A model generated the notes under the pieces. It was not told the origin of the DNA. It saw only the letters and a list, made by a program, of their open reading frames with translations, and searched no databases. From Paragordius varius (lineage: Eukaryota; Animalia; Nematomorpha): a stretch of 64,000 bases of DNA. The DNA lies in NCBI GenBank assembly GCA_964247055.1, contig OZ176053.1, forward strand, positions 4,588,001 to 4,652,000, in the 5' to 3' direction. Below are positions 1 through 64,000 of the stretch, one piece after another. The position numbers and the translations under genes were made by a program. Position 1 is the first letter of the stretch. The number at the start of each line of letters is the position of its first letter.

Positions 1-189
1 TAAAAAATAGGTATTTTTTTATTTTTAAAAATATGAGTTATTTAGGGCAAATTTAAAAGGTTCGAGGATGATGTATATATCGATTTAAGATAATTTGAAA
101 AAACTCAAATATAAAAAAATTTATACAGTGAAGAAGGTTGAAGGGTTTCATCCATCGGCAACAAATGCGATCTATATATTTGTAACATT

Positions 190-741
190 TTACTCAAAGT
201 TGTTATCATTGTTATATTTGTATTTTTGGATTAAATTGAAAACGTGTCCTCCCAAATATTGACAATTGTTCTTCCGCAATAAAATAATCCCGTATCTTAC
301 TTCAAATTCGCCATGGATAAGTATTTTACAACCAGGATAAATTAATTCAACAAATTTATCGAATTCAAATGCATGAAATATTTGATAACCATCAGTAACT
401 GTCAAATACCGGTTTTCATGCGAAAAAGACTGTTTTATATAAAAAAAACTTGCCTGAGATTTTTCGAGTTCGGTTCCATATATATCAAATTTATGAATAT
501 GGGAATATCCAGATTTTAAAATATCCTTAGCCCAAAGTAGTTGTAAAAGTAATGGGCCTTTGAATGCTTGACATTCAACCAAATTTAAATCTGGCAATTG
601 ATTTATACGCTTATATTTGGAAATATCAAAAGATTCTGTAATGTCATAATGCATAGCTTCTTTAATAAGCTCATCACCTATAGATTTTCTATTTTTAGCC
701 CAAAGTTCATTTAAGAATAGATAAGTGCATAAAGCTGGCAT
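190..741 (-). CDS. RMI1: RecQ-mediated genome instability protein 1-like (N-terminal DUF1767 + OB fold); 3' end uncertain and may continue towards the window start
   Basis: ORF 190-741 contains LTVTDGYQIFHAFEF...YPGCKILIHGEFEVRYGIILLRKNNCQYLGGHV, matching the RMI1/TDRD3 OB-fold pattern (LTDG...EY...PGTKILI.G....R.GVLLL...N..VLGG.V). Upstream GPLLLQLLWAKDILKSGYSHIHK matches RMI1 (G..aLQI..lvDvS.paYSQiqK). Confidence 0.75.
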   Translation of the reverse strand: MPALCTYLFLNELWAKNRKSIGDELIKEAMHYDITESFDISKYKRINQLPDLNLVECQAFKGPLLLQLLWAKDILKSGYSHIHKFDIYGTELEKSQASFFYIKQSFSHENRYLTVTDGYQIFHAFEFDKFVELIYPGCKILIHGEFEVRYGIILLRKNNCQYLGGHVFNLIQKYKYNNDNNFE

Positions 742-798
742 TTAAATTTAGGGATTTCAAAATATTAATTCATACATTATGTCATTTGCCAAATTTAA

Positions 799-1435
799 AT
801 GCACTCTTTGAATTCAATTATATCCACAGGAGTATTTATTTTAATATTATAAATCTTTTTACATAGTTTGAACATATTAAAAAGGATTATTTGCGGAAAA
901 AGGCACAGCAAAATGAATCAAAATGCAATACTGTCAAAATGGAATCAGAGGGACAAACATTAAATGTTATAATTAATAAACCCAAAGTAATATATTATTG
1001 AGATATTTATTTATAGGATAAAGAATTTAAAATGAAAGTCAGAAGTAAGGAAAGTAATTATCGAAGGAAAAAGGACGAAACAGAAGACGAAGATTATGAA
1101 GAGCAAAGAGTTATTCTTTCAAAGTATGATTCTTTAGTACTTGCCAATTTTATTTTTCAAAATTTATTATATTATTTTACTAGGAAACGTTTATTGGCAA
1201 AAAGCAAAGTTTATGATAAATTAACCCATACTCTCCCAAACGATGATATTAATTCACTCTACAGTGTTGATTTCCAAAGAAAATACTTGGAAAATGACGA
1301 TTCTGGCAAAGAGTTTATTTTTTAAAATTAAATATGTAATCAGAGAAGAATATAAAGAGTATCCAGATAAAGAGCTTAAAGTTTCTGAAGCAGTTCATTT
1401 TCAAGAAGTTTTTGGAGACGGTAATATCTTTAAAA

Positions 1436-1489
<54 letters not shown>

Positions 1490-4400
1490 CATTTTAAATG
1501 TCACAAACATATATCATATATGATTTGTCTAAATATATAATGTTACACTTAGGTTGGGCCTTTGATGTTTCAAAATATAATAACCAGCCCGAACGCTTAT
1601 CAATGCAGTTATTCATGATTATAAATATTAAATATATGTTTTAATCAAACCACTAAATTATGTAAAAGTATGATTTGGGTTTACTTTTAATAATATATTT
1701 TTTACTACTAATAAAAATTTACAAATTATAAAAAATTTTAATTTTATTCTGTTTAATTAAAGTTTTATTTTTTTATCATTTCCTTATACATATTTCACAT
1801 GATAAACATATTTATGGTTTATAAAACGGTCACATTTACGGTCATACATGCATTTATAACCGGTCCGGCCTAACCCAAATTTGAACCAATTTTGTTTTCT
1901 TAAATAATTTATTTTGCACTTTCAATATATTATATATATTTTCTCAGAGGCCCGAGAATTGGGAGTCGGTTATTACAAATTCAGTACGGATGAAGAAGAA
2001 CGTCAAAAACAGATGGCTGAATTCGAACGAATGGCTCGTGAGCGCGAACAAATTCGATCAAATAACCCTGAATTACAAGCTAAAATCCGTTTAAAATATC
2101 GGTATCCTTATAGTTTGAATATAAAATTTTTTATTTTTATTTACCGTTTTTAATATGATGTCATTAGTGTTTGAATCAGGGGTGTCCAACACAAATGGCT
2201 TTGAGGGCCGCATACACAAAATATGGACATTAACAAATATTTTATTAAAATTTAAACTTAAGACTGTAATAACTACTAGCTATTAATATAAATAATAATT
2301 ATTATTTCATTGCCGTGATTCGGCAAGACTTATTTTAAAATGTGTTATCAATTTTTACATGGATTTCGTAAAGTTTTGTATTTATTCTCGTGGGCTGCAG
2401 GGGTCGCATTCTGAAAACCCCTGAATTAATGTTTAAGCAAACTAGAATCCGATTAAAATATGTATATACCCTTATTTGAATATTTATTATTAATTTTGTA
2501 TTTCATTCAATTCCTTTTTATTAGGTAGCTAGCGTAAATCTCGTGCTGCTACGCAGCCCGAGGAAGTCCTTTGGCTTCTGGGGAGGGGGGGGGGGGTTCG
2601 ATGTTTTGGGTCTACCGGTTTTCCGGTACCAGATCACAAAGTTACATGAGGAATCAGTTTTTAGCGGGTAGCTCCTTACCCAGCAGCTATCATCAAAGAA
2701 ACGCCTGACTAAAATTTTTGCTTTTTAACAGGGAATACGTAGAATCCATATTGAATTTTTACTGTTTCATACCTAGGGCGAAAAATAGATTTAAAAAATT
2801 ATTTTTGTGGACTTTGTTTTTTGAAAAAAATGGCATTTTACGGGGGGGCGGGTAAAAAGAGGGCCTAAATCAAAAAAGTGATTCGAATATGTTCGGCGCA
2901 ATTGAAAATAAGTAAAGAAAAGTCATATTTGAAATTTGGTCCAACACGTTCTCCAGAAAATTGTCTCAAAGACTCGATTTTTGTGGACTTCTGTTTTCAA
3001 AAAAAACCCGTTTTTCACACGGGGTGAGCCCGAACTGGGGGCCTATTTCAAAAAAAAGGGCGAAGCTATTTTCGGGGCATTCATTAATAATTATATTTTT
3101 TCGAAGTTTGGATTTGAATGCTACCGGTTTTCCTGTACCAGATCACAAAGCCGGCATTTTCCATTTTTATAAATATATAGATTATGTTGAATTATAAGGC
3201 GTTTTTGAGGTTGGCGAGCTTATTGTTAGAAAAATATCTAATTATTTTTCGATTTTCTCTAATATGTTAATATCATTTTATTGTTTTCTATGGTTAAATT
3301 CACCCTTATAATTATTACATAAGTTTTTAAGAAATTGGGGTTTTAAATTCAATTCTGTTGTTATTTTTGATTGTGAAAATATAATATGTTCCCCGTCAAC
3401 TATTCATGTGCCGAGTGTTTATACTTAACTAGATTGAAAAAAATTGTTAAAATTTACCTTTTTAAAATTAATATAACTAAGGTAAATAAAATCTAATTAC
3501 ATTAAATATTTATATGGAAATAAGTTAGTATTAATGTAAATTCCCATTGGTACCATATTTTTTTTATTTTTATATGGATTCATACTATTTTTATAATACA
3601 GTGAAAAAGTGTTATCACACATGCAAAAACGTGATATAAAATATTTGACTGAAGAAAAGATTGAAATCCTAATTGATGCGCAAATTGATCGCGAACGCAG
3701 AAAGCGAGAGGACTTAATACGTATTTTTATAATTATTTTGTCACCGAAAAACAGAATATTATTATATACAAAATTATAAGGATGAAACGTTAATACTAAA
3801 AAATTATTTTTTTTAAAAAAAAGAACTTTTACACCTTGGATTTTTTTAGATAAACTTGATATTTAGATGATGGAATCTAATATACCTAACTTTATCTTTT
3901 ATTTTGCAATCTGAAACGATAAGCTATATACATAAAAAATCAAGATCAAAAAATATTTTTTTCGTTTATGCTATTTGTCTCTTTATAATTTCAATTTTTA
4001 TTGTAAAATATTTTGCTTTTAACTTTTTATTTTTTTAATTTTACCATTCAAGGGCGACTCATGGACGATAAGGAGGCATTTGAAGAATATAAAAAGGAAC
4101 ATCCTAGAGATTGGGACATTTATAAAATGCGAGATGAGTTACCGGAAGAACGAATCCTTGATATACCGAGACGGCCTAGCAAATGTAATAATACATTTAT
4201 TTTTTGAAAAACTTTGTGTAGGGATCGATTGTTTGACGGGTTAAAAAAATTATATCTTACTCTAACATCATATAAATGCTTACATAAACGCTCCTCATTA
4301 CCTGGCAATAGATGCTTTTTACTGTATAATGGTGTGTTGTACTAATATAAAGTGAATTTAACCATTTTAATTTGTTTTGGTGTCATAAAATAATTTTTTT

Positions 4401-6626
4401 TAGCAAAAAAAATAATCTTTAAATTATGTTTTTTGTTATATCTTGTGAGATTAACGAATGCATTCTAATTCGGTATTCAAATTACAATCATAAATTTTTT
4501 TATATTTGAAAAAAACGCAAATTATAGTTAACCAAGGTGAATGGGTCAAAAAACAAAGGGAAGAAAGAAACCCCGAATTCGCCCCGCCCACTGAACTTTA
4601 TAGTAATGATGGTAGAAATCGCCAAAATTATTCACCAGAACGTTACAGACGATCGCCATCATACACTCCCATGGATGGTATGTTTTTTTTAAATAAATTA
4701 AAAATTAAACTATTTGAAAAAAAAATGATAAAATTGGATATATATAAATCAAATTTCGTCCACTAAATTATCTGTTGTAAGATAGGAAAAAATTGTAATT
4801 CCGATCGTTTGTTCTTTTTGACGAATATTTTTTCCAATATATTTGTTACAATTTATCATGCATGATTAAGCTTTTATCTTACCTTAGAAATTTTTCAAAA
4901 TGTTAAACTATATGTACATTATCAAATAATTAAGATGGATGTTCGGTAATATACCATTTGCTTTCCAAGAGTGTCCTTAAATATTTCAAGTTGGTCCTTC
5001 AACATTTTTATTTTGTCTATACCTTCTACAATCAAATTATAAATCATACATTTGTCCTATCATTTTCTAACCCATTATCTTTATTGAACCTAAAATTTCT
5101 GTTCATTGATTTTTTTTCACTCAATAAAAGAATTAAAATTGTTTTAATATTAATTAGTTAAAAAATAAATAAGTTTTCTGGTTATTAATTGCATAGTTGA
5201 AAACATTAAAAAGCCAATATTGTTGCGTAAGAAAAATTGATTTAAACAAGTTTAAAAAATATAATATATAATAAATAATATATAGAAAATATGGTTAAAA
5301 AAGTTCAAAGATCAACTTTGTTTCAAGGAACAACATGATTTGTTTAAGAAACTATAAATGCGCTTTAACTTGTAGTGTTAAACACCTAAATTAGTTAATG
5401 CATGTTAAGCGGGAGTGAACGTACAATGTTCTTAAGAATATAAAAGTTTTGTAATGAATATGAATCATAATTTAAATAATCTCTTTTGACTACAATATCT
5501 TCATTCAACTTAAATTAGATCAATTACAACTTTTTACATTTAAAATAATAGTTTATTATTTATTAAAAGGGTTTAAACCAGCCGTGTTCAACACGCCTGC
5601 GGGCATGCGGCCTCCCAAAATATTTCAGAAGCCCACGAGAAATTATACAATAAATTTGTTCATTAAACATTTTTTCCTAATTTTGGAAGTGAACTAGCGA
5701 AAAATGCTAAAATCAATGGTAGTTTTACAGTCTTACGTTTAAAATCTGATAAAATATTTTTAAATGCTAATACAATCATAATGAAATACACATCATTGGG
5801 AAAATCACGGTTCAAGTGTCCATAAATAATATAGCCAAGGTTAGCAACCTGTTTGTCACAAAGGTTGACCCCTACCCCCCATTATTTGGGATGGATTGGA
5901 TCGATATATTATATATTTCACTTCCAAATAAATTATTTGCTCATAGTTTAATTAACACGGATAACATAAATGAATTCCCGTCCCATTAATAAAGATATTA
6001 GGTTAACATATTATGGTTTTACGCTAACTTAAAAAGATTAAGGGCCAACTTAAAGTATTCAAGGAACTTAAAGAAGTGTATAAGAATTCTCTTAAAATGT
6101 TTTAAAGACCAAGTTTAAGTGTTCAAGGACACTTTATGTGCAATTGGTGTATTTCGCATTTTTAAATATCCGAAAAAGAATTTTAAGCGATTGTTTATGC
6201 ATTATTTTTTAATTTTTAATAATTGAAAATTATATTTAGCGTTGTAAATTTGATATTGTTGATTGCTATAAAACTTGTTGTCTTTTTTAATATTTTCGTT
6301 TTGAGTTTCGAAATAAAAAACCGAAATATAAATTATTGGTCTTATCAGTTTTCGCAATTCTAATTACATAATTATATACAATAAATTAAAGTATATGATT
6401 TTCTTATAAGGATAAATGTTAGTTCTTTTACTTTTTATGTAAATTTTATTTTTACTGATTAGGTTCTAACTCAAATGAAATTTCTTACAGCACCCAAAAT
6501 AATTTCTCAACACGGTATAATAAAAGTCGTTCACATAAATCCAAATCTCGGTCCCCACCTGATTTAAGGCAAGAAAACGCCGATGATTTTATAACAAGTG
6601 CTTGTCGCATATCCCAAACACGTTAA
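799..6626 (+). CDS. CCDC174: Coiled-coil domain-containing protein 174 (DUF4078 family), 10 exons, about 394 aa
   Basis: Exons 799-831, 867-986, 1017-1123, 1184-1312, 1344-1420, 1948-2101, 3602-3720, 4053-4184, 4528-4677, 6463-6626. All junctions are GT-AG and phase-consistent (1185 nt). Motifs AKSKVYDKL..YSVDFQRK, VHFQEV..EARELGVGYYKFS, RDWD and REERNPEFAPP match CCDC174. The first exon is the least certain. Confidence 0.88.
1439..1484. repeat. (AT)n microsatellite; others at about 7737-7756, 10033-10056, 35705-35737, 56105-56121
   Basis: Long pure AT dinucleotide run read directly. Confidence 0.95.
2177..2423. mobile_element. Degenerate hAT (Charlie-like) MITE remnant; related pieces at about 5578-5830, 48178-49414, 55522-55800
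   Basis: Ends CAGGGGTGTCCAACAC...GAAAACCCCTG. The related end sequence (GAAGCCATTTGTGTTGG..ACC.CCTG) recurs at about 55770, and TTGGACACTCCTG at 49402-49414. No intact 8-bp TSD is visible. Confidence 0.45.
2529..3181 (-). mobile_element. Non-autonomous Helitron, copy 1 (653 bp), in CCDC174 intron 6
   Basis: On the minus strand it starts A|TCTATATATTTATAAAAATGG and ends with a GC hairpin (CTCGGGCTGCGTAGCAGCACGAG) 11 nt before a terminal CTAG. No TSD or TIR. Confidence 0.85.
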
Positions 6627-7300
6627 TATATTATTGAAATTTATTATAGATGAATAATAAATAAATTTTTTAATATTTTTTGTATAAATTTAATGCGAAA
6701 ATATAGCAATATCCAAAATTTTCTTTCCATACAGTAGAGTTTTTATAACACTTGAAAATGTTTTTGATTCTATCTATGAGTATTAATTGTCTATATAAAA
6801 TATGAATGATCAATTACTGAAATGTCGGAATCGACTTATTTAAAACTCGGTGTCGGTACAAATCGTTATTGACTTGTATAACTACATGATTTTTTTAAAA
6901 AAATGTGCTTTGTTTTTATTAAAAATAATTCGTATAATACTTTAAAAGCCTTATTATATTAACATGATTCAAAAAAATAGTCATCGCATTCAATGATGAT
7001 AAACTATTTAAAATTTGACTACTTTCATATGGTTAATGTCTAGCGCAACATTAAAAATAATTTATTTTCGAATAATAGCAATGACTACTTTAGGGAAAAT
7101 AAAGATATCTGCTAAAAATCCTTAAACGAAGTCAAAAGCATGTTTTTGCTATATATAACCATATTTTGTGGTGTTCTTTTGATATTATATGTTTTGTTGA
7201 ATGAAGTAAAAGATTATATCAGCCTCAAAATATAAATATTAAACAGTATAGCTATTATTAATCATATCTGTTTCATTAAATTGGCTAAAACAATGCATAA

Positions 7301-7615
7301 CACTTCGATTCGAATTGGGGTATCTAAATACCCCAGACAATAGTTGAGTTGATTTTGCATTTTTTATATTACCTTATGCACACATGTCATGTTGGCTAAA
7401 TTTTTACCTTTAGCTTTTAGCTCTAAATAAGTAATATCAAGTATTTTTGAATGATTGTTTTTATATTTCGGTTGAATGTTGTTTAAGTGCAAACTTTTGC
7501 CATGATTTCAATTTATTCCATATTTTTTGAAATATTTAATTTTTAAACAAGGCTGGTGTATATATCCATCCCAATTCGAATCGAAGGACTGAAATGAATA
7601 TGTTGTTTCCAGGTG
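7301..7615 (+). mobile_element. piggyBac-like TTAA MITE family B, internally deleted copy (315 bp)
   Basis: Same ends as 32015-32599 (CACTTCGATTC.AATTGGGGTATCTAAATACCCC ... GTG|TTAA). The left TSD is degenerate (ATAA). Confidence 0.75.
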
Positions 7616-7709
7616 TTAAGTCTTTTAAAGATATGAAATTTTTTTATATTAATTGATTGTGGCGGCAGCGCTTTAAATGATAACCATGATTTTTTGAATT
7701 CATGGTGTC

Positions 7710-8890
7710 ACAGTATAGACAAAAAATATGCTGATGAAATATATATATATATATATAAAAGGGGATAATGTATCGGGGCCCCTACGAGTGATGTGAGAAA
7801 GTTATTTACACTTTTGTGGGAAGTGCTCCATATGAAAAAAATGGAAAAATTTGCGCACAATAAAATTTTTTTGACAAGCTAAATGCCTTTTATCCAATAT
7901 CATTAAAATATATCATAAACTTATATAAAGTAAAATAATATTTTTTAAAAAAATTTAATTTTTAGATGTGGGCTCCAAAAGTTGCGCTTTTTTCACTCTT
8001 CTAAAATGGGCTAGTTTTTTAAATACACGCAAAAATGCCGCTATTTTGAGATAAAAGGGTTAAATATAACCAATGGTATCTACTAAAATATTAAATGTAT
8101 ACTTTTTTGATGTCTTTAATTTTAACAATATTTGGAAGCGTACTTCGTACTATTTTGAGGCCTTCTAGAATTATAGCTAGATTTAAGATATTATAAAAAA
8201 ACACTGTTCAATTTGATAATACTGAACATCTCAATCGCTTCAAAATTTTAATATATTAAAACATTCGTTTGCTTTTTTGGAAAAAAAACACAATTTATTT
8301 TTAAAATACTTTAGAATACGAACAGATATTTTAATCAAAATTCTGAGGTGATAGAATGTTCGGCATCATCGAAATAGAAATGTTTCTATAATATTTTAAA
8401 ACGTTTTTACACCGTTTTTATAGGCCTCAAAATTGTATGAAGTACGCTTGAATCATTTACTAAAAATTGAATTTATGAAAAAGGTATGCATTTTTTTAAA
8501 GATGTTTTAAGTTGATACCAAAGTACAGCTTATATTTAACCTTTTTATCGCAAAACAGCGGCATTTTTGTGTTTATTTAAAGAAAACAAGCCCATTTTAG
8601 AAAGGCCAAAAAATCTGGGAGTTTCGGAGCCCACATCTAACAATTAAATTTGTTCAGAAATATTGTATTGCTTTTTACAGGTAGCTAATATGATATATTT
8701 CAATATTTTTTGGAATGAAGCATTTTCACAAAAAAAATTATTTAAAAAAACGTGCGCAAATTCTTCCATATGGAGGATTTACCACAAAGTGTAAATAACT
8801 TATCACTCGTAAAGAATTAAAAGCACCATCAAATACTATACATTTACCTATCGATTCTATATATTTCGTCTGGATATTTGTTTATACACC
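7710..8890. repeat. About 1.1-kb degenerate palindrome / long-TIR element (family E); related pieces at about 10440-10930, 11150-13130, 33650-34900, 35400-35760, 46300-48170, 62880-63880
   Basis: Inverted arm pairs read directly: CGAGTGAT..AAGTTATTTACACT (7785 vs 8809), TTAGATGTGGGCTCC, CTAAAATGGGCT, AAAAATGCCGCT, AAGCGTACTTC..TTTTGAGGCCT. The centre is near 8290. Boundaries are approximate. Confidence 0.65.
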
Positions 8891-9700
8891 GATTTTATAC
8901 AGAAAGTTGAGACGAGGTTTTAACTTTTTCCATGACCTTGTGAAAAAAGTCCTTGTGAAGTATATGTTTTTAGAGAATGCGAAAATTGGCTTCTGCTGTT
9001 TATTCATCAAAAGTTATCCAACCAACACCGAAAATTCTATTATCAGTTACGTTAATTAAATTTAGTGTCGCCTGAATCTAATATAAAGTCAAAGTTTAAA
9101 CAAGGAAAAATTTTCTAATGACTATAGGTAAAATCATCTGCAAGCGTAACGCATAAAAATTTGAATTCTTATTTAGAAATTATAAAAACATGTAGTCAAG
9201 TAAAATATCAAAATGATGTGGAGATCGCCGTAAAATCTTATATCATGATGCTTTAATTTTTGGGGCTTACGAGTCATTTAAAGAGGTTATTTTAATTTTT
9301 GTAGTCATTGCTCCATTCGAAAAATAGCAAAATATGCACACATTACGATAATTTTTTTATTAGAATCTAATATTCCATCCCAAATTTTATTATTAAATAT
9401 TAAAAAATCTAAGGGTGTTTTCTTTTTTACTAATATAACTGAAAATTTATATTGGGCCAATTTTAAATTATCCACAGTTTTTTTAGGCTGTGTATTAAAA
9501 AAATATTTTTTAAATATGTAATTTAAAGCCACTTCAAATTTAACCGCCATTGTTTTCTTTTGATTTACACTTGAATACAAGTAATAACTATAGTCCTTCG
9601 ATACCAAATGGAAGAGTTGACGAGAGCAGGGCTGATTTATAAAAAAATATTGAATAAACCATTTCAACAGTTTGCTCTTAAATGACATTGATGCACCAAA
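8880..9700 (-). mobile_element. Possible highly decayed non-LTR retrotransposon (L2/Crack-like) RT fragment
   Basis: Scattered frameshifted motifs LLKWFIQY (cf. L.WF.SYL), CWLDN and KVMEKVK/PRLNFLYK (cf. K...RL.FLY), in the right order but with abnormal spacing. Confidence 0.3.
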
Positions 9701-11255
9701 TATATAAATTCATATTTAAAATGGGCCAAATTTTTATTATTTTGCTGATAAACTTGAATGCAAAAATTGAGGCAACTGTGTGCATTAAGTATAAAATAAG
9801 AAACTTCTGTCTAGTTTAGTTTTTAACTGTCATTTAAAAAATAATGTTTAGCGTTATAATCTTAAATGAAATTTTTCGCTATACCGTAGAATCGAAGTAG
9901 TTTCATATGGGAGTTTTTTATCAAAAATATTTATAATTTGGCTTATTTGGGTTATTTTATAAGATAAGTGCAAATAAAATTATATACATCCGCTTTGGGA
10001 GCAAAAAATATTAATTTTAACCTAGGGTCCAGTATATATATATATATATATATATATCAAAAATATATATATAGCAGCAAGTTTTTCATATTTATTTATT
10101 AGATCAGCTGTTTGTTAAAATCGGATTTTGTAGCCAGCCTAATATCGCACTCTAGATGTTAGAGTCCGTAAAACAGAAGTATCTACAGGCGAGGAAGGTT
10201 TTGAAATTAAATTTAAACAAAACAACTTTTTGGAAAGTAGTTTATCTACAAGTTTAGGTTTGATGTCAAAAACTTAAATAAAATGTTTTGGCCTACGAAA
10301 GATGAAAAAAGCATCAAAAAACTTTATTGATCTTGAAAAATACATAAAATTTGATGATATTAAAAATTTTTGCCCTCAAATTTGGATTAAATAAATATGT
10401 GCTTTTCGCCATAAATTTAAAAGTATGATAATTAAAATTATTTAAAACCGTGAGTCAAATTGTATCGAAAAGTATGAAGTACGCTTCTACGAAATTTAGC
10501 TAAAAAATAAATTATTGAATAAAGTATGCATTCTTTCAAAATGTTTATAATACCATAATCTAGCATATATTAAAAAAATATATTGAAATCTTGGCATTTT
10601 TCCATTTACTATCCCATTTCAGAAGAACGAAACAATTTGGGGCATTTGGAACCACATCCAAAAATTAATTTAAAAAATTTTGTTTTGCTTTCCAAAAATA
10701 GTATATCATATATACTGATGATATTTTTTGGAATAAAGCGTTAAGCTTTTAACACAAAAATTTAATATTATGTGCGCTGATTTTGCGTTTTTTTGATATC
10801 GATCGAACACCAAAATGCTAATACCTTCTTAAATGAGGCGTAGGTCCGAAAAATCATCAGGAGAGTTTTATAACTTTTATTTATCAGAATATATATATAT
10901 ATTATCAAGATATTTTTACGCAACCGATGTAGGACGCAGTATTACTATGTTAGAAATTGTGGTGTAGCATGATTTATTTTGTTAACATAAATTATACAAT
11001 ACACTTAATTTTATTTACAAATAAGTGTTATTGATAATCAAGTCATTATTTTTATTGTGTATTTATTAATTTGCTATTGCAGATATATCTATATTTACCA
11101 CATTAGGCTAGATAATCTTATGTTGTGCAAGTTATACCCTTATTCCAAAAATATTACATCATAAACTACATTTAAAAGCTAAGTAATATATATATACTAA
11201 ATTTTAATTTAAAATTATGGGTTAAAAACTTTTAAATTTTTGGACCCGCCTAAAA

Positions 11256-12420
11256 TCTATACATATTTATAAAAATGGAAAATGCTGGCTTTGTGAACTG
11301 TTTCCGGAAAACCGGTAGAGCCATTCAAATCCAAATGTCGAAAAAATATAATCATTAATGAATGCCCTGACAATAGCTTCCCCCTTTTTTTAAATTAGGT
11401 CTCCAATTCGGGCCCACCCCGTGTAAAAAACGGGTTTTTTTGAAAACAGTCCATAAAAATCGTGTTGAGACAATTTTCCGGAAAACGTGTTGGAGATTTT
11501 TTTTACTTATTTTCGATTGCGCCGAACATAGTCGGCTCGCTTATTTAATTTAGGCCCTCTTTTTAACCGCTCCCCCCGTAAAATGACATTTTTTCAAAAA
11601 AATTAAGACCACAAAAATAATTTGTTTAATCTTTTTTTCACCCAAAGTATAAGACCGTAAAAATTAAATAGGATCCCAGGTAGTTGCCGTAAAAAGGGAA
11701 AATTAGCGTTTCTTTGATGATAGCTGCTGGGTAAGAAACTACCCGCCAAAAATTGCGCCACTATATAGAAATTACGTTGTTTTGGAGCTATTTTAAAGAA
11801 AACTTATGCCATATGAGCTCATTTAAAGTTTGAAATATTACCCGTAACTAGGTAAATTAAGTTCAGGCCTTTTTTTATTAGCCGTTAATTGGGGCCTTTA
11901 TGCCCTAAAAATACGCCATCATATAACGATTATTTAGTGTTGAGGTATTTTTTCGAATATTCCATGAGACGATGGTCTCAAAGATGATTTCAAATATTTT
12001 CTCTATAAAGGCAACAAATTTAACTCAGCGCTTTTTCCTATAGGCCTATGGGTAGGGGTCTACCGGTTTAAAACTGAGAGGCCATACAAAAATAGCGTGG
12101 CTTTGGAGCTAATTTTCAAAAAACTTAAGAAGCCATACGAGTTTAATAAAGGCTTTAAATATTACCCATAAAAAGGTAAAAATTATAGTATAGCGGTTTT
12201 TTCTGTTAGCCGTTGGGGCCTTTACACCAGTAAATAATATATTAGTATGAATTCAAGGTTCTGAAAATCCTATGAGATCATAGCTATTAAATAATGTTTC
12301 GAAATAATCCACATATATGGATCATTTTACTAATCCCTTTTTTCAAATAGCCCCCCCCCCCCCCCCCGCCCCAGTAGAAGGACTTCCTCGGGCTGCGTAG
12401 CAGCACGAGATTTACGCTAG
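11256..12420 (+). mobile_element. Non-autonomous Helitron, copy 2 (1165 bp)
   Basis: A|TCTATACATATTTATAAAAATGG ... poly-C, hairpin, ATTTACGCTAG|T. Inserted at an A|T dinucleotide with no TSD. Carries two internal units of about 300 bp. Confidence 0.9.
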
Positions 12421-14359
12421 TACAAGAAAAATGTAAACGAGCCGAGATTGCGCGGTAAGAATTTTAATAGATGCTAGATTATGACATCGAAAAAATTATG
12501 TAAAAAATGCGTAACATATTTAGCAACTTTTTTGTAGCTAATTGGATGATTTGAAGCATGTTGACAACGATATAGCAACACTTAAATATATAAAAATTTA
12601 ATATTGGTTCTGAACATTTCTATTACCTCAGAACTTTGATCAAAATCTTAGTTCATCTTTAATTTTATGTTAAATACAGATTGTTTTTTAGAAAAATTTA
12701 CCCTAATTTAAAAACAAACGAACCTTAAAATAAACTTATGAATTAATTTTTAAGGAAAATATCCCCTTTTTTGTAAAAACCCTTTTTATGTCAATATTTG
12801 GAGTACTTTTGAATTTTATTTTGGGGGATTTCGCCTATTTTGGAGGATTCCAAAAGTATGAGACTTAGTAGCCGACATCTAATTTTACAAAAATATTGTT
12901 TTGCTTAAAATATTTAGTTTATAATATATTTTAGTAATATTTTGAAACGAAGTATTTAGCTTTCACCAAAAAAGTTATTTAACAAAATGTTCTCAAATTT
13001 CAACATTTACTGATATAGAGCAGTTATCAAAAAAGTGTAAATCAGTCGTAAGGGCCACCAAAAGCACCACGATAATCTTCATGCTCCTATAATACCTATA
13101 TCACAGGATATTTATTGTGGACCACGTAAAAATTATACCTTGTTTAATTCAATATATAAGCAATATTTTGTAAGCGTATTTTTTGAAGCATGTTGTGGGA
13201 AATATTTTAAGAGATTTTAAAAATACTTTTTTTATGATCGAATTTTTTGTAAAAAGATAGTTTTTAAATTAAAGTTACAAAAAATGTCTTTAATTGATAA
13301 ATTTTTTATATAAAATAGGCTATATCTCTTAAAATAAATGCAAAAGGGCTGAGATGCAATTTAAATTTTTAATATACGTTAGATTACGAAGCAAAATAAT
13401 TGGAAAAAGCACCTTTTAAAAAATGTAAAATATTCTTTATTTAAGATATCTTAAATAGGTTGAAACTGTATAAAAATAATTTTAGATTTAAGAGTATTTA
13501 TACAATACCATGTTTAACAATTTTGGTTCGTATCTAGAAAGTGCTTAAATTGTTGCGCATCTAATTGTTAAATACATCATTTGCCTACTGTGATGTCTCC
13601 CTTACAAATGGACTTTTCATCGAAATTAGGTGAGGTGTGCTATTTAGCACTTATTTGAATAAAATTGGTCCGATATTTTTTTACTATTTTTTTACAAATA
13701 CAGATAACGAGTATGTAGCGAGCATTTGCGGCGCCCAATTCAAGAATCGATGGCACCCTCTCTCTTGCAGGGCCAAAAATCTCAATCATAACCTTGAAAA
13801 ATAGAAACTCCTAATTCGTTTCTTAAATCATGGCTCCTAGGTTGTAGACACCCTTCCACCCTCTTGTGCCACTGTAGATCGCTTTTTATCTATAATTCGT
13901 AAATTTTTATATTTTTGCCTTCTACTGGAAAAGGGTTATTACGTGATATATGTTAAAGTTCGGACTGGTTAACAGAGCTGTACAATGGTCAACTCACTAC
14001 AAGCCCCACTTTCTAAAAACGGATTTTGCCATGTTATTACTGAAGTATGTTTGAAATATCATTTATTTTATTTGCATTAAATATTTAATTTATTGTCAAA
14101 ATATTTTTGATCCGATTCATAATTATTATTTTGGCTAAATGACACCTATCTACAGTGAATGTTAGTTCATTTATAAGTTTTACAAATTTATAGTTGTTAG
14201 GGCCTTGGGAGGATTTGGAGCCTATTGACCAGCATGTACTTTTTAAAGTGGATAAATTAATTTGAAATAAAATTATAATGGCATATGAATTAAACAGCGA
14301 AATTCCTACAAATTTTAATATTTTACATATGTTAAAGCAATCAGTCTAAGAATGATGTA

Positions 14360-14521
14360 CAGTGGCGTATGCAGTAAAAGATTGTTAGTGCAAACTAATC
14401 TTAATGAACACAAAACAAGGGGACAATTTTCATATATTAAAGTCCTATTTATAAACATATCCATAATATCCCCCTATTAAGATTATTTTGCACTAACAAT
14501 CTTTTACTGCATACGCTACTG
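14360..14521. mobile_element. Tc1/mariner-like hairpin MITE family D (162 bp)
   Basis: TA|CAGTGGCGTATGCAGTAAAAGATTGTTAGTGCAAA ... TTTGCACTAACAATCTTTTACTGCATACGCTACTG|TA, with about 45-bp TIRs and a TA TSD. Confidence 0.8.
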
Positions 14522-14627
14522 TATATCTAAAACCAATTTTTCTGCACTTGATTGAATAAAAGGAAGAAGCTGTAAACACATATTTTTTATTTTGTTGTAT
14601 CAAGTATTCATTAATATTTTTTTGTAA

Positions 14628-14787
14628 CAGTAGCGTATGGCATAAAACATTATTAGTCCATAAAAGATTAAAATATGTTTTAGCCTAATTTTATATATAC
14701 ACATATCCATAATATCCCCTTGTTTTTTAAAAATAACATTTTTTTATTCTTTTATGGACTAATATTGTTTTATGCCATACGCTACTG
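14628..14787. mobile_element. Hairpin MITE family D (160 bp); a degraded third copy lies at 14921-15036
   Basis: CAGTAGCGTATGGCATAAAAC ... GTTTTATGCCATACGCTACTG|TA. Confidence 0.8.
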
Positions 14788-16151
14788 TAAATGCATGAGG
14801 AAAACTTTAGTATTTTATTTTTTATGTACACACAATAGTTGGTATTATAAAATTGTAAACATATAGTGTAGTATAATAGTAAATACACTAAATACCTCTT
14901 CAACCATAATTTTAATATGACAGTAGAGTATGGTATAAGTAAACTCTGTCCCTTATAAAATATAAAATAAATGTTAGACTATGGGAATAAAATTGTTTAA
15001 TTTCAATTATTGGTTGTTTTTTAACATACGCTACCGTAAATATTTATATGCATTTTTACACTTTCCATACTTTTTGTACATAGTAAGATATCCATACATT
15101 TAAATACAATGTGTACATATAGTTTTTTACAATTTTTACAAAACCATACTTTGGAAACAAACAATCAACCTCTACCTATAAATATATTACTATTAATGAT
15201 ATGTAATTTTTCCGCAATTTTTTTCCACAAAGTTGTTGAATCTTTTTATATTTGCTAGTATTTTTATATACGCACATATAAATAAATAGCGGATGCATCT
15301 ATAATATACCTTTTTTTCATACCACACAAACATTATCTTTTTTGTTCAAATTATAAGAACTGTAACAGACAATGTTGCTTTTGCAAGTCTTGATGGCTCC
15401 CTTTTTAAATTTCTAAAAAATAATTATATACACAAAAAAGTACATGGCTATTTATGTATATATATAGTACGTAATGTACATATATTCGCTCTACCTTTTT
15501 TATATGCGTCTATTAAACGCATAAAATAAGTTTTTGCATCCAAAAAGACACAGTATTTGAGTCCCCATAATATATTTAAATATAAATATCACCGTTTATG
15601 TATATATGTGACACAATATATTTTTTTTGTAAGATTAACCACGCATTATTCTATTATAAATGAAAATCAATAAAACAATTTATGGACCACGATTCTGTAG
15701 ACATTGTCCCATTATTCCAATCCAAAATGTGTGCGTATACTGTGGTTTTCCATTGCCGATAAATACCAATAAAAAGATTTAGTAAAATATTTTATTACAT
15801 TCATATAATCGCGCATAACTTTTATTTTGAAACAACTTTGTGGCATACCCCAACCAAATTTTTATGCTTATATGACCATTATTTTTATTATCATTTATTT
15901 TCTCGCCCAAAAAGATTAAATTTAAAAACACTATTCATATGCATACACATGTTTATGAACATAAACACAAAAATTAGTGTGGATAGATACCTTTAATTGC
16001 TATACCATATTTTATTAATCACGTTTGTTTCATTTTGAAATAAAAAGAGACACCCAGTAGCCAAAAATGATTTGATCTATGTTAGAAAAAAACTTTTAAC
16101 CTCTATCACTGAATAATTGTATGATACCTTGAAAATGAAATCTCTTATACA

Positions 16152-19100
16152 ATGATGTTTATATTGCTGACAATTATTCAAACTGCGGTCGTTATACTAG
16201 TCTCGTTTATAAGGATACTTAGTGCCCAAAAAATTATGGATTGTTTATCGGATTGCATTTGCTCCAGACCAGATTTAAATATTTTGGATATGGATTGTTC
16301 TAGACATCATTTTACGGAAATACCCAAAAAAGCAATCCCTTCTAACATTCGAACATTGTAATTAAAATATTTAATTTACAAATTTTAAAAAAATATAATG
16401 CAAAAAACAACAGATTATATTTTGTGTTTTATAATTTTAGAAATTTTAAACTCAATCAAATTCATGCTTTGAATGCAAATCAATTCAAGGGGATGAAAAA
16501 CTTGATAAAACTGTAAGTATTTATTTGTTTTATAATATGTGGAGTTATATCACCTAGATTTTTATAATATAAAATTAACCAACTAAAATCAAAATTAAAT
16601 TATGAATTTTGTGATTTATTACTAAGATTTTGTCACAGTTTTTTTATCGAATCGGCTTATCATCCTATTATTTTATGGTTTATTTAGGGTATATTCTTCG
16701 TTTTATTGATTAAATAATGTGTTAGGTTATCCTTTTTAATTTACTTAAAAATTTTATAAAACATAATATTACTAATTTTATTGCTGTACATTTATTTTTC
16801 GCCATGTGATAAAAAAACAAGGGGCAAAGATAAAATTGCTTTTGGGTTTCGGGGCATAAAGTGTTTAAATACTAGGATAGAGAGTAGGAGCTCTTTACAA
16901 TTTATATATATAATGTATTCAAAAAATATTTTTACATTTTTTGACCATTAAACGATAATAATAATTTTACTTTTTAATTACTAAAATTTAATTCTTAAAA
17001 ACACCATATTTAGTTATATGTACACCCTTATAATATATTTTGTTATTAAGAATTTATTTTTAATACCAATTTTTCTTTTTTAAATTATATATAACAATTT
17101 ATGGCTTAAATTACACTTTGTGAGGAAAAAAAATAAATAAGGTACAAACCATTTCTCTTCTCAGCATGAAGAAATTCGACACTTTATCCCTGACTGCATT
17201 TGTTGCAAAAAAAATTTTTTTTTGTTTAAACATGCTTAATAAGTAAAGGTGAGTAAATACTTATATTTTTATATATATGTAATGTAATAAGGTTTAAGAA
17301 GGAAAAAATGACATAAATATTAAAGTAAGTTTCATGTATTTTTTATAGATGTGTTTACAAAATATAGACTACTCCTGTAAAATAGGTATAAAAAATATTA
17401 TATACTATTAAAAATATAAATACCTATTTTTCTCTAATATAACGTATAGTATAGTATAGTATATATATAATTATGGTATCCAAAAACTATTTAATCTTTG
17501 ATATGTTAATCTAATGTCTGTAATTTTTACATATTATTTTACATTTTTACTAAATAGGTAAAATATATAAGATATCCCTCATGAATGGGAATGTTTCAAT
17601 TATAGTTCTCACCTTAATTGTTTTCGTTTAGTTATTAAAATAAGCCCTTTACATTCAAACTATTTAAGCCTAAACTTAATCCACATTTAGATACAAAAGC
17701 TTTTAATCCAAATAAATGACCAATTATACTGTTAAATTGCTTTTTTAATGAATAAATGGATATAATGCCAATTTTAATATGCAATATAATTTTTTAAAAT
17801 ATTAAAACATCAATTTCAAATAGTTGAAAGTTTTATTTCTATATAGTTATTCAATATTGCAACTTTCCAAAAATTATTACTTAACTTCGGTGCAATCATT
17901 TTTGTCAACTTTGCTTTAATTAAATTATCGAACACGATCCCAAAAAATTAGAGTTTTGACAGCGGGAGTATTTTATATTTATTTACATTTCTCCAGCAAA
18001 ACATCGAGTTTGGTGTGAAAAATATCATAATTTAGAAAAAAACGTGCGTTTTTCATTTTTTCTAACAAAAAATTTGCCCAACGTGACATTTATACATTTT
18101 TTGATTTGGTCTTGCTAAATATCCAACTGTGTGTATTTTTTTATATTTAAAAATAAGAGGATCATTTATCATTTTAAAGAAAGTATTATCCATTTCGTTA
18201 TCATAAAATTGTTTTGAGAATATCAACATTATACGTGTCTAAATGACAAATTGAAATGATGTTTGTTGCTTAAACTATTTTTATCCTAAAAAATATTTTT
18301 TTGCATTGGATATAACCCTAAGTTTAAAGTTATTTTAAATTAATAAATAAATATTGTAATTATTACAGAGATTGTATTGGGATTAATGAGTCCTTTTGTC
18401 TAACAATATAACAATATTTAATGTATATATTGATTATTCATCAAATTAAGTGTTTAGTTTATAAATAAATTCTAACACATATATTCATATTAAAATTAAT
18501 TTTATTCATAATTTTTAAAAAAAGTGTTATTTATTTATGTAAAGTGCCATGATGGCTAACAGGGAAAAAATTTCCATCTAAAACAATGTATAATTCATCA
18601 AGTTTTGTTAATTTTTTTCTTATCTTATATGTGTAAAAACAAGTTTAAAAAATGAATAATTATAAAAAAAAATATTATTACACAATATGTTTATAATTTT
18701 TATGAAATAAATACTAGAGCAGGTGCTTTAACTTTTTATAATAATTTTTTAGGCTTGATTTATAGTATATAATACCTATCTTACCATACCAAACAGTATA
18801 AAAATTAATTTTAAAAACACTAAATACTGTGATAAGAAGATGGTCAGTTTTTATTAATATTATAAATTATACAATGTAAAGGTTTTCGTATGCGTTTTTG
18901 AAGATAAAATTTAAGTTTGAGATGCCCTTATGTCTAACAATTTTTTGATTATCATTATTCACATATTTTCTTTTGCTTGTTGCAAAATTTATATATAAGT
19001 GGTTGGTTTGAAGAACAATAGCACAATAAATATATATATTTGTTTAAAATTTTTAAATCCCAAGAGCTTAAAATATTTTTTTATTTTTGGTTTATAAGTG

Positions 19101-22100
19101 GGGAAAACCACTCCACAAGCGCTATTTATTACAAATTTTTTTAACAGAAGGTATTAAATACATTTCATTAACAAATTATTTTAAGTAGAGTTTTAGTTTG
19201 TATGTATAAAATATTACAAATAATTTACCTTTCTCTTATTAAAAATTATTATATAAATATATATAATGTATGTATATGGAGATATTTATTAAGCCTTTTT
19301 ATTTATCCCAAGATTAAATTAAGTCTCTCTCTCTATTTACATTTACAAAATATTTTTAAAACATATTTACTCATTAAACCTAAATCAAACAAAAAAAGTT
19401 TTTCAATAAATGTGAAAATTTTAAAGTGCTTAATTTCAAGTTAATGAGAAAATTTTTTATTGCATATCCATATTAAATTTGATATGTAGAATTATTTTTA
19501 AAAACTGAAAAACAAATATATATATATATGGATGATGATTTTCCGTTAAATTTCAAACTTTACTAAAAAATTTGATAGCATTCATAAGTATATTATTGGC
19601 CGCCGCCATAAAAATTTATTTTCATTATTTCCTTTTTATGGAGGCAGGAACGTTGGCCTTTTTATGTATAATAAATTATTATAAATATTCATTAGATATT
19701 TATAAATTTTATAATAATTTCACAATTTTAGGGTTACTAAAGTTTAATTTAAAAGTTAAATGGCCTTTATAGGTGCCTGCCGTCTTTCTATTTTTTACGC
19801 GATAATTTTAGTTTGATATTCGGAGTTTCCTTTTTAACTTATAAATAATACAATTCACATTTTATTTTAGAACGAAAAAAATCTTCTACGGACATAATGT
19901 TTTATTCATCATTATATTAATTTACACCATTATGTACTTTGTATGGAAAAGATTTATTGACAACCAAATAGGATATAGCAATAATTATAATTGGTATTTA
20001 CCATATTTAAAATATTTATATAATAGGGATTTGAGTAACAATGCCATGAGGTACATTGAACCACAAGCCTTTCAAACAATAACCAAATTACAGGAATTGT
20101 ATATATATCTCCTTTTTTATTTCAAATTTACATCTAATATACATTAATTAATAATTATTTGTTTATCAAAATTTATGATAACTAAATATCACAAATGTTT
20201 CCTTAATTAATCAATTAATTTTATAATGTAACCAATGTTTGTTTAAACACGGCGTTTAAAATGGATGTTTTGTAAGTTTTTCATTAATTATTACCACAGA
20301 ACATATACAGCAAACGGAAATATTACAGTAGCGTATGACATAAAACAATATTAGTCCATAAAAGAATAAAAAATTGTTTTTTAAAAAAACAAGGGGATAT
20401 TATGGATATGTGTATCTAGGCTTGTTTTTAAAAAAAACATTTTTATTCTTTTATGGACTAATATTGTTTTATGTCATACGCTACTGTAATAAATTACCTA
20501 TGTATATTTGCTTATAATATTAGCGATTTTTTATAAATACACTGTATAAATTAAGCCATTTCTTTTATCAATATAGAAAACTTCAATATAACCAACTCAA
20601 ATCTATACCGTATTTTGCAGAGGAAAATGCATTGTCCCACCTATATATGTATGATTTATTATAATATTTAAATCTTACGCAAAACATAGTCAACAGACTT
20701 TTAAATCCCTTCCTTTCTTTATATTACGTTTTTTGCCCTAAAACTACCCGTAAATTAGTTTTTTAGACCGACTTTTTGTAAACCTCATGAGAGAATATCA
20801 ATTTTATATGGTCCTTGACATTTGTTTTATTAAGCAATGATTAAACTAAACATCTTTTTAAATTAGTCCATTCATAGAGACTCAATCGATGTATGCGCTT
20901 AATATCTAATAATTTTTTCGACTAGGTCAGAGCATCGGGTGACTGGGCGTATCTAGAATATTAGTTATCTAATTAATTTTCTTAAAAAATATTATATTCT
21001 ATATTTAAAATATTTATAGACAACACAATGATATAACACAGTTAACACCATTAAATATGAGAAATTTGGGAGAGCTAATCACTTTAGACCTGGGATTCAA
21101 CAATATTAGCAGGCTTGTTCCAGGAACCTTTACGCAAAGAAACCAAAAATTAAGACAATTGTAATAATATATAATATATATTTAAATATTCTAATAAATT
21201 TATTACAAACAGTTTTAAAAATTAAGATTAACATTTAAATTGATACTAATTTGTATTGTAACCATTTAGGTTTTTAAACAACAATTATATTGGCAATCTT
21301 TATGATGGCTTTTTCGATGACTTATCATCATTAGAATGGCTCAAGCTTTCCAAAAATCGGATTTATGAATTACCAGATTTACTATTTGCAAAACTCCCCA
21401 AATTAAAATATTTGTAAGTAGTTATAATATATACATCATTAATTAAACGATATAATTGTAAAATATAATTTTGTTTAATAAAACAATAATTTAAAACGTT
21501 GAAATTCGGGAATATTTAAATACTTAAAAAACTTTAACAAACCGATTGATTTATGTTTTATAATTTTATAAATTGTAAATCTGTCAGTATAGGAAATTTT
21601 AAACTTACATCTTATTTATTTATTTATTTACAGAGAAATCAACAGAAATAAATTGCATACACTGAGAAGTTTAGCCTTTAACGGGTTAAAAAGTTTGGAA
21701 ATATTGAAGATAAAACGTAACAACATCAATAAATTAATGGATGGTGCCTTTTTTGGCTTGGATGGCATAATAAGCTTGTAAGTTGATTTTATGAATCCAA
21801 TATTATAATTTGTACTTTGCGCAAAAACCTCTTAAAATTTACTTTTAAGAAATTCAAGAAAATTTAATATATATCTTTATTTATTTTATAGGCAACTTGA
21901 CAATAATGAAATCGATACCATTAATCGTAATTGGTTATATGGATTAACGCATCTAGAAAATCTTAGCTTATCATTCAACAAAATCACCCAATTTGATCCT
22001 CATACATGGGAACCAGTTGCTAATCTAAAAGAATTGTATATTTTTAGAAGAATATTAGAAATTAGCTAAACGGCCTATTATTTAGAATATACAAAAATGA

Positions 22101-25100
22101 TTTACTTTTTTTCTTTTACGTGGTTTTTTAGAGATTTAAGTCATAACGCAATTACGAGATTGGAACAAAATGCATTCGAATACTTGCCTCAACTTAGAGT
22201 TTTGCGACTAAACGGAAATCAAATCAAATACGTTCATATTGATGCATTTCGTAATCTAGAATCGCTAATACATCTGTATGTTATTTATACCATTTTATAT
22301 ATTAATTAGACAGTGATCACTTATATGTGTTATTTGAAAGGATTTTACTTTATGAAATTTATTTTTTTCGTAAAATGAAATTACAAAAGCTATTTTATTC
22401 CTCTATTTATTTTTTAGTGATATGTCGTTCAATCAATTCACGGATGCTTTGGCACAATCCCATACTTTTCATGAAGACGAGTCATATTATACAGCAGAGC
22501 AATCCGAAAAGTCACCACAAAACCAAATTCAAAACCGACAGTCTTATTTAGGGAAATCTAGATCCACCCTAGTTACAAATGCATTATGCCATTTATCCTC
22601 CTTGGCCAAATTAAATTTAGAGGATAATTCGATTGAAACACTAGATATAAGTAGCGATAATTTGTGTTTAGTTAAATTGCTGTCAAATGCACAGTTGAAA
22701 ATATTTAATGCAAATAATAACCCCATAAACCGAATTCATACGGATTCAATATTGAATAATGAGCAGGCAAAAACTTTATGGCCCAATAAAAAGACTGATG
22801 ATACTGCCTTTGATAGTAAATTAAAAGCTTTGAATCAAACTTCTATCCTAACACAATATCCTTTGAGCCCAACCATAAAACAATTGTAATTTTCATATTA
22901 ACTATATAGTTTTATCCTAATATGTTATATAGTAATTGATAATAAAAGATTTTGATGTTTTAAGACTTAATTTCTGGCCAAAAGATGATAAAATTTAAAA
23001 TTTTTTTAAATATTCCATATATATATCTATATATATATATAGACGAATCAATACAACAATGTTGATATGTGATTGTGATACATTATTACAAGTTCCTTTA
23101 TGGTTTAATCCATGGATCACTGAGGAACAACAAAAATTTTCAGCTTTGTCCAATTTCAATGCTAAAAACACCGAAAAAAATGAACAAACACCATTTGGGA
23201 ATGGGTTACATTGTTTAGCGCCTTATCATTTAACTAATCTCAATGTTATGGATTTGAAAGCCATCAAAGAAAACTCTGAAACTATACAATCACTATGTTC
23301 TCAAATATTCTCAATGGATTCTCCGTCAAAAACAACGTTCAGTAATACTAATAGGGATGGTACCCAAATACATTTAAACCAAATTCCTAATGGAGAAACA
23401 AAGAACATTGAAACATTGTTACAATATCCGTCAACCAGTGGACAAACAAATTTAACACCAACTAATGATTTGACTTACCTGAAAGATGCACCACAACCTG
23501 AGAACCCACTTTTGGCTATTCTGGGAAAAATGGAGCAAAAATCAATGCATAAAAAGTTCGATTCATTTTTAATTATATTTTCAAAAAAATATAAAAAAAT
23601 CTAAATAAATATCTGTTTTGTTTTTTAGATCAAATTTGTTGACCGCATTTATTCCGTATGGCGCTGTTTCCATCACCCGAAATTCTGAACCAAAAATGGA
23701 TGTCATACGAGGTACATCAACTTCCAAAATTCCAATGATAAGAAAAAAATTAGATCAGCGATTTAATACAGGAAACGCCTTGATTTGTAATGCTGAAATA
23801 GCAGTTTTACATCACGAAAATCCTTTTATATCATTACCAAAAACTGGCAAAACCGTATATACTAAAACAAAAGGTATCCTGAATCCATCTTTGATGGATC
23901 AACATGAAATGCTTGAAGTAGTTTGGGAGAAGGGAAATCAAGTTATAGATGCCCGATTAGCAAGCAATGATCGACATTATAAAATTGATGAAATTTACTA
24001 TGTCAAAGAGAAAAGTTTTCAAAATGAATTTGGAAATGGTGAGCGGTATTCGCAAAATGGAACCGTACCTACCAAAAAATCTAAATTGAAAACGTAATTA
24101 TTTAATCTTTGAAAAAATGTATTGTTTCTCCTCAATGCTTTTTTTGGAATTTCTTTTTATTTTAGTTATGTTAATATATTTCTTACCAAATCTGTACATT
24201 TTTATTTAACAGATATGTCATTGGTATACGGAGTAAGCTATTACTTTATCCTATTGTTAATGATGTCCATAGTGGAACGTACAAATGTGTAGCACAATCT
24301 CGTTTTCTTCAACAATGGATAGAGGTGTATGGATATGAAAATTTGCCTCCATCCCTTTTTATGTACAATTTCGGGGCAGACTTGATAAATTCTGCGCCCC
24401 TAAATCAGAACAAAAACAACGGCAGACCATTTGGAACAACTGAAAATCAACTTTATAGGGCTGTTTCACCACGAATGCGGGTTTCAGTTCTTGTATCACC
24501 ATATCTTGTAACAAATAGTGATCCATTTTATAACACAATCAATAAAGACGACCATCTTACCCAAAATGACCACGATAATCTCGATAAATTTAATCAAGAT
24601 CAAGTGTATAATGCGGAAAAGAAATTGGTTGAAGCGCATAAAATTATGACGGTAAGGGTTGGAGGAACTGCTAAACTGGAATGTGCCGCTGAGGGAAGAC
24701 CTACACCTCAAGTTGCATGGCAGAAAGTTAGAAAAGTTTCCAAATCTCATAGACAATCACCCATGTCAGATTCTTTCAGGTAAAAATATCGATTAACATG
24801 TATAGTTTTTGAAAAATATGATGGTGTTTTATTATTACAATATATTTTTTTCTCGCACATTTAGAACGAAAGATTCGACTACCGAAAAGTATGAAATTGC
24901 CGATTTTCCTGCAGCCCGTGAAAGGCGAATGCGCGTAATTCCTTCTGCTGCCTATCTACATGCTACAACAAACATATATGATAATTTCAAAAAATTCGAT
25001 AAATTTCACAAATTAGATTTATCTCTAACTTCAACACCACCCGCACCCAAATACAATTACAGAAATGGCTATGAGAGCGAGACGTTTGGTGACACCCAGG

Positions 25101-27349
25101 CCGGGCAAAATAATTATGATATATCACCCGGAGCATTTTACATTACGGACGTGAAATTGGCAGATGCTGGAATCTATTTGTGCCGAGCTAGAAATAAGGC
25201 TGGGACCGCCTTGCTAAAATTAACGCTCAATGTTTTAGGTAGTATATTAATTTAATCAACATTCGCTAGGGCCAAAAAATGTATGTCTTTAATCACCATG
25301 TTTTTTGATGCATATAGAACTGCCGTTTGTTAATCGACCCATGACCGATAAGAAGTTGAAGGTTGGTCAAGCCGCAATTTTTGATTGCTTGGCTGGAGGG
25401 AGTCCGGCACCTACAATAAATTGGTTAAAAGATGGGGAGCCAATAGCTTCTTTATTGCTAAATCATAACACGCATGTACGCAGAAACAAGAATCACATTG
25501 AAAACGATCGTATGTTTCTAGCTGGTCAAGACAAGCTCTTAGTCATTCCACAGGTGACGGAACAAGATGCGGGTACATATGAATGCGTTTTACAAAATAC
25601 ACTTGGAAAAATTAGTCACACAGCAAGGCTCATTGTGGAAAAAGGTAAGAACAACCGTTTAATTTTGAAAGAGATGTTTGCAGCTAAGTGAAATTTTTGT
25701 TAATTGGTCATTTTTCATGAATATTATGACTCAAATTTGGATATTATATTTTTATATAAATTTTACGAGACATTTTATCTAATATCGTTATATCTTTTTC
25801 ATTTTCAGATAAATCACCAGCTTCAATCCTATCTGCCAATTATTTCCTCCAAGGAGGAGATCAATTAGTGAACCTATTATCTGAAGTTGATCGGATAGCG
25901 AATGCAACTATGAGCCAATCTCAAAGTTTTGCTAAGATGTCCAAACAACATCAACAACAACCGCGTCATCGAAAACCATCATATGATGAATGGGAAGATG
26001 ACATGTTAGATGAAAATGAGGAAGACTTATCAATCCTATCTAAGCCACGAGATGCAGTTCAACTCGATGATCCGAGTGCGGATGAATCAGGTACAAAATC
26101 AAATGCGCTTTTCAATTTTCATCACCCCGAAACTGCTAACCGAAAAAATGTCGATTCTGGCCCAATCGGCCAAAACTATAATCAGTTTAAAGGAATAGTT
26201 CCTGATTACGCTGGTGGCATTAGGAATGCGGAAAACTCTCCTTCAATAAACTCATTTTTCTCACAAGCTGGCCACAATGATCGAAGCGTTATTGCCCTAA
26301 TTGTTTTAGCCGTAATAACATGCGTGCTCCTGACATCTTTGCTATGGGCGGGCCTTATACTCCGCGCACGTAAAAGACGACTCAAAAAAATCAATCGTTT
26401 AGCTAATGTATCTTTTGATAGTAATGGTCAAGTCGATATAGAAAAAAGTAATCTAAATAATCTTGGATTTGGGAAAGGAGGAAAAACATTGAGTGAATTA
26501 GAAAGATTAGCTTACCAAATAAATGTTACAACTGACAAAATGGCAAATTATAAATCTACACATAATCATCCAAACTATCATCGTCTAAATCATATTAATC
26601 AAACAAATATTCCCGAATCAGAAAAATTTATATGCATAAAATCTTCAAATGTTTATAATCCAACCACAACTATTGATCGACATAAAAATAGCTTTAAGTT
26701 ACAAACATTTGCTCGAAGGTTTAAATTGTTCAAAGATCAATTTTTTATTCCAAAGCAAAAAACCAATACTACCAATGATAATTATTACCAAGATCTTTCT
26801 ACTCTCATGAAACAAAAATTACGATTCCCAAAAGCTGGAACCATATCTCCTAGTAAATCATCAAATTTTCCACTCACTGCCATCTACACACAACTCCCGA
26901 ACACACAAATTTCTCCAAAAAAATTTAGCATTTTCCAACCTGGATCACCAATTATACTATCGACATTTGCAAAAAGTAAAATCGCCTCCGCAAATACTAC
27001 TCCACAACATAAGTTAGTGAAAATTGACAATTGTAACACCGATTTTATGCCAAAAACAAATCACGATAGGGATTATGATTTATCAGCCATAATAGATGTT
27101 ACCTCAGGTTTAGCGCATGATCATGATGAAAAAATTCCAAATTTTCCAAATACTTACATAGATTCTCTCAAGAATTTTTCTGAAGACAGGGATTCTGGCC
27201 TAGCATTATGCCCTTCTTCCACAAATTCGGTTTGTTCCGACGAGTTAATCCATGGAAAACACAAAATGAATTTATACAGTAATGGAACATTAAAGGATAA
27301 AAGTCTGCATGATAAATGTACAAAATTAAAAGTTATAGATGTGAAATAG
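16152..27349 (+). CDS. LRIG: LRIG/lambik-family receptor: signal peptide, LRRNT, about 15 LRR, LRRCT, 3 Ig, TM, long cytoplasmic tail; 16 exons, about 1781 aa
   Basis: Exons 16152-16357, 16441-16512, 20027-20098, 20577-20648, 21020-21160, 21270-21413, 21634-21777, 21892-22035, 22132-22275, 22418-22885, 23043-23555, 23629-24045, 24213-24779, 24865-25238, 25318-25644, 25809-27349 (5346 nt, in frame). The LRR exons are phase-2, mostly 72/144 nt. LRIG-typical motifs: KRNNINKLMDGAFFGL, DFPAARERRM in Ig2, and TM ..VITCVLLTSLLWAGLI. Confidence 0.9.
20326..20486. mobile_element. Hairpin MITE family D (161 bp) in an LRIG intron
   Basis: TA|CAGTAGCGTATGACATAAAACAATATTAGTCCATAAAAG ... |TA, with near-perfect TIRs of about 65 bp. 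Confidence 0.85.
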
Positions 27350-28148
27350 TTTTTTGAGAGTTATAATGTAGTAACAACTATATGTTATTATAGCTATGTA
27401 TTAAAACCATACTGGTATTGTGATATATTTGTATATTTATCTTAAATATAATATATTTATTGTATATTCAATATATATATTTAAACAAATCAAATATTCT
27501 CAATAAATGACAATCTTTATATAACTAGCGATACAAGATACTTTAATTTTTTGCTAAAATTTACAATTTGTGGACGGAAGAGTAAAAACTCTTTGATTAT
27601 TGAAATCATTTTTCAATATAACTCAATATTATTTTAGGTCAATTATTTAATAAAAATTCAGTCGCTCCACATTTTACTATATGTATTGTTATAACAAAAT
27701 GGCATGAGATTTAATTACAGTATGAGTAAGTATATATTGCTAGAAAGTTATTAATTATTGCGAAAAAGCCTATACAACAAAGAGCAGTATTATTGGCTTA
27801 TAGTTATTTTTTTCACATTTTATTATTATTTATTAATAATTCCTTGTTGCTTATGCTATTTGGCAATAATTAATAAATTTCTAGCAATATATACATGCTC
27901 ATACTGTATTTACGCCGTTTCCGACCTGCTTCAATATGCCTAAAACACTTTATAGTTAATATTTTAACCATATGCCTTTTATCAAAAATAGATCATCGAT
28001 CGGCCTTTTTTTATAAACAAATTAAATGCAAGCTGGTAATGTTTTTATAGTAAATTTCTAATATAAGAAAAATTTATTTATTAGTTTCAACGAAAAATTT
28101 AAAATTATGCACTAAATTTCCGATTTTGATTAGGTAATTATTACTTAA

Positions 28149-28700
28149 CATTTGGATACAACATATTCATTTCAGTCTTTCGATTCAAATTGGGATCGGT
28201 AGAGACTCCATGCCAGTTTAAAATTAAATATTTTAAAAAAATATGGAATGAATCGAAACCATGGCAAAAGTTTGCATTTATGTAGCATTAATGACCGAAT
28301 TATAAAAAAAATCATTTAAAAATACTTGATATTACTTATAAAGTAACACCCAAAGGTAAAATTTGAGTCAACATTACATGTGTGCATTAGCTAAATTTAA
28401 AATTAATACAAAATAAACCACTTTTTCTTTTTTTATCAATGTTAGATGTGATTCAAATAAAAAATTAGATTTAATTTAGCTTTAAAGTTAAATAAACACG
28501 ATATTTTGCAAAATGTCGTAAAATAAGCGTCGAAGTACTTTGATATTTTTTTAATATATTTTACTTAGATATTTTGGCTTTACCTAATTTTTACTTGGAT
28601 AGGATCATGAATATAATGAAAAAGCTTATCTTGCAGAGTTTTTTTAAATATCAACTTAATTATAGATGGGGCATTTAGATCCCCCTTTATGTCGAAGTAA
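28149..28700 (-). mobile_element. piggyBac-like MITE family B, decayed reverse copy
   Basis: TTAA|CATTTGGATACAACATATTCATTTCAGTCTTTCGATTCAAATTGGG at the left; a decayed GGGGCATTTAGATCCCCC..TCGAAG at about 28670-28700. Confidence 0.65.
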
Positions 28701-28809
28701 ATGGCACTTTATTTTTCGGATAATCGTAACCCGGATTTTGTGAATTATAATTTAAAAATATATTAATGCTCTTTTAAACAATTAACATTACAAATAATTT
28801 TTATAAAAT

Positions 28810-30095
28810 ACAAGGGCCTAATTAAAGGGTACTTGAATAAAACCGCTCTACTCAAATTTTTGTGTTTTTACGGGCAATATTTCAAGCCCTTATCGAACTC
28901 ATATGGCATGATAAGTTTTCTAAAATTTGCCTCCAAAGTCACGCTGTATTGATATGGTGGCGCAGTTGTTGGCGGGTAGCCCCCTACGCAGAAGCCAATA
29001 TAAAAAAGAAATTCGAAATTTTTTTTTGCCTTTATAGGGGTTAGAATCATCATTCATTAATATTTTTTGGAAGAATGGCTTTAAAACTAAATAATAGTTC
29101 AATGTTAGCGCATTTTTTAGGGCGTAAAGGGCATGGTTAACGGCTTATTTAAAAAACCGCTCGACTTAAATTTTTGCCTTTTTACGGGTAATTTCAGGCC
29201 TTTATTAAACTTATGTGGCCTGATAAATTTTCTGAAAAATTAACTCCTAAACAACGCGATTTCGATATGGTGGCTCAGTTTTAGGCAGGTAGACCCAGAG
29301 ACTGATACAAAAAAGCGCTTGATTTAATTTCTTGCCTTTTTACGGAGAATACCTGGAATCATGATTGATTCATATGCTCTCATTAGTTTTTAGAATGCCT
29401 CAAAACTAAAAAATCAATCTATGGTGGCGGATTTTTCAGGGAGTTAAGGGCCTATATAACGGCTAATTTAAAAAACCGTACGACCTAAATTTTTCCTTGT
29501 TACGGGTAATATTTTAAGCACCTATTGAACTCATATGACCTGAGAGGTTTTCAGAAATTTAGCCCGAAAGGCACCCTATTTCGATATGATGGGGCAGTTT
29601 TCAGTGGGTATACCTTACCCAGCAGTCAATATAAAAAACTAAAATATTTATCTTTTAACAGGAAATACCGGCTCATTGAATTACGGTGTCATACCTGGGG
29701 TAAATTATAGATTAAAAAAATATTTTTGTGGACTTGGTTTTTTTGAAAAAAATGGCATTTTACGGGGGAAGCGGGTAAAAAGAAGGCCTAATTTAAAAAA
29801 GCGAGCCAACTATGTTCTGCGCAAATAAAAAAGGTAAAACAATCATATTTGAAATCGAATGGTCCAACACGTTTTTCGGGAAATTGTCTCAAAGACACGA
29901 TTTTTATGGACTTGTGTTTTCAAAAAAAACCCGTTTTTTACACGGGGTGGGCCCGAACTGGGGGCCTAATTTAAAAAAGGACGTCTTGGGGCATTCATTA
30001 ATGATTATATTTTTTCATTTGGATTTGAATGGGTCTACCGGTTTTCCGAAAACAGATCACAAAGCCAGCATTTTCCATTTTTATAAATATATAGA
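28810..30095 (-). mobile_element. Non-autonomous Helitron, copy 3 (3'-truncated, with three internal units of about 300 bp)
   Basis: 5' terminus TCTATATATTTATAAAAATGG at 30095 on the minus strand. The body matches copies 1 and 2. No hairpin or CTAG at the left end. Confidence 0.8.
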
Positions 30096-31229
30096 TAAAG
30101 CGTATTTTAACATTTTAAAGTATAAACATTTAATACTATAAAAGTTACTCAAAAAGCATTTTATGATTTTTCTTTTAAGGTGCCGAGCGAATTCGGGTTA
30201 ATCCTATGTTATTAAAAAAGAGCCATAAACTAAGCGTTATGAGAAAATACTGAAATTTTTCATTTTTTTTAAACTCTCATAAACAATTTTTTTACTGAAT
30301 TTTTTGCCAGCGTATATTTGATTCCTTCATTTTATATCATTTTACTGTTAAAATGTTGTAATTAAATGAAACAGAGGCTCATAAATATATGAATTTAATT
30401 TTAATCTAATGATTAGCAAAGTTGTAGCCATTTTAATTAATATATTAGTTTATAACAAAATTTTATAATAACAGATGACTTAAAATCAGTTCTTTGATTT
30501 TTTCCAAAAGGCAACGTGATCTCACATTTTTTCGGATTCTTAATAAAATATCAAAATTAGAAACCTCCATCTTTTCATTAAAATACAGTAACTTTATATT
30601 GGTGTGCTAACCACTACAATTGACTTTAACGGACGTTATGAGTGGAAAACTTTTCATGAGCGATAAATTGAACTAACCATACTCGCTTAGGATAATTATT
30701 TGACAAAGAAAAATAATATTAAAAAGCAAATTATATTCTCTATTCCGATCAATAAACCTTTATATCTAAAAACTCTGTTATCGTTATATTAATTTATAAC
30801 ACTAGAAACTTCGATAATTTTAAGTAAATTGTTATACGCATAGTTCTATTGGTTTTTTGACATTTAATATTAAAAAATGCAGAAAAATATTATCGAAGAA
30901 GTCAACCCAAAACCGATACTAGATACCATCTATAAACTTAATTTTTGCTAATATATATAATTTTATTGATTTATAATTCTAATTAATTGGATATACCTTT
31001 TCTGCCAATCCATAATTGATATAATTTAAAGGTTTCTACTCAAACCTTACCGCTACCTTATATGCTTGTTGATGATTTGAAAGGTAAAATATCATCAAAT
31101 AAAAAGCATTAAAAATTTGAATTATCAAAAATATCTGTAGTTTTACAAGGGTTTATTCATTTAATATTTCTTCTTAATTTAAATATGCGCTTTTAGTTCA
31201 TAACCTGATTATTGATGAACGCATAACAT

Positions 31230-31900
31230 ATCGGTTTTCAATATGGCGTACCACCTATAAACACACTCAAAAAATGCAGGTTTTCATAAATAAATGCCTT
31301 CGACGCACCACTGGCGACACATACGCGCCGTCAAAAAATTCGAAACTACCCGGCTGCTACCTCCACAAAAAAACAATGATGCTCCCTAAAGACTGGCCAT
31401 CCCTCTAGCTGGTCTGAACATAATGGCCCACCGAATTCGGCATAACTCTAGGAACCCTCTGTGAGAAGCATTGGAATGGAAGGTCGATAACGCGCATTGG
31501 AAATACAAACGATCATGGTATGGAAGAATTGCACTGTTCATGAATCGCACGAGATTATCCGATGATAGATTCATTGATGCAGTGAGTAGGACCCGGAAAC
31601 CTCTCAGTGGTAAAATAAAGAATGAACTCATCGAGGAAGAAATCATGTTATATAAAGACAAAAGAGAATGAAAGCGCCTGCGGCGCCTGGAATGAGCTAG
31701 AGCACGAAGACGTGAGGCTAGAGGAAAGGCAGCCAACAGAGAATCCTGACAATTATTCATACCCCAGATATTGATCTTAAGGATAAGCCTACAAGGAGTG
31801 ACAACCTACACCCAGATATGATGATATCTGGATGAGTAACACACTAATGACACTATTTACCGCTTGAACAAATATGCTATCATTACAGGTATTAATATGC
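31230..31900 (+). mobile_element. 3' fragment of an RTE-clade non-LTR retrotransposon (pseudogenised ORF2 C-terminus)
   Basis: KMQVFINKCLRR (cf. RTE KLQVFINKCLRRIL), then MAHRIRHNSRNPL*EALEWK and YKDKRE*KRL (cf. A.DR..W..L), with stops and a frameshift. GC is locally higher. Confidence 0.7.
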
Positions 31901-32014
31901 ACATAGGGTATAACATATAGAATATAGAACTAACTCTTATAAGTTCTTGCATAAGGCTAAGTTTGATATTAAATCACAATTTTATTTCTTCTATTGGGCT
32001 TAGTTACATCTTAA

Positions 32015-32599
32015 CACTTCGATTCAAATTGGGGTATCTAAATACCCCACACTAAATTTGAGTTAGGATTTTTAAAAAACTACTGAAAGTAACGGTCCCA
32101 ATTTATATTTATGCTTCTATCCTAATAAAAATTATATAAATAAGCCAAAATATCTAAATAAAATTTGGTTTTGAAAAAAAAATTTCATATCAAACTACTT
32201 CGACGCCATTTTTATTTTACAAAATTTTTGCAAAATATCGTCGTCATTTAATTTAAAGGGTAAAATTAAAGCTAATTTTATATTAAATTACATCTAACAT
32301 TGATAGAAATAAAAATAGAAAAAGCGGTTTATTTTGTATTATTTTTCAATTTTACCATTGCAGACATGTAACGGCTAAATTTTTATATTTCAGTTGTAGC
32401 TTAAAATTAGTAATATCAAATATTTTTAATTAAATTTTTTTTATATATTTCGGTTTATTAATGTTATATAAGTGCAAAATTTTGCCATGGTTTTGATTCC
32501 TTCCATATTTTTTAAAGACATTAATTTTAAAAAGGTCTGGGGTATTTAACTATCCCAATTTGAATCGAAGGATTAAAATGAATGTGTTGTATCCAAGTG
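32015..32599 (+). mobile_element. piggyBac-like TTAA MITE family B, full copy (585 bp)
   Basis: Flanked by TTAA on both sides (32011-14 and 32600-03). Terminal CACTT/AAGTG plus the subterminal inverted repeat TTCGATTCAAATTGGG.TA. Confidence 0.88.
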
Positions 32600-35500
32600 T
32601 TAAGATATCTAAGCAATCTAAATTTATTCTCTATCATATATGCAAACTTAGATTCTTTACCAAAAATGTAAACATAATTAATTAAATGTCTATATCTATA
32701 ACGTATCATTATATCCTTAAATGTAACCCCACCTTCAACGCAAAATGACGGCTGTCACTGAACCACCATGTATGGAAAAACAGCAAGGGACATCTTTTTG
32801 GACAGTGGCGACGTGGGTCTGCTACACCCTTTTCTTGATACACCTTGATAGTTATTAATATCAAACCGGTTATACCCCTGTGTCACGAACACCCTCTTTG
32901 TATATCCGTGTATATATTAGTTTAAAAAATTATGTTTATTTTGCATAAACTTTTCAGATTATTTTTTATAAATTATGAAAAAAACAGAATTCAAATTTTA
33001 CACGAGAAATTTTAAGAGTCATAGATTAATAGCCAAAATACGTGAGCCTTACAAATTTGTTACTCTTAATAATATCTGGCTATATAGTGATATTCTGTTT
33101 TTGTTGATGAATGCAATTAATGGATAATAATTTATAGGTAAACCAACACCAATATTTAAAAAAATTTAATCGTCTTCCTTTTTTACTTTAATGCCAGCAA
33201 GCTGCCCATGGATAAAAGATTGCATTAGTGTTTTATTTGAAATAAATGAGTTATTTGGCCTACTCTAATGCTCTGGAATTTGATATAAGTCGATACTTCA
33301 AGGTTGTTGTTTGTTACAAGTTGTTAAAATTGATTAAACCACTTTTTTTTACAAGTCTCTTGATCGTTTCATGGCCTCCTTGTTATCAGCTAAAATATCT
33401 TTTACATGATAATCGAATAATTATGGGGACATGACACAGTGACAATCACCGTTGTCTGTTTTTATTTACAAAGTTTTTAGCTTTCGTCATTTCACTCTTT
33501 TGTATGTATAATGGTACTTTTAGTCGGGCCTTACTATAAGCTATTTATGCTTTTCTGTAAATAGCTTCATATTTAAAAATCGTAAAATTAGAGAAAATTA
33601 TGGTAGATAATTTATTTGTGAAAGCTATATGCTTTATTCGAACATTATAAATAAAAAAAGTAATATTAATACTAAATTTTAATTTAAAAATATATCCCTT
33701 ACAAATTTTTGGACCCAGCTAAAATGGTCTGTTTTAAAATAAAAAACGTGCTGAGATTGCGCGATAACAATTTTGATGCCAAATGACATCAAAATATATT
33801 ATCAAAAAATGCATACATTGCTTAAAAACATGTCAGTAATTTTTTAAAATGAATTCGCTTTTTAAAGGTTGGATATGGTATCGCAACATTTTGAATTATA
33901 ACAACTCTTTTCGATGATGTTAGCATTTTATATCACCTTTAAAATTAATATAAAAATACGTTCATCTTTTTTTACAAAAATTTGAAAGCAAACAAACCTT
34001 ATAATTATTTGAGGTGATATAAATGTTAAGCATCATCGGCTTATATAGAAAATTTTTTAAAAAGCGTTTTATACCGTTTCCACCATTCTTCCAAATACCA
34101 CTAAGTACTCTACCACAAAATTTCGCCAAATTTTATTTGACTTTTTAATATCTTACCAGTGCGCATAAAAAACATCCTAATAAAACATATATATTATGTC
34201 AGATAAATGTATAAAAATTCTCATGGTGAATTTGGTTTCCTCACCAGATTATAAAAGATATAAACACGTTTCCGGTATCTGCTCTATATTAAAAAATGGC
34301 GAATTTCCCGAATATTTTGGTAATATTTTTTTATGGTGGAAGCTAAATGCTTCATTTAAAATATTATATAAAAAGCATAACAAATTTAAAAAATTTTAGA
34401 TGTGGGCGCCAAGTCCCAAAAGTTTTTGCCCAGATGCAAAATGCCGAGTTTTTTCGATATATTTATTAATATATGGTAGCTAGATTATGGGGAAAATGTA
34501 ATTTTTAAAAAATATATAGTTAGTTCAAAATTTAATGTTTAGCAAAATTTTATTGACACACTTTATACTATATTGAGGCATGATGGTAACGGTTTTAAAC
34601 GCTTTAAGATATTACACTTTACTATATAATTCAATGATGCCGAACGTTTTTATCACCTCACAATTTCATAAAATATTTCGTTCGCCTTCAATATGGTAAA
34701 TATAAATTGTTTTTTAAGAAACCACAATTTTAAGAAATTTTTGAGAATCCAATTTTTTTTGCGGTTACGGAATTAATATATTAAGAATATTTTTATGTGC
34801 CATGTTATTTAATATTAGCAGAGTTTTTCTATAAATTTATCCTCTTTTGTATCCACCCAATCAATAGATTAATTAGCCAAAAATTATCAAATTAACAATT
34901 TATAGCATTAACAAAGGTTTGAATTACATATAAAACCTAAATTTTGTATATAAATAGTTTCCAAAATAATTTTATCCATATTTTTAAATCTGTCAAGTGT
35001 GCCCTACACCACACTTGCAAAATCTTTAAGTTTTACTTGAACATATGATTTATTATCACCTCCTTATCAAGTTTTCTTGCTTGACTTAAGTCGTGTAATG
35101 TTAAATTTTTTTTATCACATGAAAGCAAGCCATGACTTGAAAAACTTGCAAGTCAAGTCAAAAAAATTTTTTATCACCCGACGCAATGTTTAGCATTATC
35201 GAATTATACATTAAGAAAGGCTGCTTAAAATTTTAAAGTGCATTTATACCATTCCCACCATGCTTAAAAATACATAAAACTCGTTTAACCAAAATTTTGT
35301 AATAAATTAAAATTTTAAGCGATACACCCAGGAAAAAACTTTTTCTATATAAACATTTGGCATATATTTAAAATTTTCACTCAATCTCGGCCCTTACGTC
35401 CTTATTTTAAAAGATGTCTATGAACGGGTCCCAAAATCTTAGACGCTCGGAGCACACATCTAAAATCCAAAATTAATTAAGCTATTGTTTTGCTTTTTAT

Positions 35501-35912
35501 TTTGGGTTTATGATAGATATATTTTAGTGAGATTTTTTAGCTTTCATCAAAATATTTTATTTAACAGAATTTGCATAAATTTTGCCATTTTGTGAATAGA
35601 AAAGTACCCGCCCAATTGCAAAATACTTTCTCAAATGACTGGTAAGAGCTAAAAGTAACGGCATCATCAACATATACATTTTCCTATCAGAATATTTGCA
35701 TTAAATATATATATTTATATATATATATATATATATATCCACATAATTTATGGACACTGTGTAATATTTTATTTATTTTTTCGGCACAAAGTTATATATC
35801 ATTTTCTTGTTGCATATCTTTTTTGATAGTCAATTTTTGTTGGAGGTATTGCGTGTGGAAACTTTTGTTCATAAGTAATGATCGTACATTCATACAACAT
35901 TTGATCCAAAAA

Positions 35913-38900
35913 ATGAGTAGCGGTTTGAAGAAAAAAACTCTTTTGAAAGTGATTATTTTAGGGGATAGTGGGTATGCTTAAGTTATATATGTATAGGGTT
36001 GGAAAAACATCATTAATGAATCAGTATGTGAATAGAAAATTTAGCAATCAATATAAAGCAACTATTGGAGCCGATTTCTTAACCAAAGAAATAGTTATTG
36101 ATAACAAACCCGTAACTTTACAGGTAGATGTTTATTACAATAATAATTGAGAAAAAAATTGAAGAAATATTTATATTATAGATATGGGATACAGCCGGCC
36201 AAGAAAGGTTTCAGAGCTTAGGGGTTGCTTTTTACCGCGGTGCCGATTGTTGTGTATTAGTGTTTGATGTGACATCTCCTACTTCCTTTAAATCGCTTGA
36301 GAGTTGGAGAGATGAATTTCTAATACAAGCCAGCCCACCAGATGCTCAAAATTTCCCATTTGTAGTACTCGGAAACAAAATTGATTTGGAGAATAGAGCG
36401 GTATTTTTTTGATATGATAAATTTAAATATGGTTCCTTAAATAATTTTGTATTTAAATAAGGCTCCTTAAATAATTTTGTTTATGTAGGAAACGATTTCT
36501 TTGTATTGTTTTTATATTTAACTATTATAATATGTTCTGTTTTTTAAGGATAAAAAGTTCCAAAGTTATAAGTCATATTAATATGCATTTTATTATAATA
36601 ATAGTAATTAAAATTTAAAAGTGGTCGAACTTTATAATATGTAAAAAATAATTTTATAAAATTAGGTTTAAAAATATGATGATATGAAAACAATATTTTA
36701 TATGAGTAAATTTATTAACTTATATAATTTATCATTTTAGATTATTTAAAATATGCCGGTTTATTCATATTATTTAAAAAAATTGTTATGACTCATCAAT
36801 AAATTAACTTTTGCCAACAAACCCTTTTTTGACGCACACAAAAAATAATCTTTTATACAACAGCATTCTAACCTTTTTACTGCGGACTTTTTTTGTAAGT
36901 TGACCCTTTTTTGTGCAAAATAAAGATATGTGACTTTACCTACTCTATGCTATAATTATAAAATAAAATGAATTTTCGACATTATTTTTGCTTAAATTTT
37001 TAGTTATATTAAAAACACTTTTAAAAGTTCGAATGCTGGAATTGGCCTAAATAGAAGAATTCTTTTGAATTTATTTTTCACTAGCGTGGATCTCGTGCTG
37101 CTACGCAGCCCGAGGAAGTCCTTCGGACTTCTGGGGGGGGGGGGGGGGAGGGGGGTTCGAAGTTTGGATTTGAATGGGTCTACCGGTTTTCCTGTACCAG
37201 ATAGCAAAGCCAGCATTTTCCATTTTTATAAATATATAGATTACCATAAATAATGTATTAATATCCATATATCTTTTAACATGCTATACATATGATAGAT
37301 ACTCCTTACTCAGCAGCTATCATCAAAGAAACGCTTGACCAAAATTTTTGCCTTTTAACAGGCAATACGAAAAATCTTTCTCAAATTTTTACAGTCTCAT
37401 ACCGTGGGCAAAAAAATACAATCAAAAAAATATTTTTGTGGACTTTGTTTTTTTTTGAAAAAAATGGCATTTTACGGGGGTAGCGGGTAAAAAGAGGGCC
37501 TAAATCAAAAAAGTGACTCGACTATGTTCGGCGCAATCGAAAATAAGTAAACAAAAATCATATTTGAAATTGAATGGTCCAACACGTTCTCCAAAAAATT
37601 GACTTAACCCATTTTTCACACGGGGTGGGCCCGAACTGGGGACCTAATTCAAAAAAAGGGCGAAGCTATTGTCGGGACATTTATTAATGATTATATTTTT
37701 TCGATATTTGGATTTGATTGGGTCTACCGGTTTTCCTGTACCAGATCACAAAGCCAGCATTTTCCATTTTTATAAATATATAGATGAGGATAAATAATGT
37801 ATTAATATCCATATATCTTTTAACATGCTATACATATGATAGATACTCCTTACTCAGCAGCTATCATCAAAGAAACGCTTGACCAAAATTTTTGCCTTTT
37901 AACAGGCAATACGAAAAATCTTTCTCGAATTTTTACAGTCTCATACCGTGGGCAAAAAAATACAATCAAAAAAATATTTTTGTGGACTTTGTTTTTTTTG
38001 AAAAAAATGGCATTTTACGGGGGTAGCGGGTAAAAAGAGGGCCTAAATCAAAAAAGTGACTCGACTATGTTCGGCGCAATCGAAAATAAGTAAACAAAAA
38101 TCATATTTGAAATTGAATGGTCCAACACGTTCTCCAAAAAATTGACTTAACCCATTTTTCACACGGGGTGGGCCCGAACTGGGGACCTAATTCCAAAAAA
38201 GGGCGAAGCTATTGTCGGGGCATTCATTAATGATTATATTTTTTCGATGTTTGGATTTGAATGGGTTCACCGGTTTTCCGGAAACAGATCACAAAGTTAT
38301 ATGAAAAATCAGTTTTTAGCGGGTAGCTCCTTACCCAGCAGCTATCATCAAATTAACGGTGGACTAAAATTTTGCCTTTTAACAGGGAATACGTGGAATC
38401 TTTATTGAATTTTTAAGGTCTCATACCTAGGACGAAAAATCGATTTAAAAAATTATTTTTGTGGACTTTGTTTTATGAAAAAAATGGCATTTTACGGGGG
38501 GAGCGGGTAAAAAGAGGGCCTAAATCAAAAAAGTGGCTCGACTATGTTCGGCGCAATCGAAAATAAGTAAACAAAAATCATATTTGAAATTGAATGGTCC
38601 AACACGTTCTCCGGAAAATTGTCTCAAAAACACGATTTTGTGGACTTCTGTTTTCAAAAAAAAACCGTTTTTCATACGGGGTGGGCCCGAACTGGGGGCC
38701 TATTTCAAAAAAAGGGCGAAGCTATTGTCGGGACATTTATTAATGATTATATTTTTTCGATATTTGGATTTGATTGGGTCTACCGGTTTTCCTGTACCAG
38801 ATCACAAAGCCAGCATTTTCCATTTTTATAAATATATAGATTACCCACATCATTTAAATTTTGCCATCCTAATAACGTTCATAAATATATAGTAGTAATT

Positions 38901-39609
38901 ATCATTTTTTAACGTCAAAATAGATATTTGATGATTTTTTTCCCTTTGATCGCAGAACATTTTTGTGCGATTGGCGAAAAAAGTTTTATTTACCTTTTTA
39001 CCGACCAATAATTATTAAGAAAGTATTTGAATTTAAAAAATGACTTATTTTCTTCCGCGTTCGCTACAAGAGGTTTGACTATATTCTTGTTTAAGCCTGA
39101 TTTCAAATGTTACTTTGTTTCCAGATGAGACATAAGTTTTTTGAATTATATGTGCAGTAAAAATATATTATTTTTGTTCGCAAATAATCGGTTCATTTAT
39201 GATAATGATTGACTATTTATCTAAACATATCTTGCACTTAGTTATACTCCATATGTACTATTCTTTTTTGCTTAAGATCCCACTCAAAAAAGCTCAGGCT
39301 TGGTGTAACTCCAAAAATAATATCCCTTACTTTGAAACAAGTGCAAAATCAAGCACAAACGTTGATGATGCATTTTTAACCGTTTCTGGATCTGCTCTGG
39401 CCCGTGAAATTCGCTCCACGGCTGACATTTTTAGCTATAACTCAGGTCTGGGGGGTTATAGCGGCTTATCCAATAATCAAAATGCCCAAAAAACTTTAAT
39501 TGATGGCAGCTCAGGATCTAATCCTATTATTAAATTGGGTGAGAATACTAATAATATGAGTAGTGGTACAAATCAATCTCCTTTCAAAAAAATTTGTTCA
39601 TCTTGTTAA
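35913..39609 (+). CDS. RAB7: Ras-related protein Rab-7, 4 exons, 245 aa
   Basis: Exons 35913-35971, 35997-36123, 36182-36400, 39277-39609. Motifs [80 protein letters not shown] and YFETSAK. Confidence 0.97.
37081..38840 (-). mobile_element. Helitron composite in Rab7 intron 3: a 160-bp mini-Helitron (37081-37240) plus three tandem body units with 5' termini at 37784 and 38840
   Basis: CTAG at 37081-84, hairpin, G-run, and TC 5' ends at 37240, 37784 and 38840. A near-identical duplication with 544-bp period gives the twin ORFs at 37292 and 37836. Confidence 0.9.
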
Positions 39610-40185
39610 TCACTTATTTATTTTATTTAAAATATTTTTGGGGCAAAATCATACAAGAATTATGTATAAATTGTTGCACATATAAAAACAGAAAGTTTTA
39701 ATAATTATGTCATTTATCAACAATCTAATATATAGGACTTTTTTATTTATACCATAAATGCAAGATAAATATACATACACTAATATCGATATATAAATCA
39801 TTTTTTATTTCAAATTAATATTACTAAACAATCAATATCTTATATTGCTTATTAACATTTTTAATGACCATTACATACCCATACATATCATATAACTGGC
39901 ATTATTGGTGATATAAATGAAAATTATATATTCCAAAATGTCTATTTCTATAAATATACATATATCAATAAATTTTATTAATATAAATAAAATAGGTGAA
40001 TTATAACCGTAGTTTTTAAACACATAAAAACCACTCTATTAGATGAGCGATAAATACAAAACCAAAGATATGAAGAAATAGCATAAAATTGCAATTATTT
40101 TAGGTAAGAATGAATTACACAAAAAGTTTAAAATATATAGTGCATTCAAAATAGCATTTTCAAAATTCCATTTGTAAATTATCAA

Positions 40186-43100
40186 TTAATCTAGGGGTGG
40201 TGGACGTTCAGGCACTAAAGAAGTGACAAAAGTCATAAAAATATATAGGACAGTTTTTGTTCCTGACCAAAATGCCGTCAATTTCTGATTCAGACATTGG
40301 ACTAGAGCAGTTTGTTGGGGGTGTGGTTGTACAAATTCGTTTTGCGTGTTTGTATTAGCATTATCATTAGTACCGGTTTTTGTGGATGTGATCTAATGAT
40401 ATTTCATAGCAAGACAAATATATACACTATGGTAGTATTTGTAATGGAATAAAAATAAATTATGTTAAGATAGGGGAGGGATTATTAGCAAATAATTTAT
40501 AGTAGAAAAACATACAAAAATTTAAACATGTTTTAACTTTGTAAATCTATATATATAGTCACACAAGCTAGTGTAATTATTTAAAAATATGATAAATCAT
40601 TAAAACTAAATCTGTTTTTAAACTAAAAATTTATTGGCGATATACCTTAACACGTTGACGGACAGTAGGAACAAGCGAAGTTCGAAAATTGACACTATAT
40701 GTTTTTGTGATTTTTAGAATGTTAGAAGTATAGTTTTACTCTTTCTGCTTAAATAAACTTAATTTTGATTAATTTAGTACCTTTATTTAAAGTATAAAAT
40801 GAATAATAAACAAATACATACCAGTATAGTTATATAAATAATAATAAATATCGTTAAACGTATCAATAAGAACTATAAATTCAATAGAAAACACGATCGC
40901 ACTACTCCCTTCACAACCACGTGCATACTAAATCTGCAACTCGTATAACAGGTGAAATATGAACTTCAACCTAAAAAGATGTTTTCAAAACACGACACTA
41001 TGCTTCTACGTATACGCCAGTAAGTGCACATTTGTGCTGCTATAGCCGTAGTGTCTAAAAACGACCGTTTCGTTTTGGACGGCTATAGCAGTCATGCCAC
41101 ATTGTGAACTTCGCTTTGACGGCTATAGCCGCAATTGTCCGTCAACGTGTTAAAAAAATAAAAGTATTTATGGTCTTTCGTATCAAAAACTTATTTAAAT
41201 TTTTTATATTCATGATGTTGAGTAAGGTTTAATAACCGGCTTACCAGGTACAAAATACAGTCCACGGTTATAACTAGTCAATTAATACCATGATACAAAT
41301 TATATTGTGTTTAATAAAAGAAAAATTTTGGCTATTTTTTCACGGTTAATTATATCTAATATTAAATTTTATACCATTATTTATATTATTTGATACAAAA
41401 ACATCAACTAACATGTGCTCAAAATCATTTAACTAGCTCTTTTAAAACAACCAATCAATGACCGATTTAAAACAAACTCAAGCATCGAGATTATTAAGAT
41501 ATATTATTACAGTTTGTTCATCATATTGTTGAGAAGTGGAGGGAACATCTGCTGCATTAGTACTTGAAGTGCTTGGTGGATTTTGTTCCATGTTTGGTTC
41601 CTGAGGGGCATTTCGGTTTTCAACATTATTGTTTTGATTATTCCTCAGTGGATTTCCCATTGGTGTGAGCAATAAACCGGCCTGATACCTTTATTCAATA
41701 ATAATATACAATTTAAAGAAAAAAAATCGCATAACAGCCAAATGAGGGCCTTAAATTATTATGCTAAATGTTTAAATTGTGGGATAGATACGAGTATATG
41801 CGTCAACATTTATAAATTTTATTTTTTATTAGGATGAACCACCACATAGATTACTACGTAGATTAATTGTTATTTTTTACAATAGCCTTATTAATGGAAA
41901 ATTTATTTTTTATTTGAAAGTTATTGCTATTACTATGAAACTTATATATTGAATAAAAAGGTATTTGGTTTTGACAGTGTTGTTGTTTTAATTTAAAATT
42001 GACATCCGAATCCAAGTGAAGCAATAAAAGATTTTAATATCAATAATTAACGATAATTGCTGTAAAAAGTAATAAAAGGCATTTTAAATGTAATAAATTT
42101 TATAAACCATAATGTATTAAGATTTGCCACCTTTTTAGCGATTTAACAAAAAATTAAAGTAATTAGGGGTGATCTTATAATTTTAAAATATATTCTTTTT
42201 AAAAATTTCGCATAAAATGCCATGGAATGCATATGTGTAAATTTGGCTCTAGATACTTTATTTATATAAAAAATCTCTTCGTGTTGAAAAGACACTAAAA
42301 AGTATTGAAGTGTTAGATTCTGAGATAATAGGGGTTTTTTTCAAAATTTATGCACATTTAAAAACCCACCTCCTCCAAAAAGGTATAATAAAGTGTTGTT
42401 AATCACATTACATAATATGGTATAAAAAAATATACTTACAAAAATATGAGTGTTGCAATCAGTAACACAATCAGGAATCGATTAACGCTCGAATAAAAGT
42501 ATAGGACTGTGAGGAGAAGGGCAATCCTCATCAATATATATCCATAATCCAACCAATCTATGTTGGGTCTCAAAACAGGCTGTCGGGCACCTTGAGCCGG
42601 AGGAAAATCATTATTGTTTTGATTTGGGTTAATGTTATTATTATTTAATCCATTGACTAAATTGTTAATAAAATTATTATTATTGTTATTCATATTAAGG
42701 TTATTGGGTTGTTGCGTTTGAGAAGAATTAACAATATTTGCATCGGCTGCTTGATTATTATTATTGAATGTATTATTCCTTGTTCCCATAATAGGTGTAG
42801 TCCACATATTATTATAATAATAAAAATTATAAAAATAGGGATTATAAAATGGCAATGGCATAGTTGTCATTTGATTTTGCGCCGCATATGGTGGAGGGCC
42901 AGCATTTTGATATAATGATGATAACTGGTGATAGGATGCACTATATAGCATCACAATATCAGAATATATATAAAAAACAATTTTTTTTATAAAAAAAATT
43001 TTCGGTTCAAAGCTATGAGCATTAGCGTTTACGTCTAAATGAATCAATACCAGAATTAACAGTTTGAAAGAAATCTAATCGTTATTAATAAACTTAAATT

Positions 43101-43949
43101 AATGGACAAATGATCCATCACAGTTTTAATTTAAGATTAACATTCCTAAATTTTTTTATTCTATATAAACTTGGTTAAGTAAGGAAAACTTTTTTATTAT
43201 TGGATAAAATAAATTGATTAAAATTAGAAAATTAAATATAGAGAACGGTTACCATGTAAATTATATGTAAATATATGAAATATTTCATAAATTACCAATA
43301 GGCAGCCCATGCATCATAATACGATCTTTGCCATATTTGATTAAACTCCGGCGAATAAACAGGCGTTGATATTTTTGCACTAAATTATAATCAATAAAAA
43401 TTATTATAAACACAAAACAAAAAAGTAAAATCAAATTTAATACTTAATTTTTTAAAAAGGATAAATTGGGACCAATTTACATACATATATAAAAAATCAA
43501 GATATTTATTGTAATTTTCCATAAATGTTGTAATGACATAATTGTCAATTTTTTTTATCCTTAATTCATAAAAAATAAAAAGAGATAATAATGATAATTT
43601 TAAAATATTATAAAAGACATAAACTTGCTAGTGTCATTTAACTTTTCTTTTCCAAATTTGTCAGCAGAACAAATTATGTAGATAAAATGTTGATCCATGT
43701 CCTATATACATAAGTAAAAATATTACCTCAATAAATAGGTCCTTCAAAATTTGTTCATCCTTAAGCAATCTACCCATGTATATTAACTTTTGTGATAAAA
43801 CTTCCTTAAAATTAAATATAACATACTGGATTATTGTAATATTTTTTAGATATTTGATGTTTCAAAGCAAGTATATCCCAAGAACTATCAACGATAATTT
43901 TGAAATCATCATAAATTGGAGATTTTAGTGTTATTTCTAATTCAGTCAT
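40186..43949 (-). CDS. HERPUD: HERP/HERPUD-like ubiquitin-like domain ER membrane protein, 7 exons, about 415 aa
   Basis: Exons 43949-43827, 43804-43727, 43701-43625, 43379-43296, 42940-42440, 41688-41511, 40392-40186 (1248 nt, in frame). UBL MTELEITLKSP..SWDILALKHQISKKYYNNPEVLSQKLIYMGRLLKDEQILKDLF; DWLDYGYILMRIALLLTVLYFYSSVNRF; C-terminus TFVTSLVPERPP (cf. TFFASLLPEGPP). Confidence 0.9.
40651..41149. mobile_element. piggyBac-like MITE family C (499 bp) in the last HERPUD intron
   Basis: TTAA|CACGTTGACGGACA ... TGTCCGTCAACGTG|TTAA: a perfect 14-bp TIR and TTAA TSD. Confidence 0.9.
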
Positions 43950-44012
43950 TGGCCAATTAAAAAGTTTATCGTAAAGGCCTAACTCGAATATATTATAATA
44001 TGATAAATAACC

Positions 44013-45002
44013 ATGCTGATTGAAGGCAGTAAATTCAATTTTGAAAATTTCAAGTGTACAAAAGTTTTGAAAACAATACCATCGATAAAGCAAATCAATT
44101 TACTTGGTTATTTTAATGATGAAAACAAAAAAGCAATAATCTTAATACGGAAGTATCCCTTTGAAACCGAGGACTCGAAAAAATTTTGTTTTAGCAAAGA
44201 TGTTAGTGATGTTAAAGTTAACGATATATATTCCAGTTTTACCATGTTATTACCCGAAAATTTATCAGGTATATGAATAATATTAGTACAGCTGCTAAAA
44301 TAAATGTGGTATATCCTGCCACTGAAAAACATATTTTAAAATATTCATCATCTATATTTTTTACATTCGTTGAAACCCCCAAAATATATTGCGATTATAC
44401 TTTCCCGTACTTACAATCTAATAAATTTGATTTAAAGGTTTTATTACTGATCCTAATAGTTTAGTGGGTAGATAATATTTTAGATGGATTATCCGAACAA
44501 GAATCAATCATTTTAAAGGACACAAATTTGGGTATTATTTTGCTTCAGGATTTAAGTTGGGACGGAAAAAGTTTGACGAATTTGCATATATTGGGCCTCC
44601 CACTTGCGAAAGGTATAAGTTCAATACGTGACCTTAATGATTCCCATTTGTCATTGTTGGAGGGTTTAGAACTTCAAAAAAATGTAATTTTTAAATGCAC
44701 ATTATATTTAGAATATTGCTAAAAAATATAACATATCAAAAAATTTGATCGAGGCCTATTTTCATTATCCTCCAACCTTTTACCACCTACATATTCATTA
44801 TACTCTTACAACAAATATTATGCCAGAAGATTCTTTATCCGGAAACAATGTTACTGCAGGACGAAACATATATTTAACGGATACCATGCAAAATATAAAA
44901 TTAAAATCGGATTATTATAGAAATATTTATTGCGCTACAATATATTTAAGTGATAATTCAGATCTTTTTCCGATTTTTAATATGGCCTCTGAAGGCGATT
45001 AA
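44013..45002 (+). CDS. DCPS: m7GpppX diphosphatase (scavenger decapping enzyme), 4 exons, 303 aa
   Basis: Exons 44013-44268, 44292-44437, 44465-44683, 44712-45002 (912 nt). Motifs NDIY, VVYPATEKHI, WVDNILD, DLSWDG, ISSIRDL and the HIT motif YFHYPPTFYHLHIH. Confidence 0.95.
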
Positions 45003-45017
45003 TAATGACACTCGTAA

Positions 45018-45356
45018 TTATTCCATATTATCGTGTTCGCGTTTTAATCTATTTGTGTATGTTCTGGAAACAAGATTCCAACTATCCATAAATCGGTCCA
45101 TACACATTGCCATACATTTCTATAATTAAATAAATATTTTGCAAACTTGTTCATAATTATCAAATGTTGCTCCTGGTTTTGTGATACATTTTGGGAAACA
45201 TTTATTAGTCAAATTCTAGCATATTATATATCTATACCAAACTTTTATTAATTCTTGAGCATTTTCTAACGCTATTTGTTGTTTTATCCCTTCTAATAAT
45301 GCTTCTTTTTGGGTGGAGTTTAATGCGTTTGTATCGATATCTCGGGGAAAATCCAT
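45018..45356 (-). CDS. TIMM13: Mitochondrial small Tim chaperone Tim13, 3 exons, 94 aa
   Basis: Exons 45356-45243, 45215-45147, 45119-45018. Twin CX3C motifs (CFPKC, CMAMC); [14 protein letters not shown] and [14 protein letters not shown]. Confidence 0.93.
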
Positions 45357-46771
45357 GCTTTCTAAATGAATGTATAATATACACCTTGATGCTTTTAACT
45401 TCAACTATATTTATAATTTATTTGTGGCCGTTGGCATTTTGGAGTAGTATCCGTAGAGCTTAAAATTGTTACATACTACTGAAAAGTTTTTGGTTAATTT
45501 AGATAAATCTCCTATCATAGAGAAAAAAACATAGATTTTTACAGTTTCTTAACTTATAGGGTCACAAATTTAAATAGCTGCTAAACTCAACCGAGCGAGC
45601 AGTTAACATGGAATTAATTTGCTTGTGAATCGTATTTTGCAACTTTCCAAAGCTCATTAAAATTTTCCACAATCAGACACTGTTTACAAAAAATAAACTG
45701 TTGAAATATATATTATGATAGAATAATGTATATTATTATAGTGCTTTCGGTTCTGGCCCTTATGATTGATTTATCACTTCGTTTCCTCTTTATTTTATGT
45801 TTGGATTTACATTTTGAAGCATTTTATCCCAGAGGATATTGTAGTTAACTACATTTATAGTTATCATAGTTTTAATTTAACTATCAAAAATTGCTCATAT
45901 ATTCGATAAAAAAGCATAACTTTTTACAGTTTTGTGACTTTTAGAGTCTAAAATTTTGACAGCTCTAAAACACGATTCAGACGAACAGGTGATGTTAAAA
46001 TCAAATATATCAAGTTTTGCTTGTAAAATGTAGCCTGGAAAGTACACTTTTTGCCTGTAATGACGATTTTAAAAAATTATGATAAAAAATGGCCGCAAAA
46101 AAGTTGGATATGAGGTTTTTACAATATACATTTTTCCAAAAAAAAATTTGTATAATGCGCCTAAGAGCCTAAAGAAAGTATATCATTAAATTCGGCCTAA
46201 TACCTTTAATACTTTTAAGAATATTCGAATTTGAAATCGCCCGGGGATATAAAAACCTCAAAGAAAGTTAGTCATCAAAAAATGATAAAATTTGCGCATA
46301 TTTTTTAAAAAATTGGTGGAAGCTAGAGGCTTCTTTCTGAAAAATTCCACTAAAAAATATCATAAAAAAGCAAAACAATATTTTCAAAAAAAAATTTTTT
46401 TTATAAGTGGTATCCAAAAATTCCAAATTTTTTGCTATTCCAAAATGGGCTAATCCTCATAACCGCAAAAATGCCGGGATAGCACGATAAAAATATTAAA
46501 TATACAAATTTTGATATAAACTAATAATATTTTGGAAAATTTATACTTTTTTTCAAAAATTTAATTTCTATCAAAATTTTGTTGAAGGTTCCTTCATATT
46601 GAGTCATGATGGAAACGTTTTAAAAACGCTTTAACAAATTATACAAAACTTTTACTATAAAATTCAATGATGATGAATATTTCTATAGCTTTATTATATT
46701 TAAATGTTTTGAAAAATTTCGGCGCCATTTTGTAAAAAACTCAATTTTATGTAATTTTGAATATATTTTAA

Positions 46772-47316
46772 CACTTCGATTCAAATTGGGGTATCTAAAT
46801 ACCCCAGACTAAATTTGAGTTTGGATTTATAAATAACTACTGAAGGAACCGGTTCAAATTTGAATTTATGCTTCTATTCTAATAAAAATTATATAAATAT
46901 TCCAAAATATCTTATTAAAATTTTGTTTTGAAGAAAAAGTTCCGTGTCAAACTACTTCGACGCCGTTTTTATTTTACAAAATTTTTGCAAAATATCGTCT
47001 CATTTAAATTACATCTAACATTGATAGAATTAGGAAGAGCGGTTTATCTTGTATTATTTTTTGATTTTATAATTTCACACATGTCACATTGACGAAATTT
47101 TTACCTTTCGGTTTCACCTTAAAATAAGTAATATCAAGTATTTTTGAATAAAGTTTTTTATATATTTCGGTTTATTGATGTTATATAAGTGCAAAATTTT
47201 GCCATGGTTTCGATTCCTTCCATACTTTTTAAAGTATTTGATTTTAAACAGGCCTGGGGTATCCAACTACCCCAATTTGAATCGAAGGACTAAAAAGAGT
47301 GTGTTGTATCCAAGTG
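46772..47316 (+). mobile_element. piggyBac-like MITE family B (545 bp), inserted into a family E repeat
   Basis: TTAA on both sides; same termini as 32015-32599. Confidence 0.88.
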
Positions 47317-50210
47317 TTAATCAAGTCTGACGTGATATTAGCGCCATAAAATTATATAGAAAAAGTGTTTAATAATGTCTTGCGTTTTTATACCATTTCC
47401 ATCATGCCTCAAAATAGTTTAAAGTACGTTTAAACAATTTTGCTAAAAATTTTTGAAAAATTATCCATTTATTAAAATTATTTTATAATTTTGCATATAA
47501 AATTTTTTTCCGCATTTGTGCAGCCCATTTAGGAAGAGCAAAAAATTTTGGGACTGTCGGATCACAAACTAAAATTTAAATGTTTTAAAAATATTATTTT
47601 GCTTTTTATATGTAGTTTATGATAATTTTTATTTTATGAATGAGCCTCTAGCTGTTACCAAAATCTATTTAAAAAATATAGCAAATTTTGCCATTTTCCG
47701 ATATGAAGCACTCCCAAAAGTTTAAATTATTTCTTAAATCGCTCATAACGGTGCGTACAAGGGGGTATAAAAAAGCTGATGGAATATATATATTGTGATA
47801 AGAAAATGTATCATTGTTATGGTGCTTTTGATTTGGCCCTTACCAGTGGTCGTAAGTGCCTCTTCTTAGAAAATGACAAAATGTGCATTTTTTAAATAAA
47901 TTTTTTCGGTGAAAGCTAAATGCTTTATTCCAAAAAACCACTAAAATATACCATAAACTATTTATAAGCACAGCAATATTTTTAAAAATTAATTTTTAGA
48001 TATGGGCTTTGATAGTCCCAAATTTTTTCGCTCTTCTAAAATGGGGTAGTTCTTTTAAAATAAAATCAAAAAATTTTTTAAATATATGCTAATTTTTGAC
48101 ATAAAAAAATATTTTAAAAATATATACTTTTTTAAAAAATTTAAAGCAAAATTTTGTTAAAGCGTACTTTATACTATTAGGGGTGTCCAACACAAATAGT
48201 TCTTTAAGAGCGATATTCTCGATCTCAAAAATCCGAAGAGCCACATTTGAATTAATATTAAGACATAAGTATTAAAATTGTTTATAAACATGTATAGATT
48301 TATTAATAAAATAACTAGTAAAGTTATTATAATATTGCTAAATTTGCTGTTAAATTGTACTAATATATGTAAAAACAAATTATTTGAGGAAATGCATAGA
48401 TAAAATAAAGTTAATTTTTGAAATGTATATGCCATTGATAAAAGCACAAATATAGAGTATATCATAATGAATTCTATTTGAAATGATAAATTTTTCACAA
48501 AAAACAACTTGAACTTACCCCACTTAAATTCCTGCTGAACTGTGTTTAACATGCAAATTTCAAATATATTTAATATATTAGAAACATATGTATGGGCTAC
48601 CGAGGAATAATTGTATTATTATAAAATCTGACGTCTAATAAAGATCTTAAACAATGAACTGCTTGTTTAAACTAGATTTGACATATTCCTTTTACAATGG
48701 CTCATGTGGTTAGAAATGTAGTTATTTTATATAATCATCTGCTTTAAAGCATAAACATTTTAAAGATCTATTAAATATTGATATCAAATTGGAGATATAA
48801 TTTACAATTAATGTTAACAAAAAATTTTATTCAATTAATTAAATTAATATTTTTCTATATCAGAGTAATAATAGAGAGGATTTGACGGATACAATAAGAT
48901 TATCAAAACTAAATAATTATCAAAAAGTTTACCAATTGTAAATATTTTCGAATACATAATTTATTAATCTAATAATGGGTGCTACATTAAAAATAAGGCT
49001 GTGTTTTCATATGGCTCTTTCAGTAAATAAATAAAAAAACATTTATCTTACGAATGCGTTATTTATAACTCCAATTATTGCTATATTAAAAATGGGACTA
49101 AGGGTTTCAGAAATATGGCCTAAATAATTACCAAAAATAATTTACAAGTGGCAATATTTCTATACATATTCAGATTGTTAAAAAAATAAATGATTTAAGG
49201 AATATGATATGAAATATAATAAAAAATATTATAAATAAAATTTTATGCAAATCAATTCAAAATTTTTACTTTTTAAAAAAATTTTAAACATTTTATACCG
49301 CTACTCAAAAATTAAACTTTTTGCAAAAAAAAATTTTTTTCAATTGTTTTAAAGAGCCACTCAAATTTTCAAAGAGCCATAAGTGGCACCGGAACCACTT
49401 ATTGGACACTCCTGATTTAGAGGCCTTATGGAAACGGTAACGCTCAATATAAAAACACTTTCTCTATATAATTCGATGATGATGAACATTTCTATAGCTC
49501 CAGGATTTTAATTTAAAAATAAAAATTTTCGTGAACATATGCAATGTTATTAGACTTAGTTATGTAGAGAGAAGGGACATATTGAAGCATACAAAGCAAT
49601 GTTATTATTTCTCTCATTTAAGTCAATTATTAATAACACTCATATAAAATATAATTTGTTTGAAATTATATTGACAAAATTAATTATATTACAATACAAC
49701 TTCATCATTCAATATGTGTCAAGTGTGTATATAATTAAATAAATCATTACGCTATATTGCATAAATATTTGACTCAACAGAATGAATTTTAATCTTCCAT
49801 TTTAAGCAACAACGAATTAATATTAATAATTTTAATTTTTCAAATATTAACCTTAACCAAATTTCATACAAGAATAATTTATTTCTAAAAAATATTTAAG
49901 AATGATTGTTGTAAACCTGATCAAAAAATAATTGCCAACATAAAAGATGAGGTCATGTATAAATAATAATTGCGGAGATCTTATTTTTGATTCAGTTTAC
50001 TATTGCATTGAATACTAGATAAGATTAGATAAAACATTGAATAAATCTATACATTTTCTGGTTTTAAACAATTTATAAATTATATGTAGATTTTGAGAAA
50101 AGGATTAAAAATAGTTTTTAAACGACAGGAAATGCGGCATTTTTCTGTGAATAATCTTCAAATTGCATAATTTTTTACCATTTAATAACATATTAATATA
50201 CTTACTTCCA

Positions 50211-52471
50211 ATGGCTAATGATGACAACCTCGATAACATTAATGATAATACTTATAGATCTAATAAAAACAATTCCAGATATTTAAAAAATTTGTTTCCA
50301 TACCATAAAACACAATCATATCTGGTATCGTCTGCTAATAGCTGGAATCTCAATACCCAAATGAAGAATGATGATATTATGAAAGAAAATGTTGAAAGTC
50401 CTCAAAACTCTGGTAATCCATTTAAAAGCATAGGTAGGAGGAAATATCGTCATTCCCTATCATCTCTTCATGCGAGTTTTGTTAACAGAGGCATCCTAAA
50501 TATGGCATTCAATACATCGACAGCAAATGTTAAAACAGCTAACGACCAGTTGTATATTAGTGATTTGGAAATATTACCTCCAAAAATAACATCCATACAA
50601 AGTTTTAAAACTATGTTTTCTGCATCTTCCCCTTCAAACAGCAATATTTCAACCCTGATAGATTGCGAAAACAAAGGTGAAAAAGCAACGACACATAACG
50701 CGACGATAGAAGATAATTATATCAGCAAAAGTTTCAACTCAAAACCAAATAAATCGGATAAAAGGAAAAAGATACATAACAGAAGTCGTCTAAATAATCA
50801 GAACCTACAATTTGGTAATTCAAACCAATCTTTGGCACTTGAGAGAAATGAACCAAATTTATTACTGACTACCGTAGGTCAAACCCTTTACACAGAACTT
50901 AAATGGCGCTTATACAATGTTACATTCACATCTTTCGTTTCTCTTCTCCTGCTATATTTAGGGTTATGCCTATTATTTCATTTTAAAAAATCGTATACCA
51001 CATTTAAAGCTAGTGATCTGAGCATAATACGGAATATGGACGGCAATTATCATGTAATAGATCCGCAAGATGCTATTTTAAAAAATCTAAAAATTAATCA
51101 AAACTTTTCGCAAACCAATCATCATATATCAGCATTTTCAACTACCCTTAATTCCATTGTCCAAAATGAAAAGTTAAACTATGTAAAATTATTTAAAGAA
51201 TCTCTACTATCAAACAGCTATTACGTGCAACTGTTGGATCAAATTAGTTTGTTCCTCACTTTGTTAGCAATAAATATGAATTTAGCATCCTTTTTGGTCG
51301 GGTTCACGTTAGCCTATTTCCTTGTCAAAATGTTACGAATAAGCAGTTTTAAGTATACTTATCACCTCATATTAAAGATTTTATTCTCAGTAACGAGGAG
51401 TAGGCAATATCTGTGTTTTAAATATCTAAAAGGGTATTTAATTTAAATGACAGTTGCCATGTATATTTTTCATTTTAGTTGTTACATATTCATTTAAACA
51501 CCTTTTCTCCATAATTTTCAAAAATGTAAAAAACAAAATATTTTATACATATGACATGTGAATTAAATATCGTTTTATCCATTTAAAATAGAGATTCGAC
51601 CTATAAATGGTGCTCGTTGCTGTAATTATAGTAAATTGTCTAATAGCGTAATGATTTATTAATATTTTTTTTATAATATTTAGCATATCAGGTCACTTGA
51701 GATATAAACGATCGACTACAACAACTTTTAATCTCGTAATTTTGACCGTTTTCTTGTCAGTGATGCTTTATCTAATCGGTAATTATATTTTATCAATGTA
51801 TTTGTTCTCACCTGAATCTTTATTTCAATATAAATTATCTTATATATTTTTATGTTGTGCATCATATCTAGTTATCAGAATATATGTAGGTTTTTTATAA
51901 AATGGGTTTGTTAAGTTATCTCTTGCAATAAAGTTTGTTAGGATTCGATAATTTATTTTAGTAATTTATTATTTATATTAAAATAAAAAAAGACACGTTA
52001 AAATATATTAAAATCAATTAAACTTTTGTGGTGATAAATTTTTTGCGTAGATTAAATTAATGGATTTATATAAAAAAATTTAGAAGTTAATTAACGCGCG
52101 GTGTTATCTGTCAATAAAATAATGAAAAACTAGCACAATGTAAACTTACTCATACATTGGCTTAAAGTTATTTTTTATGCCTTTTCTTCCTATTACATAA
52201 TAATAACCAATTTATAGGTATACTGGTACATTTGTTAACACACTTTGATATGTTGACCCTAACATTATTCTGCATATTCACTGCATTTCTGGTGATAGTT
52301 GTTTTGGTTGCCATCCTACATTCAACCAACGCCTGGTATCGGGCCCTTGAACATACATTTTCTAACCGTAATACGATTGATTGGTATTCTAATAATAAAG
52401 GATTAACCTCGCCCGCTAATAATGAAATGAAACCAAGTCCCCCGCTAAATAATTTGGCATCTTTGGTGTAA
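50211..52471 (+). CDS. Four-TM membrane protein with a long polar N-terminus, resembling TMEM221/Jiraiya; about 496 aa
   Basis: Exons 50211-51352, 51684-51778, 52218-52471 (phase-consistent). Four hydrophobic helices. TM2 ISLFLTLLAINMNLASFLVGFTLAYF and TM4 ..IVVLVAILHS recall Jiraiya-domain proteins. The family call is from recalled similarity only. Confidence 0.55.
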
Positions 52472-52802
52472 ATCTTTTATGACGGAAATACGCTTTTTAT
52501 TATGGGAATAAAATTTATAATTAATAATTATATTCTTATTTATTTGTTCCTCTGTAAAACAAATTTTCTGAATATTATACCAATATAGCATCAAATTCCT
52601 TTAATTCTTATATGGACATATATATAATCGTGATTAAATTAATAAATCGATTCAATAATATTTATGAAGTGTTATTAAAAATTATTGCATAATTTTTAAA
52701 TGATTCATCTAATTTATTCTGGTTATCTCTAAAAAAAATATCTTTAAGTATCACACATATGTCACAAATGAAATCTAAAATATCTTGTTCAAGAATAAAG
52801 TA

Positions 52803-55800
52803 TTAATATATAAATTGATGGTGAAACATATCATACAACAAATCTTTATGAATACAAACGGAATTAAGCGCTATGTAATTGTCGCAGCACCGTTGAAATC
52901 TTGGACATTTGTATATATCGGTAACCTTGGGCTGAAAACTAAAATAATGTATTTTTAATTACACAGTAAAGTTTAAAAAGATAGGTATAAATATGCAGAG
53001 TAAATGTCAAAGGTTTTTAATGAAGAGCCGCAATTTATAAAGTACATTATATTTTTATATTTTTTAACCTACGGTGTCGTCCAATATGCATTTAAAGGTC
53101 TCTCACACCTATTTATAAATAATATTTATGTTGCCTATCTAAAAAACATTGTTTAAAAATATGTTAAACTTTTATAGCTCACGACATTTTAATAAAAGAC
53201 TCTGACTTTTTTAACATATTTTGCCCTTTACAAACTTTTTAAATTAAAAAATTATATAAAGGTTTTTGAGGTAATGTGATGACAATTATATTTTGTAACT
53301 TACGCATCCAACGTTTTAAAACATTCATACAGATGATTAGGATCAGTTTCGCATGCATATGGATTACAATCCCTATATTGTGTTTCTATAGGTTTGCAAG
53401 GACAATTTCTAATCATAAATAGCAGAAAATCTTTTGCATATTGTTACAAAAAAGTATATTACATCAAAAAAATTAAATATATTGAAAAGACAGATCATAT
53501 TGTATAAAAAATACATTAATTAAATGATACTAATTTTTTACTGGGAATCGTAACATAGAAACATACATTTCCGTATACGTTTTTGAACCCCACAACCTCC
53601 ACAAGGCTCACTGCAAGGCCCCCAATTTGACCAAGCCGTATATAAACCCTGTTCCTTTGTTTTTTCGGCAAAGCATGAATTGGGTACTATTTTTAAAAAA
53701 ATACCGAATTACATACACAGTCACACCTTTTTTGTGCAGGCTTTGTGAGGTGACCCTTTTTACCTCTTTTAGTAATATGTGGATTTTTTGGCTTTTTTGC
53801 GAAACTCTCGTGGTCTTTTTGGTTTTTAAATTGGTCTTTTATTCGTCTGCTATTTTTATATTAAATAGCCATTTTTGTAAATATGTGGAATACATTTTAA
53901 CCTTATTTTGTGGAGTATTTCTTTACAATGAGGTATTATAACTTAAAATTAATTTATACTAGATAAAATATTTCCCACATAAAAAATTTAGAAAAAATTG
54001 TTGAAACGGTTTTAACCCCAGAAAAATTACGCATTAATGGCAACTTATGAAGGCTTATACAAAAGTTTTATACAAGAGCACGATACTTAAATTTCAAATA
54101 ATAATTCACAGTCAAAAGATATATGTAAAATTATTTTTTATAATATTTTTCTGTATAAGGGAATAAATTTTTAAATAATTTAATGTTTTAATCAGTCCTT
54201 ACATATAAGTTTGCGGCAGAATGGAGGTGTGGTCGTGCGTTATTTGTCCTATACGTTTATTTGAAAAATTAATTTGTGCGAATTCTTTAACCAAAAATAG
54301 TTTTTTGCATTTTTACGCTGATCAATAAAATTCATTATAATATTTGAAAAATGTCTTTTTTGAATTTATGTTACGCGATCCTCTGTACCGAACAAAAAGA
54401 GGTTTGACTGTATTTTATTGTTATAAACATTTGTTAATTATTATATTTATTTTTAAATAAATCAAACTTAATTTTTTGCCACATATTGTGTTAATTCCAT
54501 TATTGATCGAGTAATTAATATATTGATTACAAATAAAAAAATATATGATATCCTGGCCATCATTATATAATATTTAGTTGCTTGTAAAATATATTTAAAG
54601 ATGTAACTAGAAATTCAGTTTTAATTAAAATATAAGTAAAGCGTAGTACCTAAATTGACCGTTCCTTGAAATCCTATTTTTGGGGGAAACGTTAGGCTTG
54701 TGTTTCCCTCTAACCGACTTAATTGATTCGTTTGAAATAGTAAGGACATGAATTCGCCATCAGATTCTAGATTGAGGATGACTGGTAAATATCCACATAA
54801 TCTGACAAGATATTTTAACAAATATAATATAATTTTTTACTAAACCTTATAAAGCCCTTTATCAAGGAATTACAAAAAATAAGATCATTCATCTCGCCGA
54901 GTGTTATAAAATCCTATTTGATAATTTATTATATAATTGTCTTGACAGTTTATTATAACGTTCATTTTTAAAATCTAAAAACCAACTTTTGCATCCAAAA
55001 TTCTTTATTAACAAATTATTGCCAATTTTTAACTAATATATTTGCTATCAAACTAACCAAGTAACATAGGTGACAGTTCGAAAATATAAATATAAAGGAT
55101 AAAAATTGGGAAATAAATATTAAAGTTAACTTATAAAATTACCTCAAGCCGGTCAGGGATTGATCTGTTCGATATTTAATTTCCAACCATTGTATGCATT
55201 GTGCATTATAACCGGCACGAAGGATATCAAAGTTGGTAGCATTAATCTCAATTCTTAGTCTTCCAACAGTTCCGTTTTTACATTGTGCCTGTATAGTAAA
55301 ATTTTAATTTTTAAATAAAATTAATGCAATAAAAATGTTAAATTTTAACATATAAAATAAGATTAAATAATAATTATGAGACAATATGCAGAAAATCTTA
55401 CAAACTAAATAAATAAATTACAACCCTAATGACCTTTTATTGAAAATGTAATGTAAAGAGATTTAATAAAAATAAACGGCTGCATTATTAAAAATTATAG
55501 GCTGCATCGCTGTCGATCATTCAGGGATATGTACAGCTGTCCAACACACGGGCCGCGTTTCAAATACATAATTTTACGATATCTAAGAAAAATATATTTT
55601 TTTTAACAAAATTACCGATAAATAATTTTGCATTTCGGCAATGAACTAGCAAAAAATGTTAAAATGAATAGTTGTTTTGACCGTCTTAGGTTTCTAATCT
55701 AATAAAATATTCGTTAATGCTCATATATTTTCGAGATGCTCGCCGGTTTTTTTGATCCACAAATGCATCCCTTGAAGCCATTTGTGTTGGTGACCTCCTG

Positions 55801-58800
55801 ATGTAAACATTTATTTCTTTATATGTGTATAAAATTAGCGGTTATATCCAAATTACGCTTACTAATGCGAAAAACAGGATTTGATTAACAGTATCAATAA
55901 TGTAAAAAAACAATAACTTTAAGAACCCAAAAACAATTATCCCCCGGACTATAAGGCTGTTCCGGCCATCCAGGTGAATTGATAAATATAGATGGACTAT
56001 CTTCATTAATTTCCATAATTTGGTTTCGAGTCTTGCATGACCCTACATAGCAAAATTTATTTGAGATACAAATATCACATGATTGACGAATTTAAATATA
56101 AGTTTATATATATATATATATAGTTAACCTTTTTTGGCGATCGTATGTATTATACATTTTTATGATATATTTATTAAATCATTAAAACAAAAACTAAAAT
56201 CTGTTGTCATACTGGAACTCTCTTGAACTGATTGACAAGAAGATCCAGAGAAACCCGAAGGACATATACATTCCCTACAATTTGAAGGATCGGGATAACC
56301 ACCGTTTTGACATTGGGTTGATGCCATTTTGCAAGAGTCTAAAAATGTATCAATGTGAATTATATTAACCCTTTGTAACTCATATATTTTTACTTTAATA
56401 ATGAATTGGGATTAGGTCCCACCCACCAGTTTTAAATGCATACCTGAGCGCGAGCGCTCATGAAAATAACCAGTTAAAAACTTCAAATCTAATATAAAGT
56501 AATGGTACACCTAAATTTACTGGTAAAAAATGGTCAAAATTTTATGCAGTTTCATGATTTGTTACTATAAATCTATCCAAACATTATTAAATTAACCAAT
56601 TCGAACAGTTATATTCCTGTTGTTTGGCTTAGGCAACAAATATTTAACGTTTGCTTTGATAAGGACTGCTTAAGGCCATGAAAATGATTGCATTTATAAA
56701 ATGGTGAGCCTGTTTTTACAAGCAAGATCCCAACCTAAGTGACAAATACAATAATTCTATGCACCCTAGAATATACAGCTGTGCTATTTTTTTGCGATAA
56801 AAAATTTAAATATAATTATTATAAAATCAGTAGCAAATTACCTTGGCAATAGTAATTGTTTAAAGATTGCAAGTCATAAAAACTCGGTTCTACACTTGAT
56901 CCTATCGTACTTAGATATTGTAAATCCTTAGGGATGAATACGGGACCTCGTTGATTGGGTATTTTTAACTCCTATTAAATTATGATTATAGAAATTTTTT
57001 ATCATAACAATTCAAGTTATTTAAAGATTCGATACACATATATTGTTAAATCAAATAAATTTTATAGCAATAGCGTAGTGGTAATAATTTTTATAAATAT
57101 ATGACCATTTATAGAGTAAATGTAAAAATGGAAAAAGCGATGTTACATAATTACATTAGGATTAAATTGCATAAGAGATCCATATTCATAAGGTGTATTA
57201 TACAGATTAGCTTCTTTCATAGTTTCCAGCAAATAACGAGATGCAGGTGTGATCTGAAAAAGTAAAAAAATTATATTAATTAGTTAACCTGCTTATAAGA
57301 TTAAGAATTCAATAAATAAATAATTAAAGATAAGCTTAACAATTTCGTTTCCCTATTTAACGGTAATTTTAAGTGTATTACGCTATTAACACTTCGATTC
57401 AAATTGGGGTATCTAAATACCCCAGACTAAATCAAAATTTAAATTTTTTAAAAACTACTGAAGGAAACGGTCCCAATTTAAATTTATGCTTCTATCCTGA
57501 TAAATATTATAAATATTTGCCATAATATCTTGATAAAATTTTGTTTTGAAAAAAAAGTTCCATCTCAAACTACTTCGACGCCATTTTTATTTTACAAAAA
57601 TTTTGCAAAATATCGTCTTCATTTAATATTAAGGGTAAAACTTAGGCTAATTTTTTATATAAATTACATCTAACATTGATGGAAATAGAAAAAGCGGTTT
57701 ATTTTGTAATATTTTTTAATTTTACAATTTGACACATGTCACGTTGACTAAATTTTTACCTTTCAGTTTTAGCTCAAAATAAGTAATATCAAGTATTTTT
57801 GAATAAATTTTTTTATATATTTCGGTTTATTAATGTTATATAAGTGCAAAATTTGCCATGGTTTCGATTGCTTCCATACTTTCTAAAATATTTGATTTTA
57901 AACAGGCCTGGGGTATCCAACTACCCCAATTTGAATCGAAGGACTAAAATGAGTGTGTTGTATCCAAGTGTTAAAATTACCGTATTATATTCTTATTTAA
58001 ATTGTTTATATATTAAATTTCTACAGTCAAACCTGTTAATTGCACGCTGCCACATAAATAATTACAAAATTGATTCAAATATCATGTCACTTATTATTGA
58101 TCGGCATAAATTTGGAAAAATGCCTTTTGCCCTGAAAATAAAACCACATAAAATACGGGCAAAAATATAAAGACAAATATTTTTTTCTAATAGAAAACCA
58201 TACTTTTTTAAATTCCATTTTTTAAAATATAACTCATTGTTTCGAATTGCAATTTATAAAATTGATAAGTATATTGGTTATACGATCAATTCTATATAAA
58301 ACAATTGCAAATGAAAAGCTTTTATGGGAAAAATTAAAGTTCGAAAAAGTATGGTTGTCTTCTGGAAAGAGTCTTTGTATTTTAACGTTTTGTCCGTTAT
58401 AATTCCAGTTTTTACTGTTATGAGTGCAATTATAGAAGTGTTAAGCTCTACATTAATGAAGTAAAGGTACATATACCATAATTATGAGCAGTTATAAAAA
58501 TATGAGTTTTATTAATTTTGTTTGTAGTTATGGGTTTGTTAAAATCGCCTAATCGCCACAAACTCTTTGCATAGAAAAATGCTTTAATTGCATTTTTTTA
58601 AATAACATTAGGTAATATTTTATCTACCCTCATTCATTTTGGAAAAAGTGAAATTACTTGATCGTAACTGAAACGTCACCTAAGGTTTGACTATATATTA
58701 TATATAAATATATACATATAAAATGCCTTATATAACCTTTTGCTCATCAATGATTATGTATTTGTTCCGATCAGGACGTTGGACTTCGTAAATTAAGCCT

Positions 58801-60050
58801 AAAGTTCGCCCAATCAACATGGCCAATGATCGAACCTAAAACACATTTTTAAATCCAGGGTATTAAAAATCAAACAATCTTGATTACCTGATAATATGAT
58901 CAAACAAATTTTATAGTAAAATGGGAAAAATTACATTAAGGCATTCAGGGCCCAAAACTATGTATTGCGCTCTACCTCTCCGTCCCAAATCGGATCGACA
59001 TCTATATGTGTTTGTTAAACATTGTTTACCATTTATGTTTCAAAATATAACTTAATGACAAAAATATTAAAATTATACAGATAAAATGTAAAAACTAAAA
59101 GAGATATATTTTTAATAATGCAACCAGAGCTTTACCTAATTTTAATATGACTTATTGGGTCGCAAAACAGAAGTTAAGATAAATTGGTAACGCTCTCAAT
59201 TGTATTTATAGTTGCTCTAGGAAAAATTAGGGTTAAAATTTTTGTCTTTTAGTTTTTATGTTTTGACTGTATAATTTCAATTTTTATTGGAATTTATACA
59301 AAAAAAATTGAATAAATACAGAAAATGAAATACGTTTCTATATTTATGTTTGAATTGTTTCCATTAACATTATTAGCAGATAATAAGGAAGTTGAAGTGA
59401 AAACTATGTAGTCATCTTCGGTCGGATTTAGGACGTATTTAAAACTGATGCAACTTTTCCGAGACCATGAATCAAGAGCCTCTTCAATAATTTCTGTTGT
59501 GTTTGGTTCTGAATTTTATTAAGCGCCAATCATCACATAATATATTATATAAAGCAAAATTGTTTTTAATTTGATATATTTTTGCATGTTATAAATAATC
59601 GTGTCTAAGAAAAACCTTAATTCTACTAAAGATTGTTTTAGATTTAGCATTTAAATATAAAGGAGATATCATTTAAGGTTGGAAATATAATCAGCACTTA
59701 ATTATATTACTATCACCTTTATCTTTTGGTTAGTTTTTCACAGTAAATCAATTAATATAGCTCACCATTTCTCAATTTACGGCGAAAACATTTCAAAAAA
59801 TAAATTTTAATTGTTTTAAGAAATGCATAATGCAGGGAATTTTACGTGTATCCAATAATCCCGAATAAGTATAAATTATTGGGAAATTTCGCCATTTTAA
59901 TTCTTGATCCCGTCCTGCCCATATTGCTCTTTTGATTCGATAATCTTGGGCATTTATGTTTACCTTAAAATACGATACAATACAAAAAAATATAAAACAC
60001 ATATAATAAAAATAAATTAGTATAAATTTACGAAGTGTAGAATTATCCAA
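52803..60050 (-). CDS. Astacin (M12A)-EGF-CUB-TSP1 secreted protein of the nematode NAS/DPY-31 architecture, catalytically dead
   Basis: Exons 60050-59846, 59508-59334, 59001-58935, 58835-58737, 57253-57155, 56971-56842, 56338-56213, 56042-55918, 55288-55143, 54801-54650, uncertain linker exons about 54410-53717, then about 53686-53563, 53408-53331, 53108-53073, 52938-52803. Motifs RIKRAI..KW, WSRKSCISF, RPDR, PYEYGSLMQF, PKD..TIGS..PSFYD..LN.YYC, EGF CQNGGYPDPSNC.EC.CPSGFSG..C, CUB SPGWP..Y.PG.NC.W, and TSP1 WSNWGPCSEPCGGCG. Confidence 0.88.
57390..57970 (+). mobile_element. piggyBac-like MITE family B (581 bp) in an astacin-like gene intron
   Basis: TTAA on both sides (57386-89 and 57971-74); same termini. 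Confidence 0.9.
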
Positions 60051-60659
60051 ATTAGAGATGTTTTAATCCAAAACATTTTAAAATTATAAAAAATATTTTT
60101 TACAATTATGCTATAAAAAAATTGACCTAAAACCTTTAAAGAATTACAAATAAGATTATGCATTGGGAGCAATGTACAATCATAAAATATCAATTTGAAT
60201 TTAATTAGTTTTTTTTAAAAAAAATTCCCTTATTTTAGCCTATATAAAATTGATTTTATTAATTGTACCTTATTTTTCAAATGCTCTTATTATTGAATTA
60301 AACCACGAAAGGTAAGTTTATTGGTTTATTTAATGCATAAAAATGAAAAGAATAGTCAGATATAAAATATTTCCGCTACATTGATAAAAGCGATTCAATG
60401 AGAGTATATGTAATTAAATTATAAAATGAATATAATTTTTTTAATATAATATTGTTTCAGCCGTAACTCGGTTCAAAAATTACTTAATATATATATTTTC
60501 AAGTTTTCCAATTAAGAACCTTTACGAATGCCAATCAAATGGTTTATTATCAGAAATACTTTTGGGATAATAATATATTAATCAAATTTTACCGTTTTTG
60601 CTAAGAAATTAAATATTTATTTTATTCATAATATACATCGGCTTATATACATCATCTCA

Positions 60660-61060
60660 AGTAATATATATAAGTTTTGCCAAAAAAACTGATTGGCTTT
60701 TGCGACAATTTGTAAGCCATTTTTCAAAATTGGGTTTGGATGCGAAAGAATAACCCATAAGCGATTTTAAGGTGTCTTTCACTGGGTTTGCTGTGTGAGA
60801 TGAAGCATTGTCATGTAGGAAAATCACTTTGCCATGTTTTCTGGCCTACGGTCGTTTTTCGCTTAATGTATGATTAAAATAATCATTTTTGGCGAGAGCG
60901 TCGTGCATTAACGGTTTCACGTTTTCAACAGTTAATAATTAACAATATCGTTCTGGTTCCATAGAGTCAAAACACGACATTATCTTACCATTGGTATTAG
61001 TGGGCCGGTTAGGTGAAAGCCACGTGTTCATTTTGAACCAAAATATAGTTTTATATACTT
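60660..61060 (-). mobile_element. Degraded mariner transposase fragment
   Basis: The minus strand encodes RKHGKVIFLHDNASSHTANPVKDTLKSL (mariner catalytic HDNA region), followed by FEKWL..FWQN. The WEVL..YSPDLAPSD segment is deleted and upstream sequence is frameshifted. Confidence 0.85.
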
Positions 61061-61609
61061 TTTAAATGTAATTTAGTATTATAAACGCAAAAACTGAGAT
61101 TGCACCATAAAAAATGTAAACAAAATATATTTTTTACAACGCATACTTTTTAGAGAGCGTTAAATATAAAATTGTTCTCAATTCGTGTCGACTGCGGAAT
61201 ATTTTAGCTCAAATTGATATATTGATATTATATATTTGTGTTGTCAAATCTCGGCCGATTAGCTTATAAATATAAGCATATTTTTCGGTTTCGCAAATGT
61301 AAAACTTTGGTAACAATTATAATATTATAACATAGTTTGGTTATAAAAAGTAAAATGATTAAATAAATGTTTTCTGATAGAATGTATCTCTCAAAGTGCT
61401 TTTGTTTCGGTCAAAAACATATTTACTATCTATTTATTAATTATTACCGACAACTTTGGTATAATGAAAAATTATCTATTTGTTCAAATAAGTTTATTAA
61501 AGGCCTAAATCTTTTTATAAATGAGAGGTGGTACTTAAGACATTAAACATATAAAAAAAGTTATTAACGTCCAGTATGGTGGAAATATTAAAAAACTATA
61601 GTTAATTAA

Positions 61610-62179
61610 CACTTGGATACAACACATTCATTTTAGTCCTTCAATTCAAATTGGGGTAGTTGGATACCCCAGCGGGTGTAAAATTAAATTCTTTAAAAAA
61701 TATGGAAGCAATCGAAGGCAAAATTTTGCATTTATATAACATTAATAAACCGAAATATTTAAAAAAATTTATTCAAAAATACTTGATATTACTTATTTTA
61801 AGCTAAAACCGGAAGGAAAAAATTTAGTCAACGTGACATATGTGCAATGATAAAATTGAAAAATAATACAAAATATACCGCTTTCCTTATTTCTATTTCT
61901 ATCAATGTTAGATGTAATTTAAATAAAAAATTAGCTATAATTTTACTCTTAAAATTAAATGAAGACGATATTTTGCAAAAATTTTGTAAAATAAAATTAG
62001 TCTGACATGGAACTTTTTTTTCAAAACTAAATTTTGTTTAGATATTTTCGCATATTTATATAATTTTATTAAGATAGAAGCATAAATTTAAATTTGGAAC
62101 GTTTCCTTCAGTAGTTTTATAAAAATCCTAATTTATATTTATTCTGGGGTATTTAGATACCCCAATTTAAATCGAAGTG
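61610..62179 (-). mobile_element. piggyBac-like MITE family B (570 bp), reverse copy
   Basis: TTAA|CACTTGGATACAACAC ... ATCGAAGTG|TAAC; the right TSD is imperfect. Confidence 0.85.
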
Positions 62180-64000
62180 TAACACAATTTGGACATTTTT
62201 TTGAAAAATTATTTTGCTTAAATTTAGCATAAAAAGTATTAAAATATCGCAATCACGGTTTGACTACGACGGTTTGCATATTATGTTTCAAAATCTTTTG
62301 GTTGAAGATAAATTCTTCTAAAAATAAAATACATCCCTAACTATAAAAATCAAAATACTTGCACATAATTTTAGTTTTCATGGTAAGATCCTTAAGTGTC
62401 ATATTTTTGAACACAGCTAAAAAGCCTTGTTTACTTATTATCAACACATAGAGTCGAGATGGCGCAATTAGAGATAAGAATATTTTTTTTATTCTCAATT
62501 TGTTGAAGCTTTAATTGTTTTTTAAATCATGAGTATAAAATTGGTTTAAACGGAATTTCTACATATTTAATAATACCTCATTTTTTTGATTTAAATAAAT
62601 TTACCTTCAAATATAAGTTAGAAAGCGATTTATTCATCAAAATTTTGAGGTGAGGTATTTTAGCTGCTTCTAATTGTATAGAAAAAGCGTATTTAGTTAA
62701 ATATGTTTTTATAACGTTACCGGCATGTTTCAAAATACCATCAAACTTGCTTGAACTAAATTTGAAAAAAAATTATTTGAATATATAATATGCTTTTTTA
62801 ATTTTTTATGATACCATAATATTAACAAAAGAGAAATAATCAGGATTATGGTTTAAGTTTGAGCTTACGAGATATTTAAGAAAGATATTTTTATTTATAA
62901 CAATTCCATATCAAAAAATCGCAAAATTTGCCCATATTATCTTAATAAATTTTTTCGATGAATGCGCTTAATTATAAAATATCGCTAAAATATTGTATAT
63001 GAAAAAACAATTTTTATCAAATTTTAAATTTAGGATGTGGGCTCAAAAGTCTCAAAATTTTGGACCCGTCTAAAATGCGTTTTTAATAAATTAAACGTCG
63101 AAATGCCGATATTGAGGGATAAAAATTTTAGATATGTGCCAAAGTTTGACATTAAAAGTTTTTTAATAGAGAATTATTTAGGGGTATCGAGTTTTATGGT
63201 TTTCTGAAGCACGATAGAAAGTATATAAATAACTCTAAGATATTATAATAACCCTACTACCATATAATCCGATGAGAATATTTCTATAAGCTCGGATCTT
63301 TGATTAAAATATTTGTTTGGGTAAAAATTTAAATACACATTTTTGTTAAAAACACAATTTATATTAAGTTTTAATAGGTATAATTTAGAAAAACTATTTT
63401 TATACAGTTCACACTATGCTTCAATTTAAGATAATTGGTTTATAAAAATTTGCCATAAATTATATTTTTAAGCTAAATATTTTTTTCTTCGGAAAAAATT
63501 TTTTTTGATGTCATAATTAATAAGCATATATAAAAATTTTGTCGCGCTATCTCAGCTTTTTTGCTTTTAAAAAGAATTTTCTCAGACGGATCAGAAATTT
63601 TGTAACTTTCAGAGCTCCCATCTAAAAAAAAAAATTTTGTAAAATATTGTTTTGCTCTTTTATGTAGTTTATGAATATTAGAGATATTTTTTGAAATAAA
63701 TAAATAAATTTTACCACAAAAACTTTATATAACAAAATGTGCGCAAATTATGTCCTTTTCAGATTTAAAAAGTTACAAAATTGTAAATATCTTTTATAAG
63801 GGCAACCAAAAGCACCATGATAATCTTGATAAAGTTTCCCATCAGAATAAATATTTTTCATCATGTTTTTTATACCACAATTCTTTTTTTAATTGACATA
63901 ACGTGGCGGATCGCTACGTTCCGATACAGCGCAATTACTGAAAAAGTGTTCACTCTTTAAATCCTACGCACCAAATATAACCAATTATGTTACTGTCTAT

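Follow-up and report, generated by a model that had tools for sequence, protein, structure and literature searches.

Candidate spliceosomal introns of 22-28 nt in three adjoining genes of a probable hairworm genome

Introduction

Paramecium introns are about 25 nt long. Whether an animal may also splice introns of this size from its genes is the question raised by a 64-kb stretch of DNA, the whole of which was analysed in this study and is referred to as the window. At 43.6-45.4 kb of the window, three adjoining genes, encoding a HERPUD-like protein, the scavenger decapping enzyme DcpS and Tim13, contain seven segments of 22-28 nt. An original prediction had read these segments as spliceosomal introns of exceptionally small size in an animal genome. 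The question also matters in practice, since minimum-intron defaults of about 20-40 nt, as used by gene predictors and read aligners, would break or drop genes with micro-introns, and could bias estimates of gene loss in nematomorphs. In this study, we examined the segments in the window, in the orthologous genes of other animals, and in sequencing runs that cover the locus.

Results

The HERPUD-like gene lies on the minus strand (40186..43949), with its start codon at 43949 and its stop codon at 40186, and has seven exons encoding 415 aa. Removal of its intron 1 (43805..43826, minus strand; 22 nt, phase 0) gives the join NNP/EVLSQKLIY, where the slash marks the junction, and removal of intron 2 (43702..43726, minus strand; 25 nt) gives the join DLFIE/DMDQHF. 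The DcpS gene on the plus strand (44013..45002) has four exons encoding 303 aa. It is interrupted by intron 1 at 44269..44291 (23 nt, phase 1), intron 2 at 44438..44464 (27 nt, phase 0, join DLK/WVDNIL) and intron 3 at 44684..44711 (28 nt, phase 0, join QKN/NIAKKYN). The Tim13 gene on the minus strand (45018..45356; three exons, 94 aa) contains two phase 0 introns of 27 nt each, intron 1 after codon 38 (45216..45242) and intron 2 after codon 61 (45120..45146). These coordinates and lengths were exactly those of the original prediction in all seven cases.

The boundaries and the need for removal were observed directly in the DNA. GT..AG ends, as expected of U2-type introns, were found in all seven segments and in the first intron of the Rab7 gene, which is also located in the window. 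Each segment had been predicted to cause a stop or a frameshift if kept, and this was the case: reading through the 22-, 23-, 25- and 28-nt segments shifts the frame, and all three 27-nt segments, including intron 2 of DcpS, carry in-frame stops. When GT..AG pairs within 30 nt on either side were scanned, the annotated pair was the sole frame-preserving one for five of the seven introns; formal alternative pairs exist for intron 1 of the HERPUD-like gene and intron 1 of DcpS.

Rab7 (35913..39609, plus strand) consists of exons 35913-35971, 35997-36123, 36182-36400 and 39277-39609. These are separated by introns of 25 nt (35972-35996), 58 nt (36124-36181) and 2876 nt (36401-39276). Together with the first of them, eight micro-introns were obtained, with lengths of 22, 23, 25, 25, 27, 27, 27 and 28 nt. 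In the four genes modelled in this one 64-kb window (HERPUD-like, DcpS, Tim13 and Rab7), introns shorter than 30 nt thus account for 8 of 14. A census of short introns over the whole window, based on open reading frames only, showed no enrichment of GT..AG over control dinucleotide pairs, a result of short exons and of the density of stops at 27% GC.

The same genes also contain long introns. The introns of the HERPUD-like gene measure 22, 25, 245, 355, 751 and 1118 nt, and four of these six, as well as one of the three Rab7 introns, exceed 240 nt. Within the HERPUD-like gene and Rab7 alike, the tiny introns precede the long ones. A dispersed repeat with a unit of about 550 nt makes up 62% of the 2876-nt Rab7 intron, and further copies of it were found at 2607-3184, 11254-11755 and 29595-30096. 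The coexistence of tiny introns with long, repeat-rich introns, which had been claimed for this locus, was therefore confirmed in Rab7 and, with introns of 245-1118 nt, in the HERPUD-like gene.

The joins quoted in the original prediction were correct, and the spliced products were open and matched by Pfam, with domains that extend across the joins. The N-terminus of the spliced HERPUD-like product matched the Pfam ubiquitin domain (4e-9), and the transmembrane and C-terminal exons of this gene matched a 435-aa gene that adjoins Rab7 in the hairworm Gordionus. The spliced DcpS product matched both the N- and C-terminal Pfam domains of the enzyme (1e-19 and 3e-20, respectively) and retained an intact HIT motif, HLHIH. 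In an alignment with DcpS of fly, sharks and two further proteins, there were no gaps at the three joins, and invariant residues directly flanked them. The spliced Tim13 product matched Pfam zf-Tim10_DDP (1e-22), had intact twin Cx3C motifs, and showed 57-66% identity to Tim13 of molluscs and insects across the whole protein. These genes use the standard genetic code and have animal genes as their nearest relatives. We take the three genes with the seven segments to be housekeeping genes. Two of the partial database matches, a piece of DcpS from a TARA ocean scaffold and a piece of Tim13 from a Logan contig, yielded nothing of use. The spliced Tim13 product had no exact match on record, and no product of this species was present among the protein-collection matches in the DcpS, Tim13 and Rab7 searches.

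The relationship to Gordionus was examined through proteins and gene order. Among single-domain proteins, the best match of Rab7 was that of the horsehair worm Gordionus sp. m RMFG-2023. It was the only match covering 98% of the query, and both proteins have an unusual long C-terminal tail. When the last DcpS exon was searched against 1.84 billion representatives, Gordionus DcpS was the top match (5e-16), followed by a match at 3e-10. The DcpS and Rab7 genes of Gordionus share one chromosome. In Gordionus, Rab7 is followed tail-to-tail by the 435-aa ubiquitin-domain gene, the arrangement of Rab7 and the HERPUD-like gene is the same in the window, and tblastx showed that the two regions are collinear. 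The GC content is 26.9% in Gordionus and about 27% in the window. Protein identity to Gordionus is about 87% for the GTPase core of Rab7 and 41-51% for DcpS. These values point to a nematomorph that is distinct from, and not very close to, Gordionus. A dicyemid or myxozoan origin of the DNA was also considered, and was rejected in view of the best Rab7 and DcpS matches and the synteny with Gordionus.

We then compared the segments with introns of orthologues by codon and phase. Every one of the seven segments was found at the same codon and in the same phase as an intron of an orthologue (both HERPUD-like introns and all three DcpS introns in Gordionus, and both Tim13 introns in the snail Pomacea canaliculata). 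Intron 1 of the HERPUD-like gene, 22 nt here, is 297 nt in Gordionus and follows the same Pro codon; intron 2, 25 nt here, is 46 nt there, at the same join (EVFKK/DDHSPY). In Gordionus DcpS (P0178, L003), intron 1 is 44 nt compared to 23 nt here, in phase 1 at the same codon. Intron 2 is 41 nt compared to 27 nt, in phase 0 before the invariant WV (DLT/WVYNVL), and intron 3 is 39 nt compared to 28 nt, in phase 0 before xIxxKYNI (CIN/VISEKYN). The Pomacea Tim13 introns (P0012, L002) lie after codons 38 and 61, both in phase 0, and are about 400 and about 430 nt long compared to 27 nt each here. Rab7 has three joins in common with Gordionus, where the 25-nt intron has a counterpart of 58 nt at the same codon and in the same phase, and the introns of 58 and 2876 nt have counterparts of about 1.8 and about 7.8 kb, respectively. 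Six Gordionus introns are orthologous to micro-introns, and the shortest of them is 39 nt. Because codon and phase match introns of orthologues, the seven segments can be regarded as positional homologues of ordinary spliceosomal introns, and this homology leaves little room for readings other than shrunken introns. The agreement in seven of seven cases supports the original reading of the segments as real spliceosomal introns of extreme shortness in an animal genome.

The splice signals of the micro-introns are weak. The description of the segments as almost pure A/T was exaggerated: the A+T content of the eight micro-introns is 74-86% (mean 80%), compared to 71% in the flanking exons. Donors are GTA in five and GTT in three of the eight, G is present at position +5 in four, and acceptors are TAG in six; these counts rest on eight introns, too few for a logo. 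Only four of the eight have a yUnAy-like branch motif, 6-14 nt from their 3' ends, and the others contain only A-rich stretches in a context of 80% A+T. In intron 2 of DcpS, an AG already occurs at positions 21-22 and would be passed over in favour of the AG at 26-27. This skipped AG sits 2-3 nt past a CTAAT motif. As an indication only, such a choice fits a selection in which a branch point is followed by the first distant AG.

It may be asked whether the segments are real introns that are spliced inefficiently or conditionally, with retention and its premature stops regulating expression, as in the tiny introns of microsporidia. The short introns of microsporidia have a splicing efficiency of about 25% (cited in PMC13644364). 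In the genes studied here, each retained form would contain a premature stop, the splice signals are weak, and the internal AG in intron 2 of DcpS must be passed over. Regulation of this kind is compatible with such features, but the genes concerned are housekeeping genes whose spliced frames are subject to purifying selection, and we consider it unlikely.

Removal by something other than the major spliceosome, namely U12-type splicing, DNA elimination like that of ciliate IESs or translational bypass, would account for lengths of 22-28 nt, which are below the limit for the spliceosomes of model animals (PMC13644364). However, neither U12-type donors (ATATCC or GTATCC) nor the U12-type branch site TCCTTAAC occurred in any of the eight donors or interiors, the donors being GTA or GTT. 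The segments end in GT..AG, not in the TA..TA of IESs, and DNA runs contain them at full depth, whereas IESs are absent from somatic DNA. Their positional homologues are ordinary GT-AG introns of 39-430 nt. Moreover, comparably short introns of myxozoans and Dicyema are ascribed to canonical U2-type splicing (PMC13644364). Removal without the major spliceosome is therefore very improbable. An Rfam scan of the 64-kb window gave no hits and thus no snRNA.

Sequencing runs that cover the locus behave as DNA, as their depth is similar whether exons, long introns or the DNA between genes are considered. The runs of this species that are labelled as RNA contained almost none of the sequence words of the locus (0.00 share). 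Among the best-supported 40 of 115 differences in these DNA runs, the coding exons contained two indels, of 6 and 3 bases, both in the poly-Asn tract of the HERPUD-like gene. The remaining indels in this set, mostly of 1-2 bases, were confined to introns or intergenic DNA. Of the exonic SNPs in the same 40 differences, 12 of 21 were synonymous, whereas random changes would be expected to give 20% (p about 2e-4). Two DNA runs carry an allele with one additional nucleotide inside the 22-nt intron 1 of the HERPUD-like gene, and in another allele a deletion and an insertion of one nucleotide each inside the 28-nt intron 3 of DcpS leave its length unchanged. The pattern of indels and SNPs fits the spliced models, and supports that the spliced frames are under selective constraint.

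These variants also bear on whether the three genes are decaying pseudogenes, in which the segments would be random insertions with GT..AG ends and restored frames by coincidence. The genome is repeat-rich, and many conserved genes have reportedly been lost in hairworms, as the title of the first hairworm genome paper (Cunha et al. 2023) indicates. Decay is nevertheless extremely unlikely, given that exonic SNPs are enriched in synonymous changes and exonic indels are multiples of three in the 40 best-supported differences, that all three frames are intact outside the segments, as are the DcpS HIT motif and the twin Cx3C motifs in Tim13, and that the chance of seven exact GT..AG pairs, estimated from base composition, is about (0.0024)^7.

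The presence of the segments in the genome was observed in independent DNA runs. In DNA-like runs of at least three samples, from two studies and under two organism labels, contigs crossed all seven segments without gaps or joints (for example, X2 at 44157-44752, 43614-44089 and 45048-45318; X5 carries the other organism label), and the depth over the segments was equal to that of the flanks. An assembly artefact had been named in the original prediction as an outcome that would speak against introns; although AT-rich short insertions can in principle come from long-read errors, no data in favour of spurious insertions in uninterrupted exons were found, and with contigs from several runs, exact GT..AG ends in all seven and orthologous intron positions, the probability of such an artefact is negligible.

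Discussion

Taken together, the boundaries, the frames, the conserved positions and the DNA runs argue strongly for one reading. The seven segments are very probably genuine U2-type GT-AG introns that shrank to 22-28 nt in a nematomorph lineage, and they are most likely removed by canonical, intron-defined splicing. Excision from RNA is what we infer from the genomic sequence, and the branch points and the mode of recognition described below are predictions of the same kind. The ancestral state would have been ordinary introns at the same codons, such as those of 39-297 nt in Gordionus and of about 400 nt in the snail, from which shrinkage led to the present lengths. An essentially canonical spliceosome would most likely recognize these introns by intron definition, that is, across the intron. 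For this, it would have to accept branch points that are just about 10-16 nt away from the 5' splice site. A weak GT[A/T] donor and a mostly TAG acceptor may be sufficient, with no need for a separate polypyrimidine tract. The same spliceosome would also remove the introns of 245-2876 nt from the same genes.

If this reading is correct, hairworms would be the third animal group with introns shorter than 30 nt, and an ecdysozoan one. The kind of feature is already known, and the hairworm lineage would be new for it. In our literature search, no paper linking Nematomorpha or hairworms with short introns was found, and introns are unmentioned in the Gordionus genome paper and in a comparative preprint on Mermithidae and Nematomorpha. 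Because genes with tiny introns also carry introns of 245-2876 nt, the extreme shortening of the former is not simply a by-product of genome compaction.

The contrast within one phylum is of particular value. Gordionus has introns of 39-58 nt, and one of 297 nt, at the sites where the introns are 22-28 nt here. A direct comparison of the spliceosome with that of Gordionus, covering the snRNAs, SF1, U2AF, SF3B and Prp8, could show what determines how short an intron may be. We tentatively suggest that within Nematomorpha, once the Gordionus lineage had split off, the minimum workable intron fell from about 40 to about 22 nt, as a third independent origin and in a large, repeat-rich genome, although we lean somewhat against this scenario. 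Were it true, it would provide a datable origin of introns below 30 nt in a genome where introns of kb size persist, and the cause would lie in a changed geometry of the spliceosome or changed recognition, not in genome compaction. Part of the 'rampant gene loss' and of the low BUSCO scores of hairworms could in that case stem from gene finders that are unable to model tiny introns.

Known systems allow the introns studied here to be placed. The Gordionus introns are the closest counterparts: they occur in the same genes, at the same codons and in the same phases, they are GT-AG introns and AT-rich, and the genome has a similar GC content of about 27%. They differ by being about 15-35 nt longer (44, 41, 39, 46 and 58 nt compared to 23, 27, 28, 25 and 25 nt here), apart from the single pair in which the difference is far larger (297 and 22 nt).

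Among animals, a 2026 survey of 51 genomes reports introns below 30 nt only in myxobolid myxozoans and Dicyema (PMC13644364). Of the precedents for short introns in the original prediction, the dicyemids were rightly named, but the list was incomplete, as it lacked the myxobolids described in September 2026. According to the same survey, the median intron is 27 bp in Henneguya salminicola and 22 bp in Thelohanellus kitauei and Myxobolus rasmusseni, and canonical U2-type machinery, with conserved U2 snRNA and U2AF, is reported for the short-intron myxozoans (PMC13644364). For the introns studied here, the original prediction had raised the possibility of a modified spliceosome. Like the hairworm, the myxobolids are parasitic animals whose GT-AG introns of 22-28 nt occupy conserved positions, and they have longer introns too (PMC13644364). 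Their donor is cut to about GTa and a clear polypyrimidine tract is absent, a pattern that the micro-introns studied here may share (PMC13644364). Myxobolids belong to the Cnidaria and have more compact genomes of about 20-200 Mb, whereas the present case is an ecdysozoan hairworm; the short class is the genome-wide median of myxobolids, whereas here it was found in one 64-kb window, beside introns of 245-2876 nt (PMC13644364).

Dicyema japonicum has a mean intron of 38 bp in a genome of 67.5 Mb with 49% repeats (PMC6736024). Like the hairworm, Dicyema is a bilaterian parasite, repeat-rich, and its introns below 30 nt occupy conserved positions; it has reduced splice-site motifs, which the hairworm may have as well (PMC6736024 and PMC13644364). 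In contrast, Dicyema is a spiralian with a GC content of 36.7% and rare long introns (PMC6736024), whereas the hairworm is an ecdysozoan with about 27% GC, in which four of six HERPUD-like introns and one of three Rab7 introns exceed 240 nt.

Ciliates represent a further comparison. Introns of 15-16 nt are cited for Stentor in PMC13644364. The tiny introns of ciliates are similar to those studied here in their length class, their AT-richness and the premature stops that arise on retention. Ciliates are, however, protists with a reassigned genetic code, whereas the introns described here interrupt animal genes that are read in the standard code.

Splice sites of the short introns in DcpS and Tim13

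DcpS (44013-45002, + strand) contains a 27-nt intron 2 at 44438-44464. This intron carries an internal AG at intron positions 21-22 (44458-44459), which lies 2-3 nt downstream of a CTAAT branch-like motif. Use of this AG would produce a 22-nt intron that breaks the frame, and the internal AG must be skipped. In Tim13 (45018-45356, - strand), intron 1 is 27 nt long (45216-45242). A Logan assembly encodes P0053, a Tim13 homologue of 116 aa, which showed an apparent read-through, after QELL, of an in-frame intron whose position coincides with that of intron 1. This result suggests that the position of the intron is widely conserved. A candidate GT..AG intron of 30 nt was also found at 987-1016 in the gene adjoining RMI1, where it would connect a 40-codon open frame with another of 102 codons.

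Gene spacing around DcpS

The stop codons of DcpS (end 45002) and Tim13 (lowest base 45018) are convergent and separated by only a 15-nt gap (window 45000-45020). The 3' UTRs of the two genes must overlap on opposite strands. On its other side, DcpS is divergent from the HERPUD-like gene (40186-43949, - strand). Since 63 nt lie between the two start codons (window 43949-44013), a very compact bidirectional promoter is suggested for this pair. In the hairworm Gordionus, the HERPUD-like gene and DcpS are located on one chromosome with 3.5 Mb between them. DNA runs showed two in-frame indel polymorphisms in exon 5 of the HERPUD-like gene, at 42628 (-6 nt) and 42672 (+3 nt), and both were located in an Asn-rich low-complexity tract.

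Dispersed repeats, a large gene and the Rab7 extension

A dispersed repeat family of approximately 550 nt, with 80-91% identity, has several copies in the window, in intron 3 of Rab7 (36401-39276) and elsewhere (2607-3184, 11254-11755, and 29595-30096). Short ORFs that are similar lie near 47.1 kb and 57.8 kb as well. A large gene at 22400-27350 (+ strand) encodes immunoglobulin I-set domains, and its 493-codon exon had no Pfam match.

Rab7 (35913-39609, + strand) is 245 aa long in the window and 234 aa long in Gordionus. Both proteins have a C-terminal extension of approximately 30-40 aa upstream of the CxC prenylation motif, encoded within 39277-39609 in the window and within 20104-20409 of the Gordionus DNA L001. 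The C-terminal extension may be a nematomorph-specific feature. Among the matches listed, Rab7 of other animals was mostly approximately 205-210 aa long, and the alignments covered only the first 70-75% of the query.

What the first reader, a model, noticed from the sequence alone, without database searches (positions are those of the whole stretch)
57155..58835. Catalytically dead astacin: all zinc ligands and the catalytic Glu replaced, fold retained
The astacin signature HExxHxxGxxHExxRxDR reads M-L-I-G-R-T-L-G-L-I-Y-E-V-Q-R-P-D-R (58820-58767): His to Met, Glu to Leu, His to Arg, His to Tyr. The Met-turn SxMHY reads SLMQF, losing the Tyr switch. The G, E, R.DR, Met-turn Met, all four domain cysteines, and intact EGF, CUB and TSP1 modules are kept across about 15 clean exons. 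This points to a selected non-enzymatic secreted pseudo-protease rather than a pseudogene. The architecture matches nematode NAS/DPY-31 cuticle-collagen and moulting proteases, so a decoy, scaffold or cuticle/host-interaction role is plausible (inference).
Basis: partly seen in the sequence, partly recalled or inferred. Interest (0 to 1): 0.78.

Follow-up and report, generated by a model that had tools for sequence, protein, structure and literature searches.

The report
Catalytically dead astacin gene, hairworm-like genome
An intact 12-exon gene encodes a secreted astacin-type protein whose zinc-binding and catalytic residues are all replaced, so it is very probably a protease look-alike kept for binding rather than cutting, although no RNA or close relatives could be found to prove that it is used.

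Summary
On the minus strand, 60002-53300, I built a 12-exon, 502-residue gene. All 11 introns are GT-AG, the phases agree and there is no internal stop. The domain order is signal peptide, RIKR site, astacin domain, EGF, CUB, TSP1, as in nematode NAS subgroup V.

Exon 4 reads MLIGRTLGLIYEVQRPDR where astacins have HExxHxxGxxHExxRxDR. Exon 5 reads SLMQF where they have SIMHY. The family-specific Glu, RPDR, the Met-turn Met and the four catalytic-domain cysteines are kept. No FxGDI prodomain is present, and no HExxH exon exists anywhere in the 64 kb.

The six lost residues need at least 10 base changes in 18 bases. In a neutral-decay simulation, only 4% of copies keep the reading frame and splice sites at 2% divergence, and 0.03% at 5%. 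Catalysis was therefore lost long ago and the gene was kept afterwards.

Not shown:
- Expression: three probable RNA runs held no contig here.
- Orthologues: none in 1.84 billion representative proteins.
- The fold: the spliced model has no reference, so it was not submitted.

The nearest hit is an independently inactivated Strongyloides astacin family (xxIGRALGMIPE), so dead astacins are not unique. The scan noted a second dead astacin elsewhere in this genome, which I could not test.

Verdict: a real, probably selected pseudo-protease of moderate interest.

The parts
59846..60002 (-). Exon 1: ATG, predicted signal peptide (residues 1-19), a 6-residue linker ending in RIKR, and the mature N-terminus AIW...IIYTY
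   Evidence: An in-frame stop lies upstream with no acceptor between it and the ATG. Residues 2-12 have mean Kyte-Doolittle hydropathy 2.5. No FxGD-type prodomain motif occurs on the minus strand of the window.
59334..59508 (-). Exon 2: astacin domain with the first cysteine (KSCISF), ending in an Asn-rich insertion of about 17 residues
   Evidence: Pfam Astacin profile 16-55; splice sites and phase; alignment.
58935..59001 (-). Exon 3: astacin domain with the second and third cysteines (equivalent to the C64-C84 pair of crayfish astacin)
   Evidence: Pfam Astacin profile 51-78.
58737..58835 (-). Exon 4 (99 nt, phase 0/0): active-site helix exon
   Evidence: Pfam Astacin profile 86-112; alignment A1.
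58767..58820 (-). Dead zinc motif MLIGRTLGLIYEVQRPDR in place of HExxHxxGxxHExxRxDR
   Evidence: Codons ATG, TTG, CGA and TAC need at least 3, 2, 2 and 1 base changes from His, Glu, His and His codons.
57155..57253 (-). Exon 5 (99 nt, phase 0/0): region of the lower subdomain containing the Met-turn
   Evidence: Pfam Astacin profile 120-146; alignment A2.
57164..57178 (-). Met-turn SLMQF in place of SIMHY: Met kept, zinc-ligand Tyr changed to Phe, His changed to Gln
56842..56971 (-). Exon 6: end of the astacin domain with the fourth cysteine (NNYYC)
   Evidence: Pfam Astacin profile 155-189.
56213..56338 (-). Exon 7: EGF-like module with six cysteines
   Evidence: Pfam EGF_2 at 17.7 bits, EGF at 15.6 bits, both below cut-off; cysteine positions.
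55918..56042 (-). Exon 8: start of the CUB domain (SPGWPEQPYSPGDNCFW)
   Evidence: PDB phmmer hits to PCPE-1 CUB2 (E 0.0017), cubilin and neuropilin-1/2 CUB domains; no Pfam hit.
55143..55288 (-). Exon 9: middle of the CUB domain
   Evidence: Phase-consistent GT-AG exon. Assigned to CUB by position and cysteine pattern only; no tool hit.
54650..54801 (-). Exon 10: end of the CUB domain (LCG...GFQGTV)
   Evidence: no tool hit. The donor was chosen among three phase-compatible options.
53563..53686 (-). Exon 11: first half of TSP1 (WSNWGPCSEPCGG)
   Evidence: Pfam TSP_1 at 25.5 bits, above the 21.6 cut-off. The donor was chosen by retention of the conserved Cys.
53300..53408 (-). Exon 12: second half of TSP1, a 16-residue tail and the TAA stop
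57386..57975 (.). MITE-like repeat of about 600 nt with inverted ends of about 80 nt, inside intron 4; not part of the coding sequence
   Evidence: Six copies in the window at 75-87% identity. Summed contig depth reaches 27,000 in run X5.

Best explanation
This is an intact gene for a secreted, non-catalytic homologue of astacin metalloproteases (a pseudo-protease) with the nematode NAS subgroup V layout: astacin, EGF, CUB, TSP1. Shown: the three zinc histidines, the general-base glutamate and the Met-turn tyrosine are replaced by Met, Arg, Tyr, Leu and Phe, so canonical zinc hydrolysis is not possible. The fold-defining residues, the reading frame and all the splice sites are kept. The usual latency prodomain (FxGDI) is absent. 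Inferred: the protein is processed at RIKR, and its new N-terminus docks onto the retained family-specific Glu, as in active astacins. It then works by binding rather than cutting. It would use the disabled cleft together with the CUB and TSP1 exosites to hold cuticle or matrix precursors such as procollagens. It could act as a natural dominant-negative (substrate trap) against active astacin paralogues, or as a PCPE-like enhancer or scaffold.
For: - Gene model: 12 exons, 11 GT-AG introns, consistent phases, 502 codons and no stop. The other two frames of the same exons hold 30 and 43 stops. Exon GC is 37% (42/42/28 by codon position) against 25% in the introns.
- Family: colinear Pfam Astacin hits on exons 2-6, TSP_1 above cut-off, EGF hits, CUB hits in the PDB.
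- Motif mapping: gap-free alignments to active domains, at 29-32% identity over about 177 residues, with four cysteines, Glu, RPDR and Met kept.
- No rescue exon: there is no intact HExxH (the one match spans a stop codon) and no paralogous exon anywhere in 64 kb.
- Age against integrity: at least 10 base changes in the 18 bases of the six lost codons. Under AT-biased neutral substitution, an intact frame, start and 22 splice dinucleotides survive with probability 0.21 at 1% divergence, 0.044 at 2% and 0.0003 at 5%.
- Precedent: Strongyloides papillosus and S. venezuelensis keep a small family of dead astacins with Arg at the same second-His position. Dead ADAMs keep the Met-turn and repeatedly carry Tyr at the third His (PMC11266112).
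- Prodomain: no FxGD-like motif on the minus strand and only a 6-residue linker. Astacin prodomains normally span 34-486 residues and share FXGDI (PMC9848320).
Against: - No transcript evidence: three probable RNA runs of the same species label hold no contig on 54100-60090. This is not proof of silence.
- No orthologue or paralogue could be read, so there is no dN/dS and no phylogeny.
- The simulation shows long past maintenance, not present function. A loss of constraint within roughly the last 1-2% of divergence cannot be excluded.
- The six catalytic codons may have changed faster than neutral, which would weaken the age estimate.
- Some splice choices are not unique (end of exon 2, exons 10/11 and 11/12).
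- The CUB assignment is weak.
- The fold was not predicted.
- The binding mechanism is inference from domain content and from what is known of dominant-negative tolloids and of PCPE-1.
Confidence: 0.68

Rival explanations
1. It is a recently decayed or silent relic. The gene lost its use not long ago, is no longer expressed, and simply has not yet collected a stop or a splice-site mutation.
For: No RNA contig in the three probable RNA runs. No annotated relative in the protein collections. A low-complexity Asn-rich insertion in exon 2 and a large repeat-filled intron 4. The simulation still allows about 1% neutral divergence (P = 0.21).
Against: All 502 codons, the start codon and all 22 splice dinucleotides are intact. 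The structural residues are kept while exactly the catalytic ones are gone. Codon-position GC keeps a coding pattern. The catalytic loss itself is old (at least 10 of 18 bases changed), so the gene survived a long time without catalysis.
Confidence: 0.14
2. The gene model is wrong at the critical point. The real mRNA skips exon 4 or exon 5, or takes a catalytic exon from elsewhere, so the protein is either an active enzyme or lacks the active-site helix.
For: Exons 4 and 5 are each 99 nt in phase 0/0, so either could be skipped in frame. An earlier unchecked scan note (s1-305396) proposes long-range splicing between astacin copies elsewhere in this genome. No RNA was available to confirm the junctions.
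Against: No intact HExxH in any frame of the 64 kb and no second astacin-like exon. Exon 4 sits exactly at Pfam positions 86-112 between colinear neighbours. The Met-turn exon is degenerate in the same sense, which would not be expected if a live catalytic exon were spliced in.
Confidence: 0.08
3. It is still a hydrolase with a non-canonical active site or another metal.
For: The cleft-forming framework, the Met-turn Met and the Glu after the third position are kept.
Against: All three His ligands, the Tyr ligand and the general-base Glu are replaced by Met, Arg, Tyr, Phe and Leu. The latency prodomain that active astacins need is missing.
Confidence: 0.03

Closest known systems
Nematode astacins of subgroup V (C. 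elegans NAS-33 to NAS-38, including HCH-1/NAS-34, DPY-31/NAS-35, NAS-36 and NAS-37)
   Same: Same domain order: signal peptide, astacin domain, one EGF, one CUB, one C-terminal TSP1 (PMC2824743). Same basic cleavage site before an Ala-Ile N-terminus, and the same four-cysteine catalytic domain.
   Different: The zinc motif, catalytic Glu and Met-turn Tyr are all replaced, and no prodomain is present. Orthology to any particular NAS was not tested because no NAS sequence could be obtained. The host genome is probably a hairworm, not a nematode; that comes from earlier scan notes and was not tested here.
Strongyloides papillosus and S. venezuelensis 'Metalloendopeptidase' family (UniProt A0A0N5CH95, A0A0K0FEJ5 and relatives)
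   Same: They are astacin homologues with the zinc motif replaced (xxIGRALGMIPE), Arg at the second His position, the Met-turn Met kept (SIMLV), RPDR kept, and EGF and CUB-like regions following.
   Different: They are only 23-26% identical to this catalytic domain, less than active astacins are (29-32%), so the inactivation was independent. They have lost the second and third cysteines and have no TSP1. Their third His is Pro or Ser, not Tyr.
Pseudo-protease ADAMs (ADAM2, 7, 11, 18, 22, 23, 29, 32; C. elegans UNC-71)
   Same: They are metzincin-clan proteins with the HExxHxxGxxH residues substituted but the Met-turn kept, and they work through protein-protein binding. Tyr at the third His recurs (ADAM2, 18 and 32 read ..TYD or ..SYD) (PMC11266112).
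   Different: They belong to a different subfamily (M12B adamalysins), are membrane-anchored and have disintegrin domains. No astacin (M12A) pseudo-protease is listed in that review.
PCPE-1 (procollagen C-proteinase enhancer) and dominant-negative tolloid/BMP-1 forms
   Same: They are non-catalytic, CUB-bearing secreted proteins that bind the substrates of astacin-family procollagen and chordin proteinases, and so enhance or block cleavage (established knowledge). The exon 8 CUB segment matches PCPE-1 CUB2 best.
   Different: This is an analogy of mechanism only. PCPE-1 has no protease-like domain. No binding partner is known here.

Membership tests
Astacin peptidases (MEROPS M12A, Pfam PF01400), as defined in PMC9848320 | Catalytic-domain homology of about 200 residues | tested here: met
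   Five colinear exon hits cover profile positions 16-189. Identity to active domains is 29-32%. Each exon alone is below the gathering score, and the joined protein was not scanned.
Astacin peptidases (MEROPS M12A, Pfam PF01400), as defined in PMC9848320 | Zinc motif HExxHxxGxxH with the general-base Glu | tested here: not met
   It reads MLIGRTLGLIY; only the Gly is kept.
Astacin peptidases (MEROPS M12A, Pfam PF01400), as defined in PMC9848320 | Family-specific Glu followed by xxRxDRD | tested here: met
   It reads EVQRPDRN; the last Asp is Asn.
Astacin peptidases (MEROPS M12A, Pfam PF01400), as defined in PMC9848320 | SIMHY Met-turn with the zinc-binding Tyr | tested here: not met
   It reads SLMQF: Ser and Met are kept, His and Tyr are lost.
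Astacin peptidases (MEROPS M12A, Pfam PF01400), as defined in PMC9848320 | Prodomain with the zinc-blocking Asp (FXGDI) | tested here: not met
   Only a 6-residue linker lies between the predicted signal peptide and RIKR, and no FxGD-like motif occurs on the minus strand of the window. The start codon is not confirmed by RNA.
Astacin peptidases (MEROPS M12A, Pfam PF01400), as defined in PMC9848320 | Two conserved disulfides (C42-C198 and C64-C84 of crayfish astacin) | tested here: met
   There are exactly four cysteines in the mature domain, aligned with those of active domains. The bonding itself is inferred.
Nematode astacin subgroup V (NAS-33 to NAS-38) | Astacin + EGF + CUB + TSP1 in this order | tested here: met
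   TSP1 is above cut-off, EGF is below cut-off, and CUB rests on PDB hits to one exon plus the cysteine pattern.
Nematode astacin subgroup V (NAS-33 to NAS-38) | Groups with NAS-33 to NAS-38 in a catalytic-domain phylogeny | not tested
   No NAS sequence could be fetched. Exon-length queries cannot reach full-length kin in the word search, and the one exhaustive search returned only four proteins.
Pseudo-metallopeptidases (inactive metzincin homologues) | Catalytic and metal-binding residues substituted while the fold determinants (Met-turn Met, cysteines) are kept | tested here: met
   The pattern is as described for dead ADAMs (PMC11266112).
Pseudo-metallopeptidases (inactive metzincin homologues) | The gene is maintained by selection after the loss of catalysis | tested here: inconclusive
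   Intact gene and neutral-decay simulation argue for it. There is no dN/dS and no orthologue.
Pseudo-metallopeptidases (inactive metzincin homologues) | Expressed as a protein without peptidase activity | not testable with these tools
   No RNA contig in runs X9-X11. Activity needs the bench.

The most novel reading that the evidence does not exclude
Hairworms carry an old, selected family of pseudo-astacins: this gene plus at least the paralogue that the scan noted elsewhere with QLIGRALGVIY. The family lost zinc binding before the genes duplicated. Its members act as non-catalytic regulators of cuticle or matrix processing, or as secreted factors at the host interface. The same His-to-Arg replacement at the second zinc ligand arose independently in Strongyloides, which points to a preferred way of filling the empty metal site with a fixed positive charge.
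Probability: 0.3. Interest if true: 0.62.

Novelty: new variant of a known kind. Interest (0 to 1): 0.46.

Why it matters
Pseudo-proteases are well studied among ADAMs and carboxypeptidases. The astacin branch, however, is usually surveyed with filters that demand an intact zinc motif (PMC9848320), so its dead members go unseen. The 2024 review of pseudo-metallopeptidases lists none.

A dead astacin with the full NAS subgroup V layout would be a natural experiment. It asks what the CUB, TSP1 and cleft surfaces of cuticle-processing astacins bind when cutting is removed.

It would also add astacin-family genes to Nematomorpha, a phylum for which the 2023 survey retrieved no astacins. The recurrence of Arg at the second His in two independent lineages is a small but testable structural point.

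Tried and rejected
- phmmer of single exons against the PDB. Exon 4 hit only diguanylate cyclases by chance, and exons 6 and 10 hit nothing. Single dead exons are too short and too diverged.
With exon 2 in metagenomes, 600 pattern matches were found and none was confirmed.
- A degenerate DNA pattern for IGR[TA]LGxIxExxRPDR in metagenome contigs: no match.
- Aligning all exons as separate rows to a Strongyloides scaffold, to build a profile. MAFFT scattered the exons, the alignment (A3) was meaningless and it was not used.
- A Rab7 exon of the window as a probe for the source organism: only generic Rab7 fragments came back, so it gave no taxonomic signal.
- Reads: the three probable RNA runs gave nothing. 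For run X5 (a second organism label), the listed differences were swamped by the intron-4 repeat, so exon against intron divergence could not be counted.
- A tiny intron inside the Asn-rich part of exon 2: rejected because the only GT..AG pair (31 nt) breaks the frame.
- Shared ancestry of the dead state with the Strongyloides family: rejected on identity.
- Rfam on the whole window: nothing.
- The spliced 502-residue model has no reference. It was therefore not sent to any search, family-scan or folding tool. It was used only inside scripts.
Full report
**What is there**

The window is AT-rich (27.5% GC) and has spliceosomal introns. On the minus strand between 60002 and 53300 I assembled a 12-exon gene from stop-free segments and their splice sites.
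- Every one of the 11 introns begins with GT and ends with AG, and the phases fit across all junctions.
- The coding sequence is 1509 nt (502 codons plus TAA) and has no internal stop.
- The other two frames of the same exons hold 30 and 43 stops. Exon GC is 37% (42/42/28 by codon position) against 25% in the introns.
- A few junctions have phase-compatible alternatives: the end of exon 2, exons 10/11 and exons 11/12. I chose by splice consensus and by retention of conserved cysteines. None of these choices touches the astacin motif exons.

**Family and domains (searched exon by exon, by reference)**

- Astacin: exons 2 to 6 hit Pfam Astacin colinearly at profile positions 16-55, 51-78, 86-112, 120-146 and 155-189. 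Each hit is below the 22.5-bit cut-off on its own; together they come to about 83 bits.
- EGF: exon 7 gives EGF-type hits below cut-off and has six cysteines.
- TSP1: exon 11 passes the TSP_1 cut-off (25.5 against 21.6 bits).
- CUB: Pfam finds nothing in exons 8-10 taken singly. Exon 8 does match the CUB domains of PCPE-1 (E 0.0017), cubilin and neuropilins in the PDB, and the four canonical CUB cysteines are present.

The order astacin-EGF-CUB-TSP1 is the definition of C. elegans subgroup V, nas-33 to nas-38 (PMC2824743).

The joined protein has no reference, so I did not send it to any search, family-scan or folding tool. It was used only inside scripts.

**The dead site**

| Position in active astacins | Residue here |
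|---|---|
| First zinc His | Met |
| General-base Glu | Leu |
| Second zinc His | Arg |
| Third zinc His | Tyr |
| His of SIMHY | Gln |
| Zinc-ligand Tyr of SIMHY | Phe |

The following are kept:
- the motif Gly;
- the family-specific Glu that pairs with the mature N-terminus;
- RPDR;
- the Met-turn Met;
- the basic site RIKR before an Ala-Ile N-terminus;
- exactly four cysteines, aligned with the two conserved disulfides (roles as described in PMC9848320).

The prodomain is missing. Only six residues lie between the predicted signal peptide and RIKR, and no FxGD-like motif occurs on this strand of the window. Astacin prodomains normally span 34-486 residues and share FXGDI.

**Could a live exon rescue it?**

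No intact HExxH occurs in any of the six frames of the 64 kb; the one regex match runs through a stop codon. A tblastn of the model against the window finds no second astacin-like exon. Exons 4 and 5 are both 99 nt in phase 0/0, so in-frame skipping is formally possible. Skipping would remove the motif, not restore it.

**Selected gene or pseudogene?**

No orthologue could be read, so dN/dS is not available. I compared the age of the lesion with the integrity of the gene instead.
- The six lost residues need at least 10 base changes in 18 bases (codons ATG, TTG, CGA, TAC, CAA, TTT). That is near-saturation divergence at those sites.
- I let the coding sequence and its 22 splice dinucleotides drift under the intron base composition, with substitutions only.
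- The frame, start codon and splice sites all survived in 21% of trials at 1% divergence, 4.4% at 2% and 0.03% at 5%.

The gene has therefore been kept intact for far longer than neutrality allows since catalysis was lost. This shows past selection for a non-catalytic role. It does not exclude a very recent loss of use.

**Expression**

Eight runs hold the locus, none of them on record as RNA. Five further runs of the same species label are probably RNA and hold next to none of its sampled words. Three of those, laid on 54100-60090, gave no contig. The tool warns that this is no proof of absence. Expression is untested.

A run under a second organism label (X5) holds about 40% of the words. 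It also holds single-copy-depth contigs over exons 1, 2, 3, 8 and 10, so a close relative carries the locus. The listed differences were dominated by the intron-4 repeat and could not be used to compare exons with introns.

**Relatives**

An exhaustive HMMER search of 1.84 billion representative proteins with exon 4 gave four hits at E up to 0.001.
- The best hit is Strongyloides papillosus A0A0N5CH95, named 'Metalloendopeptidase'. It belongs to a small family in S. papillosus and S. venezuelensis.
- That family reads xxIGRALGMIPE and SIMLV, followed by EGF and CUB-like regions.
- These proteins are only 23-26% identical to the present catalytic domain, whereas active astacins are 29-32% identical. 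They have also lost the second and third cysteines.
- The two dead lineages therefore arose independently, and Arg at the second His is convergent.
- Two of the other three hits are active astacins and one is spurious.
- No close orthologue exists in the collection, and two metagenome scans were blank.

**Literature**

The 2023 astacin survey accepted only sequences with an intact motif and a prodomain, and it retrieved none from Nematomorpha (PMC9848320). The 2024 review of pseudo-metallopeptidases lists only ADAMs within M12. It notes that dead ADAMs keep the Met-turn, and several carry Tyr at the third His, as here (PMC11266112). From my own knowledge, not checked here, MEROPS has a bin for M12A non-peptidase homologues.

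**Earlier scan notes**

Earlier follow-ups on this genome call it a horsehair worm. I did not confirm this; my one attempt, with a Rab7 exon, was uninformative.

The scan also noted another dead astacin in a different piece of this genome (QLIGRALGVIY), a possible long-range splice between astacin copies, and a dead ADAMTS-like gene. These are unchecked leads. If the paralogue is real, the shared Leu, Arg and Tyr would place the loss before the duplication.

**How it most likely works**

- Shown: the protein cannot use the canonical zinc mechanism, yet it keeps the astacin framework, a secretion signal, a basic processing site and three binding modules.
- Inferred: it is secreted and trimmed at RIKR, and it folds like a mature astacin.
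- Inferred: it then binds the kind of substrates that subgroup V enzymes cut, such as cuticle collagen precursors. It could act as a substrate trap competing with active paralogues, or as a PCPE-like presenter or scaffold.
- The loss of the latency prodomain fits a protein that no longer needs to be held inactive.

I put 0.68 on 'maintained non-catalytic gene', and much less on any particular partner.

**Verdict**

This is a new variant of a known kind: a pseudo-metzincin in the astacin branch with the subgroup V layout. Its interest is moderate because pseudo-proteases are common, Strongyloides already has dead astacins, and expression and orthologues are missing.

Noticed in passing
window 57386-57975, with further copies near 7298-7619, 28145-28698, 32011-32606, 46751-47320 and 61606-62180: A MITE-like element of about 600 nt with inverted ends of about 80 nt. 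There are six copies in the window at 75-87% identity. Summed contig depth reaches 27,000 in a run of a second organism label, so it is a very high-copy repeat of this lineage.
   Followed up: partly
window 60660-60845 (minus): A stop-free segment reading VIFLHDNASSHTANPV..., which looks like a remnant of a mariner/Tc1-type transposase, just upstream of the gene's first exon. This was read by eye only.
   Followed up: no
window 58737-58835 and 57155-57253: The zinc-motif exon and the Met-turn exon are both exactly 99 nt and both in phase 0/0, so either could be skipped without breaking the frame.
   Followed up: no
window 59336-59390 (minus): An Asn-rich low-complexity insertion of about 17 residues (LLSANNVNGNNSNINIE) in the loop before the second cysteine of the astacin domain. 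It is absent from the active and the Strongyloides domains aligned.
   Followed up: partly
P0001 (Strongyloides papillosus A0A0N5CH95): The public model repeats a segment of about 60 residues, including the dead motif, twice in tandem, whereas its 381-residue relatives have it once. This is probably a gene-model or assembly duplication. The whole family is auto-named 'Metalloendopeptidase' although the zinc motif is gone.
   Followed up: partly
window 54100-60090 in run X5: A run under a different organism label holds about 40% of the locus's 31-letter words. Some of its contigs are identical to the window and others differ by 4-7% (for example, a 14-base deletion at 59038 in intron 2). It is either a close relative or a mixed sample.
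   Followed up: partly
window 39289-39606 (plus): The last exon of a Rab7-like GTPase carries an unusually long Ser/Asn/Gly-rich tail before the CSSC end. No database protein shared that tail.
   Followed up: partly
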